A stretch of 52,481 nucleotides of DNA, taken from positions 1 to 52,481 of the forward strand of contig JAJDNV010000255.1 of the NCBI GenBank assembly GCA_022340545.1, in the 5' to 3' direction. The position numbers and the translations under genes were made by a program. A model generated the notes under the pieces. That model was given only the letters and a program-made list of their open reading frames with translations, was not told the DNA's origin and ran no database searches. This document shows positions 1-52,481 of the stretch, piece after piece (position 1 is the first letter of the stretch; every line of letters begins with the position of its first letter). This DNA is from Acidobacteriota bacterium. Its GTDB lineage: Bacteria > Acidobacteriota > Vicinamibacteria > Fen-336.

Positions 1-2
1 TC

Positions 3-992
3 GTGGCGGTGGAGGTGGGCCTGCGTCTGCTCTACGCGAAGCTGGCCTTCGGCCCGGCGCTCTTCGTGCTGATCCTGGCGCCGGAGTTCTACCGACCCCT
101 GCGGTCGCTGGGTGCGGCCTTCCATGCGGGCATGGCGGGGCGCGAGGCGCTGGGGCGGATCGGCGAGGTTCTCGACGAAGACGGGGCAGTCGTGGCCCCG
201 GCGGTCCTCGACGGAGCTCGGCCCCCGGTGCTGGCAAGGAATGGGGAGCCGGACACCCCGCCGCGCCTGGAGCTCGAGCGGGTGAGCTTCACCTACGGCG
301 AGGAGCGCCCTCCCGCGCTGGACCGGGTGTCGTTCACCGTCGACGCCGGGACCACCGTTGCCCTCGTCGGGCCGACGGGAGCGGGCAAGTCGACCGTGGC
401 TCACCTCCTTCTTCGCTTCGCGGAACCCCATTCCGGTGTCCTCCGAGCTGACGGTCGGCCGCTCGCGGAGATCGCCCCCGAGGAGTGGCGGCGCCGGGTG
501 GCCTGGGTTCCGCAGCGTCCGCGTCTTTTCCACGGCTCGCTCCTCGAGAACCTCCACCTCGCGCGACCCGGGGCGACGAGAGCGGAGGTCGAGAAGGCGG
601 CGGCGGCGGTCCGCCTCGACACCCTCGTCCGGGACCTCCCACAGGGATGGGAGACCCCTCTGGGTGAGGGAGGAGAACGGCTGTCCGGGGGCGAGGCGCA
701 GCGGGTGGCCCTGGCTCGGGCGGCGTTGAAGGCTGTCCCCGTCCTCCTCCTCGACGAGCCAACCGCTCACCTCGACCCCGAGCACGAGGCGGCGATCGTG
801 GAGGCAATGGGGAACCTGCGCCGCGAGCGCACCGTGCTGCTGATCGCCCACCGCATCACCACAGTCCTCGACGCCGACCGCATCGTCCTCCTCGACCACG
901 GGCGGGTGGCCGAGCAGGGCACCCACGACGAGCTCCTCGAGGTGGGCCGGCTCTACCCGCGCCTGGTCGCGGCCTGGGGAGGAGCGGCGTGA
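3..992 (+). CDS. cydD: Thiol reductant ABC exporter subunit CydD (5'-truncated by window edge)
   Basis: LAPEFYRPLRSLGAAFH CydD signature; Walker A GPTGAGKS, LSGGE signature, LLLDEPT; overlaps downstream cydC (GTGA). Confidence 0.92.
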   Translation: MAVEVGLRLLYAKLAFGPALFVLILAPEFYRPLRSLGAAFHAGMAGREALGRIGEVLDEDGAVVAPAVLDGARPPVLARNGEPDTPPRLELERVSFTYGEERPPALDRVSFTVDAGTTVALVGPTGAGKSTVAHLLLRFAEPHSGVLRADGRPLAEIAPEEWRRRVAWVPQRPRLFHGSLLENLHLARPGATRAEVEKAAAAVRLDTLVRDLPQGWETPLGEGGERLSGGEAQRVALARAALKAVPVLLLDEPTAHLDPEHEAAIVEAMGNLRRERTVLLIAHRITTVLDADRIVLLDHGRVAEQGTHDELLEVGRLYPRLVAAWGGAA

Positions 993-2803
993 GCACCGAT
1001 GCCGGGCGTCTCCTCGGGCTGGTGGCTCCCGAGCGGCGGGGTGTGGGGCTCGCCGTCCTGCTTCAGGTGCTCACCGTCCTGGCCGGGGTCGGACTGATGG
1101 GCACCTCGGCCTGGCTCATCTCGAAGGCCGCCCTGCACCCCTCGATCGCCGCGCTCCAGGTGGCGATCGTGGGCGTCCGTTTCTTCGGAATCTCGCGCGG
1201 GGTCTTCCGCTACCTCGAGCGCCTCGTCTCACACGACGTGACTCTGCGGTTGCTCACGCGTCTACGGGTGCGCGTCTACCGCGCGCTCGAACCGCTCGCC
1301 CCGGCCCGCCTGGTGGGATTCCGGAGTGGAGACGTCCTCGGGCGCGTCCTGGAGGACGTAAGCACGCTCGAGAACCTCTACGTGCGTCTCCTCGGACCGA
1401 GCCTGTCCGCCCTGGTCATCGCGGCGGTCGTCGGTGCCGTGCTTCTCCCGCTCGGGGCGGTGCTTGCCGTGATGGCCCTCGCCGGCCTCGGCGTCGCCGG
1501 CCTGCTCGTTCCGGGCCTCGCCGCCCGCGTCGGACGGGACCCCGGACGACGGCTCGTCGAGACGCGCGCCGAGCTCGGGGCCGAGCTCATCGACGGCGTG
1601 CAGGGGGTGGGCGAGATCCTCGCCTTCGGTGGCGAGGAGAGCCACGCCGCTCGTGTCGCCGCCCGCGGGCGGACGCTGGTCGCCGAACAGGACCGCCTGG
1701 CCCGGGCCTCCGCCCTCGGGGGCTCGCTCGTCGGCCTGGCCGCCGATCTGTCGGTGGTCGGTGTCGTCACCCTCGCCATCCCCGCCGTTCGCGGGGGAGA
1801 CCTCGACGGCGTGAGCCTCGCCGTGGTCGCCCTCGTGACGCTCGCCGCGTTCGAGGGGGTGGCCGCACTCCCCGCGGCGTGGCAGGGGCTCGGGGCGACC
1901 GGAGCCGCCGCTCGTCGACTCTTCGAGATCATCGACAGGTCCCCGGCGGTGGAGGAGCCCCGGTCGCCCGCCGAGGCCGGAGGACGGGCCGAGCGTGGCG
2001 GGACGAAGGCGCCGCTGCGGAACGCCCCACTCCTCGAGCTCCGCGGCCTGTGCTTCACCTACCCCGGAGCCCATCGGCCGGCCCTCGGCGGGATCGACAT
2101 CCGGCTCGGCCGCGGGCAACGGCTCGCGGTGGTGGGCGCCAGCGGCTCCGGCAAGTCCACCCTCGCTCACCTGATCCTTCGCTTCTGGGACGTGCCCGAT
2201 GGCTCGATCTGGCTGCGAGGTCGCGACGTGCGGTCGCTGCCGACCGACGCGGTGCGGGGTGACGTCGCGTTCTCGGCGCAGCGGACCCACCTCTTCACCG
2301 GGACCGTGAAGGACAACCTGCTCCTGGCGAACCCGAAGGCGAGCGGGGAGGAGATCGCACGCGTCGTGGACGCCGCCCAGCTCGGGGCCCTGGTGTCGCG
2401 TTTGCCCCGTGGTCTCGACACCTGGATCGGGGAGCAGGGCCTCCAGCTCTCCGGCGGGGAGCGCCAGCGCCTGGCCCTGGGCCGGGCGCTCTTGCGGCCG
2501 GCCTCGATCCTTCTCCTGGACGAGCCCACCGCCCACCTCGACGCGGTCACCGAGCGCAGCGTTCTTGAGGAGATCGTGCGGGCCGGGGACGGGCGGGCCA
2601 CGCTCCTGATCACCCATCGCCTCGTGGGGCTCGAGTCCTTCGACGAGGTGCTGGTGCTGGAGCGGGGACGGGTCCGGGAGCGGGGAAGGGCGCGGGAGCT
2701 CGCCTCGCGAGGCGGCCCCTTCGCCCGGATGCTCGCCCTGCAGAGGGCGAGGGGGGCCCTGGGCGACGACGCCTTCAGAAGTTCAGGGTCGGTGCGCGGC
2801 TGA
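989..2803 (+). CDS. cydC: Thiol reductant ABC exporter subunit CydC
   Basis: SAWLISKAA...VRFFGISRGVFRYLERLVSHD CydC N-terminal signature; GASGSGKS, LSGGERQR, LLLDEPT. Confidence 0.93.
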   Translation: MSTDAGRLLGLVAPERRGVGLAVLLQVLTVLAGVGLMGTSAWLISKAALHPSIAALQVAIVGVRFFGISRGVFRYLERLVSHDVTLRLLTRLRVRVYRALEPLAPARLVGFRSGDVLGRVLEDVSTLENLYVRLLGPSLSALVIAAVVGAVLLPLGAVLAVMALAGLGVAGLLVPGLAARVGRDPGRRLVETRAELGAELIDGVQGVGEILAFGGEESHAARVAARGRTLVAEQDRLARASALGGSLVGLAADLSVVGVVTLAIPAVRGGDLDGVSLAVVALVTLAAFEGVAALPAAWQGLGATGAAARRLFEIIDRSPAVEEPRSPAEAGGRAERGGTKAPLRNAPLLELRGLCFTYPGAHRPALGGIDIRLGRGQRLAVVGASGSGKSTLAHLILRFWDVPDGSIWLRGRDVRSLPTDAVRGDVAFSAQRTHLFTGTVKDNLLLANPKASGEEIARVVDAAQLGALVSRLPRGLDTWIGEQGLQLSGGERQRLALGRALLRPASILLLDEPTAHLDAVTERSVLEEIVRAGDGRATLLITHRLVGLESFDEVLVLERGRVRERGRARELASRGGPFARMLALQRARGALGDDAFRSSGSVRG

Positions 2804-2913
2804 TCCGCGAGGGTCTCCGCGAGGAGCTCGTTCGGAGTGGACGAGCTGGCGACGTTGCTGCGAGGTCCTGGATTCCGGCGGCCTGAAGCGCGCGACCCTC
2901 GAGAAGCGCCGAC

Positions 2914-3483
2914 TCAGCCCAGCGTCTCGAGCAGGTCGACGACGTCGCGGATGTGCTGCGGGCAGCGGGTCCGGAACAGGCCTCGCCGATGCCCTTCCTC
3001 CCGCCCTTCGCGGGTGAAGACGTCGACCCCCAGGAGCTCTCGGCAGGTGAGGGCCCCGTGGCGTTCCCGGAAGGCAGCCACGAAGCGTCGCAGGCGTCCG
3101 AACAGCTCCCCCTCCTGGTCGACGTCTCCGAAGGTGGGTCGGGTCAGACCGTGCCTCATCCCCAGCACCAGGTACCCGGCCGCGACGGCTCCACACTCTC
3201 CGCCGACGGTGGAGCCGCCGGCCAGCGCCGCAGCCATCCGGCGAGCCAGCAGGGGGTCGAGGCCGTAATCGTCGGCGTAGGCCTCCAACACGGACTGGGC
3301 GCAGTGGAAGCCGCTCTCGAAGCTCATGACCGCAATCTCGGTGCGCTGCGCTGGTGACAGGAAGCTATCGCCTTCTGTCTTGTGGTCGTCGCCCGGCTCC
3401 GAGACTGGCCCCAGACGCCGCAGCGACGCCAGCGAGCCGATCCCGGCCAGAAACCCTCGGCGTCCAGCCTGAGCACTACTCAT
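2914..3483 (-). CDS. C-GCAxxG-C-C family putative redox-active protein with Tat-like signal
   Basis: GFHCAQSV, ECGAVAAG, LTCRELLG and RC motifs; start MSSAQAGRRGFL preceded by GGAGG. Confidence 0.85.
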   Translation of the reverse strand: MSSAQAGRRGFLAGIGSLASLRRLGPVSEPGDDHKTEGDSFLSPAQRTEIAVMSFESGFHCAQSVLEAYADDYGLDPLLARRMAAALAGGSTVGGECGAVAAGYLVLGMRHGLTRPTFGDVDQEGELFGRLRRFVAAFRERHGALTCRELLGVDVFTREGREEGHRRGLFRTRCPQHIRDVVDLLETLG

Positions 3484-3575
3484 CTCGACCTCCGCCTCGG
3501 ACGGCACGCGCGCCGAGCCTGGGCCGGCCAGCCCCCTTGGGCCGGCAGGCACGGCTCACCTCCGGCCAGGATTTC

Positions 3576-3584
3576 AGCATAGCA
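3576..3584 (-). promoter_or_regulatory. Candidate extended -10 (TGCTATGCT) for the C-GCAxxG-C-C gene
   Basis: Identical 10-mer AGCATAGCAG also occurs at 5821-5830 upstream of the sigma54 activator; fits the recurring TGCTAnnnT motif. Confidence 0.45.
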
Positions 3585-3824
3585 GCCAGCCGGACCATTG
3601 CTGGAACGATAGACGGCCAGGTGCCTCGTACCCCACGGAGAGCGAAGCCCCCATCGTCGATTGGCAGCCCCCCCCAGCGCCGTGGGGCGGAAAGCAACTG
3701 ACCGGCGCGGCGCAAGCGAGGTACGCTTCCAGCCGGACGCCGGTGTTCGGCGGACAGCTCGTGTGAGCGCTGCCAGGAAGGGCCCGGTTCCGCCCGGGGG
3801 ACACGAGGACTGAGAGGTTTCCGT

Positions 3825-4304
3825 ATGGACGTCACATATCGCTCCATCGGCGTCATTCACAGCCCCTTTGCCGACCTGGAGGGAATGCCCATCCAACCGA
3901 CAAGCAAGGCCAGTGCACCCGGCGTGGCCGAGGTGTTCCCGGAGTTCGCGGACGGCCTGAGGGATCTTGATGGCTTCTCCCACGTCATCCTGCTGTATCA
4001 CCTGCATGAGGTTCGCCGGGCAGCCCTGATAGTGACGCCGTTTCTCGGGAAGCAGGCTCGGGGGGTCTTCGCCACACGGGCCCCGACCCGACCCAATCCC
4101 ATCGGCCTCTCGATCGCCGAGTTGGTCCGGATCGAGGGCAACAGGCTGCATCTGGCGAACGTCGACATCCTGGACGCCACGCCACTTCTCGACATCAAGC
4201 CCTACGTGCCGGAGTTCGACCAGCCCGCGGATGTTCGTACCGGCTGGCTCGAACCGGCTCAGGGCAAGGTCAGGTCCAGAAAGTCGGACGACCGCTTCGT
4301 CTGA
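3825..4304 (+). CDS. tsaA: TsaA/TrmO-like SAM-binding protein (tRNA m6t6A37 methyltransferase family), short stand-alone form
   Basis: IGVIHSPF, GFSHVILLYHLH, GVFATRAPTRPNPIGLS, TPLLDIKPY. Confidence 0.88.
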   Translation: MDVTYRSIGVIHSPFADLEGMPIQPTSKASAPGVAEVFPEFADGLRDLDGFSHVILLYHLHEVRRAALIVTPFLGKQARGVFATRAPTRPNPIGLSIAELVRIEGNRLHLANVDILDATPLLDIKPYVPEFDQPADVRTGWLEPAQGKVRSRKSDDRFV

Positions 4305-4364
4305 GTGTCGCTGCGGGACGTGGCGCCCGGCGGGGCGGGAGAGCGGTGCCGCGTCGAGTGGCCC

Positions 4365-5825
4365 TCAGCCCCGTCCGGACGCGCCTTCCTTTGTCGCCAT
4401 GCGCCCGTCCCGGGTCGGCGGCTCGATCCCGAGCTTGCGGATCTTGCGGTGCAGGGTCGTCTTGTGCATGCCGAGCTCGCGCGCCGCCGCGGTGCGGTTC
4501 CCACCGCAACGCTCCAACGCCTCGCGGATCAGTCGGGTCTCGAAGGCCCCGACGGCCGAGGGCCGGTCGGTGTGCGAGCCGCGGACGCGAGCCCGGAACC
4601 AGTCGGGGAGATCCGAGACCTCGATGCGATCGGTGCCGGCCAGGACGTACGCGTGCTCCAGAATGTTCTCCAGCTCGCGCACGTTGCCCGGAAACTCGTA
4701 CGCCATGAGCAGTTCCATGACCTCATGCGACACGGTGCTCACGACCTTCGCCCGTGCCATCGACAGGCGACGCAGGAAGCTCTCCGCCAGCAGCGGTACG
4801 TCTTTGATTCGTTCTCTCAGCGGAGGTATCTCGAGCCGGATGACGTTGACCCGGTAGAACAGATCCTGCCGGAACCGCCCCTCCTCCACGAGCCTGCCGA
4901 GATCCTGGTGGGTGGCGACGACGATCCGGGCATCGGCCTCCCGGCTGCGCACCTCGCCCAGGGGCTCATAGAGCCTCTCCTGGAGCAGCCGGAGCAGCTT
5001 GACCTGGATCCCGACCGGCAGGTCCCCGATTTCGTCCAGAAACAGCGTTCCGCGCGCGGCCGCGGCGACCCGGCCCGGCTTGTCCCTGTTCGCCCCGGTG
5101 AAGGCGCCGGCCCGGTAGCCGAACAGCTCGGACTCCAGCAGCGGCTCGGGCAGGGCCCCGCAGTTGATGGTGACCAGCGGCCCGTCGCTCCGCGCGCTCA
5201 GGCGGTGGATGGCCTTCGCCAGCAACCCTTTCCCGGTGCCGCTCTCGCCCCCGATCAGGACCGTGCTCTCGCTCTCGGCGATCGTCGGCACGATGTCGAG
5301 GATGTGCAGGAGGACCGGGTCCTGGGTGATGATCTGCTCCCGGCCGTGATCGGCCTCCGCCTGCTGGAGAAGCTCCTTGACCAGGTTGAGGTCGCGGAAG
5401 GTCTCGACGCCCCCGATGACGTGTCCGTCCTTGTCCTTGAGGAGGGCGGTGGAGACGGTGACGGGGACCCGGTTCCCCCGAGCGTCGCGGATGTGCACGG
5501 GCAGATTCACGATCGGCCGACCCGTTTCCATCGTGTACCTGAGCGCGCACGCCTCCTCGCAGATGTTCGAGCGGAACACCTCGCGGCACGGCCGCCCGAG
5601 GGCTCGTACCCGGGGGATGCCGATGGTCCTCTCGGCGGCGCTGTTGAAGCAGGTGATGCGCCATTCCTTGTCGACGGCGAAGACGCCGTCGGAGATGCTG
5701 TTGACGACGGTCTCGAAACGGTCGCCGCACCCGTGAGTGTCGGGCGTCTTGGTGTCAGGCTGGGGTGTCCGGTCCTTCCTGGCCAGGATGTGCCTCGCTC
5801 TCCGTGCGCCTCGGATCTCGAGCAT
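4365..5825 (-). CDS. Sigma54-dependent activator, PAS-AAA+-Fis HTH, OrpR-like (C-X8-C-X3-C in PAS)
   Basis: [42 protein letters not shown]; PAS contains [14 protein letters not shown]. Start uncertain: the ATG at 5825 lies inside a likely -10 box, so CTG at 5786 is an alternative. Confidence 0.9.
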
Positions 5826-5852
5826 AGCAGAAACGCCACTGTACATTCTGGA

Positions 5853-5876
5853 CAGAGTAGCGGTATCGCTACTCTG
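5853..5876. promoter_or_regulatory. Palindromic upstream activator sequence for the sigma54 promoter
   Basis: Perfect inverted repeat CAGAGTAGCG-GTAT-CGCTACTCTG about 95-120 bp upstream of the -24 box; degenerate copy ATAGCA-GAAA-CGCCACT at 5824-5840. Confidence 0.7.
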
Positions 5877-5970
5877 CGAGTGTCTCCTCACCCACATGAA
5901 GGGCCTCGCTTCCATCGGCAGGACTGGCATCCAGAGAGAAGCGGGCGGAAGGCCCACCATCCTGTGGGGC

Positions 5971-5986
5971 TGGCACACGATCTGCT
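5971..5986 (+). promoter_or_regulatory. Sigma54 -24/-12 promoter
   Basis: TGGCAC-ACGAT-CTGCT with GG-N10-GC spacing, about 60 bp before ORF 6048, divergent from a sigma54 activator. Confidence 0.8.
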
Positions 5987-6047
5987 CTCTGTCTTGGTAG
6001 GCCCGGGGACGCAGCGGATGGCGCCCCGGAGGAAGGGAGACGACGAG

Positions 6048-6236
6048 ATGAAAGCCAAGCACGGAGACACCGTATACGTGGGACTCGAGCCCCACCACGC
6101 CGCGCGCCCCATGAAGGTGGTTGTGGCCGAGGACGGATGCACCTGGTTGTGCGACGCTGACGTGGACGAGAGCAAGGGCCTGAAGGAGCAGGGGTGCTGG
6201 AGTTGCGCCGAGGTCCCGTTCACCCGCGACGATTGA
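6048..6236 (+). CDS. Small (62 aa) Cys-rich hypothetical protein with CxxC
   Basis: MKAKHGDTVY...CTWLCD...GCWSCAEVPFTRDD; AAGGGAG RBS; first gene after the sigma54 promoter; appears only as the tail of a long shadow ORF in the track. Confidence 0.75.
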   Translation: MKAKHGDTVYVGLEPHHAARPMKVVVAEDGCTWLCDADVDESKGLKEQGCWSCAEVPFTRDD

Positions 6237-6291
6237 CCGGACCGGCGGCCAGCACGGACCCCCCGCCTGACCACCCGAAACGGAGGAGACA

Positions 6292-8247
6292 TTGAGCGAG
6301 GTCACGTTCACGCCGCTGGCGATCGGTGCCGTGATGCTGCCCAACCGGATCGCGCTGGCGCCGGTCAAGACCGCCCTGGGAGGCACGGACGGCTGTGCCT
6401 CCCGCCGGCACGTCGAGCACTACCGCCGCCGCGCCGCCGGAGGAGCGGGGCTCGTCATCGTGGAGCCGTTGTACGTCGATCCCCTCGGCAAGGAGCACCC
6501 GAAGCAGCTCGGGGCCTCCAGCGACGACGCCATCGCCGGCCTGCGGGACGTCGTGGAGGCGGTCCACAATCACGGTGCGCTTGCCTTCGCCCACCTCAAT
6601 CACGCCGGGCGCGCCGCGAACCCGAAGGCCATCGGCGGTGCGCCGGAGGCGCCGTCGGCCGTGGCCTGTCCGAGCACCGGAGCCACGCCCACGGCGATGA
6701 CCGGCGAGCGGATCCGGGAGATCGTGGGTGCCTACGGGCAGGCCGCGCGCCGGGCTCGCGAGAGCGGCTTCGACGGGGTCGAGATCCAGCTCGGCCTCGG
6801 CTACCTGCCGGCCCAGTTCCTGTCGCCGAGGACCAACCGGCGAGGCGACGAGTACGGGCCCCGCGGCGAAGACCGGTGGCGCTTCGCGCACGAGGTCGTG
6901 GCGGCGGTGCGTCGGACCCTTGGCGAATCGAGGGCCCTCACCGCTCGTCTGTCCGCCGAGGAGAAGGTCGAGGGTGGGTTGGCGCTCGCGGACGCGGTCG
7001 AGCTGGCGCGCCGGCTCGAGGAGTGGGGCGTCGACGGTTTGCACGTCGTTGTCGGCTCGGCCTGCGACAGCCCCGCCTGGTATTACCAACACATGGCGCT
7101 GCCCGAGGGCGTGAACGAGAAGCGAGCGGCGGACATCCGGGCCGAGGTCTCGATTCCGGTGATGGCGGCCGGTCGGCTCGGCGACCCGGGGCGCATCCGG
7201 TCGGTGCTTGGCGAGGGTGGCGTCGATGCCGTGGCCCTTGGGCGCCCCCTGCTCGCCGACCCGGACCTCCCGCACAAGATGGCGCAGGGTCGGGAGGACG
7301 AGATCATGGCCTGTGGGTCCTGCCTTCAGGGCTGCCTCGCCCAGGTGAAGGGCGGCGGGCCGATCGGCTGCATCGTCAACCCCGAGGTGGGGCACGAGGG
7401 GGTGGTGGCCCCGGCCGTGGCGCTCGGTGAGCGTCTGGTCGTGGTGGGTGGCGGCCCGGCGGGGATGGAGGCCGCGCTGATGGGTCGTCGTGCGGGGTAC
7501 GAGGTCACCCTGCTCGAGGGCGACGGTCGGCTGGGGGGGCAGTTCGCCCTGGCCCCCGTGAGTCCCGGCAAGGGGGCCATGGAGAGGCCCTTACGGTCGC
7601 TGATCCGGGCGGTGCAGAGCGCCGGCATCGACGTCCGGACGAGGTTCGATGCCACCCCGGCCGCCGTCGAGGCGCTCAAACCCGACCGCGTGGTCCTGGC
7701 GACAGGCTCCCGCCCCGTGATCCCTCCGATTCCCGGGTTGGACGATCCCCTCACCGCGGCAGAAATCCTGACCGGCCGCCGGCAGCCTGGACCGCGTGTG
7801 CTGATCCTCGGCGGCGGCCTCGTCGGCATCGAGATGGCCGAGATGCTGGCCGCCCGGGACCACGAGGTGGTGGTGGTCGAGCTGCTCGAGGACATCGCCC
7901 GCGACATGGAGGCCGTCACCCGCAAGATGACCCTCCGGCGCCTGCAGGAGCTGCCGCTGACGATCCACACCTCCACCCGCCTCACTCGGCTGGAAGACGG
8001 CGAGGCGTTCGTGGTCGCGGAAGGCTCGACCGACGAGGTCTCGGTGGGATCGTTCGACTCGGTGATAGTGGCGGTGGGGCACCGGTCGTACGATCCCCTC
8101 TCCGCCGAGCTCGAGAAGGCCGGCCTCGACGTGGCCGTCATCGGGGACGCGGTGCGGCCGGGCCAGATTCTTGACGCGACCCGGACGGGCTTCCTGGCCC
8201 TGACCCGCGACCGCGGGGCGTTGGCAGGGGGCGGTGACCACGGTTGA
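6292..8247 (+). CDS. NADH:flavin oxidoreductase, OYE barrel + 4Fe-4S + FAD/NAD domains (FadH/BaiCD/TMADH-like)
   Basis: LPNRIALAP, GYLPAQFLSPRTNRRGDEYG, LGRPLLADP, CGSCLQGC...CIVNP, GGGPAG, GGGLVG; TTG start after GGAGGAG. Confidence 0.9.
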   Translation: MSEVTFTPLAIGAVMLPNRIALAPVKTALGGTDGCASRRHVEHYRRRAAGGAGLVIVEPLYVDPLGKEHPKQLGASSDDAIAGLRDVVEAVHNHGALAFAHLNHAGRAANPKAIGGAPEAPSAVACPSTGATPTAMTGERIREIVGAYGQAARRARESGFDGVEIQLGLGYLPAQFLSPRTNRRGDEYGPRGEDRWRFAHEVVAAVRRTLGESRALTARLSAEEKVEGGLALADAVELARRLEEWGVDGLHVVVGSACDSPAWYYQHMALPEGVNEKRAADIRAEVSIPVMAAGRLGDPGRIRSVLGEGGVDAVALGRPLLADPDLPHKMAQGREDEIMACGSCLQGCLAQVKGGGPIGCIVNPEVGHEGVVAPAVALGERLVVVGGGPAGMEAALMGRRAGYEVTLLEGDGRLGGQFALAPVSPGKGAMERPLRSLIRAVQSAGIDVRTRFDATPAAVEALKPDRVVLATGSRPVIPPIPGLDDPLTAAEILTGRRQPGPRVLILGGGLVGIEMAEMLAARDHEVVVVELLEDIARDMEAVTRKMTLRRLQELPLTIHTSTRLTRLEDGEAFVVAEGSTDEVSVGSFDSVIVAVGHRSYDPLSAELEKAGLDVAVIGDAVRPGQILDATRTGFLALTRDRGALAGGGDHG

Positions 8248-8276
8248 GCACGCCGCCCCGGTGGTGAGGTGAGAGC

Positions 8277-8582
8277 ATGAAACCCCGCGACCTGATCGAC
8301 GAGATGGAAGGCCAGGCGATCCTCACGCTCGAGCGCGAAGACCTTCCGAGACTCCTCGAGGTCGCGGAGACGATTCGGGCCGACGACACTGGCCTCTCGG
8401 GGTGGATCCGGATCCTGTCCATCGATGGACGCGTCGCGGTCCAGGAGCAGACACCCGACGGCGAGGTTCTGCTGCGGAGGCTCGCCTCGCGGGAGGCCGC
8501 CGAGCGCTTCGTTGACGGCCGGCTCGCAAGCTACGAGCGTATGTGGGATGGCTGTGGCTGCAAGATCGAATACCATCGCTGA
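8277..8582 (+). CDS. Hypothetical protein with C-terminal WDGCGC motif
   Basis: 101 aa, GAGG RBS, in operon; ends YERMWDGCGCKIEYHR. Confidence 0.75.
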   Translation: MKPRDLIDEMEGQAILTLEREDLPRLLEVAETIRADDTGLSGWIRILSIDGRVAVQEQTPDGEVLLRRLASREAAERFVDGRLASYERMWDGCGCKIEYHR

Positions 8583-8600
8583 GCGGGACTGGAGCGTGAC

Positions 8601-9089
8601 ATGAGCGGAGGCATCAACCCCGTGGCCGGCGGCATCGTCATTGGCATCGTCTTGACGCTGATCGTGATCCGCATGTTTGCGGCGCGGCTGATGATCCGGC
8701 GGGAAGTGGTCACGCTCACCCAGGACGGGGCAGTCGAGGCCATGCTCGAGGCCGCGGTCGCGAGGGGATGGAGCGTGCCGACCGTCCATCACCTCCATGA
8801 GAGCTCGCGCGAGGCGGGGCAGGAGATCCCGGCCGCGACGGTCATCGAGCTGTGCCGGCCCGATTACGCGGCGGGCCTCCTCGAGAGCGACGACGCCCGC
8901 GCGGTGTGCGCGATGCTCCCGTGCCGCCTCGCCGTGTACGAGACGACGAGCGGCGCCGTGGTCATCTCCCGCATGAACGTGGCTCTCATGGGCCGGCTCT
9001 TCGGAGGTGTGGCCCAGAGGGTGATGACCCGGGCCAGCAGCGCCTCCGAAGAGATCGTCGCCTCCCTTCGGAGGAGCTGGGGGGGCTGA
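8601..9089 (+). CDS. DUF302 domain protein with N-terminal membrane anchor
   Basis: VIELCRP...AMLPCRLAVYE DUF302 Cys motifs; hydrophobic N-terminus. Confidence 0.8.
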   Translation: MSGGINPVAGGIVIGIVLTLIVIRMFAARLMIRREVVTLTQDGAVEAMLEAAVARGWSVPTVHHLHESSREAGQEIPAATVIELCRPDYAAGLLESDDARAVCAMLPCRLAVYETTSGAVVISRMNVALMGRLFGGVAQRVMTRASSASEEIVASLRRSWGG

Positions 9090-9098
9090 CCATGCTCC

Positions 9099-11102
9099 TC
9101 ACCTGAGCAGCGAGCGGCCCACCATCTGCTCGGGCCGGCGGATGCCGAACCAGTCGAGGAGGGTCACCGGCAGATCGAGAATGCTCGGCCGGTCCCGGGT
9201 CACCGGGCGACTCGCCAAGAGCGTGCCCGGGACCAGATCGCGGGCCATGGAGTGGTCACCGCTCCAGGCCCAGGGGTTGAGGTCGATCGTCGAGCGCCCC
9301 GTTCCCCCCAGCACCGAGGGTGAGGAACAGCGGTAGCCGGGGGTGTACCCCACGAGCAGCTCGGCCATGCCGGGCGTGGCCTCCCCCTGGTACATCTCGT
9401 CCCTGCGATAGACCCGGGCGACCGGGCGCTGTCCGGTCTCGGGATCGACAACGCCCTCGAGCTCGCGCGTCAGCCGACCCAGGAGGCGCCCCGCCTTCTC
9501 GGGGCTCACGATGCCGCCCTTCTCCCGGCCCTCGAGGTTGAGGTAGAGGCCGTTGAAGCCGATCCCGTAGGCGGCGGTGCGGCTCCAATCCACGTCGGTG
9601 ATCGCCGTCTCCTCCTTCCTCCGCGCGGAGTCCTTCAGCGTCAGGTATCCGCTTTCGCGCAGCCAGGTGTTGAGGTGGAACTCCCGGGCGAAGGGGGCAA
9701 AGCCGTGGTCGGAACAGACGAGCAGCAGCGTCTGGTCGTCCACCGCGGGGAGAACCTCGCCCAGGAGCCCGTCCATCCGCTCGTAGAGGTACGGAATCCA
9801 CCCCGAGAACCGGACGTCCGAGTCGTGGTGGCGCGGGTGCGAAGGGTCCATGTTGCGCCAGAGCATGTGGGCGTCCTGGTCGGTGGAGGAGACGTAGAAG
9901 TAGAAGAGGCCGTCCTCGAAGCGTGACCAGAGGTGGCGAAACAGCGCCATGCGCTCTTCGAGGATCAGCTCCGCCTGACCCACGTACTGCTCGTCGTTGA
10001 TGATTCCGTAGTCCAGGGCCTTGGTGTCGCAGGGCAGACCCTTGGTCCAGTACGAGCCGATGTCGCGCGCGATGTCGGCCCCCAGCTCCTTCGGCCAGGT
10101 CACCGGCACCGCCTGGCTCTCCGGGTCGATGTTCACCGCGGTGGCATACAGCTGAAAGTGCGGTCTCACCTGCTTGAGAAGGAAGCGCACGATGCCCGAC
10201 ACCTTGCCGATGAGCGGCAGGAGCGTGAACTCCACCTTCACCCAGTCCGAGTACTCGCCCTTCTCGAGGATGACGGATCGTCCGCCGATCCGGATGCAGA
10301 CGGCGTCGCGGTCGGGGTCCAGGTGGACGGTGAAGGGGATCGAGGCCTGGTTCGCCCCGGTGCCCGGGGGCGGACTGACGAGCGTGTTGACCGGTCCCCG
10401 GAGCTCGGCATCGACCCGGTTGGCCTCGACCTCCACGTAGTCCACGGTGCCGCCGGAGATGTCGCCGTAGATCTCGAGGCGGTGGGAGGTGTAGTAGCTG
10501 AAAGACCCGTAGGAGTCGACGAGGTCGGGTGTCCCCATCCCGGAGATGGCGCCGGTGGCGGTCTCGTCGACCGGGAAGTTGGTCGGAACCTTCGAGACCC
10601 AGGCCGGAATGCCCCGCTCGGTCAGGTAGGCCCAGAACGGCTTCCCGCGACGCAGGCTCACCGGCCCGCCGCCGATCAGGGGGAGGTGGACGTCGCCGAA
10701 GTCGACGGTGACGCGGGGCGCGTGGTTCTCGAAGATGGAGAACTGCGGCAGGTGCGTGGCCGGGTCGCGGGCGATGAAGTCGCCGATGCCGTGGCCGCCC
10801 GGGGTCTGGCCGGTGATGAAGCTGGACCAGGCCACCGGGCTGAGGGCCGGCATCGTGGTGGCGAGGGGGCCGAAGGTGCCCATCTCGGCCAGCCTCTTGA
10901 AGTTCGGAAGTCGGCCGTGATCGGCCAGGCGGTGCACGATTCCGGGGTCCAACCCGTCGAGGGCAAGCACGATGGCCTTACGGCCGGCGGCGCGGCGGCG
11001 CGGGCCGCACCCCGGGAACGACGAGGCCAGTCCGCCGGTCACACCTCCGGCCAGGCGCCGCAGGAAGGTTCGACGATCATGATTGTCGATGGACCCGTCC
11101 AC
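9099..11102 (-). CDS. Alkaline phosphatase superfamily (type I phosphodiesterase/NPP-like) protein, Tat signal
   Basis: RRTFLRRL; VLALDGLD, PALSPVAWSSFITG, DQDAH, CSDHGF, WSGDH; GTG start overlaps upstream TAG, RBS GGAGGAG. Confidence 0.88.
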   Translation of the reverse strand: MDGSIDNHDRRTFLRRLAGGVTGGLASSFPGCGPRRRAAGRKAIVLALDGLDPGIVHRLADHGRLPNFKRLAEMGTFGPLATTMPALSPVAWSSFITGQTPGGHGIGDFIARDPATHLPQFSIFENHAPRVTVDFGDVHLPLIGGGPVSLRRGKPFWAYLTERGIPAWVSKVPTNFPVDETATGAISGMGTPDLVDSYGSFSYYTSHRLEIYGDISGGTVDYVEVEANRVDAELRGPVNTLVSPPPGTGANQASIPFTVHLDPDRDAVCIRIGGRSVILEKGEYSDWVKVEFTLLPLIGKVSGIVRFLLKQVRPHFQLYATAVNIDPESQAVPVTWPKELGADIARDIGSYWTKGLPCDTKALDYGIINDEQYVGQAELILEERMALFRHLWSRFEDGLFYFYVSSTDQDAHMLWRNMDPSHPRHHDSDVRFSGWIPYLYERMDGLLGEVLPAVDDQTLLLVCSDHGFAPFAREFHLNTWLRESGYLTLKDSARRKEETAITDVDWSRTAAYGIGFNGLYLNLEGREKGGIVSPEKAGRLLGRLTRELEGVVDPETGQRPVARVYRRDEMYQGEATPGMAELLVGYTPGYRCSSPSVLGGTGRSTIDLNPWAWSGDHSMARDLVPGTLLASRPVTRDRPSILDLPVTLLDWFGIRRPEQMVGRSLLR

Positions 11103-11905
11103 TATCTCTCCTCCGTGTTCAGTGCGTCCGTGCCCGAGCGATTGGCCGCGAGCGGGCGGTTGGAGTCCCTCCGGGGCGAGCGGCCCTCGAAGGGAGCCCC
11201 GTGGCCGGGGACGATCACGTCGGCGCGGCCGGCGATGAGCCGCATCTGCTCCGGGATGAGCTCGGGCCTCCATGACGAGCCCGGGGGCACCGCGCGTTCG
11301 CAGTGGTCGCGGTTCAGGATGAGATCGCCGGCCAGGGCGTAGACTCGACCGCCGACGCTGGCGAACACCGCGAGAGAGCCCGGTGTGTGCCCGGGGCAGT
11401 GGCGGACATAGACATGTCGCCCCAGCGTCTGAAGCGCGGGCCACGTCTCCGAGTCGCGCGGACGGGGGAAGGCCTCCGGGCTGAGCTCGAGCAGGGCGCT
11501 CCCCTTCAGCCTCAGCGTCCGGTCGCCCTTGAAGTAGAAGGCGAGCCGCTCGTCCTCGTGGAAGACGAAGAGGGCGTCCGAGAAGAGCTCCTTGTGCCCG
11601 ATGTGGTCCGGGTGGAGATGGGTGAAGAGGACCGCATGGATGTCCGCGGGCTCGAGCCCCCACACCCTCAGCGCGGAGAGGAGCTTCTCCGGGTCCTCCC
11701 CCGGGTGTCCCAGGTCCACCAGGACGCGAAAGCCGGCGCACTCGAGCAAGGTGCACGTGGGCCACGACTCCTTGACCCCCTCGTCGCGGGAGATCTCGAT
11801 GAGACCGGGGCGGACCACGGCGAGGGTGATGGACGGGGCCCCAGGCCCGGCGGCTGGCAATGCCAGGGCGAGCGTTCGGGCCCCTTCGTGGCGCTGCTTG
11901 TGCAT
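11102..11905 (-). CDS. MBL-fold metallo-hydrolase
   Basis: THLHPDHIG, PGHTPG, AGDL, VPGHG; AGGAG RBS. Confidence 0.88.
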   Translation of the reverse strand: MHKQRHEGARTLALALPAAGPGAPSITLAVVRPGLIEISRDEGVKESWPTCTLLECAGFRVLVDLGHPGEDPEKLLSALRVWGLEPADIHAVLFTHLHPDHIGHKELFSDALFVFHEDERLAFYFKGDRTLRLKGSALLELSPEAFPRPRDSETWPALQTLGRHVYVRHCPGHTPGSLAVFASVGGRVYALAGDLILNRDHCERAVPPGSSWRPELIPEQMRLIAGRADVIVPGHGAPFEGRSPRRDSNRPLAANRSGTDALNTEER

Positions 11906-11943
11906 ACGGACTCCTGAGATCACGACGTCGACAGGCTGGTGGT

Positions 11944-11959
11944 TGCACGGACCGCGCCA
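11944..11959 (-). promoter_or_regulatory. Candidate sigma54 -24/-12 promoter for the MBL-phosphodiesterase operon
   Basis: Minus strand TGGCGC-GGTCC-GTGCA about 40 bp upstream of ATG 11905. Confidence 0.5.
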
Positions 11960-12123
11960 CCGTGCTCGACGGCGGTGGTCCGCGGCCGTCAGGCCGGGAG
12001 GAGAGGCGTCTACCGCAAGCGTCCCGCCGTTGGGGCGGGTGGCGCTTCGTCAAGGGCAAGAGGATTCCCCACCGGCTGGGGGATATCCCGCGACGGACCC
12101 TGGGGCGGGGGCCCGCCCTTCGC

Positions 12124-13416
12124 CTACAGGAGCAGGCTGACCGGGCTCTCGAGGAGGCGCCGGACCTCCGCCAGGAACCGGGCCCCGAGCGCGCCGTCCA
12201 CGACGCGGTGATCGCAGCTCAGGGTCACGTTCATGCGGCTTCCGATCGCGAGGCGGTCCTCGACGACGACGGGGGCCTTCCGGACCGCGCCGATCGCCAG
12301 GATGCAGCTCTCCGGCGGGTTGATGATGGCGGTGAACTCGCTGACGTCGAACATCCCGAGGTTCGACGTCGTGAAGGTCGAGCCCGTGAACTCCTCGGGC
12401 TTGAGCTTCCGGTCGCGTGCCCGCCTCGCGAGCTCCTTGATCTCCCGGGAGATCTCCACGACCGACTTGCGGTCGGCATCGCGCACGACCGGGGTGATCA
12501 GGCCGTCGGGGATGGCGACCGCGACGCCGACGTGAACCCCGGCATGGGTGATGATGCGGTCGTCGGCCCATGAGGCGTTGACCGTCGGAAAGCGTGTGAG
12601 GGCCCTGGCGCAGGCCTTCACCACCAGGTCGTTGAAGGAGACCTTGATCCCCTCGGCCCGTTGCAGCTGCTTCCGCAGCGAGACCGCGTCGTCCATGGCG
12701 ATCTCGACCGTGACGTAGAAGTGGGGCGCGGTGAACTTGCTCTCGGCGAGCCGGCGGGCGATCGTCCGGCGGATGTTCGAGTGGGGGATCTCGGTGCCAG
12801 GGGTGACCGAGGGGACGGGTACCTTCAGACCCGGGGCTGCGGGCGCCGAGGCCGGGGGCGCGGCGAGGTGGCCCTCCACGTCGCGCTTGACGATGCGCCC
12901 GCCGGGCCCGGAGCCGGTGATCGACTCGAGCGGAACGTTGCTGCGGGCCGCCATCGCCCGCGCGAGGGGGCTGGCCTTGATCCGGCCGCCCGGGGCGGCG
13001 GTGGGGAAGGGCACGACAGGGGCGGCGGTGCGAGCCGCGGCCGGGGTGGCCGGTGGCGCGGGTGCGGAGGGCGGCGATGGCGCGGGTGCCGGTGCCTCGT
13101 CGGTCGCTTCGGGCGTGGCCTCCGGCGCGGCCTTCGCCTCCGCCTCCGCCTCGGCCAGCACGGCCGCGATGTCCTCGCCCTCGTCGGCGATCACGCCGAT
13201 GAGGGCGCCCACCGGGGCCGTGCCGCCGGCCGGCACGAGGATCTTACGGAGGACGCCCGCGCCGAGGGCCTCCATCTCCATGTTGGCCTTGTCGGTCTCG
13301 ATCTCGGCGAGCACGTCGCCGACCTTGACCGCGTCGCCCTCCTGCTTGTTCCAGGTTACGACGGTGCCCTCCTCCATCGTGGGGGAGAGCTTCGCAAGGA
13401 CCACCTTGAGAATCAT
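12124..13416 (-). CDS. pdhC: Pyruvate dehydrogenase E2 dihydrolipoamide acetyltransferase
   Basis: LSPTMEEG...ETDKA lipoyl domain, ASPLAR/GSGPGGRI subunit-binding domain, DHRVVDG. Confidence 0.93.
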   Translation of the reverse strand: MILKVVLAKLSPTMEEGTVVTWNKQEGDAVKVGDVLAEIETDKANMEMEALGAGVLRKILVPAGGTAPVGALIGVIADEGEDIAAVLAEAEAEAKAAPEATPEATDEAPAPAPSPPSAPAPPATPAAARTAAPVVPFPTAAPGGRIKASPLARAMAARSNVPLESITGSGPGGRIVKRDVEGHLAAPPASAPAAPGLKVPVPSVTPGTEIPHSNIRRTIARRLAESKFTAPHFYVTVEIAMDDAVSLRKQLQRAEGIKVSFNDLVVKACARALTRFPTVNASWADDRIITHAGVHVGVAVAIPDGLITPVVRDADRKSVVEISREIKELARRARDRKLKPEEFTGSTFTTSNLGMFDVSEFTAIINPPESCILAIGAVRKAPVVVEDRLAIGSRMNVTLSCDHRVVDGALGARFLAEVRRLLESPVSLLL

Positions 13417-14390
13417 CGATAGAGCACCTGGTTGACGGCGTCGATGATCTGCTTCGGCTGGGGAAGGTAGGCCTTCTCCAGCTTCTTCGAGTAGGGCATG
13501 GGGACGTCGGCCGCGGTGATCCGAAGGATGGGGGCGTCGAGGTCGTCGAAGCAGCCTCGCTGGACGCGGTCCGCGACCTCGGCCCCGAAGCCCGCGTAGC
13601 GCCACCCCTCTTCGACCACCACGCACCGGTTGGTCTTGCGGACGGAGTCGAAGATCACGTCCTCGTCGAGCGGCCGCAGCGTTCGCGGATCCACGATCTC
13701 GGCCTCGACACCCTCGGCGGCCAGGAGGTCGGCCGCCTCCAGCGCCCGCTGGACCGAGCGGCTCCAGGCCACGATCGTGACGTCCTTGCCCTCGCGCTTC
13801 ACGTCGCCGAGACCGAGGGGGATCGTGTACTCCTCGTCCCGGACCTCGCCCTTGAGGTTGTAGAGGACCTCGTTCTCCATGAAGATGACCGGGTTGTCGT
13901 CGCGGATGGAAGCCTTGAGGAGGCCCTTGGCATCGGAGGGGGTCGAGGGCATGGCCACCACGAGCCCGGGCACGTGAGTGAACCAGCTCTCGAAGGCCTG
14001 CGAGTGCTGGGCCGCGACCTGGGCCGCCGCCCCCGACGGTCCTCGCAGCACCATGGGGCACCGAACCTGGCCGCCCGACATGTAGCGATACTTGGCGGCG
14101 TGGTTGACGATCTGGTCGAGGGCGAGGAGCGAGAAGTTGAAGGTCATCATCTCGGCGATCGGGCGCATGCCGACGAAGGCCGCCCCCACCGCAACCCCGG
14201 CGATCGCCTCCTCCGCGATCGGGGTGTCCCGCACCCGCCACTCGCCGAACTCCTGGATCAGGCCCTGCGTGACCTTGTAGGGACCCTGGTACTGCCCAAC
14301 CTCCTCGCCGATCAGGAACACGGAGGGGTCGCGACGCATCTCCTCGCGCATCGCCTGGTTGAGGGCGTCGCGCATGGTGATGACGGCCAT
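13413..14390 (-). CDS. pdhB: Pyruvate dehydrogenase E1 beta subunit
   Basis: GEEVGQYQG, DTPIAE, AAQHSQ, DAKGLLK. Confidence 0.95.
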   Translation of the reverse strand: MAVITMRDALNQAMREEMRRDPSVFLIGEEVGQYQGPYKVTQGLIQEFGEWRVRDTPIAEEAIAGVAVGAAFVGMRPIAEMMTFNFSLLALDQIVNHAAKYRYMSGGQVRCPMVLRGPSGAAAQVAAQHSQAFESWFTHVPGLVVAMPSTPSDAKGLLKASIRDDNPVIFMENEVLYNLKGEVRDEEYTIPLGLGDVKREGKDVTIVAWSRSVQRALEAADLLAAEGVEAEIVDPRTLRPLDEDVIFDSVRKTNRCVVVEEGWRYAGFGAEVADRVQRGCFDDLDAPILRITAADVPMPYSKKLEKAYLPQPKQIIDAVNQVLYR

Positions 14391-14392
14391 GG

Positions 14393-15463
14393 CTAGCTCC
14401 CCACCTTGGCGTCGTCCGGGACCGGGAACTCCTGCGGCACGCGGTCCTCGGAGCGTGCGGCACGCCAGGCCGGGTCCCGGTCGGCAGCCCTGGCGTTGAT
14501 GAAGGGGGAGCGCACGTAGACGTCCTCGTACAACGTCTCCGGGGCCGGCCACGGGCTCTGCTCCGCGTACTTGACCGCGTCCTCCACCTGGGCGAGCACG
14601 TCCTTGTCCATGGCCTCGAGGTGGGTGGCGGCAACCCGGTGCTTCTTCCGGAGGTGCTTGGCGAAGAGCCGGACGGGGTCGTGGCTCATCATCTCCTCGA
14701 TCTCGTCCTTCGTCCGGTACTTGCCCGGGTCGGACATGGAGTGGCCACGGTACCGGTAGGTCTCGGCTTCGAGGAGGGTGGGCTGCTTGTCCTTCCGGGC
14801 CCGCTCGATGGCCTCGCCGAGCGCCTCACGGACGGCGAGAAGATCCATCCCGTCCACATCTTGGCGGGGGATGCCATAGGCGCTGCCCCGCTGGTAGAGG
14901 TCCTTCACCGACGAGGCCCGGGAGATCGAGGTGCCCATCCCGTAGCGGTTGTTTTCGATGACGAAGACGACCGGGAGCCCCCACAGGGCGCTCACGTTCA
15001 AGGCCTCGTGGAACGCCCCCTCGTTGACCGCACCGTCACCGAAGAAGCAGACGACGACCTGGTCCGTCTCGCGTATGCGGATCGAGTAGCCCATCCCGGC
15101 CGCGATCGGCAGGTGCCCCGCCACGATCCCGTCTCCGCCGAAGTTGCCGGACGGCACGTCGTAGAAGTGCATGCTGCCACCCTTGCCGCGGCTGATCCCT
15201 CCGATCTTGCCGCACAGCTCGGCCATGAGCGGGCGCGGGTCGGTGCCGCGGGCGAGGGCATACCCGTGGTCGCGGTAGGAGGTGACGAAGTAGTCGTCTG
15301 GCCTGAGCAGGCCCATCGCGCCCACTGCCACCGCCTCCTGGCCGATGTACAGGTGGAGGAAGCCTCCGATCTTACCCTGCACGTAGAGCTGGGCACAGCG
15401 CTCCTCGAACCGCCGGATGAGGAGCATGGCCCGGTAGTGCGCGAGCGCTTCGTCCTTCTTCAT
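14393..15463 (-). CDS. pdhA: Pyruvate dehydrogenase E1 alpha subunit
   Basis: GFLHLYIGQEA, GKGGSMH, GDGA...ENN TPP motif, YRYRGHSMSDP. Confidence 0.95.
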   Translation of the reverse strand: MKKDEALAHYRAMLLIRRFEERCAQLYVQGKIGGFLHLYIGQEAVAVGAMGLLRPDDYFVTSYRDHGYALARGTDPRPLMAELCGKIGGISRGKGGSMHFYDVPSGNFGGDGIVAGHLPIAAGMGYSIRIRETDQVVVCFFGDGAVNEGAFHEALNVSALWGLPVVFVIENNRYGMGTSISRASSVKDLYQRGSAYGIPRQDVDGMDLLAVREALGEAIERARKDKQPTLLEAETYRYRGHSMSDPGKYRTKDEIEEMMSHDPVRLFAKHLRKKHRVAATHLEAMDKDVLAQVEDAVKYAEQSPWPAPETLYEDVYVRSPFINARAADRDPAWRAARSEDRVPQEFPVPDDAKVGS

Positions 15464-15556
15464 TGTTGTCTTCGTTTGCCTCTGCGCCGAACGATGGGCG
15501 AAGAAGCCATGTTTACAAAGGATGGCCCCGGCGTCAACGAACGACAGGTGGGTGCC

Positions 15557-16420
15557 TCACAGGAGGAGAACGGCCCCCGCGGTCAGGGCGAGGCCCACGG
15601 CCAGCATGCCCAGGAGCGACAGGGCGAACGTGGGCTCGGCGTCGCCCGCCCCCGTGGTTCGCCCCGGGGCCTCGAAGGTGGCCCGGACGTCGGCCCGAAG
15701 CATGTAGATCAGCACCGTCACCGAAGCGAAGGTGAAGGGACACACCAACAAGCCGATCCCCGCGGCCGCGATCTGGAGGTGGCGTGCCCAGGCTGCCCGC
15801 GCGCGGAGACCCACCGCCATGACGCCGGCCAGGGCCCCGAGCACCAGGCCTGTCCCCGCGGCCAGAACACCGACCACGGCCTCGGAGCGCAAGGCGACGA
15901 TGAGGCCTCCGGCCACGCAGGCCGGCACGGTCAGCGCCCACAGGAGCGAGAGGGCGGTGACGGTGAGGGGTGGCCGGGTTTCCGGCAGGGGCGCGGCCAC
16001 ACGTGCCGGTCGCAGCGTCGAGCGAGCGGACTGCGACCGGGCCCGCGACGAAGAAGGGTGTCGCCCGACGGGGGGACGGGGCGTCGGCGGCCGGCCGGTG
16101 AGATCCAGCTCGTCGGGGGCGACGACGACGGTCGCGCCGACGTCGGGCAGCACCTCGAGAACGGTGTCCCCCAGGCGCACGGTGTCGCCGGGGGAGAGGG
16201 GTGAGCGCTCCAGACGGCGGCCGTTCACATAGATGCCGTTGGCGCTCCCGGCGTCCCGAATGACGAGGCCGTCCGCGGTCTCTTCGATCACCGCGTGGCG
16301 CCGTGAGCACCGGCTGTCGCTCAGCACGATGTCGCAGGAGGGGTCGCGTCCGATGACGGCCTTTCCTGGCAGGTCGACCTCGTGGGGTGTGCCCTCGGGA
16401 TGGGAGACCTCGAGCTTCAT
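15557..16420 (-). CDS. FHA domain protein with Pro/Arg-rich linker and C-terminal transmembrane helices
   Basis: IGRD, SRRH, GSANG FHA motifs; several hydrophobic segments at the C-terminus. Confidence 0.85.
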   Translation of the reverse strand: MKLEVSHPEGTPHEVDLPGKAVIGRDPSCDIVLSDSRCSRRHAVIEETADGLVIRDAGSANGIYVNGRRLERSPLSPGDTVRLGDTVLEVLPDVGATVVVAPDELDLTGRPPTPRPPVGRHPSSSRARSQSARSTLRPARVAAPLPETRPPLTVTALSLLWALTVPACVAGGLIVALRSEAVVGVLAAGTGLVLGALAGVMAVGLRARAAWARHLQIAAAGIGLLVCPFTFASVTVLIYMLRADVRATFEAPGRTTGAGDAEPTFALSLLGMLAVGLALTAGAVLLL

Positions 16421-16453
16421 GGGCTTCACCGAGCGAACACGCGCCGACGCGAG

Positions 16454-16462
16454 ATTGTAGCA
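16454..16462 (-). promoter_or_regulatory. Candidate extended -10 (TGCTACAAT) for the FHA gene
   Basis: In the ~100 bp divergent gap between FHA and large GDH; TAGCAT on the + strand near 16491 may serve the GDH gene. Confidence 0.5.
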
Positions 16463-16522
16463 GGGGTCGACTTCGAACCGGGGGGCCGTGTAGCATCGCG
16501 GGGTTCCAAGGAGACTGCGAAG

Positions 16523-19500
16523 ATGGTGCCTGGAGATCCCGGGAAGCGGGCGGCGCGGCTCGCCGAGGTGGTCGAGATCGTCGGCCGTGAGGTCGCACCC
16601 GAACAGAGGGACCTGGCGCTGAGCTTCGTCTCCCTGGTCTTCGAGGACCTGCCTCCCCGCATCGCGCTCGAGCTCCCGGCCCCCGCCGTCGCCGCCCGTC
16701 TGCTCTCCCATTTCCATTTCGTGGCCCGTGAGATGCCGCCTCCCCACCAGCTCTACCGGGGGCTGCCCGGCATCCACGTCGCGGTGTGGAACCCCGCGGA
16801 CGAGCGGGCCCGCGCCCTGGGAGGGGGGGCGGGGCTGCCGATCGAGACCACGATCGTCCAGACCCACACCCCCGACAGGCCGTTCATCTTCGACAGCCTC
16901 AAGAACTACTTCCAGCGGTCGGGCGACCGGGTCTACTCCGCGATCCACCCGATGTTCACCGTCCGCCGGCAGTGGGAGCGGGTCGTCTCGTTCGGGGGAA
17001 TGCAGGACGAGGGGAGCCGGGAGAGCTACACCTTCTTCCAGATCGAGCCGCTCGAGTCGAAGGACCGCCGGCGCCGGATGGAGCACGAGATCTTCTCGCT
17101 TCTGAAGGCCGTCTTCCTCGCGGTGGACGACTTCGCGGACATGCGGCGTTCCTGTCGGGACCTCGTCGGCCGTCTTCGCAGCCCGCGGGGGGACGGCGAC
17201 CAACTGGCGTCGGCGCGGGGGTTCATCGAGTGGCTGCTCGAGGACAACTACATCTTCATGGGAACCGTGTCCTACCGGGTCGGCCGCGATGGGCGGTTCT
17301 ACCGGGTGGACGAGACCGCGCACGGGGCATTTGCGGACCCCGCGCTCCTGCCGATCGTCTTCCCGGGGGTCGGCGAGCACATTGAAGAGCATCTCCAGCC
17401 CCTCTCGGACGACAGCCGCATCATCGACCTGGATTTCTGCACCGGTGCCTCGGCGATCTACCACCTGGAGCCGATCGAGGACCTGACGCTGCGCGAGTGG
17501 GGCGAGGACGGTCGTCTCCAGAGCCTGACCTTCCTCCTGGGCCGGTTCGCCCGGGGCGCCTTCGCTCAGCGCGCGGACAGCATCCCGATCCTGCGGGAGA
17601 AGCAGCAGTGGCTGCTGGACCGCAGCGGGGCGACCCCGTTCTCGTACGTGTGGCGCCGGACGCGCGCCACCTTCAACCAGCTTCCCAAGGCGGACCTGCT
17701 CTACGCCGACGTGGCCGACCTCAAGCGGCTGATCGACCGCATCGTCCACGTCGCGAGCGACAACGAGGTGATCGTCGAGGGGCGCCAGGGCCCCGGCTAC
17801 GAGACCCTCTACGTGGCCTTCTCCCGGCTGCGCTACTCCTATCGCACCGAGCGGGAGCTGGGCCGGGCGCTGGGGGAGGCGTTCGGCCCCGTCGCCTTTG
17901 CGACCTCGGTGAGCGCAGGGGCGGTGAGCGTCCTCATCTTCTACTTCGACTCAGCCGGGCTGGACCGCCCGGTCGACGTCGCCGAGGCGAGGACGCTGGT
18001 CGTCTCCCTCGTTACGACCTGGGAGGACCGCATCGCGGCGGCGCTCGAGCAGGCGTTCGGCGAGAGGGAGGGACGGCGACTCTTTCGACGCTACGTGACC
18101 CCGGAGACGCGCAGCGGCCTCTACCGGGAGGTGACGGCGCCCGAGGACGTGCCCGCCGACCTCGAGCGTCTCGAGCAGCTCGAGCTCCGCCTCGACGTGC
18201 GGGTCGTCCCACGGACCGCCGAGCGGGTGACGATCATCCTCTACTCGGTGCGTGGTCTCGACCTCACGGACATCCTGAAGACGATGCAGAACCTCGGGCT
18301 GACCGTCCTCGAGGAGATGTGCATCCCGCTCAGCCTGCCCGAGGGCCGGCGCTGCCTGCTGTATCGCTTCGACGTCGAGGCGCCGCCGGAGCGGATCGCC
18401 GCGCTCCTCGACGGGGAGGGGCGGGTCGCCGAGGCCCTGCGCGCCCTCGACGAGGAGCGGGCCACGGACGACCCACTCAACGGGCTGATCCTCTCCGCCG
18501 GGCTCGGCTGGCGCGACGTGGAGATCCTGCGGACGCTGCGCAACCACCTGCTACAGATCCGGTCGCACTGGGCGGCGGACACGGTGAGCGGGGTGCTGGT
18601 GCGGAACGCGGGCGTCGCCGGTGCGCTTCATCGGGCCTTCGCGACGCGGTTCGACCCGACCCTCGAGGGCGCGGAGCCTCGCGAGCAGGCGATCGAGGAG
18701 GCGGACGCCGGCGTCGAGCAGGAGCTCGAGGCGGTGCGGAGCCTGGCCGAGGACGAGGTCCTCCGGGCCCTCGCCAACCTGATCGCCGCTTCTGTGCGCA
18801 CGAACGCGTACCAGCGGCCGGAGCGACCGGTCTTCTCGATCAAGGTCGACAGCGCCCGGGTGGAGGGGATGCCGTCGCCGCGTCCGATGTACGAGGTCTT
18901 CCTCCACTCCCGCCGCCTCGAGGGCATCCACCTGCGCGGTGGACGCGTCGCCCGAGGTGGCATCCGCTGGTCGGACCGACCCGACGACTACCGCACCGAG
19001 GTCCTGGGCCTGATGAAGACCCAGATGGTGAAGAACTCCGTGATCGTGCCCGTGGGGTCGAAGGGCGGCTTCGTTCTCAAGGGCCCGATCCCGCCGCGGC
19101 CGGCGCTCGACGAGTTCCTCGTGGACCGTTATCGGGAGTACGTGTCCGGCCTCCTCGACGTGACCGACAACCGCGAGGACGGGCGCATCCTCCACCCCCC
19201 CGAGGTGGTGCGCCACGACGGCGACGACGCCTATCTCGTGGTGGCGGCGGACAAGGGGACCGCACACCTCTCCGACACCGCCAACCAGGTTTCCTCCCAG
19301 TACGGTTTCTGGCTCGGGGACGCGTTCGCTTCCGGGGGCAGCGTCGGGTATGACCACAAGAAGATGGGGATCACCGCCCGGGGGGCCTGGGAGTGCGTCC
19401 ACCACCACTTCCGCAACCTGGGCCTGGACACCCAGAAGGACCCGTTCACGGTTGCGGCCATCGGCGACATGGGGGGAGACGTCTTCGGTAACGGAATGCT

Positions 19501-20815
19501 CCTCTCACCGGCGATCCGGCTGGTGGCCGCCTTCAATCACCTCCACATCTTCCTGGACCCCGACCCCGACGCCGAGGCGAGCTTTGCGGAGCGGGAGCGT
19601 CTTTTTCGCCTGCCGCGCTCGAGCTGGCGCGACTACGACACGGCGCTGATCAGCGCGGGCGGCGGCGTGTTCGACCGCTCGGCGAAGGCCGTCCCGTTGT
19701 CGCCGGAGGTGCGCCGGCTGCTCGAGATCGACGCGCCGAGCGCGCCGGGGGAGGCCGTCATCCGCAAGATCCTGACCTCCAAGGTGGATCTCCTCTACAA
19801 CGGCGGGATCGGCACGTATGTCAAGGCCTCGAGCGAGGAGCACGTCGAGGTCGGCGACCGCTCGAACGATCGGGTGCGGGTGGACGCGCGCGACGTGCAG
19901 GCCCGCGTCGTCGGCGAAGGCGGCAACCTGGGCCTCACCCAGAGGGCTCGGCTCGAGTACTGGGCGGGCGGGGGACGGGTGAACACCGACGCCATCGACA
20001 ACTCCGGGGGAGTCGATGCCTCCGACCACGAGGTGAACATCAAGATCCTGCTCGACATGCTCTGCAAGAAGGGGCTGATCGAGGGGCGGAAGGAGCGCGA
20101 CCGGATCTTCCTCGACATGACCGACGACGTCGCCGACCTGGTTCTCGCCGACAACGCGGGCCAGGCCCTGGCCCTGAGCCTGGACGGCCGGCGCAGCGTG
20201 CGGGACTACGAGGCGTTCGTCAGCCTGTTCGACGACATGGCGGGGGCGGGGCTCCTCAACCGGGCGGACGAGTTCGTGCCCCGGCGCAAGGAGCTGCTCG
20301 CGAGCCCGACCCGCGAACGTGGTCTCCCGCGGCCCCTTCTCGGCGTCCTGCTCGGCTACGCGAAGATGTCGGTCTACCAGCTCCTTCTCGAGACCGACTT
20401 CCCCGACCGCCCGGCCGCGCGGCCGTTCCTCGATGGCTACTTCCCGGCGCTCCTGCGGGAGCGCTTCGCCGAGCACTTCGAGGAGCACGTCCTCCGACGG
20501 GAGATCGTCGCCACCGCAGCCGTCAACTACCTGATCAATCGGGGAGGCGTCACGCTGCTGCCCCGACTCACCGGCGTGGCCGAGGTCTTGATCGGTGATG
20601 CGGTGGCGGCGTGGGTCGAGATCGACCGGGAGGCCGAGGCCGAGGCGCTGCGCGAGGCACTGCTCGCGGCCCGGCGCCCCGCCCGCGAGGAGCAGGAGGC
20701 GCTTCTCGAGATCGAAGACGCGCTCGAGATCTCGGTGGCCGAGAGACTCGCGGGGGGGACGGGCGAGGGAGCGGAGAAGGCGCTGCGGGCCATCCGAGAA
20801 CGGCTGGCGCTGTGA
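16523..20815 (+). CDS. gdhB: Large NAD-specific glutamate dehydrogenase (~1430 aa)
   Basis: HLRGGRVARGGIRWSDR, LMKTQMVKN, GSKGGF, YLVVAADKGTA, GDAFASGGS, GDMGGDVFGNG, EGGNLG, DAIDNSGGV. Confidence 0.93.
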   Translation: MVPGDPGKRAARLAEVVEIVGREVAPEQRDLALSFVSLVFEDLPPRIALELPAPAVAARLLSHFHFVAREMPPPHQLYRGLPGIHVAVWNPADERARALGGGAGLPIETTIVQTHTPDRPFIFDSLKNYFQRSGDRVYSAIHPMFTVRRQWERVVSFGGMQDEGSRESYTFFQIEPLESKDRRRRMEHEIFSLLKAVFLAVDDFADMRRSCRDLVGRLRSPRGDGDQLASARGFIEWLLEDNYIFMGTVSYRVGRDGRFYRVDETAHGAFADPALLPIVFPGVGEHIEEHLQPLSDDSRIIDLDFCTGASAIYHLEPIEDLTLREWGEDGRLQSLTFLLGRFARGAFAQRADSIPILREKQQWLLDRSGATPFSYVWRRTRATFNQLPKADLLYADVADLKRLIDRIVHVASDNEVIVEGRQGPGYETLYVAFSRLRYSYRTERELGRALGEAFGPVAFATSVSAGAVSVLIFYFDSAGLDRPVDVAEARTLVVSLVTTWEDRIAAALEQAFGEREGRRLFRRYVTPETRSGLYREVTAPEDVPADLERLEQLELRLDVRVVPRTAERVTIILYSVRGLDLTDILKTMQNLGLTVLEEMCIPLSLPEGRRCLLYRFDVEAPPERIAALLDGEGRVAEALRALDEERATDDPLNGLILSAGLGWRDVEILRTLRNHLLQIRSHWAADTVSGVLVRNAGVAGALHRAFATRFDPTLEGAEPREQAIEEADAGVEQELEAVRSLAEDEVLRALANLIAASVRTNAYQRPERPVFSIKVDSARVEGMPSPRPMYEVFLHSRRLEGIHLRGGRVARGGIRWSDRPDDYRTEVLGLMKTQMVKNSVIVPVGSKGGFVLKGPIPPRPALDEFLVDRYREYVSGLLDVTDNREDGRILHPPEVVRHDGDDAYLVVAADKGTAHLSDTANQVSSQYGFWLGDAFASGGSVGYDHKKMGITARGAWECVHHHFRNLGLDTQKDPFTVAAIGDMGGDVFGNGMLLSPAIRLVAAFNHLHIFLDPDPDAEASFAERERLFRLPRSSWRDYDTALISAGGGVFDRSAKAVPLSPEVRRLLEIDAPSAPGEAVIRKILTSKVDLLYNGGIGTYVKASSEEHVEVGDRSNDRVRVDARDVQARVVGEGGNLGLTQRARLEYWAGGGRVNTDAIDNSGGVDASDHEVNIKILLDMLCKKGLIEGRKERDRIFLDMTDDVADLVLADNAGQALALSLDGRRSVRDYEAFVSLFDDMAGAGLLNRADEFVPRRKELLASPTRERGLPRPLLGVLLGYAKMSVYQLLLETDFPDRPAARPFLDGYFPALLRERFAEHFEEHVLRREIVATAAVNYLINRGGVTLLPRLTGVAEVLIGDAVAAWVEIDREAEAEALREALLAARRPAREEQEALLEIEDALEISVAERLAGGTGEGAEKALRAIRERLAL

Positions 20816-21075
20816 GCCGGGGAGACCGACCCCCCGCCGCCCGGCCACCCGGACCCTTCGGCTCATGCCCGCCCGCCGGCCTCCGGCGCTCCTAGTCCGC
20901 TTGGCTCATGGGCCGGCAGCCCCCCTTCGTCTATCATCGGAGAGATCAGTGCTGTCGATGGATCCTCGTCCATTCGGGGCGACTTGGAACGGCAGCGAGA
21001 CCGCGCCCCGATGGCTGAGCCCACTCTCGCTCCTACCCGCCACCGGGCTCACCACATCCTCAGGGGGATAACCAT

Positions 21076-22437
21076 ATGAACGACTACGTTTCCGCCCTCC
21101 TGGTCGACGTCCAGGGCAAGAACCCGGCCGAGCCGGAGTTCCATCAGGCCGTCCAGGAGGTTGCCGAGTCACTGGCCCTGGTGCTGGACCGTCATCCGGA
21201 GTACCGGCACTCCCGGGTCCTCGAGCGGATCATCGAGCCCGAGCGGGTCATCCTGTTCCGGGTGCCCTGGGTGGACGACAAGGGGGAGGTGCAGATCAAC
21301 CGCGGGTTCCGAATCGAGATGAACAGCGCGATCGGCCCGTACAAGGGAGGGTTGCGATTCCACCCTTCAGTGAACCTCGGCATCCTGAAGTTCCTGGCCT
21401 TCGAGCAGGTGTTCAAGAACTCGCTCACCACCCTGCCCATGGGCGGCGGGAAGGGCGGCAGCGACTTCGACCCGAAGGGCAAGAGCGACAACGAGGTCAT
21501 GCGGTTCTGCCAGAGCTTCATGAGCGAGCTGTTCCGCCACATCGGTCCCAACACCGACGTCCCCGCCGGCGACATCGGGGTGGGGGGACGCGAGATCGGG
21601 TTCCTGTTCGGACAGTACAAGCGTCTCCGCAACGAGTTCACCGGTGTCCTCACCGGGAAGGGCCTGAACTGGGGCGGGTCGCTCATCCGGCCCGAGGCGA
21701 CCGGCTACGGGTGCGTGTACTTCGCGCAGGAGATGCTGGGCACGCGCAAGGAGACCCTGGAGGGCAAGGTCTGCCTCGTCTCCGGCAGCGGCAACGTGGC
21801 CCAGTACACCGTGGAGAAGCTCCTCGACCTTGGAGGCAAACCGGTGACGTTGTCCGACTCGAGCGGCAGCATCTTCGACGAGGCCGGCATCGACCGCGAG
21901 AAGCTGAGCTTCGTGATGGACCTGAAGAACGTCCGGCGGGGTCGTATCAAGGAGTACGCCGAGAAGTATCAGTCAGCGGTCTACACCGAGACCGATCCCA
22001 GGCTGGACCACAATCCCCTCTGGGACCACAAGGCCCAGTGCGCGTTCCCGTCGGCGACCCAGAACGAGATCAACGGCAAGGACGCGGCCAATCTGCTCCG
22101 GCAGGGTGTCTACGTCATCGGCGAAGGTGCCAACATGCCGGCCACCGTCGAGGCGGTCAACCAGTTCGTGGACGCGGGCATCCTGTACGGGCCGGGCAAG
22201 GCCGCCAACGCCGGCGGAGTAGCGGTGTCCGGGCTGGAAATGGCCCAGAACAGCATGCGCTACGGCTGGACCCGGAAGGAGGTCGACAACCGGCTCCAGC
22301 TCATCATGAGCAGCATCCACGAGGCCTGCGTGGGGACCGCGGATCGCTTCGGGGTCCCGGGAAACTACGTCGACGGGGCCAACATCGCGGGCTTCCTCAA
22401 GGTCGCGGACGCGATGATGGACCAGGGAGTCGTGTAG
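21076..22437 (+). CDS. gdhA: NADP-specific glutamate dehydrogenase
   Basis: GPYKGGLRFHPSV, LPMGGGKGGSDF, DVPAGDIGVG, RPEATGYG, GSGNVA, GKAANAGGV. Confidence 0.96.
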   Translation: MNDYVSALLVDVQGKNPAEPEFHQAVQEVAESLALVLDRHPEYRHSRVLERIIEPERVILFRVPWVDDKGEVQINRGFRIEMNSAIGPYKGGLRFHPSVNLGILKFLAFEQVFKNSLTTLPMGGGKGGSDFDPKGKSDNEVMRFCQSFMSELFRHIGPNTDVPAGDIGVGGREIGFLFGQYKRLRNEFTGVLTGKGLNWGGSLIRPEATGYGCVYFAQEMLGTRKETLEGKVCLVSGSGNVAQYTVEKLLDLGGKPVTLSDSSGSIFDEAGIDREKLSFVMDLKNVRRGRIKEYAEKYQSAVYTETDPRLDHNPLWDHKAQCAFPSATQNEINGKDAANLLRQGVYVIGEGANMPATVEAVNQFVDAGILYGPGKAANAGGVAVSGLEMAQNSMRYGWTRKEVDNRLQLIMSSIHEACVGTADRFGVPGNYVDGANIAGFLKVADAMMDQGVV

Positions 22438-22614
22438 CGGGACTCCGAAGTCGTGTGAGCATCGCAGACCACGTGGCGAGGGGCGCGGCGGGCGGGGTGC
22501 ACGCCGTGCCCCCGCAGAGCCCGGCGTGGTCGAGCGTCGGGCGACTTCCGCGACACCCAGGTTCGTACCCGGTCCCGTCGTGCTAGGCTTCCCGCCGAAG
22601 AGGGCACCATCGCG

Positions 22615-25572
22615 ATGAGCACGACCGACGGCCGGCGTCGATACCACGACTACCAGGACCTGATGCGGTACCGCATCATGGACATCCTGCTGGTGTCGAC
22701 GCCCTACGACACGTTCATACTGGAGGAGGCGGGCGAGCTCGCGGAGCGGATGCTCGGCGAGTTCCGCAACCTGGATCTGCACTACGCGCCCGCCCTCAAC
22801 GGGGTCACCTCCGGGGCGGCTGCCCTCCGGCTCGCCCGTGAGCGACGCATCAACCTGATCATCACCACGCCGTACCTTCCGGACATGGACGCGGCCGAGC
22901 TCGCCAGGCAGGTGAAGGAGGCGAGGCTGGACGTTCCGGTCGTCCTCCTGGCCTGGGACACCCGGGAGCTGCGGGAGTTCGAGGCCCGGGCCGACACGTC
23001 CGCGATCGAGCGGAGCTTCCTATGGCAGGGCGACGCGCGCATCCTCGTCGCCATCGTGAAGTCGGTCGAGGACCGGCGGAACGTCGATCACGACACCCGC
23101 TCGGTCGGGGTGCAGGTGATTCTCCTCATCGAGGACAACGTCCGCTACTACTCCTCGTTCCTTCCCGTCATCTACGCCGAGCTCCTCCAGCACTCGCGGC
23201 GGGTGGTCAAGGAAGGCATCAACCTGTCCCAGCAGATTCTGCGGATGCGGGCGCGTCCGAAGATCCTGCTGTGCACGACGTGGGAGGAAGCGGAGGAGAT
23301 CTTCGACAAGTACGCGGAGGACGTCCTCGGGGTCATCTCGGATGTCCAGTTCCCCCGCGGAGGGGTGAAGAGCCCGCAGGCCGGTGCCGACTTCGCGCGG
23401 CACGTGGGAGAGGCCTATCCGGACGTCCCGATCATCCTCCACTCCTCGCGTCCGGAGAACGAGGCCCTCGCCGAGAAGGTGGGGTCCAACTTCCTTCTCA
23501 AGGGCTCACCACTCCTCCTGCAGGAGCTCCGCAAGGTGATGCTGCAGGACTTCGCCTTCGGCGACTTCATCTTCAAGGACCGGGCCGGGAACGAGCTGAC
23601 CCGGGCCGCCGACCTGCGGGAGATGGAGGAGAAGCTGACCGTGGTGCCCCCGGAGTCGATCATCCGCCACGCCGAGCGCAACCACTTCTCACGCTGGCTC
23701 AAGGCGCGGACGGAGTTCGCCCTCGCCCACGAGCTGCGGCCTCGCCGCCTGAGCGACTACGGAGACATCGAGGGGCTTCGGGAGAACCTCATCCAGACCA
23801 TCAAGCGGTACCGCGTGGAGCAGAGCCAGATCCTGGTGACCGACTTCGACCGATCGACCTTCGACTTGAGCGGCGACTTCTATCGGATCGGCGGCGGCTC
23901 GCTCGGGGGCAAGGCCCGTGGGCTTGCCTTCGTCCGGCGGATGCTGGGCGAGCGGCGGCTGCGGAACCACTTCGACGGCGTAGAGGTGGCGGTTCCCGAG
24001 ACCGCGGTGCTCGGAACCGATATCTTCGACAACTTCCTCGACCTGAACGACCTCAAGCTCTTCGCCATCGAGTGCGACGAAGACGAGGAGATCCAGCGCC
24101 GGTTCGTGGCCGCTCGCTTCCCGGAGGGAGCGGAGCGGGACGTGGCCGCCTTTCTGGAGAAGGCGGCGTGGCCCCTGGCCGTCAGGTCCTCGAGCCTGCT
24201 CGAGGACTCGCAGCACCAGCCGTTCACCGGGGTCTACGAGACCCTGATGCTCCCGAACAACGAATGGAGCCTCGGGGAGCGACTTGAGCGCGCGCTCGAG
24301 GCGATCAAGCGTGTCTACGCCTCGACCTTCTCGCAGCACGCCAAGGCCTACCTGCGGGCCACTCCCTACCGGCTGGAAGAGGAGAAGATGGCCGTGCTCC
24401 TCCAGCGCATCGTGGGCTCGGCGCGGGGAGAACGCTTCTACCCCGACTTCTCCGGAGTGGCGCGATCTCAGAACTTCTACCCGACCCCGCCGCTCGAGGC
24501 GGGGGACGGGATCGTCGCGGTGGCCCTCGGCATGGGAAGGACGATCGTCGAGGGGGGGGCGTGTCTGCGCTTCAGCCCGAAGCATCCGAAGCACATCCTC
24601 CAGTTCTCATCAGTGCCGGAAATGCTGGCCACGACGCAGCGCGAGTTCTGGGCACTATCGCTCGAAGGTGGGGGCGGCAACGGGGGCATGCGCGAGCAGC
24701 CCTTTGAGCTCTCCGTCGCCGAGAAGGACGGTGCGCTCGTGGCGATGGGCTCGACCTACTCGCCGGAGAACGACGTCGTCTATGACGGCATGTCGCGGCC
24801 CGGCCCCCGGGTCGTGACCTTCGCGCCCATCCTGAAGCACGGGCGCTTCCCCCTCGCCGAGGTGATCGGGACCCTCATGGAGACCGGGGAGCGCGGCATG
24901 GGAGTGCCGGTGGAGATCGAGTTCGCGGTCAGCCTCGCCTGCCGGCCGGGGGCGCGGTGCGAGTTCGGGTTCCTGCAGCTGCGTCCACTCTCGCTCAGCC
25001 GGGAGATGGAAGCACTCGACCTGGCCGACGTCGACCAGGCGGAGGTGCTCTGCCGGAGCGATCGGGTGCTCGGCAACGGCCGCGTCGAGGAGCTCCGCGA
25101 CCTCGTCGTGGTCGACTTTCAGCGCTTCGAGCGCGCGCAGAGCCGGGAGGCGGCGGCGGAGGTGGCCCGGCTGAACCGCCTGCTCCTCTCGGAAGAACGG
25201 CCCTACGCCCTCATCGGTGTCGGGCGGTGGGGCTCACGCGATCCCTGGCTGGGGATCCCCGTGGCGTGGGACCAGGTGGCGGGAGCGCAGGTCATCGTGG
25301 AAGCGGGTCTGCGGGACCTCAGGGTGACGCCCTCCCAGGGCACTCACTTCTTCCAGAACCTCACGTCGTTCAACGTGGGCTACTTCACCGTGAACCCCGA
25401 GATCGGAGAAGGCTACGTCGACTGGGACTGGCTCAACGCCCAGCCCGCTCTCTCGCACGCCGCCCACGTGAGGCATCTGCGCCTGGAGCACCCGATCCTG
25501 GTCCTGATGGACGGCCGGCGGAACGAGGGCCTGATCCTCAAGGACGCCCGTTCGCTCTCGGCGCCGGAGTGA
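22615..25572 (+). CDS. PEP/pyruvate-binding (PPDK_N ATP-grasp) domain protein with N-terminal receiver domains and C-terminal putative phospho-His domain
   Basis: GGKARGL, AVRSSSLLEDS, FTGVYET, EIEFA, LQLRP; receiver motifs IED/ISD/HSS/LLK; SQGTHFFQN; no C-terminal TIM barrel. Confidence 0.85.
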   Translation: MSTTDGRRRYHDYQDLMRYRIMDILLVSTPYDTFILEEAGELAERMLGEFRNLDLHYAPALNGVTSGAAALRLARERRINLIITTPYLPDMDAAELARQVKEARLDVPVVLLAWDTRELREFEARADTSAIERSFLWQGDARILVAIVKSVEDRRNVDHDTRSVGVQVILLIEDNVRYYSSFLPVIYAELLQHSRRVVKEGINLSQQILRMRARPKILLCTTWEEAEEIFDKYAEDVLGVISDVQFPRGGVKSPQAGADFARHVGEAYPDVPIILHSSRPENEALAEKVGSNFLLKGSPLLLQELRKVMLQDFAFGDFIFKDRAGNELTRAADLREMEEKLTVVPPESIIRHAERNHFSRWLKARTEFALAHELRPRRLSDYGDIEGLRENLIQTIKRYRVEQSQILVTDFDRSTFDLSGDFYRIGGGSLGGKARGLAFVRRMLGERRLRNHFDGVEVAVPETAVLGTDIFDNFLDLNDLKLFAIECDEDEEIQRRFVAARFPEGAERDVAAFLEKAAWPLAVRSSSLLEDSQHQPFTGVYETLMLPNNEWSLGERLERALEAIKRVYASTFSQHAKAYLRATPYRLEEEKMAVLLQRIVGSARGERFYPDFSGVARSQNFYPTPPLEAGDGIVAVALGMGRTIVEGGACLRFSPKHPKHILQFSSVPEMLATTQREFWALSLEGGGGNGGMREQPFELSVAEKDGALVAMGSTYSPENDVVYDGMSRPGPRVVTFAPILKHGRFPLAEVIGTLMETGERGMGVPVEIEFAVSLACRPGARCEFGFLQLRPLSLSREMEALDLADVDQAEVLCRSDRVLGNGRVEELRDLVVVDFQRFERAQSREAAAEVARLNRLLLSEERPYALIGVGRWGSRDPWLGIPVAWDQVAGAQVIVEAGLRDLRVTPSQGTHFFQNLTSFNVGYFTVNPEIGEGYVDWDWLNAQPALSHAAHVRHLRLEHPILVLMDGRRNEGLILKDARSLSAPE

Positions 25573-26614
25573 CTCTCCCCCTCCGGTCGGGCGGATCCAG
25601 GCGCCTGACGCCGATCGCGAACGCCCGGGCCGGGTTGTCGACGAGAAGGGTCCTCACTTGCTCCTCGCTCAGACCACGGTCGTGGAGCACCGGCACGAAC
25701 TCCTCGAAGAGGAACGTCTGCGACCGGTAGGAGCCGCCACCGCGCTCTCCGACGTGGTACCAGCCCGCGTCCTGGGACACGAGCACGTGGTCCAGGTACC
25801 CGGCCTGCGTCATGTCGACCACGGCGTCGGCGTGAGCGTCCATCGAGTGCGGGCCGACGCCGTCGAACTCCACCCACGCTCCCTCGCTGGCCGCCCAGGC
25901 GTGGGTCGAGCGATCCTCCTCGTTCTGGGCGTGCACCCAGACCCAGGCCGCCGGGGCCACCCCGGCGGCCGTCAAGGTTCCGAGAACCTCGCGGGCCGCG
26001 CCCTTGCCGGTGTGGACGGCGATCGTCAGGCCGGTGTCGAGGTGGCAGAGGGCGGCGGCCTCCACGAGCTTCCTGTCGATCTCGGACAGCGCCCCCGAGT
26101 CCACGCCGACCTTGAGGAAGCCCGGCCGAACGTCCGTGCCCTCGATGCCATGGCGAAACTCCCGCGTCCAACGGTCGGCCAGCTGCCGGGGGCTCTCCCG
26201 ATAGGCATGCTCAGGTACGTGCTTGTCGTCGTTGGCGCCGTAGTAGCCGGTATTCGTGACGATCTGCAGGGCGCTCGCTTCGGACAAGCGGCGCAGCAGG
26301 AGCGGATCGCGGCCCAGATAGGCCGGCGTCGCCTCGATCAGCGTCTGACACCCGCACTCACGCAGCGCGACCAGGTGGGGGAGGACGGTCTCGAAGACCT
26401 CGTCGGCGTCGTACCGGTCCCGACTGACCTGATCTGCGCCCGCGAAGTCCACCAGGAGGTGCTCGTGCACGAGGGTCGTTCCCAGCGCGCTCGGTTCGAC
26501 CGGACCACGGACGGTCAGGATGAGTCCGAGGTCGCTCTCGGTCGGCGCGCCCGGTGCGCGGCAGGCCAGGGGCAGGCCCGCGGCGAGGCTGGCGAGAAAG
26601 GTCCGTCGCTCCAT
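25538..26614 (-). CDS. Phosphotriesterase-family amidohydrolase, Tat lipoprotein-like signal
   Basis: MERRTFL...LPLAC; HEH, GFLKVG, AVHTG, WVHAQ, VSQDAG. Confidence 0.88.
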   Translation of the reverse strand: MERRTFLASLAAGLPLACRAPGAPTESDLGLILTVRGPVEPSALGTTLVHEHLLVDFAGADQVSRDRYDADEVFETVLPHLVALRECGCQTLIEATPAYLGRDPLLLRRLSEASALQIVTNTGYYGANDDKHVPEHAYRESPRQLADRWTREFRHGIEGTDVRPGFLKVGVDSGALSEIDRKLVEAAALCHLDTGLTIAVHTGKGAAREVLGTLTAAGVAPAAWVWVHAQNEEDRSTHAWAASEGAWVEFDGVGPHSMDAHADAVVDMTQAGYLDHVLVSQDAGWYHVGERGGGSYRSQTFLFEEFVPVLHDRGLSEEQVRTLLVDNPARAFAIGVRRLDPPDRRGRVTPAPRANGRP

Positions 26615-26672
26615 GGATCCGTGGCCGTGCGTCGGCCGGAGCGTGCCCGGGGCGGCCCCGGCCGAAGTGACC

Positions 26673-28037
26673 TCAGGCCTTCCTCAGGACGTCTGTGTCG
26701 CGGTCCCAGTAGACGGGCATCCTGCGCTTGATCGACTCGTTCACCATGTGGGCCACCGCGGCGGCGTGGTGTCCGGCGCGTGCGTCCTCGCTGGACGGCT
26801 TCCGCGTCCGGACGGAGTCGATGAATCGGCTCATGTGGACGATCGTCGCGTCGGGGCCGACCTCGGACCAGGACTCCCCCTCGCTGTTCATCGCCGACGG
26901 CCACGTGTTCGGCATCTCGCGCTTCTGGACCTCGGGGTCCGCCCAGTAGGCCTCCTCGAGGGCCGAGGGCCAGGAGGCGACGATCCAGCCGTTGCCCTCG
27001 ACCGGATTCTCGGGGGTAAAGACCAGTTCGTTCCCCCGGAACACGAGCGCGCCCTCGGTGCCCATGATCGTGAAGCCGCTCTGGCTGGCCGAGGAGTTGT
27101 TGAAGGTGCCGCCCAACGAAACGGTGAAGCCCTCCTTGGGATAGGTGGCGGCCGCGACCAGGGTGTCCGGGACCTCGTGCGTTTTCTTGTGGAGGTAGTT
27201 CTGGCCGGTGGCCATCACCATGTCCGCCATCTCCGCGTCCATGACGTAGTGGATAGTGGTCATCAGGTGGACAAAGAGATCCGTGGAGATGCCGCCCGAG
27301 TAGTCCCAGTAGCAGCGCCACCGGAAGAACCGCTCGAGGCTGAAGGGCCTCTTCGGCGCGGGACCGACGAACGCCTCCCAGTTCACCGTCTTCTCGTCGG
27401 CGTCGGGGGGGATCGGGTAGAGCCAGGCTCCCGAGTCGGTGTTGCGGTCGTAGGTGGCGCGTATGAGCGTGATCTTCCCGAGCTTGCCCGACTTCACGAT
27501 CTCGCGGGCCGTTTGCTGGAGCTTCGAGCTCATGCCCTGGCTGCCAATCTGGAGGATCCGGTTCGACGTGTCGGCGGCCGCGATGAACTCAGGGCCTTCG
27601 TCGATCGTCAGCGTCATCGGCTTCTCGAGGTACACGTCCTTGCCCGCGGCGAGGGCCTCGACCGTCTGGTCCTTGTGCCAGTGGTCGGGCGTCGCGATGA
27701 TGACCGCGTCGATCGACGGATCGGCCAGGAGGGCACGCCAGTCCCCGTAGTCCCTCGCTCGCCCGTTCGTTCTCTCGATGGCCCGGGCGACGCGGCCCTT
27801 GTAGGCGTCGCAGACACCCACGATCTCGACACCGGGGTGGGCCAGGGCCGACTGCATCACGCCCGATTGCACGCGGGCCCCGACCCCGATGATGCCCATC
27901 TGAATGCGGTCGTTGGCCGGGACGGGCCGGGCGGCGGCTCCGGGCTCGGCGCCCACGGAACGCGCGACGAGCGGCGCCGCCGCCGCCCCGACCAGGCTGC
28001 GCTGCATGAATTGACGGCGGTTGATCCCTGGCTTCAT
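26673..28037 (-). CDS. Gfo/Idh/MocA family oxidoreductase, Tat signal
   Basis: NRRQFMQ; IIGVGAR, IATPDHWH, GKDVYLEKP, WRCYWDYSGG. Confidence 0.92.
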   Translation of the reverse strand: MKPGINRRQFMQRSLVGAAAAPLVARSVGAEPGAAARPVPANDRIQMGIIGVGARVQSGVMQSALAHPGVEIVGVCDAYKGRVARAIERTNGRARDYGDWRALLADPSIDAVIIATPDHWHKDQTVEALAAGKDVYLEKPMTLTIDEGPEFIAAADTSNRILQIGSQGMSSKLQQTAREIVKSGKLGKITLIRATYDRNTDSGAWLYPIPPDADEKTVNWEAFVGPAPKRPFSLERFFRWRCYWDYSGGISTDLFVHLMTTIHYVMDAEMADMVMATGQNYLHKKTHEVPDTLVAAATYPKEGFTVSLGGTFNNSSASQSGFTIMGTEGALVFRGNELVFTPENPVEGNGWIVASWPSALEEAYWADPEVQKREMPNTWPSAMNSEGESWSEVGPDATIVHMSRFIDSVRTRKPSSEDARAGHHAAAVAHMVNESIKRRMPVYWDRDTDVLRKA

Positions 28038-28201
28038 GGCTCACCTCGCGTGGGAGGCCGCCCGAAGGCGGCTCGAGACGGAGGTTACGTTCGGGGCGGT
28101 TCCGAGGTCAAGACACGCGGGGACCCGAAAACGCGTGTCGGGGACGCGCCCGGGGGACGATGCTACGATGAGCGTTCACCCACGGATCGGAGGACGCCGT
28201 C

Positions 28202-29077
28202 ATGAAGCAGCTCTGGAAGGTCGCGCTCGTCCTGCTCGGGGGGGGCGCTCTTCTCGTCGCGTGCTCGAGCCGGATGGCCACGACACCGCCGGCCGGCGCG
28301 TCCCGCGCCCCGGGATACCACCCCGGGAAGTTCGTCTGGCACGACCTCGTGACCCGGGACCCGGCCTCCGCCCGCCGCTTCTACGGTGCGCTCCTCGGCT
28401 GGGAGTTCCAGGACACGACGCGCAACGAGCAGCCCTACGCCATCGCTCGCATGGGGAGTGACCCTGTCGCCGGCATCGTCGTTCGCCCGGACCCGGGCGA
28501 CGAGCCCGCCCTGTGGTTGAGCTATCTCTCCGTCGGGAACGTCGACCAGGCGGTGGAGATGGTCACGGCGGCCGGGGGAGAGACCCTCTACCCGCCCACC
28601 GAACTGCCCGGGGTGGCCCGGTTGGCCGTGGTCACCGACCCCCAGGGCGCCGCTCTCGGCCTGGTGCGGCTGAACGACGGTGACCCCCCCGATGGGCCCG
28701 GTCCCGAGGTCGGACACGTCTTCTGGATGGAGTACATCGCGGACGATGCCGCCGCGGCGGTCAGGTTCTACCAGGGCCTGTCCGGGTACGAGAGCATGGT
28801 CCAGGAGTCCCGGGGGGGAATCGAATACCACGTCCTGCGCCGCGACGGCCGCTCGCGGGCCGGGCTCTTCCAGGTCCCGAAGATCTCCGACGAGAACGTC
28901 GACCCCAACTGGCTCCCCTACGTGCGCGTCGAGGATCCCGCGGCCCTGGCCAGCCGGGTCGGGTCGCTGGGAGGGCAGGTCATCCTGGCCCCGAATCCGA
29001 GCATCCGGGGCGGAACCCTGGCCATCGTCGCCGACCCTACGGGTGGGGCGCTGGCGCTGCAGAAGTGGCCGCTCTGA
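28202..29077 (+). CDS. VOC/glyoxalase family protein (two VOC domains), lipoprotein
   Basis: LLVAC lipobox; FVWHDL...FYGALLGW, DPQGA; FWME...DPTGG. Confidence 0.88.
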   Translation: MKQLWKVALVLLGGGALLVACSSRMATTPPAGASRAPGYHPGKFVWHDLVTRDPASARRFYGALLGWEFQDTTRNEQPYAIARMGSDPVAGIVVRPDPGDEPALWLSYLSVGNVDQAVEMVTAAGGETLYPPTELPGVARLAVVTDPQGAALGLVRLNDGDPPDGPGPEVGHVFWMEYIADDAAAAVRFYQGLSGYESMVQESRGGIEYHVLRRDGRSRAGLFQVPKISDENVDPNWLPYVRVEDPAALASRVGSLGGQVILAPNPSIRGGTLAIVADPTGGALALQKWPL

Positions 29078-29094
29078 GCGGGAAGGAGACAGCG

Positions 29095-29268
29095 ATGAGA
29101 CAGCGACTCTCGATCCGGCTCCTCGCGTTCGCCGTCGTGGCCGTCCTTGCCCTCACGATGATCGGCTGCAACGCGACGGTGGGCATCGGCGTGGCGGTGC
29201 CTGTGCACGGGCCGTGGTACGGACCCTGGGGTGGAGGCATCTATGTCGGCGGCCCGATCTGGCCTTGA
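29095..29268 (+). CDS. Small (57 aa) putative lipoprotein, Gly/Pro/Trp-rich
   Basis: AAGGAG RBS; signal peptide ending MIGC; mature part NATVGIGVAVPVHGPWYGPWGGGIYVGGPIWP. Confidence 0.7.
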   Translation: MRQRLSIRLLAFAVVAVLALTMIGCNATVGIGVAVPVHGPWYGPWGGGIYVGGPIWP

Positions 29269-29288
29269 GGTTCGTGTGGACGTCCGGG

Positions 29289-29966
29289 TCAGTCGAGCGG
29301 GGTCAGCTCCACCTTGCGGAACTGGATCTCGCCTCCCTCTGACTGGAGACCGATCGGGCCCGCGAGAACCTCCGTATCCGTGGCCTCGTTGAGCGTCTTT
29401 CCGTTGACGCGGAGGACGATGTCGGGTCCGGCGAGGCGAATGTCGTATCGATTCCATTCCCCGGGCGGGTTCTCGTTGGCCTCGATCTTCGCGAACGCCA
29501 CCATGTCGCCGAGTCTCTCGTGGTCGGTGATCTCTCTCTTGCGCGCGGGGTCGCCGCTCAGCTTCATTCCCCAGAACCCGTGGAGAGCACCCGCGTTGCC
29601 GCTCTGGAGCTGGGCCTCGTAGCTTCGCGGAATGGCCCGGGGCTCGCCGTTGATCCGCATCAAGACGCCGCTGTTGCCCGGTTCCGTTCCGGGAGCCCAG
29701 CGCCACTCGACCACGAGCTCGTAGCTCGTGTACTCCGCGGTGGTGTAGAGGTACCCGAGCGGCTCCCCCTTGCAGACGAGGAGGCCGTCCTGAACGCTCC
29801 AGACGTCCTCCATCGCAACGTCGGGATCCACGAGAAAGTAACTCCAGCCACTGAGATCCTTCCCGTTGAAGAGCGGGATCGACTTCGCAGCATCAGCCGC
29901 GGGCGACCTCGTGGGCAGGGCGCCGAGGGCGAGAATCAAGACCACTGACCAGGCGTACGTGCGCAT
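29289..29966 (-). CDS. DUF1080 (3-keto-disaccharide hydrolase-like) secreted protein
   Basis: LFNGKDLSGW, GNSGV, YEAQL, GEWN, GPIGLQSEG...FRKV. Confidence 0.9.
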   Translation of the reverse strand: MRTYAWSVVLILALGALPTRSPAADAAKSIPLFNGKDLSGWSYFLVDPDVAMEDVWSVQDGLLVCKGEPLGYLYTTAEYTSYELVVEWRWAPGTEPGNSGVLMRINGEPRAIPRSYEAQLQSGNAGALHGFWGMKLSGDPARKREITDHERLGDMVAFAKIEANENPPGEWNRYDIRLAGPDIVLRVNGKTLNEATDTEVLAGPIGLQSEGGEIQFRKVELTPLD

Positions 29967-30135
29967 GGATGACTCCTCTCTTCTCCCGTGACTCCGGGAC
30001 GAAGCCGGGGTTCCGGGATTCTCGGTCGCCGGCCCCAGGACGTCAATCCCTGCTGTACGCGCTGAGGAGCTGGCCGTCCTCGAACTCGACCCGGCAGCTG
30101 CAGGACGGCGCCAGCCCCGTTGCGGCCGACACCAA

Positions 30136-30492
30136 TCAGCGGAAGACGATGACCTCGCCAGCCAGCTTCTTCTTCTCGGAGGCGATCATCCCGGTCGTCA
30201 GGATGATGAACTCCGTCTCCTTGGACTCGGGTCCGAGAATCACGGCCTCTCCGCCCAGCTGCGCCGCCTCGTCGACGATCTTCGCGCGCAGATCACCGTA
30301 GTCCTTGAACACATTGTCCGCCCGCGACTCGACACGGGCGATGGTCGTGTAGGGCCGTTCCGGCGCCTCCTCAAACACCACGACGGACTCGGGTGCTCGC
30401 GCTGGCCGAACGTCTGAATTCAGTCGCTGCGTCTGGGCGGTCACGCAACCCGCAGCGACGACGCACATGCACACGAAGAGCGCTCGTCGCAT
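30136..30492 (-). CDS. Hypothetical lipoprotein (118 aa)
   Basis: GGAGGAG RBS; AAGC lipobox; PERPYTTIA...AAQLGGEAVI. Confidence 0.7.
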   Translation of the reverse strand: MRRALFVCMCVVAAGCVTAQTQRLNSDVRPARAPESVVVFEEAPERPYTTIARVESRADNVFKDYGDLRAKIVDEAAQLGGEAVILGPESKETEFIILTTGMIASEKKKLAGEVIVFR

Positions 30493-30720
30493 GGCTCCTC
30501 CTCCTGAGGGTGAGACGCAAATCCACTTTGCCGTATGCACCATCGTGCCCTTGTATTGCAAGGGGTGTACCAGCGCCCTGGAGCGGCGTCACGTTGTGCC
30601 GTTGCCCGGTTACGCCATGGCAGAAGGGCAGGCACGCAATGCAGTCACGGGAATCCAAGAATCTGGCTGGTCTCTCCTGGAGACACTGTGTCCTGTCCGT
30701 ACGGGTATCCGGCGGGCCGG

Positions 30721-31089
30721 TCAGAAGCTCAGGGTCGCCGCACCCTGTTTGACCACCTCGAGCATCGCGGGGGCGCCGGCGACCGTCACGCCGTCCACCA
30801 TGTCGTCCTGGGCGTAGCCTCGAACCTTGGCGCACGGGGGGCAGACGAGAACGCTGCCACCATTGGACATCAGATTCCCGATGAGCTGCTTCATGGGCGG
30901 ATCCACCGGGTTCAGGTGCGCTATCTCGGCGGCACCCTTGCGCACCCAGTCGACGCCGGAGGCGACCAGGAACACGGTCACCTCCATGTCCGAGGCAATG
31001 CCGGCATTGGCAATGCTCCAGGCGACCGACGAGCGTTCGTCGTCCATCCCACGACTGATCACGATCACGAGCTTCTGTCTCTCTGCCAT
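30721..31089 (-). CDS. DsrE/DsrF-like family protein
   Basis: VTVFLVASGV, VCPPCAKVRG, VTVAG. Confidence 0.85.
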   Translation of the reverse strand: MAERQKLVIVISRGMDDERSSVAWSIANAGIASDMEVTVFLVASGVDWVRKGAAEIAHLNPVDPPMKQLIGNLMSNGGSVLVCPPCAKVRGYAQDDMVDGVTVAGAPAMLEVVKQGAATLSF

Positions 31090-31306
31090 GAATTACACCT
31101 CGCATTCGCCGTTGTGGCCTCCCGACGGGACGGCTCCGCCGCCGCCCTCGCCATATGCCAGGACGACCCCTGCCACGAGACCTACTTCAAATTCTTGGAG
31201 GGCAATCGTACTCGCTCACGTTGTTGGTTTCCATCCCGCATCCGCCGCCGGTGGGTTAACATCTCTCTCCGCCAGAGCGGCTCGGTCGATCCGAAAGGAG
31301 TGCCGG

Positions 31307-31522
31307 TTGGAAGAGCGGTGGGATGCCGGAGAGACGGGGTGCGGACAGCTCGTCTTCGAGCTCCGTCTTCGGGTGAACGGACTGAAGCCCGGGGATCGGC
31401 TCGAGGTCATCGCGCGGGACCCCGGGGCACCAACGGACCTGCCCGCGTGGTGCCGTATGACCGGGCACACGCTTCTCTCGGCGCAGCATCCCGTCTACGT
31501 CATCGAGCGCAGGAGCGACTGA
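31307..31522 (+). CDS. Sulfurtransferase TusA-family protein
   Basis: WDAGETGCG, LKPGDRLEVIARDPGAPTDLPAWCRMTGH; TTG start after AAAGGAG. Confidence 0.82.
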   Translation: MEERWDAGETGCGQLVFELRLRVNGLKPGDRLEVIARDPGAPTDLPAWCRMTGHTLLSAQHPVYVIERRSD

Positions 31523-31570
31523 GCACTCCGACTGGGGAAGCGGACCCGCCATTCATGGGGGGGTGGACGA

Positions 31571-33382
31571 ATGAAGAAGTCGCTGCTCGTCTTGACGGTT
31601 CTGTCTCTTGCCGCGTGCGGCGGCGGCAGTGTGAGCGGGCCCGACGACACCCCGCCGTCGGCCTCACCCGTGGATGCTCTTGCCGCCGATCTCCAGGGCC
31701 TGGCGCTCGACGATTTCTATCACACCTCGTTCGGGGCGTTGATCCGGCGGTCGCCGGAGACTGTCGTCTGGGAAGCGCTGACGGGCACGTTTCCTCTCGA
31801 CTCGGTCGGCCTTGATGATCTGTCGGATGCCTACAGCCGGGACACGTATGCGATGTACCAGGTTGTGTTGGACGCGCTACGGGGCTACGACCGGGCTGCT
31901 CTCGACGCGGAAGGTCAGCTCAACTACGACATCTACGAGTGGTACCTGCAGGATGTCGTCGATGGCCTCGAGTTCATCTACCATGATTTTCCAGCGACCT
32001 ACATGCTGTTTGCGCAGCAGCGGCAAACCGAGCAGTTCTTCACCGACATTCATCCGCTTGCGACAGTGCAGGATGCCGAGGACTACATCACGCGACTGAA
32101 CCAGGTGGAGCGCAAGTTCGGTCAACTGGTCGATCATCTCGAGCTACAGCGGCAAAACGGCATCGTCGAGCCGGCGTTGTCCATGCAGATCGCAATCGAC
32201 CAGGCGACGCCGCTGGCGCGGAGCTCTGGGCCGGCCCATCCCTACTACACGCGATTCTTCAACGGCACCACCACAATTGCCGGCCTGGGAGACGCCGAAC
32301 GTGACGATCTCAATGCCCGGGCCTTGTCAGCCGTCAACAGCAGCGTCATTCCCGGGTATCAGGCCCTGCTCAATGAGCTGAGCAATCTGATCGGAGGCGC
32401 GCCGCCCTCGATTGGCGTGGGGCAGTATGCCCGTGGCCGCGCCTACTACGGCTATTCCCTTCGGCACCACACCACGACCAACCTGACGGCGACCGAGATT
32501 CATCAGCTCGGCCTCCAGCAGCTGTCGCGAATCCATGCGGAGATGCGGCTGATCTTTGACCAGCTCGGCTATCCGCAGGACGAGACACTGCAGCAGCTGT
32601 TTCTACGCGTCACGCACGACGGCGGGGTGATTCCGGCGGCCAACGTACTTCCGACCTACGCAGGGATCATAGACGTCACCGAGCAGCGGCTGGACCAGGC
32701 GTTCGACATCTTTCCGTCCGCCGACGTCATCGTCCTTCCGGATCCGTTCGGTGGTTTCTACATCGGCCCGTCATTCGACGGCACGCGCCCGGGTGCGTTC
32801 TACGCAGGGACCCAGAGCGACCAGCCATGGTTCCAGATGCGTTCGCTGACCTATCACGAGGCCATTCCGGGCCACCACACGCAGATCGCAATCGCGATGG
32901 AACAGGATGTGCCCGCGTTTCGCAAGATCGCAGGATTCACTGGATTCGTCGAAGGCTGGGCTCTCTATGCCGAACGTCTCGCCTGGGAGCTCGGCTGGTA
33001 CGAAGATGATCCTTTTTCCGATCTCGGGCGACTGCAATATGAGGCGCTGCGAGCTGCGAGGCTGGTCATGGACACCGGCATCCACGACCTCGGATGGTCG
33101 TTCGATCAAGCGACCCAGTTCAATGCAGAAAACGTCGGCACCTCGACGGGTTCTTCGCAAGCTGCGGCCGCTCGGTACAGCGTATGGCCAGGCCAGTCGA
33201 CGGCCTACATGATTGGCATGCTGCAGATCCTCGCTGAACGCCAGCGCGCGATGGATGCGCTCGGCTCGCAGTTCGATCTGAAGGGCTTCCACCGTGCTGT
33301 TCTGTCGAACGGAGCGGTGCCGCTCGCACTCCTCCCCACCGTCGTCGATCGCTATATCGCCGGGGTGCAGGCCGGGCCGTAG
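31571..33382 (+). CDS. DUF885 family lipoprotein (putative metallopeptidase)
   Basis: LAAC lipobox; YHEAIPGHHTQ, FVEGWALYAE, RLVMDTGIH, PGQSTAYMIG. Confidence 0.9.
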   Translation: MKKSLLVLTVLSLAACGGGSVSGPDDTPPSASPVDALAADLQGLALDDFYHTSFGALIRRSPETVVWEALTGTFPLDSVGLDDLSDAYSRDTYAMYQVVLDALRGYDRAALDAEGQLNYDIYEWYLQDVVDGLEFIYHDFPATYMLFAQQRQTEQFFTDIHPLATVQDAEDYITRLNQVERKFGQLVDHLELQRQNGIVEPALSMQIAIDQATPLARSSGPAHPYYTRFFNGTTTIAGLGDAERDDLNARALSAVNSSVIPGYQALLNELSNLIGGAPPSIGVGQYARGRAYYGYSLRHHTTTNLTATEIHQLGLQQLSRIHAEMRLIFDQLGYPQDETLQQLFLRVTHDGGVIPAANVLPTYAGIIDVTEQRLDQAFDIFPSADVIVLPDPFGGFYIGPSFDGTRPGAFYAGTQSDQPWFQMRSLTYHEAIPGHHTQIAIAMEQDVPAFRKIAGFTGFVEGWALYAERLAWELGWYEDDPFSDLGRLQYEALRAARLVMDTGIHDLGWSFDQATQFNAENVGTSTGSSQAAAARYSVWPGQSTAYMIGMLQILAERQRAMDALGSQFDLKGFHRAVLSNGAVPLALLPTVVDRYIAGVQAGP

Positions 33383-33583
33383 TCCGCCAGCGTGCGTGTC
33401 TCTCAGCCCCGTCGGAGGGCCTTTGGGTCGTGGCCTCGGGCGCCTTGGGGACGGGAGCTGCGTACGGTCGCGGATGCCTGGACGTTGAGGAGGGCCCTGC
33501 TATCCGGGGGCTCCCGGCCTCTCGCCCGTCCGGTGCGGTCGTGTGTCAGCCGGAATGTCGGAGGAGGGTGACCGCCCGCGAGT

Positions 33584-33659
<76 letters not shown>

Positions 33660-33674
33660 AGCAGGCGAACAGGC

Positions 33675-33703
33675 ATTGAATCACGAAGCCCCGCAGTCGT
33701 CAA
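33675..33703 (-). promoter_or_regulatory. Sigma70-type promoter for tRNA-Phe
   Basis: TTGACG-17 bp-TTCAAT immediately upstream of the tRNA. Confidence 0.6.
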
Positions 33704-33821
33704 AGAGCGGGGCGACGCGGACGCCAGTCCCACAGCCGTTCCCATCCATCGGAACTCTGTGCGCACAGAGTTGGCCGGGAGATCCCTCGCGGGCCGACCC
33801 GCCAGCGCGCGAGGGATGTCT

Positions 33822-34904
<1,083 letters not shown>

Positions 34905-35354
34905 CTGTCGTCTCCTCCTCGTGCTCGTGATGGGCGGGGGCGTGCCGCCACCCCCAGGCTGAGCGCGATCGTAGCCTGAGGTCCGGTCATCTGGGGTCCG
35001 TAAATGATGTCGGATCGAAACATGACCGCCAAGTTCGGTGCGGCGTGTCCGGTCGAGCGGACAACCGCCCCGAAGGGCTCCGTGTTGAGGATGCATCGGT
35101 GAAGGTGCCTTCGAGCGTGCGGCTCTGCGCAATATGTGCGCTTTCTCGTCAAGCTTGCGGGACTGCCTAACCCTCTGTTGAGGCGCGTGTTGTCCCGTGT
35201 CTGAAGGGGCATTCCATGATTTTGGATCGGTATCGAAAAAAGGATGGATGCCCCGTAACCCCCTCTGCTACAATCTCTAGATGTCAGGCGGACCCGGGAA
35301 GTTCCTGGGCGTCCAGCTCGAGGGCCGGGCCACAATCCAAACAAGGGGAAGCAG

Positions 35355-36182
35355 TTGAAGGCTGCATCGTTGCGAAAGAAAACCAAGGGTTCAGTACGTT
35401 CCTCCGCTCGCAGGACCGCTGCGAAGCCGAAGGGTGGGGCGGTGAAGCGCTCGACAAGCAAGAAGCGCACCGCTACGAGCAGGAAGCGGAGTTCAACACG
35501 CAAGACGCGGGCCGCGACCAGTCGGAAGAAGCCCGCCACCAGCCGGAAGAAGGCCCCAACCAGCCGGAAGAGGCCCGCCACCAGCCGGAAGAAGGCCGCG
35601 ACCAGCAAGAAGAAGGGTCGTGTGGCCGCCAAGACGACCCGGCGCGCGCGGACTCCCGTGCGTCGGGCTCGAACGTCCACTCCGGCCCGCGCGACCCATC
35701 CCCAGGCGGCGCCAAAGGCCCGCGCGAGGATCCCGTCCCCGCTGCCGACGAGGCACGTGGCCCCGGAGCGCGGGCCCGTGGCCCTGCGCGCCCGCTCGAT
35801 GCCACCGAAGCGGGAACGCCACGGTCTTACCGTGTCCGCCCCCGCCCGGCCACCGGTCGCGCTGCCGGAGTTCTCGGAGGCTGGAGTCTTCCTGGCCATC
35901 ACGTACTCCATCCGCGACGGTCGCCGGGGCGAGTTTTTCGACCTCATGCGCGAGCTGAAGCCTCTCCTCAACGCGATCGGCGGGATGGACATCTGCGTCT
36001 ACGAGGACCGCAGCCGTCCGAACTACCTCATGGAGGTCTTCCGCTTCAAGGACGAGACGGAGTTCACCGCCTTCGACGACAAGTTTCACAAGGACAGGAA
36101 GATCGCCGCCATCTACGCGCTGCTCGACGACATCGTCGAAGCGGAGAAGAGCGACTTCAAGATCTTCGAGCGGCGGCTGTAG
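35355..36182 (+). CDS. Histone H1-like K/R-rich protein fused to a C-terminal ABM/NIPSNAP-like alpha+beta domain
   Basis: About 170 aa low-complexity K/R/A/T/S/P region, then globular ITYSIRDGRRGEF...YEDRSRPNYLMEVF; TTG start uncertain. Confidence 0.7.
   Translation: MKAASLRKKTKGSVRSSARRTAAKPKGGAVKRSTSKKRTATSRKRSSTRKTRAATSRKKPATSRKKAPTSRKRPATSRKKAATSKKKGRVAAKTTRRARTPVRRARTSTPARATHPQAAPKARARIPSPLPTRHVAPERGPVALRARSMPPKRERHGLTVSAPARPPVALPEFSEAGVFLAITYSIRDGRRGEFFDLMRELKPLLNAIGGMDICVYEDRSRPNYLMEVFRFKDETEFTAFDDKFHKDRKIAAIYALLDDIVEAEKSDFKIFERRL
35514..35618 (+). repeat. Five imperfect 21-bp tandem repeats encoding (A/P)TS(R/K)K(K/R)x
   Basis: gcgaccagtcggaagaagccc / gccaccagccggaagaaggcc / ccaaccagccggaagaggccc / gccaccagccggaagaaggcc / gcgaccagcaagaagaagggt. 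Confidence 0.85.
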
Positions 36183-36232
36183 GGACGGCCGCGGCACGAG
36201 ATTCCCCCCGCGGCTGCCCGTAGGCGCTCCCG

Positions 36233-36796
36233 ATGCCGTCCCCCATCGCGCACGGTCTCGTCGGTCTCTCGGTTCATGTCCTCGCGTCGCAGGACCGCGC
36301 CGAGATCCGGGACCCCTGGCGCATCGGGGTGACCGTCGGGGCCGCCCTCATCCCCGACATTGACCTCCTCTTCCGCCTCGTCGACGGCGTGAACCACCAC
36401 AACAACGAGACCCACTCCTTCGGGTTCGCGCTGCTCGCCGCGGTGACCGCGGCCGCCGCCTTCCGCCTCGCCCGGTGGAAACGGCCCCTGGTCCTCGGCC
36501 TGGTGGTCGGCCTCGCCTGGGCCAGCCACGTCCTGCTCGACCTCCTCAACCTCGACACCCATCCCCCGATCGGCCTGATGGCGCTCTGGCCCTTCTCGGA
36601 CGGCTACTACAAGTCGCCGGTCCTCCTCTTTCTGGACATCGGGCGTACACTTGACTGGACGGCGGTCCGGCACAACAGCGTCTCGGTGGCCTGGGAATGT
36701 GTGATTCTGGTTCCCGCGTTGCTGGCTGCCGGGCGCTATCGGATGCGGCACCTGGGGAGGGACGTATGGCGAGAGGGGCCGAAAGCAAGCCCGTAG
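36233..36796 (+). CDS. Membrane metal-dependent hydrolase (YdjM-like)
   Basis: AHG, LIPDID, HHNNETHS, SHVLLD, LWPF. Confidence 0.82.
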   Translation: MPSPIAHGLVGLSVHVLASQDRAEIRDPWRIGVTVGAALIPDIDLLFRLVDGVNHHNNETHSFGFALLAAVTAAAAFRLARWKRPLVLGLVVGLAWASHVLLDLLNLDTHPPIGLMALWPFSDGYYKSPVLLFLDIGRTLDWTAVRHNSVSVAWECVILVPALLAAGRYRMRHLGRDVWREGPKASP

Positions 36797-36996
36797 CCGA
36801 GAAGCAGGAGCGGGCCTCACCCTCGCCGAAGAACGCGAGCGAGGAGGAGGCGGCCCTCATCTTCCGTCGCCGGAAGCTCGAGCTGTCGCGGAAGGACGTC
36901 GAGCGCCGCCTCGAGACGGCTCAGGCCAAGCCCCACCGCGAGATGCTCCGACGGGCGCTGGCCGCCCTCGACGAGGAGCTCGCTTCGCTCGGCTGA
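36766..36996 (+). CDS. Small helical hypothetical protein (76 aa)
   Basis: GGGAGG RBS; MARGAESKPV...LELSR...MLRRALAALDEEL, resembling small acidobacterial proteins (from memory, unverified). Confidence 0.7.
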   Translation: MARGAESKPVAEKQERASPSPKNASEEEAALIFRRRKLELSRKDVERRLETAQAKPHREMLRRALAALDEELASLG

Positions 36997-37012
36997 CGCG
37001 AGCGTCCTCGTC

Positions 37013-39079
37013 GTGACGCCCCGGATCCCCTTTCCCGGTCCCACCCTCGTCCTGCTCGCCGCCGCGGTGGCCGCCACGGCCGGCGCCGAGCCCCTTCCCA
37101 CCCGGGCCGTTCCCGTGGCCAGCTACGACATCCGTGTCCGCCTCGACGCCGAGGCGATGCGGCTCTTCGGGGAGGGGAGGATTGTCTGGCACAACCCCTC
37201 GTCGGACGCGGTGGGGGAGCTGTGGTTCCACCTCTACCTGAACGCCTTCCGGAACTCGGAGAGCACATTCTTCCGCGAGTCGAGGGGTCGCTTCCGGGGC
37301 GGCCGGGTGGGGGAAGACGGCTGGGGCGGCATCGACGTCACCGCGATCCGCCGGGCGGATGGGGTGGACCTGGCGGCGGCGACGTCGTTCGAGCACCCCG
37401 ACGATGACAACGGCGCGGACCGAACGGTGCTGCGTGTCCGCCTGCCGGAGCCGGTGCCCCCGGGAGACCGGGTCGCCCTCGACGTCACCTTCGAGGCCCG
37501 GCTGCCGGGTTTCCTGATCCGGACCGGCCACGCCCGCGACTACGTCCTCGCCGGCCAGTGGTTCCCAAAGCTCGGGGTCTACGAGCCGGCGGGGATGCGC
37601 GGTCGCGCGTCCGGAGGCTGGAACTGCCACCAGTTTCACGCCCTGTCGGAGTTCTACGCGGACTTCGGCCACTACCGCGTGGAGATCACCCTCCCCGCGC
37701 GCTTCGTCGTCGGGGCCACCGGGCGTCGGGTCGCCCGGCGCGACAACCTCGACGGGACGACGACGCACGTCTTCGAGCAGACCGACGTCCACGACTTCGC
37801 GTGGGCTGCCGACCCCCGTTTCCTCGAGATCCGCCGGACCTTCGTGGCGCGGGAGGAGGTCTCCCCCGTGGAGTACGAGGACACCGCCCGGATGCTCGGG
37901 CGGCCTCACGAGGAGGTGCGCCTCGACGACGTCGAGATCGTGCTGCTTCTCCAGCCCGCGCACGCTCCGCAGGCCGAGCGGCTCATCGCGGCGGCGATGG
38001 CCGCCCTCAAGTGGTACGGCCTGTGGTACGGCAAGTACCCCTACGCCACCCTCACCGTCGTTGACCCCGCCCCCGGCGCCGGGGGATCGGGGGGTATGGA
38101 GTACCCGACCTTCATCACCGGCGGGACCCTGTTCGTGTTCAACCGCTGGCCGCTCGACCGGCTTCCCTGGCCGGAGGAGGTGATCGTCCACGAGGCCGGC
38201 CACAACTACTGGCAGGGGATGGTGGCCAGCAACGAGTTCGAGGAGCCGTGGCTGGACGAGGGCTTCACCACCTACTCGACGGGAAGGGTGATGACGCGGG
38301 TGTACGGGCCCTGGGTGTTCCAGGCCCTCGGCCTGCGGTTGGGGCGTCTCGAAGGCTGGCGCGTCGAGAATCGGGCCGACCGAATCCTGGGGCCCATCCG
38401 CCGATCGGCGCTGAACGTCACGAGTGACCACAACCTCGCGGTCTACACACGTGCCGCCCTCGCCCTGCAGACCCTCGAGCGGCTCGTGGGTGAGGACACG
38501 ATGGCCCGCGTGATGCGCACCTACCACGAGAGGTGGCGGTTCCGTCACCCGAGGAGCGAGGACTTCTACGAGGTGGCCTCGGAGGTGTCGGGCCGCGATC
38601 TCGACGGGTTCTTCGAGGAGGCGATCGAGAGCCCCGGCTTCCTCGACTACGAGGTGGCCTCGGTCCGGACCGAGCGGCGCGCTCCGCCGCGGGGGATCCT
38701 CGAAGACGGCGCGGTGGCCACCGCATCCGCGCCCGCGGACGACGATGAGGACGCGCCGGGCGACGAAGGATCCTGGCGGTCGGCGGTGCGCGTGCGCCGG
38801 CGGGGCGAGATCGTGCTCCCGGTGGAGGTGGAGCTGCGATTCGAGGGGGCGCCCTCCGAACGCCGCCACTGGGACGGCCGGGATCGGTGGGTGGAGTACG
38901 AGGTCACCGGCCCTCATCCCCTCACCGCCGCCATCGTCGACCCCGACGAGCGGCTCGTCCTCGACGTCAACCGCCTCAACAACAGCCGCCGCGTCCGACC
39001 CGACGGACGCACCGCCGCCTACTGGGGGGCCCGCTGGACCTTCTGGCTCCAGGTGGCCCTCTCCTTCGTGGGGCTGTGA
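37013..39079 (+). CDS. M1 family metallopeptidase, secreted
   Basis: GGMEYP, HEAGH-X18-E (WLDEG), QWFPK, signal peptide. Confidence 0.9.
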   Translation: MTPRIPFPGPTLVLLAAAVAATAGAEPLPTRAVPVASYDIRVRLDAEAMRLFGEGRIVWHNPSSDAVGELWFHLYLNAFRNSESTFFRESRGRFRGGRVGEDGWGGIDVTAIRRADGVDLAAATSFEHPDDDNGADRTVLRVRLPEPVPPGDRVALDVTFEARLPGFLIRTGHARDYVLAGQWFPKLGVYEPAGMRGRASGGWNCHQFHALSEFYADFGHYRVEITLPARFVVGATGRRVARRDNLDGTTTHVFEQTDVHDFAWAADPRFLEIRRTFVAREEVSPVEYEDTARMLGRPHEEVRLDDVEIVLLLQPAHAPQAERLIAAAMAALKWYGLWYGKYPYATLTVVDPAPGAGGSGGMEYPTFITGGTLFVFNRWPLDRLPWPEEVIVHEAGHNYWQGMVASNEFEEPWLDEGFTTYSTGRVMTRVYGPWVFQALGLRLGRLEGWRVENRADRILGPIRRSALNVTSDHNLAVYTRAALALQTLERLVGEDTMARVMRTYHERWRFRHPRSEDFYEVASEVSGRDLDGFFEEAIESPGFLDYEVASVRTERRAPPRGILEDGAVATASAPADDDEDAPGDEGSWRSAVRVRRRGEIVLPVEVELRFEGAPSERRHWDGRDRWVEYEVTGPHPLTAAIVDPDERLVLDVNRLNNSRRVRPDGRTAAYWGARWTFWLQVALSFVGL

Positions 39080-40017
39080 TGAGGACGCTCGCAGCTGTGA
39101 CGCGCGAGGGGCTGACCCGGGCCGGCGCGGCGTGGCGCGTCATCGTGCTCGTCTGGGGCGTTCACCTCGTCCTGGCCGCGGCCGCGGCCTACCCGTTCTG
39201 GCGCGCGCTCCGCCCCGTCCTCGGCCCCCGGCCCGGGGCGGATGTCCTCCGGTCCGGGATCAACGTCGAGGCCCTGGCCGACCTCACCGCGCTACGGCCC
39301 GGACTGCTCGGTGCGTTCGGGTTGTCGTTCGTGGCCGTGGTCGCCGTCGGGCTGCTCGGCGGCGCGGCCGTCACCGCGGGCGTGCTCGAGGTCCTGCGCG
39401 CCCAGGACGGCCGCCCCATCGGGCACCGCTTCGGCCGAGGCGCGGGCCGCTTCTTCGGCCGCTTCGTCGGTGTCGCCGTCCTCGTCGGCCTCCTTGCCGG
39501 GATCGTGGGGACCTTCGCCGTCTTCCCCTTCGTCCTCCTCGCTCGCCGCTACTTCCACTCGGGCTGGGACGCGGCGCGCCTGGCCCCCCTGGCCGGCATG
39601 GCGGTCGCCGGCCTCGTGGCCCTCCTGGCCCTGCTCGTCCTCGACGCCGCCCGCATCCACGTCGTGCGCGCGGACGTCGGGCCCCTCGCCGGCACGCGAG
39701 CGGGGTTGGGCCTCGTTCTGCGCCACCCGGCGGTCTGGCTCGGGACGTGGCTGGGAAACGCGACGCTCGTGGGCGTCGTCGTGGTCGCCTTCGTGCTCGT
39801 CCGCCGAGCGGTGCCGACGGAAACCGGGCCCCAGATCCTCGCCATGGCCCTGGCGCAGCAGGCGCTCGTCCTGGCCCGGACGGGCCTCCGCGTCGCCCTT
39901 CTGGCGAGCGAGATCGCGCTCGTGGACCGCCTGCGGCCGATGGCCCGGCTGGAGCCGGTCGTCGTCCCGGTTCCGGCTCAGGCCGACGAGTCCTCGCCCC
40001 CGCCTTCCTTATTGTGA
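39079..40017 (+). CDS. Hypothetical integral membrane protein
   Basis: TGATG coupling to the M1 peptidase; about 6 hydrophobic segments. Confidence 0.7.
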   Translation: MRTLAAVTREGLTRAGAAWRVIVLVWGVHLVLAAAAAYPFWRALRPVLGPRPGADVLRSGINVEALADLTALRPGLLGAFGLSFVAVVAVGLLGGAAVTAGVLEVLRAQDGRPIGHRFGRGAGRFFGRFVGVAVLVGLLAGIVGTFAVFPFVLLARRYFHSGWDAARLAPLAGMAVAGLVALLALLVLDAARIHVVRADVGPLAGTRAGLGLVLRHPAVWLGTWLGNATLVGVVVVAFVLVRRAVPTETGPQILAMALAQQALVLARTGLRVALLASEIALVDRLRPMARLEPVVVPVPAQADESSPPPSLL

Positions 40018-40463
40018 GAGGGCGGGGGAGAGAAGCGCCCGAGATACCGTCCGACGGCCTCCCGAAAGAGCTCGCGGATCTCGGCGCCCGGGATGGCCTC
40101 GGCCGCCTTGGCGAGGTCGTCGGGCAGTGGCCGGGCGACGACCGCCGGCGGGGACGGGACTGCCTCCCGGGTCGTCCCGATCACCGGACCCTCGGCGAAG
40201 CCCAGCGTGTGGGGAGCGGCCGAGCCCGCGATCCGGCGGAGGCGGGCCAGGAGATCGGACCGCATCCGCCAGAGGCTCTTTCGCCAGATGGCGTCGGGGA
40301 CCCGGATCCGGAGGAGATCGCCGTCGAGGGCGACGACCTCCGAGCGCCGGGCGAGTTCGGCCCCCACCGCGGCCGGCCACGCCGCTTTGAGAAAGACGAG
40401 GCGCCGGGCGGGCGCCGCCCCGAAGAGGTCCGCGGCGAGGTCGGCGGTGGTCGTGCGTTTCAT
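39978..40463 (-). CDS. DUF721/DciA family protein
   Basis: AWPAAVGAELARRS...LRIRVPDAIWRKSL...LLARL pattern. Confidence 0.75.
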   Translation of the reverse strand: MKRTTTADLAADLFGAAPARRLVFLKAAWPAAVGAELARRSEVVALDGDLLRIRVPDAIWRKSLWRMRSDLLARLRRIAGSAAPHTLGFAEGPVIGTTREAVPSPPAVVARPLPDDLAKAAEAIPGAEIRELFREAVGRYLGRFSPPPSHNKEGGGEDSSA

Positions 40464-40510
40464 CGAGCAGCCGAGCCTCTACGTTATACTCGGCCTCTGG
40501 TCCGCACGCC

Positions 40511-41308
40511 ATGAAGTGTCCCAAGTGCCACGCGTCGATCGCCCAGCCCGTCGACCCGGACAGCATCGTCACCTGTCCCGGCTGCGGGGCACGCCTGATG
40601 ACGAAGGCGGCGGCCCTCCGGTCGCACGGAGGGAAGGCCAATCCGGCCGCCCCGGCGCCGGACCCCGACCTGACCCCGCCGGTCACCGTACCTCCCAAGC
40701 CCGCGATGGAGGTGGACCTGGGCGGAGAGGATTCCGCCCCGGCCGCGAAGGCGGCCGCCCCGGGCCCGGGGTCCGCTCCGGCCCCGGCGACGCTCGACGC
40801 GGTCCTCCAGGAGCTGCAGATGCTCCGCGCGACCCAGATGCAGATCCTCGAGCTGTTGAGCCGCGGGGGCCCGCCGCCGGAGACGGACCCCGGGCCGAAC
40901 GAGACGCAGGTGCTGGCGCCGGTGCGCTCGCGCCGCCGCAAGACAGTGCTCCTGATCGACGACGATTCGGCTACCCGCGAGGGGGCGCTGGTGGAGCTGA
41001 AGCAGGCGGACGTGCCCGTGCGGGCCGTCGAGGACGGCAACGCCGCGCTGGCCGCGATCGCCGAGGAGAAGCCGGACGTCATCGTGCTCGAGCTCAGCCT
41101 CGCCGGCGAGATGGGGGGCAAGGACCTCATCAACTTGATCAAGGCGACCATGGAGTGGGTTGACATCCCGATCGTCCTGTGGACGCGGCAGGACGTGTCC
41201 ACCCAGAAGGAGGCCCGCCAGGTCCACGGGGCGGACGAGGTGGTCACCAAGGCCAGCGGGGCGGCGGCGCTCGTGAACCGCGTCATCACCGTCTTCCGAA
41301 GCAGCTGA
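40511..41308 (+). CDS. Zn-ribbon + Pro-rich linker + receiver-domain protein
   Basis: CPKC...CPGC; LLIDDD, PDVIVLE, IPIVLWT, VTK. Confidence 0.82.
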   Translation: MKCPKCHASIAQPVDPDSIVTCPGCGARLMTKAAALRSHGGKANPAAPAPDPDLTPPVTVPPKPAMEVDLGGEDSAPAAKAAAPGPGSAPAPATLDAVLQELQMLRATQMQILELLSRGGPPPETDPGPNETQVLAPVRSRRRKTVLLIDDDSATREGALVELKQADVPVRAVEDGNAALAAIAEEKPDVIVLELSLAGEMGGKDLINLIKATMEWVDIPIVLWTRQDVSTQKEARQVHGADEVVTKASGAAALVNRVITVFRSS

Positions 41309-41315
41309 GGGCCCC

Positions 41316-41900
41316 GTGGAGACGCCCCTCCTGATCCTCGCGTCCGGATCTCCGCGTCGCGCCCACATCCTGAAGGAGCTGGGCGTGCGGTTCCGTGTCG
41401 AGGTGTCCAACGAGGACGAGTCGCTGAAGCCCGGGGAGGACGGCGCCGCGGCCGTCGAGCGGCTCGCCCGCGCGAAGGCCCTCGCGGTCGCCGGGAAGGC
41501 GGCACTGCCGGTGCTGGCCGCCGACACCGAGGTGCTCTGCGACGACGAGATCCTCGGCAAGCCCGCAGGCGAGGCGGCGGCCCGGGCCATGCTACGGCGG
41601 CTGAGCGGGCGGAGCCACGAGGTGGTGACCGGCGTGTGCCTCGTCGACGGCCGGGGAGCCCACTCGGGCGTCGAGCGCAGTCGCGTCACGCTTGCCGAGC
41701 TGAGCGACGACGAGGTGGCCTGGTACGTCGGGACCGGAGAGCCCCTCGACAAGGCCGGGGGCTACAACATCAACGGCCGTGGGGCGCTCTTCATCGAGAC
41801 CATCGAGGGCTCGCCGTCCAACGTGGCCGGGCTCCCGGTACGGCTGGTGCGGCAGCTGGCCCACGAGGCGGGGCTCGACCTGGGCTGGCCGCGATCGTGA
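41316..41900 (+). CDS. maf: Maf family nucleoside triphosphate pyrophosphatase
   Basis: LILASGSPRR, AADT, ILGKP, DKAGGY, NVAGLP. Confidence 0.93.
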   Translation: METPLLILASGSPRRAHILKELGVRFRVEVSNEDESLKPGEDGAAAVERLARAKALAVAGKAALPVLAADTEVLCDDEILGKPAGEAAARAMLRRLSGRSHEVVTGVCLVDGRGAHSGVERSRVTLAELSDDEVAWYVGTGEPLDKAGGYNINGRGALFIETIEGSPSNVAGLPVRLVRQLAHEAGLDLGWPRS

Positions 41901-42805
41901 CGGCCCTCGGGCGGCCCCCCATCGTCGTCGGGCTCCTGGCGACGGCCGCGCTCGTCCTTCACCCCGCGGTGCGGACGCAAGAGTGGCTCCCCGTGCGACC
42001 GGCTGCGGTGGCGGCGCTCCTGCTCCTGACCGCCCTCGCGCTGGTGGCTCGGGCGCTGGTCGCCCCCGGCCCTCGGCGCCTCGCGGCGAGGTTGCTGGCG
42101 GGTGGGGCGGTCCTCGTCCTCGCCGGGGTCGGCGGGGACGGCGTGCTGGGGCATCGGGGTCGTTTCGATCTCGTGCCCGGCCAGGCCCGGACGCACTTCG
42201 ACGAGATCGGTGTCGAGGGACGCGCGCTGGGGCTGCGTCCGTTTGGCTTCTCGGTCGGGCTGGAGGGCCTCGAGCCGGCAGGAGGCGCGGCGCTCGTCTG
42301 GTCGGACTCGAGCGAGCGGGCGGTGCTGACGACGGAGCGGGCGGCCGGCCACGGGGGCTACCGCTTCGGGAGGCCCCGCACCGTTCCGACCGGGGGCGCG
42401 GCGCGTCTGCGGGTCGGGATCTCCGGGGGCGGCGACGATGTGATCGTCGATCTTGCCCCGGGGAGGCCCGCGCAGGCCGGCGATCTGCGGGTCACGCTCG
42501 AGGAGTACTACCCCGACTTCGCCCTCGACGAACAGCGGCAGCCCTTCACGCGCTCCCTCGAGGCCCGCAACCCGGGCGCGGTCCTGCTGATCGAGAGCCC
42601 GCGTGGCTCCTTCCGGGCCTTCGTGCTCCGTTCGATGCCGGGAGTGCATCGGGTGGAGGAGATCGGTCGCTCCTTTGCCCTCATCGACGTCGAGCCGGAG
42701 ATGTCGGTCGAGATCGACGTGCACCGGGAGCCGCTGGCGGCGCTCGCCCTCCTCGGGGCGCTGCTCGTCCTGGCCGCGGTGATCGTGCAAACGAGGGCAC
42801 CGTGA
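41897..42805 (+). CDS. ResB/CcsB-like membrane protein (divergent)
   Basis: TM helices then GxxGxxxLxPG, YYPDF, NPGA, C-terminal 'REP + TM' layout as in ResB; GTGA coupling with maf. Confidence 0.6.
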   Translation: MTALGRPPIVVGLLATAALVLHPAVRTQEWLPVRPAAVAALLLLTALALVARALVAPGPRRLAARLLAGGAVLVLAGVGGDGVLGHRGRFDLVPGQARTHFDEIGVEGRALGLRPFGFSVGLEGLEPAGGAALVWSDSSERAVLTTERAAGHGGYRFGRPRTVPTGGAARLRVGISGGGDDVIVDLAPGRPAQAGDLRVTLEEYYPDFALDEQRQPFTRSLEARNPGAVLLIESPRGSFRAFVLRSMPGVHRVEEIGRSFALIDVEPEMSVEIDVHREPLAALALLGALLVLAAVIVQTRAP

Positions 42806-43821
42806 GCGCGGCGATCGTTGCCCTCGCCGCGATCGGCGCCCTCGCCTTCCTGCTCGCGGCGCTCGTGCCGCTCCGCAAACCGAAGCTGCGCACGACCGGC
42901 CGCGTGCTTGCGGTTCTGGGTGCACTGGCACTGCTGCCCTCAGTCGGGTCTTCCGGGGCGTGGCCCTTCGTGCTCCTCGCGGCCGGGGCCGCGGCGCTGG
43001 CGACGCCGTTGCCTCTGGTGCTCGCGGCCGCCGGTGCGGTGATGGTCGCGCTGCAGCCCGAGACCTCGGCCCCGATCGCCGCCGCCGTGGCCGGCCTGGC
43101 CGTGGCCGCCGCCGCGGACGGTCTCGTCTCCTGGCTCCGCGCACGGAGGGCCCAGGGTGCGGACGCGCTCGGGCCCGCGCTCGTCGCCGGCGCCCTTCTC
43201 GTGCTCGTCCTCGTGCGCGTGGATCACGGGGCCGTTCTCTCCTGGACGTTTGGCGTCGCGGGCGAGACCGGACGGGTCGTCCTGCGCGGGGTGGGTGTGG
43301 CGCTCGGCGTCACGCTCGTGGCCGCCCTCGGCGGGGTCCTCCTGTTGACGACCGCCCGGCTGGCCCCCGAGGCGTCGGGGGCCCGGCCGGTGGCGGTCGG
43401 CGCGCTCTCGGCGGCCGTGCTCGCGGCGGTGCTCGGCGCTGGCCTCACCGTCGCGCGGCTCACCGAGCTGCCCGCGGGGGTTGGGGAATCGGGGGCCCGG
43501 TCGCTGGTCGTCCTCGTCGCGGCGGTGGGGACCCTGGCCGCCAGCCTCCTGGACGCAACCGGCCCCGCGACCCCCGGTCCCGTCGCCCCACTCCGTCGCA
43601 CGGCGCGCGTCACCGGCCTGGCGGCGGCCCTCGCCCTCGGCGTCGCGGTGGCCGCGGGAGTGGAGTCCTGGTGGCGAGAGGCGACCTACGCCACCCCGCT
43701 CACGACGGCGGCCGCGGCGGCGGCCCTCCTCGGCCTCGCGGTGCTCGAGCCCGAGGCGCGCCTGGCCGGGACTCGCCGCGTCCTCTTCCTGGCGGCCCTC
43801 CTCTTCCTGCTCGTCGCCTGA
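42802..43821 (+). CDS. Polytopic membrane protein, possibly degenerate CcsA/ResC-like
   Basis: Highly hydrophobic 339 aa, GTGA-coupled to the ResB-like gene; AGVESWWREATY faintly resembles the WWD region. Confidence 0.5.
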   Translation: MSAAIVALAAIGALAFLLAALVPLRKPKLRTTGRVLAVLGALALLPSVGSSGAWPFVLLAAGAAALATPLPLVLAAAGAVMVALQPETSAPIAAAVAGLAVAAAADGLVSWLRARRAQGADALGPALVAGALLVLVLVRVDHGAVLSWTFGVAGETGRVVLRGVGVALGVTLVAALGGVLLLTTARLAPEASGARPVAVGALSAAVLAAVLGAGLTVARLTELPAGVGESGARSLVVLVAAVGTLAASLLDATGPATPGPVAPLRRTARVTGLAAALALGVAVAAGVESWWREATYATPLTTAAAAAALLGLAVLEPEARLAGTRRVLFLAALLFLLVA

Positions 43822-43833
43822 AGCGAACGGCCC

Positions 43834-44574
43834 TCAGCGGCCGAGGGCGAGCCGATCGGCCAGGGGGCGGGGCAGGCCGGCGTCGAGGATCCTCTTCTGC
43901 GCCCGGTCGACCGCGTAGGCGACGCGGTTGATGCTCACCGTCCTGCTCTGGCTGTCGAAGATCGCGAAGGACGCGAGCGGGCTACCGTCGCGGGGCTGGC
44001 CAATCGAGCCCGGGTTGATGAGGTAGCGCATGCCGGGCTCGAGGCGAAAGCGGAAGGTGGGGCTCGTCGTGAGCACGGTGTGGATGGCCTCCGGCGAGAG
44101 GCCGAACACCACCGGAAAGTGCGAGTGCCCGAAGAAGCACAGCGGGAACGTGGTCTGGCGAAAGACGTTCAGGGCCTCGATCTCGCCGAAGATGTAGGCG
44201 TCCTCGTCGATCGGGGTGCCGTGGGCGATGGCGAAGGCGTCGTCCACGATTGCCGGCCCCTCGGGCAGCTGATACAGCCAGCGCAGGTTCTGCTGTGTCA
44301 GGCGCGTTCGCGTCCACTGGGCGGCCTGGAGCGCCACCCGGTTGAACATCTCCCCATCCTCGACACCGGAGCAGACCTTGTCGTGGTTCCCCCGGATCGC
44401 CACGAGCGGCTTGAGGGCGCGGACCATCTCGACCGTCTGGTTGGGGTGGGCGCCGTAGCCGACGAGGTCGCCCAGGAAGACGGCCTTGTCCCAGCGCTTC
44501 CGTCTCACCCGGGCGAGGACTGCGGACAGGGCCTCTCGGTTCGCGTGGATGTCCGAGAGGATCAGATACCTCAT
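43834..44574 (-). CDS. Metallophosphoesterase family protein
   Basis: SDIHAN, GDLVGYG, GNHD, GHSH, NPGSIGQPRDG. Confidence 0.92.
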   Translation of the reverse strand: MRYLILSDIHANREALSAVLARVRRKRWDKAVFLGDLVGYGAHPNQTVEMVRALKPLVAIRGNHDKVCSGVEDGEMFNRVALQAAQWTRTRLTQQNLRWLYQLPEGPAIVDDAFAIAHGTPIDEDAYIFGEIEALNVFRQTTFPLCFFGHSHFPVVFGLSPEAIHTVLTTSPTFRFRLEPGMRYLINPGSIGQPRDGSPLASFAIFDSQSRTVSINRVAYAVDRAQKRILDAGLPRPLADRLALGR

Positions 44575-45107
44575 TGCTCGACGGCTCTCTTCCGCTGGGT
44601 TCGCTGCTCGATCAGGTCCGCAATCCGGTGGGCCACCTCGCCGGGGGTGGCCCCGGTGGTGTCCACCTCCAGATCAGCCATGCGATAGGAGGGTTCCCGC
44701 TCGGCCAACAAGGCCCGCATTATGGCATGGTTCCCGGCCAGCGGCCGGGTGCCATCGTCGGGGATGCGGGCCATGAGCTCCTCGGTGTCGCAGCGCAGCC
44801 ACACCGTCAGGGCCCCCTTCTGGAGCCGCGCCCGGGTGTCGGGCCGGGTGAAGGCCCCCCCCCCGGTGGCGACAACGCACCGGTCGAGTTCGGTCAGGGC
44901 CTCCGCCTCCCGGAGCTCCTCCGCCCGGAAGGCTTCCTCGCCCCGCTCGGCGAAGAGAGCGGCGATCGAGCACCCCATCCGCTTCTCGATGCGCCGGTCC
45001 ATGTCCTCGAAGCTGAAGCCGAGACGAACGGCCAGGCGGGTCCCCACCGCGTTCTTGCCCGAGCCCATGAAGCCCACGAGGACGATCCGGCGGGGAGCCT
45101 CACCCAC
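44571..45107 (-). CDS. aroK: Shikimate kinase
   Basis: LVGFMGSGK, GEEAFR, VATGGG, RPL, R-PSY; overlaps aroA stop. Confidence 0.9.
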   Translation of the reverse strand: MGEAPRRIVLVGFMGSGKNAVGTRLAVRLGFSFEDMDRRIEKRMGCSIAALFAERGEEAFRAEELREAEALTELDRCVVATGGGAFTRPDTRARLQKGALTVWLRCDTEELMARIPDDGTRPLAGNHAIMRALLAEREPSYRMADLEVDTTGATPGEVAHRIADLIEQRTQRKRAVEQ

Positions 45108-46374
45108 GGCCCGCTCCCTCTTCGAGGAGGCCAAAGAACTCCGGGAATGAGACGTCCACACACTCCGCTCCCTCGATCTCGGTGGGGCCCTCGGCGGCCA
45201 GCGCGGCCACCGCGAGGGCCATCGCGATCCGATGATCTCCCCGCGATCGCACGGCGGCTCCCTGGAGCCGGGCGCCGCCCTCGACGGCGATCCCGTCCGG
45301 AAGCTCACGGACACGGGCCCCGAGGCGGCCGAGGCCCTCGGTGATGGCGGCGATGCGGTCGCTTTCCTTGACGCGGAGCTCCCGGGCGCCGGTGAGGGTG
45401 AAGGTCCCCTGGGCGCGGCAGGCGGCCACCGCCAGGGCCGGGACCTCGTCGATGAGCGAGGCGACGAGCGCCGGATCCACCGTCGTCCCGTGCAGGGTGG
45501 AGGAGGCGGCGACGATCGAGCCCACGGGCTCGGGATCCGTCGTCTCGAGCCGGGTCTCCACGCGCCCGCCCATGGCCCGCAGCACCTCGAGGAACGCGGT
45601 CCGGGTGGGGGAGAGGAGGACGCCGTCGAGGCGCACCTCCGAGTCGGGCAGAACGAGGGCCGCGACCACGAGGAAGGCCGCGCTCGAGGCGTCCCCGGGC
45701 ACAGCGATCTCCGCTCCCCGCAGCCTCGCCCCGCCCCTTACGGTGGCCGCCAGCCCGTCGCGCTCGACTTCGACGCCGAAGAGCGGCAGCATCCGCTCGG
45801 TGTGCTCCCGGCTCGGAGCGGGCTCGCGCACCGTAGTGGTTCCCTCCGCCTGCAGGCCGGCGAGCAGGACCGCCGTCTTCACCTGGGCGCTGGCGATCGG
45901 CATCTCCCAGGTGAGGCCGCGCAGGCCTCCGCCCTCGATCGTGAGGGGGGGATGTCCGTCGGTGGTGATCGCGGTGGCCCCCATCGCCCGCAGCGGGGCG
46001 GCCACGCGCTCGACCGGCCGGCGCCTGAGGGACTCGTCACCCGTGAGCACCGTACGGAACGGTCGACCGGCCAGGGCGCCGGAGAGAAGGCGCAGCGTCG
46101 TCCCCGAGTTCCCGGCGTCCAGGGGGTCGTGCGGCGGCGTCCAGGCCTCGGGCCCCCGGCCCTCGATCGTGACGAGAGACCCTTCCCGGTGAGCCGTCAC
46201 CCCAAGCGCCCGGAGGCAATGCAGAGTGGACTCGCAATCGGCGGCGGAGGAGTAGTTTCGCGCGCGGGTGGTGCCCTCGGCGAGGGCGCCGAAGAGTGCC
46301 GCACGGTGGGAGATCGACTTGTCGCCGGGGAGGCGGAGATGTCCGTGGAAGCTCGGGGCGGGCTCGATCCTCAA
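45100..46374 (-). CDS. aroA: 3-phosphoshikimate 1-carboxyvinyltransferase
   Basis: PGDKSISHR, GNSGTT, ASAQVK, LRVKESDRI, DHRIAM; start (TTG 46374) uncertain. Confidence 0.95.
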   Translation of the reverse strand: MRIEPAPSFHGHLRLPGDKSISHRAALFGALAEGTTRARNYSSAADCESTLHCLRALGVTAHREGSLVTIEGRGPEAWTPPHDPLDAGNSGTTLRLLSGALAGRPFRTVLTGDESLRRRPVERVAAPLRAMGATAITTDGHPPLTIEGGGLRGLTWEMPIASAQVKTAVLLAGLQAEGTTTVREPAPSREHTERMLPLFGVEVERDGLAATVRGGARLRGAEIAVPGDASSAAFLVVAALVLPDSEVRLDGVLLSPTRTAFLEVLRAMGGRVETRLETTDPEPVGSIVAASSTLHGTTVDPALVASLIDEVPALAVAACRAQGTFTLTGARELRVKESDRIAAITEGLGRLGARVRELPDGIAVEGGARLQGAAVRSRGDHRIAMALAVAALAAEGPTEIEGAECVDVSFPEFFGLLEEGAGRG

Positions 46375-46409
46375 GGCTGCGAGCGGATGGTAGCACGCCC
46401 GGCGTCGCC

Positions 46410-46438
46410 TTGACGCCCCCACCCCCCCATGCTAGCGT
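46410..46438 (+). promoter_or_regulatory. Sigma70-type promoter for the RsbW-like gene
   Basis: TTGACG-17 bp-TAGCGT with TG extension; divergent TGCTACCAT (46387-46395, minus) likely serves aroA. Confidence 0.55.
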
Positions 46439-46485
46439 TCGCCGATCCGCCGACCTTTCAACGAATTGAGACCCCTTCCCCCAAG

Positions 46486-46917
46486 ATGACCAAGGCCTCC
46501 GACAACCGGACGGTCAAGCTCGACGTCGCCAGCCGCTTCGAGATGTTGGATGTCGCCCAGGCGGTCCTCGCCCAGGTGTGCACGATCGTCGGGTTCGAGG
46601 AGGAGACCAGCCACTACCTGGCGGTGGCGGTGCGTGAGTCGGTGGTCAACGCCATCAGGCACGGCAACAAGGAGGACGAGTCGAAGCGTGTGGAGATCCT
46701 GTTCACCCTGCACGAGAGGTCGCTCGAGGTGCAGGTCAAGGACCAGGGAGAAGGCTTCCAGCCCGAGGAGATCCCCGATCCCCTCGCCCCCGAGAACCTG
46801 CTCAAGGCCTATGGGCGGGGGATCTTCTTCATGCGGCAGTTCATGGACGAGGTGAGCTACTCCTTCCCGACCCGGGGCGGCACCGTCGTTCGCATGGTGA
46901 AGAGCCTCCCCGCCTAG
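46486..46917 (+). CDS. RsbW/SpoIIAB-like anti-sigma factor Ser kinase (HATPase_c_2)
   Basis: ESVVNAIRHGN, DQGEGF, GRGIFFM, DEV. Confidence 0.9.
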   Translation: MTKASDNRTVKLDVASRFEMLDVAQAVLAQVCTIVGFEEETSHYLAVAVRESVVNAIRHGNKEDESKRVEILFTLHERSLEVQVKDQGEGFQPEEIPDPLAPENLLKAYGRGIFFMRQFMDEVSYSFPTRGGTVVRMVKSLPA

Positions 46918-46920
46918 ACA

Positions 46921-46957
46921 ACTCCGGGAACGCCGAGTCGAGCGACGTTCCCGGAGT
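46921..46957. terminator. Hairpin between convergent genes, probable terminator
   Basis: 12-bp perfect stem ACTCCGGGAACG/CGTTCCCGGAGT just after the stop codon, followed by ATTCCGTTT. Confidence 0.55.
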
Positions 46958-47079
46958 ATTCCGTTTGGACTGCGAAAGCTACGGAGCGCGGAAGATGTTC
47001 TCGGACTCCTTGCCGTCCTCCGGAGAATGGACGGTCAGGGGACTGATCTCCCGGAATCTGTCTGCCTGCCTCCAGGCCC

Positions 47080-48660
47080 TCACCGTCTCTCGACTCGCAG
47101 CAGCACGTTCTCCCGGGGACCATCGGCCAGCACCCGGGTCTCGACGGAGCCCATCGCCTCCAGCCGGCGGCGTTCCCCGGGCCCGACGATGACGAGCGTC
47201 GGCCCCTCCTTGGCCGCCTGGAGGACCTCTTCGCCGCCGCTCACCTCGCGGACCTTCCCGTCGTTGTAGAAGTAGCCGGCCATCCACGCGGTGCGCCGCG
47301 CCCCCCAGGCCAGCACCTCGCGGCCCATCGTCGGGATGAAGAGCCGGCGACCGGACTCGTGCCGCGCCAGGATCGGCGGTGCGGCCAGGGTGACGAGCAG
47401 AAGCAGGCCGGCGGAGCCGATCCGCAGCAGGCGCAGGGCGCCCGCCGGGTCGGTCCCGACGCGGCGCGAGAAGAGGAAGGTCACGGCCAGCGCCCACAGG
47501 GCGAAGGGGACGGCGGAGCGCCACAGTGGCTCGTGCATGCGGAACAAGAGGAAGGCGGGCGTGGTGGCCACCAGCGCCCCGAGGACCAGGCCCACGAGCG
47601 CGGTGACGCGCCCCGAGAGATATCGCTCGGGCGCCGCGGCCGAGACGAGGCGGTCGGCGGCCCGGCCCATGAGGATGGCGAGCGGGGGCACGCACGGGAG
47701 GATGTAGCCGGGAAGCTTCGAGCCGGCGAGCGAGAAGAGCAGAAGGGGCAGCCCGAGCCAGAGGAGAGCGAAGAGGTCGCTCCGCGACCCCCGGGGGCGG
47801 AGCCCGGCGAGTCCCGGCACCGCCAGCCCGGACCAGGGGAAGAGGCCGGCGAGCAGGATCGGGAGGTAGTACCAGAGGGGCCCCGGGTGGTGATGGATGG
47901 TCGACGTGAAGCGCTGCAGGTTGTGGTTGAGTACGAACACGTCGATGAACTGGCGGCCCTGGTCGACGAGGATCGCGACGTACCACGGGGCCGCCACGAC
48001 CACGAACGCTCCCACCGCCAGCGGCGACACCGCCTCGCGCGCCACGCGCCATTGCCGTGTGGCCAGGACCAGGCCCCCCAGCACGAGAAGAGGCAACAGC
48101 AGGCCCAGGGGGCCCTTGGCCAGCGTGGCCAGCCCCGCGAACGCGGCGGCGGCGGGGAGGGCGTGGGGCCCGGCCATTCCCAGCACGCGCAGCCCGCCGA
48201 GGCCGATGGCCGCCGTCACCGTGGCCGCGAGCAGCATGTCCATCGAAGCGGCCCGGCCGTAGGCGAACATGAGGACCGAGGTTCCGGCAACGAAGCCGGC
48301 ATGCAGGCCCGCCGCGGTGCCGTAGAGGCGTGCGCCCACGAACATCGTCACGCCCACCAGCAGGAGGGTGGCCAGGACCGAGGGCAGTCGGGCCGCGGTC
48401 TCCGTCTCGCCGAGGAGCGAGAAGGCGCCCCCGGCCAGCCAGTAGAAGAGCGGGGGCTTCTCGAGCCAGGGCTCGCCCTGCAGCGTCGGTGTCACCCACT
48501 CGCCGGCACGGTGCATCTCCACCGCGACTCGGGTGTAGCGCGGCTCGTCGGGCCCCAGCAGGGGCACCACCCCGAGACGGAGCACGAGCAGGGCGGCCAC
48601 GAGAGCCAGGAGCACCGCCGCGCTGCGGGGGGGAAGCGCTTGGGTCATCGGCGGCGCCAT
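47080..48660 (-). CDS. ArnT/PMT-like glycosyltransferase (GT39/GT83)
   Basis: PDEPRY, EKPPLFYW, ARLPS, LAKGP, SKLPGYILP; many TM helices. Confidence 0.88.
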   Translation of the reverse strand: MAPPMTQALPPRSAAVLLALVAALLVLRLGVVPLLGPDEPRYTRVAVEMHRAGEWVTPTLQGEPWLEKPPLFYWLAGGAFSLLGETETAARLPSVLATLLLVGVTMFVGARLYGTAAGLHAGFVAGTSVLMFAYGRAASMDMLLAATVTAAIGLGGLRVLGMAGPHALPAAAAFAGLATLAKGPLGLLLPLLVLGGLVLATRQWRVAREAVSPLAVGAFVVVAAPWYVAILVDQGRQFIDVFVLNHNLQRFTSTIHHHPGPLWYYLPILLAGLFPWSGLAVPGLAGLRPRGSRSDLFALLWLGLPLLLFSLAGSKLPGYILPCVPPLAILMGRAADRLVSAAAPERYLSGRVTALVGLVLGALVATTPAFLLFRMHEPLWRSAVPFALWALAVTFLFSRRVGTDPAGALRLLRIGSAGLLLLVTLAAPPILARHESGRRLFIPTMGREVLAWGARRTAWMAGYFYNDGKVREVSGGEEVLQAAKEGPTLVIVGPGERRRLEAMGSVETRVLADGPRENVLLRVERR

Positions 48661-48691
48661 CCTACAATCCAACACGCGGAGGGCAAAGTCC

Positions 48692-49495
48692 TTGAGCTGG
48701 CGACACGTGGCGGTGGCGACGGAAGCGGTGGTGCAGGCGGGGGCGATCCAGCTCGAGCGCTACGGACAGGGCGTCAAGGTCGACTACAAGGGCGAGATCG
48801 ACCTCGTGACCGAGGTCGATCACGCCTGCGAGGCGGCGATCCTGGACGTCATCCGCTCGCGCTTCCCCGACCACGACATCGTGACCGAGGAGCAGGACCT
48901 CGCCCGCACCGGCTCACGCTACGTCTGGCTGATCGACCCCCTCGACGGGACGATCAACTTCGCCCACGCCTACCCCATGTTCTCTGCGTCGGCGGCCCTG
49001 GCGGTGGACGGAGAGGTGGTGGCCGGCGCGGTGTTCGATCCCATCCGCGACGAGCTGTTCACCGCGGAGAAGGGAGCGGGGGCCCATCTCAACGGTCGAC
49101 GCCTGGGTGTCACGAGGGCGGACGCCCTCATCCGAAGCCTGATCATCACCGGGTTTCCCTACGACCTGCACCAGAGGCTCGTCGAGAGGCTGCGGCCCTT
49201 CGTCCGTGTCATGGCCCGGGCGCGTGCGGTGCGCCGGGCAGGCTCGGCCGCCATCGACCTCTCCTACGTGGCGGCGGGGCGCGCCGACGGGTTCTGGGAG
49301 GCGGTCCTGAAGCCCTGGGACATGGGGGCGGGGCGCCTCATGGTCCAGGAAGCCGGGGGACGGGTTACCCGCTTCGACGGAACCCCGGTGAGCCTCGGAC
49401 CGGACGAGATCGTCGCCACGAACGGCCTCATCCACGACGAGCTCATGACGGTGCTCCGCGAGGAGGCGAGCACGGCCGAGGCGGCGCTGGTGTAG
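48692..49495 (+). CDS. suhB: Inositol monophosphatase family protein
   Basis: DLVTEVD, TEE, IDPLDGTINF, GSAA, WDMGAG. Confidence 0.9.
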   Translation: MSWRHVAVATEAVVQAGAIQLERYGQGVKVDYKGEIDLVTEVDHACEAAILDVIRSRFPDHDIVTEEQDLARTGSRYVWLIDPLDGTINFAHAYPMFSASAALAVDGEVVAGAVFDPIRDELFTAEKGAGAHLNGRRLGVTRADALIRSLIITGFPYDLHQRLVERLRPFVRVMARARAVRRAGSAAIDLSYVAAGRADGFWEAVLKPWDMGAGRLMVQEAGGRVTRFDGTPVSLGPDEIVATNGLIHDELMTVLREEASTAEAALV

Positions 49496-49579
49496 CCCAA
49501 CTGGCAGAGGCCGCCGACCTGCCCACCGGGACGGGCGCCCTGCGCTTCGAATGGGTTGAAGCAGCCGGGCCCCGGCGGT

Positions 49580-51352
49580 ATGGTGCGCCACGGAACGGTG
49601 GCCTATCAGAACGGAAGTCTCGAAGCCCTCGTCGAGATCCTGGCCGACTCCACGATCGTGGTCGACTCGTCGGGCTCGGTCACGCAGGTCAACGCCTCCG
49701 CCGAGGCGCTGCTCGGGTGGAGCCGGGACGACCTCGTGGGGCAGCCGGTGGAGGTGCTCGTCCCGGAGGGGTTGCGCGAGGCCCACGCCGGGCACCGGGA
49801 CGCGTACGCCTCCGAGGCGGAGTCCCGCCCCATGGGCCCCGGGCGCGAGCTTTCGGCGGTGCGCCGCGACGGCACCGAGGTGGCGGTCGACATCAGCCTC
49901 AGCCCGCTCGAACGGGACGGCGAGCGGCTCGTCATGTGCCTGCTGCGAGACGTCTCCGAGATGCGAGATCGGCTGGCGCGGATGCAGCACATCGTCGACG
50001 CCTTGCCCGGGATCTTCTACATCTTCGACGCCGAGGGCCGGCTTCGCTACTGGAACCGGACCGTGGAGACGTTGATCGGTTATTCCGCCGAGGAACTCGC
50101 GGGGAAGCACATCCTCGACTTCATCCACCCTGACGATCGTGACCAGGTGGCTCGGGAGACCGGGCGCGTGTTCACCGAGGGGACGGGTCGCGCCGAGTAC
50201 CGGCTGCTCCTCAAGGACGGCCGCACGGTTCCCCACATCGGCAACGGCGCGCGGTGTCGTCTCGACGGCGAGGACCACCTGGTGGGCCTCGCCGTCGACG
50301 TCAGCGCGCTCCGCGAGACCGAGCGGCAGCTCGAGGAGCGGATCGCCGAGGTGAACGAGCTCCGCCGGCGGCTGGAGCTCGAGAACCTCTACCTGCGGGA
50401 AGAGGTCAAGCTCGTCCATCGCCACGGCGACATCAACGGCGACAGCCCGGCGATCCGCGCCGTGCTGGCCCAGGTGGAGAAGGTGGCGACTACCGAGGCG
50501 AGCGTGCTCCTGCTGGGGGAGACGGGCACCGGCAAGGAGCTCCTCGCCCAGCGGATCCATGACCTCAGCCCAAGAAGCGGGCGGCCGCTGATCAAGGTCA
50601 ACTGTGCGGCGTTGCCGCCGACGCTGATGGAGAGCGAGCTGTTCGGCCGCGAGAAGGGCGCCTACACGGGCGCCGTCTCCCGCGAGGCCGGCCGCTTCGA
50701 GCTGGCGGACGGCTCCACGCTCTTCCTGGACGAGGTGGGCGAGCTGTCGCTCGACCTGCAGACCAAGCTGCTGCGGGTGCTCCAGGAGGGCGAGTACGAG
50801 CGCGTCGGCAGCCCCCGGACCCGGAAGGTGGACGTGCGCATCGTCGCCGCCACCAACCGCGACCTGGCCGAGGCGGTGCGGGAGGGAGACTTCCGCAAGG
50901 ACCTCTTCTACCGCCTGAACGTCTTCCCGATCCAGGTGCCGCCACTGAGAGAGCGACGCGAGGACATCCCCCTGCTGGTGTGGGCGTTCGTCGAGGAGCT
51001 GGGTCGCAGCACGGGACGCACGATCGACAGGATCTCCCAGGGGGCCATGGAGCGGCTCCAGGGGTACGCCTGGCCGGGCAACGTGCGGGAGCTGAGAAAC
51101 GTCGTCGAGCGCTCCATGATCCTGAGCCACGGCGGCACGCTTCAGATCGCCCTCCCCGCCGCCGGCGAATCCGTCTCCGACCAGGAGCTCACCCTGGACG
51201 AGGTGCAGCGCCGCCACATCCGTCGAGTCCTGGAGATGACGAGCGGTCGCATCAGCGGCCCAGGAGGGGCGGCCGAGCTGCTCGGCCTCAAGCCCACCAC
51301 GCTTCGGTCCCGCATGGAGCGCCTCGGGCTCAATCCCCGCGCCCACGAGTGA
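49580..51352 (+). CDS. Sigma54-dependent activator, PAS-PAS-AAA+-HTH
   Basis: Two PAS domains; [32 protein letters not shown]; start may be GTG 49598. Confidence 0.92.
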
Positions 51353-51384
51353 CGACATATCGTATCGCTAACGTCATATCGTCA
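51350..51384. promoter_or_regulatory. Tandem candidate enhancer sites
   Basis: TGACGACATATCGTAT (51350-51365) and TAACGTCATATCGTCA (51369-51384), both approximating TGACG-N6-CGTCA, 100-135 bp upstream of the -24 box. Confidence 0.65.
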
Positions 51385-51484
51385 AGCTGAAGCATCTCCC
51401 TCAGCGGGCGCCGCGACGGGCGATCGGGCGCTAAAGACCTGACCTGGAGGGGCTTGTCTCGCAGCAGCCTCGGTCGTTCGACCT

Positions 51485-51500
51485 TGGCACGCGCCGTGCC
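51485..51500 (+). promoter_or_regulatory. Sigma54 -24/-12 promoter
   Basis: TGGCAC-GCGCC-GTGCC downstream of a sigma54 activator, 40 bp before the ABM ORF. Confidence 0.7.
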
Positions 51501-51540
51501 TCTCATCTCGAGGACGAACCCACGGTCAGGAGTCCTTGAA

Positions 51541-51915
51541 TTGATCACGAGCACACTGCGGATGGTGTTCACCGGGCCGGCGCGCGATGAGGCGCTCCAG
51601 GTGCTGCGCACGCTGTGGGGACCGGTGCGCTCCCACCCCGGTTGCCTGGCCACGCGGCTGATGCGGGACGATCAGGACGAGCGAGTCCTCACCTGGGTCG
51701 AGCACTGGCAGACCCGGGAGGACCACGAGCGACACGTCCGCTCCGACACCTTCCGGCGCCTCCTGGCCGTGATGGACCTGGCCGCCGAGCCGCCCCTGCT
51801 CGAAGTGGACGAGGTGGAGCGCCGCCAGGGATTCGAGAGTGTCGAGCAGCTGCGGGGCGCGGCTCCGCTCATGAGCCTCAACGTCGATTCGACCCGGAAA
51901 CGAGGAGTGAAATGA
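51541..51915 (+). CDS. Antibiotic biosynthesis monooxygenase (ABM) family protein
   Basis: HPGCL, WVEHWQTREDHERHVRS; TTG start after AGGAG. Confidence 0.82.
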   Translation: MITSTLRMVFTGPARDEALQVLRTLWGPVRSHPGCLATRLMRDDQDERVLTWVEHWQTREDHERHVRSDTFRRLLAVMDLAAEPPLLEVDEVERRQGFESVEQLRGAAPLMSLNVDSTRKRGVK

Positions 51916-52481
51916 CTCGTTCGAGAGCGAGAACGATCTGGATGGCGGGAGCGCTAGTGTGCGCCTGGGTCGGAGTGGCCTCTGCCCAGCAGCAGCTGGA
52001 CCGGACCGTGCTGCCCATCCAGGAGCCGGACCCGCCGACCTACAGCGAGCTCGACGTGCGCAATGTGAAGACGCCGCCACGCTTCGAGGTCCGCGCGCCC
52101 AAGGGAGCGCCGAACGTCGTGATCGTGCTGATCGACGACATCGGCTTCGGCGGCCCCAGCACCTTCGGCGGGCCGATCCAGACGCCGACCCTGGACAGGC
52201 TGGCGGCGGACGGCCTCCGGTTCAACAACTTCCACACCACCGCGCTGTGCTCGCCCACCCGGAACGCCCTCAAGACGGGACGCAATCATCACACCACCAA
52301 TACGGGCTCGATCATGGAGACCGCGACGGCGTTTCCGGGAAACACCGGCCAGGTCCCCAACAGCGTGGCACCCCTGGCCGAGATGCTGCGTCTCAACGGC
52401 TACAGCACCGGCGCCTTCGGCAAGTGGCACGAGACCGCGGCCTGGGAGACCAGCGTCTCGGGCCCCTACGATCGTTGGCCC
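51912..52481 (+). CDS. Arylsulfatase (3'-truncated by window edge; absent from ORF track)
   Basis: Manual translation: signal peptide, PNVVIVLIDDIGFG, ALCSPTR formylglycine motif, GYSTGAFGKWH; ATGA overlap with ABM. Confidence 0.92.
   Translation, partial: MTRSRARTIWMAGALVCAWVGVASAQQQLDRTVLPIQEPDPPTYSELDVRNVKTPPRFEVRAPKGAPNVVIVLIDDIGFGGPSTFGGPIQTPTLDRLAADGLRFNNFHTTALCSPTRNALKTGRNHHTTNTGSIMETATAFPGNTGQVPNSVAPLAEMLRLNGYSTGAFGKWHETAAWETSVSGPYDRWP

Follow-up and report, generated by a model that had tools for sequence, protein, structure and literature searches.

The window, that is, the whole stretch of DNA that was analyzed (52,481 nucleotides), carries an open reading frame that is uninterrupted under translation table 11 and encodes a protein of 985 aa, present in one copy in its own genome. 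This gene, the genes upstream of it and the domains of its product are listed below, with the evidence for each.

22615..25572, + strand: whole gene for a receiver/receiver/helical/ATP-grasp/His-domain protein, 985 aa (P0001); open reading frame and translation
21076..22437, + strand: gdhA, NADP-type hexameric glutamate dehydrogenase (P0002), conserved neighbour; NF006929, 742 bits, and linkage counts
16382..20815, + strand: large NAD-specific glutamate dehydrogenase (Bac_GDH_CD, up to 1477 aa), upstream; PF05088, 770 bits
22672..23034, + strand: pseudo-receiver, residues about 20-140, T85 at the phospho-acceptor position; PF00072, PhoP alignment, column counts and model
23107..23550, + strand: divergent receiver, residues about 165-312, with E173, D174, D243 (codon 23341-23343), S277 and K296; conservation, weak PF00072 match and Foldseek
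23557..23844, + strand: small helical domain, DUF5752-like, residues about 315-410, with H352, W361 and R365; sub-threshold PF19027 match and conservation
23872..25014, + strand: PPDK_N-type ATP-grasp, residues about 420-800, with GGK433, R524-S-S-S-x-x-E-D, E767-x-E769 and LQ788xRP; PF01326, profiles and Foldseek
25027..25569, + strand: C-terminal His-bearing domain, residues about 805-985, with GRWGS 870-874, GIPV 880-883 and H911 (codon 25345-25347); conservation and model secondary structure

The gdhA gene ends 177 bp upstream of the gene for the 985-aa protein, on the same strand. The large NAD-specific glutamate dehydrogenase (GDH) is peculiar to the present locus, being found in 0 of 80 related loci. 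No histidine kinase gene was found in the window as a candidate for a cognate kinase, and none was recurrent among the 80 related loci; one of these, L045, has a GAF kinase gene directly 3′ of the family gene. In scans for regulatory signals, the sigma-54 promoter pattern was no commoner than chance predicts (33 matches, 34.5 expected) and was absent from the two spacers, and no useful sigma-70 or terminator signal was seen around the genes; the spacer hairpin was not significant (z −1.05), and no Rfam family matched around the genes.

Homologues of the 985-aa protein are numerous, with more than 1300 cluster representatives at E ≤ 1e-30. A Pfam scan, residue conservation and an AlphaFold2 model of the full-length protein (mean pLDDT 93.3, pTM 0.91) recovered every element of the domain order proposed in the first-pass annotation, namely a first receiver without the acceptor Asp (NLIITT), a second receiver with canonical residues and a helical insert, a small HAERNHFSRWL domain, a PPDK/PEPS-type ATP-grasp and a C-terminal domain with the motif SQGTHFFQN. 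The Pfam scan also agreed that the pyruvate/PEP barrel is missing: neither PEP_utilizers_C (PF02896) nor another acceptor-binding domain was found in the protein, and it contains no HisKA or HATPase_c domain.

The two receivers differ in how readily they are recognized and in what they retain. The first was detected by the Response_reg profile (PF00072) at residues 62-113, just above threshold (30.9 bits versus a cut-off of 30.2), and T85 aligns with the phospho-acceptor Asp of PhoP. Among 103 family members, the column of T85 holds Met in 55, Thr in 16, Phe in 8, Val in 6, Ser in 5 and Leu in 4, Asp being outside these six commonest residues. The second is weak by sequence (15.8 bits), and 40 of 55 members match PF00072 at E ≤ 1, all of them under the cut-off; its pocket is well preserved, with E173 in 98, D174 in 87, D243 in 92, S277 in 93 (plus 4 with Thr) and K296 in 96 of the 103 sequences. 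In the 55 gdhA-linked members, E173, D243 and K296 are invariant and D174 is nearly so, S277 falling in neither class. Both domains display the (beta-alpha)5 pattern in the model, in which alpha-1 of the second is long and accompanied by an extra helix (176-199, 204-212), and D243 is followed by a hairpin. The second receiver thus has the fold, acidic pocket, acceptor Asp, Thr/Ser and Lys of a receiver, and the first is without the Asp. Foldseek matched the tandem-receiver protein PleD (E 7e-8 to 4e-7), which likewise has two consecutive receiver folds with an acceptor Asp in only one; unlike in PleD, the order is reversed here, the pseudo-receiver preceding the receiver that has the Asp, and a dikinase-like module takes the place of GGDEF as output.

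The small helical domain scored 19.9 bits against PF19027 (DUF5752), under the cut-off of 23; in a genome-wide scan it scored 20.5 bits alone, and it was flagged over the cut-off when summed with its in-frame neighbours (24.9 bits). H352 is kept in 90 and W361 in all of the 103 family members. The ATP-grasp that follows was recognized far more readily, PPDK_N (PF01326) scoring 116.4 bits against a cut-off of 27 over residues 429-800. G431, K433, R524, S525, S526 and Q788 are invariant in the 103 sequences, and E530, D531, E767, E769 and R790 are conserved in at least 90% of them. A sequence-profile search matched rifampin phosphotransferase (RPH; 5hv1/5fbs; E 1e-12) and aligned the RSS..ED motifs of the two, and the best Foldseek matches of the model were RPH (E 2e-11), HpeI and PEPS. 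The active-site motifs align with those of RPH and PEPS, and the best NCBIfam and PDB matches are of the PpsA/RPH type, not of the PPDK type.

The C-terminal domain is notable for a single residue, H911, which lies in the motif PSQG[ST]HFF[QH]N, begins a helix (911-918) in the model and is followed by 75 residues before the protein terminates. This His is kept in 101 of 103 family members, in 78 of 78 C-terminal domains and in 12 of 12 paralogues. Profile comparisons did not connect the domain to known phospho-His carriers: PF00391 did not match the 985-aa protein at E ≤ 0.1 or any of the 78 C-terminal domains at E ≤ 10, and hhalign against canonical PF00391 profiles of 6 and 34 sequences gave probabilities of 0.3 and 0.26, a forced global alignment to the canonical carrier domain being likewise empty. 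No chain was matched in a PDB profile search with the domain, and the ESM Atlas returned only same-family fragments, at 0.88, for residues 800-985. By eye, however, its motif resembles that of carrier domains. Foldseek alignments to PPDK chains extended over 659-688 columns, compared with 383-440 for those confined to the ATP-grasp, a hint that the domain after the ATP-grasp is co-linear with the central domain of PPDK. Considering this resemblance in motif and topology and the longer PPDK alignments, we regard the C-terminal domain as a putative phospho-His carrier.

The 985-aa protein therefore shares with PpsA and PPDK a PPDK_N ATP-grasp with identical catalytic motifs, and differs from them in having neither a PEP_utilizers_C barrel nor a PF00391 match. 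That it might simply be an ordinary PpsA, an outcome that the first-pass annotation had named as speaking against its reading, does not agree with these differences or with the rest of the genome, where six canonical PF00391 matches and several PPDK_N matches, some sharing one open frame, indicate that conventional PpsA/PPDK-type genes are present elsewhere. RPH, the best profile and Foldseek match to the ATP-grasp, is a dikinase with a swivelling His domain; it has no receivers, and a large rifampin-binding domain separates its ATP-grasp from its His domain (PMC4844700). In the 985-aa protein, by contrast, the His-bearing domain comes directly after the ATP-grasp, and no small-molecule domain is recognizable. 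The report on RPH describes a large unexplored superfamily whose substrates are not known (PMC4844700).

The proximity to gdhA was compared in 80 loci from many phyla. gdhA was located within 10 kb of the family gene in 57 and within 600 bp in 46 of them; in these counts, as in the other linkage counts given here, the genomes are related to one another, so that the cases cannot be taken as independent. The two genes occur in four different relative orientations among the linked loci. A distant GDH gene lies directly downstream in 4 further loci, and 19 of the 80 have no GDH gene in the fetched flanks. No other neighbour was conserved, the next commonest cluster being GltD-like (11 of 80 loci). 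Among 301 Acidobacteriota genomes, 101 have the full-length gene, and GdhA is encoded in 95 of these as against 29 of the 200 without it; of the 101 carriers, 78 have a GDH gene of one class or the other no more than 650 bp away, and the number rises to 83 at 5 kb. In a Bacteroidales-centred phylum sample tallied by hand, GdhA was found in 18 of 18 genomes with the gene versus 12 of 83 without it, and the gene adjoined gdhA in 12 of the 18 carriers. Where the gene is located away from gdhA, GdhA was still present in 5 of 5 genomes. The linkage is strongly enriched, and H911 and D243 are both widely conserved (101 and 92 of 103). Since the domain parse, the missing barrel, the His/Asp conservation and the gdhA linkage all hold, nothing that the first-pass annotation had listed as arguing against its reading was found.

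When 58 linked GdhAs were set against 20 unlinked ones, no Ser, Thr, Tyr or His proved specific to the linked proteins. The only positions separating the two sets were M82, A108 and D449, and the "DQG" tail of GdhA was found in some unlinked proteins too. Because no modifiable residue discriminates the linked GdhAs, we claim no candidate site. The identity matrices of the partner and of GdhA were correlated (Mantel r 0.71, reached in 0 of 2000 permutations, calculated without species-tree control); at the level of these sequences the correlation shows shared history of the two proteins and, because of the missing control, we do not count it as evidence of co-evolution.

Receiver-less paralogues, which at about 580 aa comprise nothing but ATP-grasp and His domain, are located directly behind a second class of GDH in 15 of 19 cases. 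gdhA-plus-partner modules are duplicated in four genomes, and separate paralogues pair one-to-one with different GDH paralogues of the same genome. The ATP-grasp motifs and the His are kept in 10 of 10 receiver-less and 2 of 2 nucleotidyltransferase-type paralogues. Since paralogues devoid of receivers keep the His, its function requires no receiver. We also observed that one paralogue in the GDH loci carries a Pol-beta-type nucleotidyltransferase domain.

Taking the adjacency of its gene to gdhA across many phyla as a guide, the 985-aa protein is probably a switch for glutamate dehydrogenase. As to how it might work, the chances seem to us about even that it is a regulatory phosphotransferase of the response-regulator type, derived from a dikinase, gated by phosphorylation and dedicated to glutamate dehydrogenase, which would phosphorylate its own H911 from ATP and act on GdhA or together with it. 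In such a scheme, D243 of the second receiver would first be phosphorylated by a histidine kinase encoded elsewhere, and the pseudo-receiver/receiver pair would then respond as in PleD, with a change in oligomeric state or in how the domains are arranged. Such a change would free the ATP-grasp to bind ATP and to move a phosphoryl group (or first a pyrophosphoryl group) to H911, a step modelled on PpsA, PPDK, RPH and VadK and suggested by the intact ATP-grasp motifs and the invariant His. The phospho-His domain would finally act on GdhA, either by phosphorylating a residue of GdhA or by phosphorylation-dependent binding to the hexamer, and by either route nitrogen and carbon status would switch the activity of GDH; this last step is suggested only by the linkage of the genes and the pairing of the paralogues. 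One may speculate that the DUF5752-like domain serves as a docking module. The one well-known example of a swivel-type phospho-His domain that passes phosphate to a protein is found in the PTS, where Enzyme I phosphorylates HPr with the aid of a helical docking subdomain. Enzyme I is, however, loaded from PEP via a barrel and not from ATP via an ATP-grasp, and its likeness to the 985-aa protein is one of analogy only.

It is also conceivable, though unlikely in our view, that the protein is a small-molecule dikinase of the glutamate/2-oxoglutarate node, which would phosphorylate a metabolite or make a signal molecule in the manner of RPH, HpeI or phenylphosphate synthase, GDH being a pathway neighbour and not the target. 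The closest solved relatives are indeed such enzymes (RPH 5hv1/5hv3, HpeI 9goj, PEPS 2ols), and the conserved small helical domain could be ligand-binding. Moreover, some of the loci without GDH adjoin other glutamate/2-oxoglutarate enzymes, the neighbours found where gdhA is not adjacent including the GltD-like cluster, 2-oxoacid:ferredoxin oxidoreductase, glutamate decarboxylase, asparagine synthase and carbamoyltransferases, so that a metabolite-centred role fits these loci too. By contrast, nothing in the protein corresponds to a substrate-binding domain such as the RIF-binding domain or the PEP barrel, the receiver-less paralogues are reduced to the ATP-grasp and His domain, and a shared metabolite would not need the one-to-one pairing of paralogues with GDHs within a genome.

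We consider it improbable that the protein is a self-contained His-to-Asp relay, in which the ATP-grasp would load H911 and the phosphate would pass to the protein's own D243, making kinase and response regulator one molecule with the phospho-receiver as its output. Such a relay would be in keeping with the conservation of both H911 and the whole second-receiver pocket and with the lack of a histidine kinase gene in the window and of a recurrent one at the 80 loci, and the GAF kinase gene of L045 is listed with it as well. The protein would then have no output domain, however, and receivers N-terminal to an enzymatic domain normally act as inputs. D243 is missing in 11 of 103 members, whereas H911 is lost in two. 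The first-pass annotation had offered the own receiver Asp or a protein such as GDH as the acceptor; the former loses ground because the receiver-less and nucleotidyltransferase-type paralogues all keep the His and the ATP-grasp motifs, which points to an acceptor other than the receiver Asp. A protein acceptor such as GDH is favoured instead, on the basis of the one-to-one pairing. Equally improbable is a catalytically silent or ATP-sensing adaptor, which would attach to GDH or to some other partner and signal the energy status and the state of the receiver, its His being structural and no phosphoryl group being transferred. In its favour, the C-terminal domain resembles no known carrier domain in sequence, and the VadK model likewise invokes binding rather than proven transfer (PMC13400623). 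Against it, the full set of catalytic motifs of the ATP-grasp, like the G[ST]H motif, hardly varies over three architectures and many phyla, which is the pattern of an active enzyme.

Returning to a phosphotransferase that acts on or with GdhA, we note that GDH stands where carbon and nitrogen metabolism meet. Glutamine synthetase, the other ammonium-assimilating enzyme, has a textbook modification cascade, its dedicated covalent modification being carried out by GlnE/GlnD; these have no homology to the 985-aa protein, and the analogy is functional only. To our knowledge, no post-translational regulator dedicated to the hexameric GDH of bacteria is known. A gene of this size kept as a partner next to gdhA in many phyla would indicate that ammonium assimilation has a widespread layer of control that has gone unrecognised. 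More daring, and in our judgement rather doubtful, is the proposal that GDH is under a dedicated covalent-modification cascade, akin to that of GlnE/GlnD, in which the swivelling phospho-His dikinase module phosphorylates GDH itself at the expense of ATP. The module would come in versions that differ by sensor, one gated by receivers, one with GAF plus nucleotidyltransferase and one consisting of the bare core, and each version would have a GDH paralogue of its own as counterpart. If true, the GDH-phosphorylating module would be the first protein-directed dikinase.

The first-pass annotation considered the locus the best candidate for an undescribed system. For the family itself, our search of the literature on PPDK_N/receiver proteins, DUF5752, GDH control and gdhA-adjacent genes found no paper describing it. 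The word must nevertheless be tempered, because Mycobacterium tuberculosis has VadK (Rv1127c), a regulatory kinase that derives from PPDK, lacks the barrel and regulates metabolic enzymes encoded near it, and which was published in 2026 (PMC13400623). As described there, VadK uses ATP and Mg to autophosphorylate on a His, is co-precipitated with PrpC and PrpD, its neighbours, and is proposed to act post-translationally by direct contact (PMC13400623). Both proteins have an ATP-binding and a His domain and no pyruvate/PEP barrel, and both are encoded near metabolic enzymes proposed as their targets; judged from its genes alone, the 985-aa protein thus has the features that define the VadK type in that description (PMC13400623). 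Compared by description only, VadK is a PPDK-derived protein of about 50 kDa without receivers, with partners in the methylcitrate cycle, whereas the 985-aa protein has a PpsA/RPH-type ATP-grasp, a His domain unrecognisable by sequence and a GDH partner; the main text of the VadK paper has no occurrence of GDH or receivers (PMC13400623). With the present family, the idea behind VadK that dikinases have been turned into regulatory kinases (PMC13400623) would be carried beyond a single actinobacterial case, to a large family that spans many phyla and is connected to two-component signalling. By record title, the carriers with the gene linked to gdhA are soil Acidobacteriota, members of the Bacteroidota group, Myxococcota, Gemmatimonadota, Planctomycetota and others.

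The partner gene sits in a window of ~70% G+C, behind two GDH genes on the same strand:

16382-20815, + strand: large NAD-type GDH (Bac_GDH_CD, 770 bits)
21076-22437, + strand: gdhA (NADP-GDH model NF006929, 742 bits)
22615-25572, + strand: partner gene, 985 codons, an ORF 3' of the 177-bp spacer that follows gdhA

Genes for 2-oxoacid dehydrogenase E1 and E2 lie upstream of this group and a phosphotriesterase-family gene lies 3' of the partner gene, in both cases on the opposite strand, and no HisKA-type kinase gene was found within the window. Close homologues of the partner protein carried the source labels Acidobacteriota or Vicinamibacteria. The large GDH directly 5' of gdhA was an arrangement seen in 0/80 related loci. 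The window's genome also encodes a second, unlinked GdhA paralogue (G000:C199:6572-7903, 55% identity), and its GDH genes number three, in two size classes. The G+C-rich gdhA-partner spacer (22438-22614) can fold into a long hairpin, though with no advantage over shuffled controls (z -1.05), and has no T-run terminator. The window encodes two PAS-domain sigma-54 activators (4365-6386, -; 49556-51352, +), and no sigma-54 promoter-like sites were found in the spacers 5' of gdhA or of the partner gene. The 986-aa ORF at 9099-12059 (-) has as its sole Pfam match a type I phosphodiesterase/nucleotide pyrophosphatase, mid-protein (residues 363-489).

Pfam analysis of the partner protein revealed Response_reg (residues 62-113, 30.9 bits), sub-threshold DUF5752 (349-407) and PPDK_N (429-800, 116 bits), with no match to PEP-utilizers. 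We aligned it with 102 of 150 listed cluster representatives (~950-1020 aa, single-stretch match), leaving out 48 that were shorter, longer or split. The AlphaFold2 model from this family alignment (pLDDT 93.3, pTM 0.91) comprised two (beta-alpha)5 units, a five-helix bundle, an ATP-grasp and a C-terminal alpha/beta domain. The order proposed in the first-pass annotation (pseudo-receiver, receiver, small domain, ATP-grasp, C-terminal domain) was thus recovered by Pfam, alignment and model, and the barrel that binds PEP or pyruvate in dikinases was indeed absent, PEP_utilizers_C giving no Pfam match. The first receiver lacks the acceptor Asp, having T85 in a column of M55/T16/F8/V6/S5/L4 among 103 sequences. 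The second falls under the Pfam cut-off alone, matching PF00072 at E<=1 in 40/55 members, and keeps E173 in 98, D174 in 87, D243 in 92, S277 in 93 (Thr in 4 more) and K296 in 96 of 103. The ATP-grasp motifs G431, K433, R524-S525-S526, E530/D531, E767/E769 and Q788/R790 were also kept, and the RSS..ED stretch could be aligned with rifampin phosphotransferase. The C-terminal domain carries GRWGS (870-874), GIPV (880-883) and PSQG[ST]HFF. H911, at the start of helix 911-918 in the model, was kept in 101/103 sequences; with D243 (92/103), the His and Asp singled out earlier are therefore conserved. The top PDB matches of the model in Foldseek were RPH 5hv3/5hv1 (E 2e-11), HpeI 9goj, PEPS 2ols, PPDK and, at E 7e-8, PleD, a protein with tandem receivers.

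Profile methods did not identify the C-terminal domain as a phospho-His carrier. PF00391 matched 0/78 C-terminal domains even at E<=10, hhalign against 6 and 34 canonical carrier domains from related genomes gave probabilities of 0.3 and 0.26, and a PDB profile search with the domain was empty. PPDK chains, on the other hand, aligned with the model over 659-688 columns in Foldseek, versus 383-440 for ATP-grasp-only matches. In the model H911 is the first residue of a helix, after which comes a strand, and by eye 'S.DPWLGIP...GA.VIVE.G...SQG[ST]H' appears to resemble the canonical 'TDPaW..lf..a.AvivE.GG..SH' of the genome's own PpsA/PPDK-type genes. Alignment length, His-helix-strand order and motif likeness indirectly favour a phospho-His carrier.

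To survey linkage across phyla we scanned one genome per species, which yielded at least 598 relatives, and analysed the best 80 loci. Their record titles named Acidobacteriota, Myxococcota, Actinomycetota, Bacteroidota/Ignavibacteria, Gemmatimonadota, Planctomycetota, Bdellovibrionota, Calditrichia, Zixibacteria, Fibrobacteres, Eisenbacteria, Krumholzibacteria and one Syntrophomonadaceae MAG. The gdhA linkage noted at this locus proved real and strong: gdhA (>=50% identity) was present within the fetched flanks of 57/80 loci and <=600 bp from the partner gene in 46/80, counts that overstate independent events because the genomes are related to one another. These 46 gdhA genes lay on the same strand upstream (35) or downstream (5), or on the opposite strand downstream (5) or upstream (1). 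Four more loci had a distant GDH (~30% identity) directly 3' of the partner gene, and 19/80 had no GDH in the fetched flanks, several of which end at contig ends. Other gene clusters were uncommon, the next most frequent after gdhA being a GltD-like oxidoreductase (11/80). Because gene orders vary and the pairing is spread over phyla, we argue that it is under selection. Partner genes without a gdhA neighbour were often near other glutamate/2-oxoglutarate enzymes: the GltD-like oxidoreductase (loci L009, L036, L004 and 8 others), 2-oxoacid:ferredoxin oxidoreductase (L068), glutamate decarboxylase (L033), asparagine synthase (L020, L071) and carbamoyltransferases (L035, L017). In one locus (L045) a GAF histidine kinase lay directly 3'.

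Co-occurrence was then counted within phyla. Among 301 Acidobacteriota genomes, scripted from coordinates, 101 had a full-length partner gene, and GdhA was present in 95/101 of these versus 29/200 without it. In the 101 carriers gdhA lay <=650 bp away in 69 and <=5 kb away in 78, and a GDH of either class in 78 and 83, respectively; in many of the other 18 the partner gene was at a contig end. In a hand-tallied sample of 101 genomes centred on a Bacteroidales MAG, the partner gene occurred in 18, with GdhA in 18/18 versus 12/83 of the remainder, and adjoined gdhA in 12/18. Five genomes whose partner gene does not adjoin gdhA were also examined, and GdhA was encoded elsewhere in 5/5. In the within-phylum samples too, relatedness among genomes makes the counts larger than the number of independent events.

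Many genomes contain two further architectures on the same core of ATP-grasp and His domain. The bare form (~580-615 aa) has no receiver. Besides the core, the third form (1050-1170 aa) shows a weakly matching GAF region and, at its C terminus, a Pol-beta-type nucleotidyltransferase domain, which recalls GlnE/GlnD-type protein nucleotidylylation. GGK, RSSS.LED, ExE, LQxRP, GRWG[ST] and S.G[STA]HFF were kept in 12/12 paralogues examined. In a hand tally of the Acidobacteriota sample, a second GDH of the archaeal/Gram-positive type immediately preceded the bare form in 15/19 cases, and mirror loci read [core]<-[GDH2] | [gdhA]->[receiver form]. Four genomes of the Bacteroidales-centred sample had duplicated gdhA-plus-partner modules.

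L069:13950-17108, +; L002:105-1610, +; L127:2125-5313, +; L128:4623-8123, -: third form in GDH loci (PPDK_N, GRWGS/GTHFF domain)
L122, L123, L124, L125; e.g. L123:440-2203, -, with L123:2239-3789, -: bare form behind second GDH
G381:C34:15934-24837; G441:C1:3662061-3673414; G353:C31:9307-18567: tandem modules, a GdhA copy for each partner copy
G429, contigs C12 and C13: module duplicated on two contigs, a GdhA copy for each partner copy

GDH paralogues appear to be matched one to one with partner paralogues, a pattern that suggests protein-specific recognition and would be less expected if the target were a shared metabolite. The protein's own receiver Asp, the other acceptor initially suggested, is unlikely in general, since receiver-less paralogues keep the His and ATP-grasp motifs and the His thus probably works without any receiver.

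RPH converts ATP and substrate to AMP, Pi and phospho-substrate through a swivelling His (PMC4844700), and the core is expected to share this dikinase chemistry. The closest published concept is VadK, a barrel-less PPDK relative autophosphorylated on His422 with ATP and Mg. VadK tunes flux through the methylcitrate cycle and co-precipitates with PrpC and PrpD, which are its neighbours; the main text of that paper mentions neither GDH nor receivers (PMC13400623). No description of the partner-protein family was found in the literature searched. The most likely reading, a reasoned hypothesis on which we are evenly balanced, is that the partner protein may be a VadK-like regulator of GDH, derived from a dikinase and gated by its receivers. 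The bolder version, covalent phosphorylation of GdhA, seems doubtful. Comparing 58 linked with 20 unlinked GdhA sequences, only M82, A108 and D449 discriminated, and no linked-specific hydroxyl residue or His was found. In a quick tree whose unlinked set came from one phylum, 45/57 linked sequences formed one well-supported, short-branched clade, with unlinked sequences on long stems, and the linked/unlinked label changed 8 times versus 17.8 in shuffles (0/500 as low).

In 6/6 loci from relatives of the window's genome (L116-L121), a stand-alone DUF5752 gene (~220 aa) lay immediately 5' of the gene for a trehalose synthase of the TreT type. This hints that the DUF5752 fold is an enzyme-partner module, and the stand-alone family may be a partner of TreT trehalose synthase.
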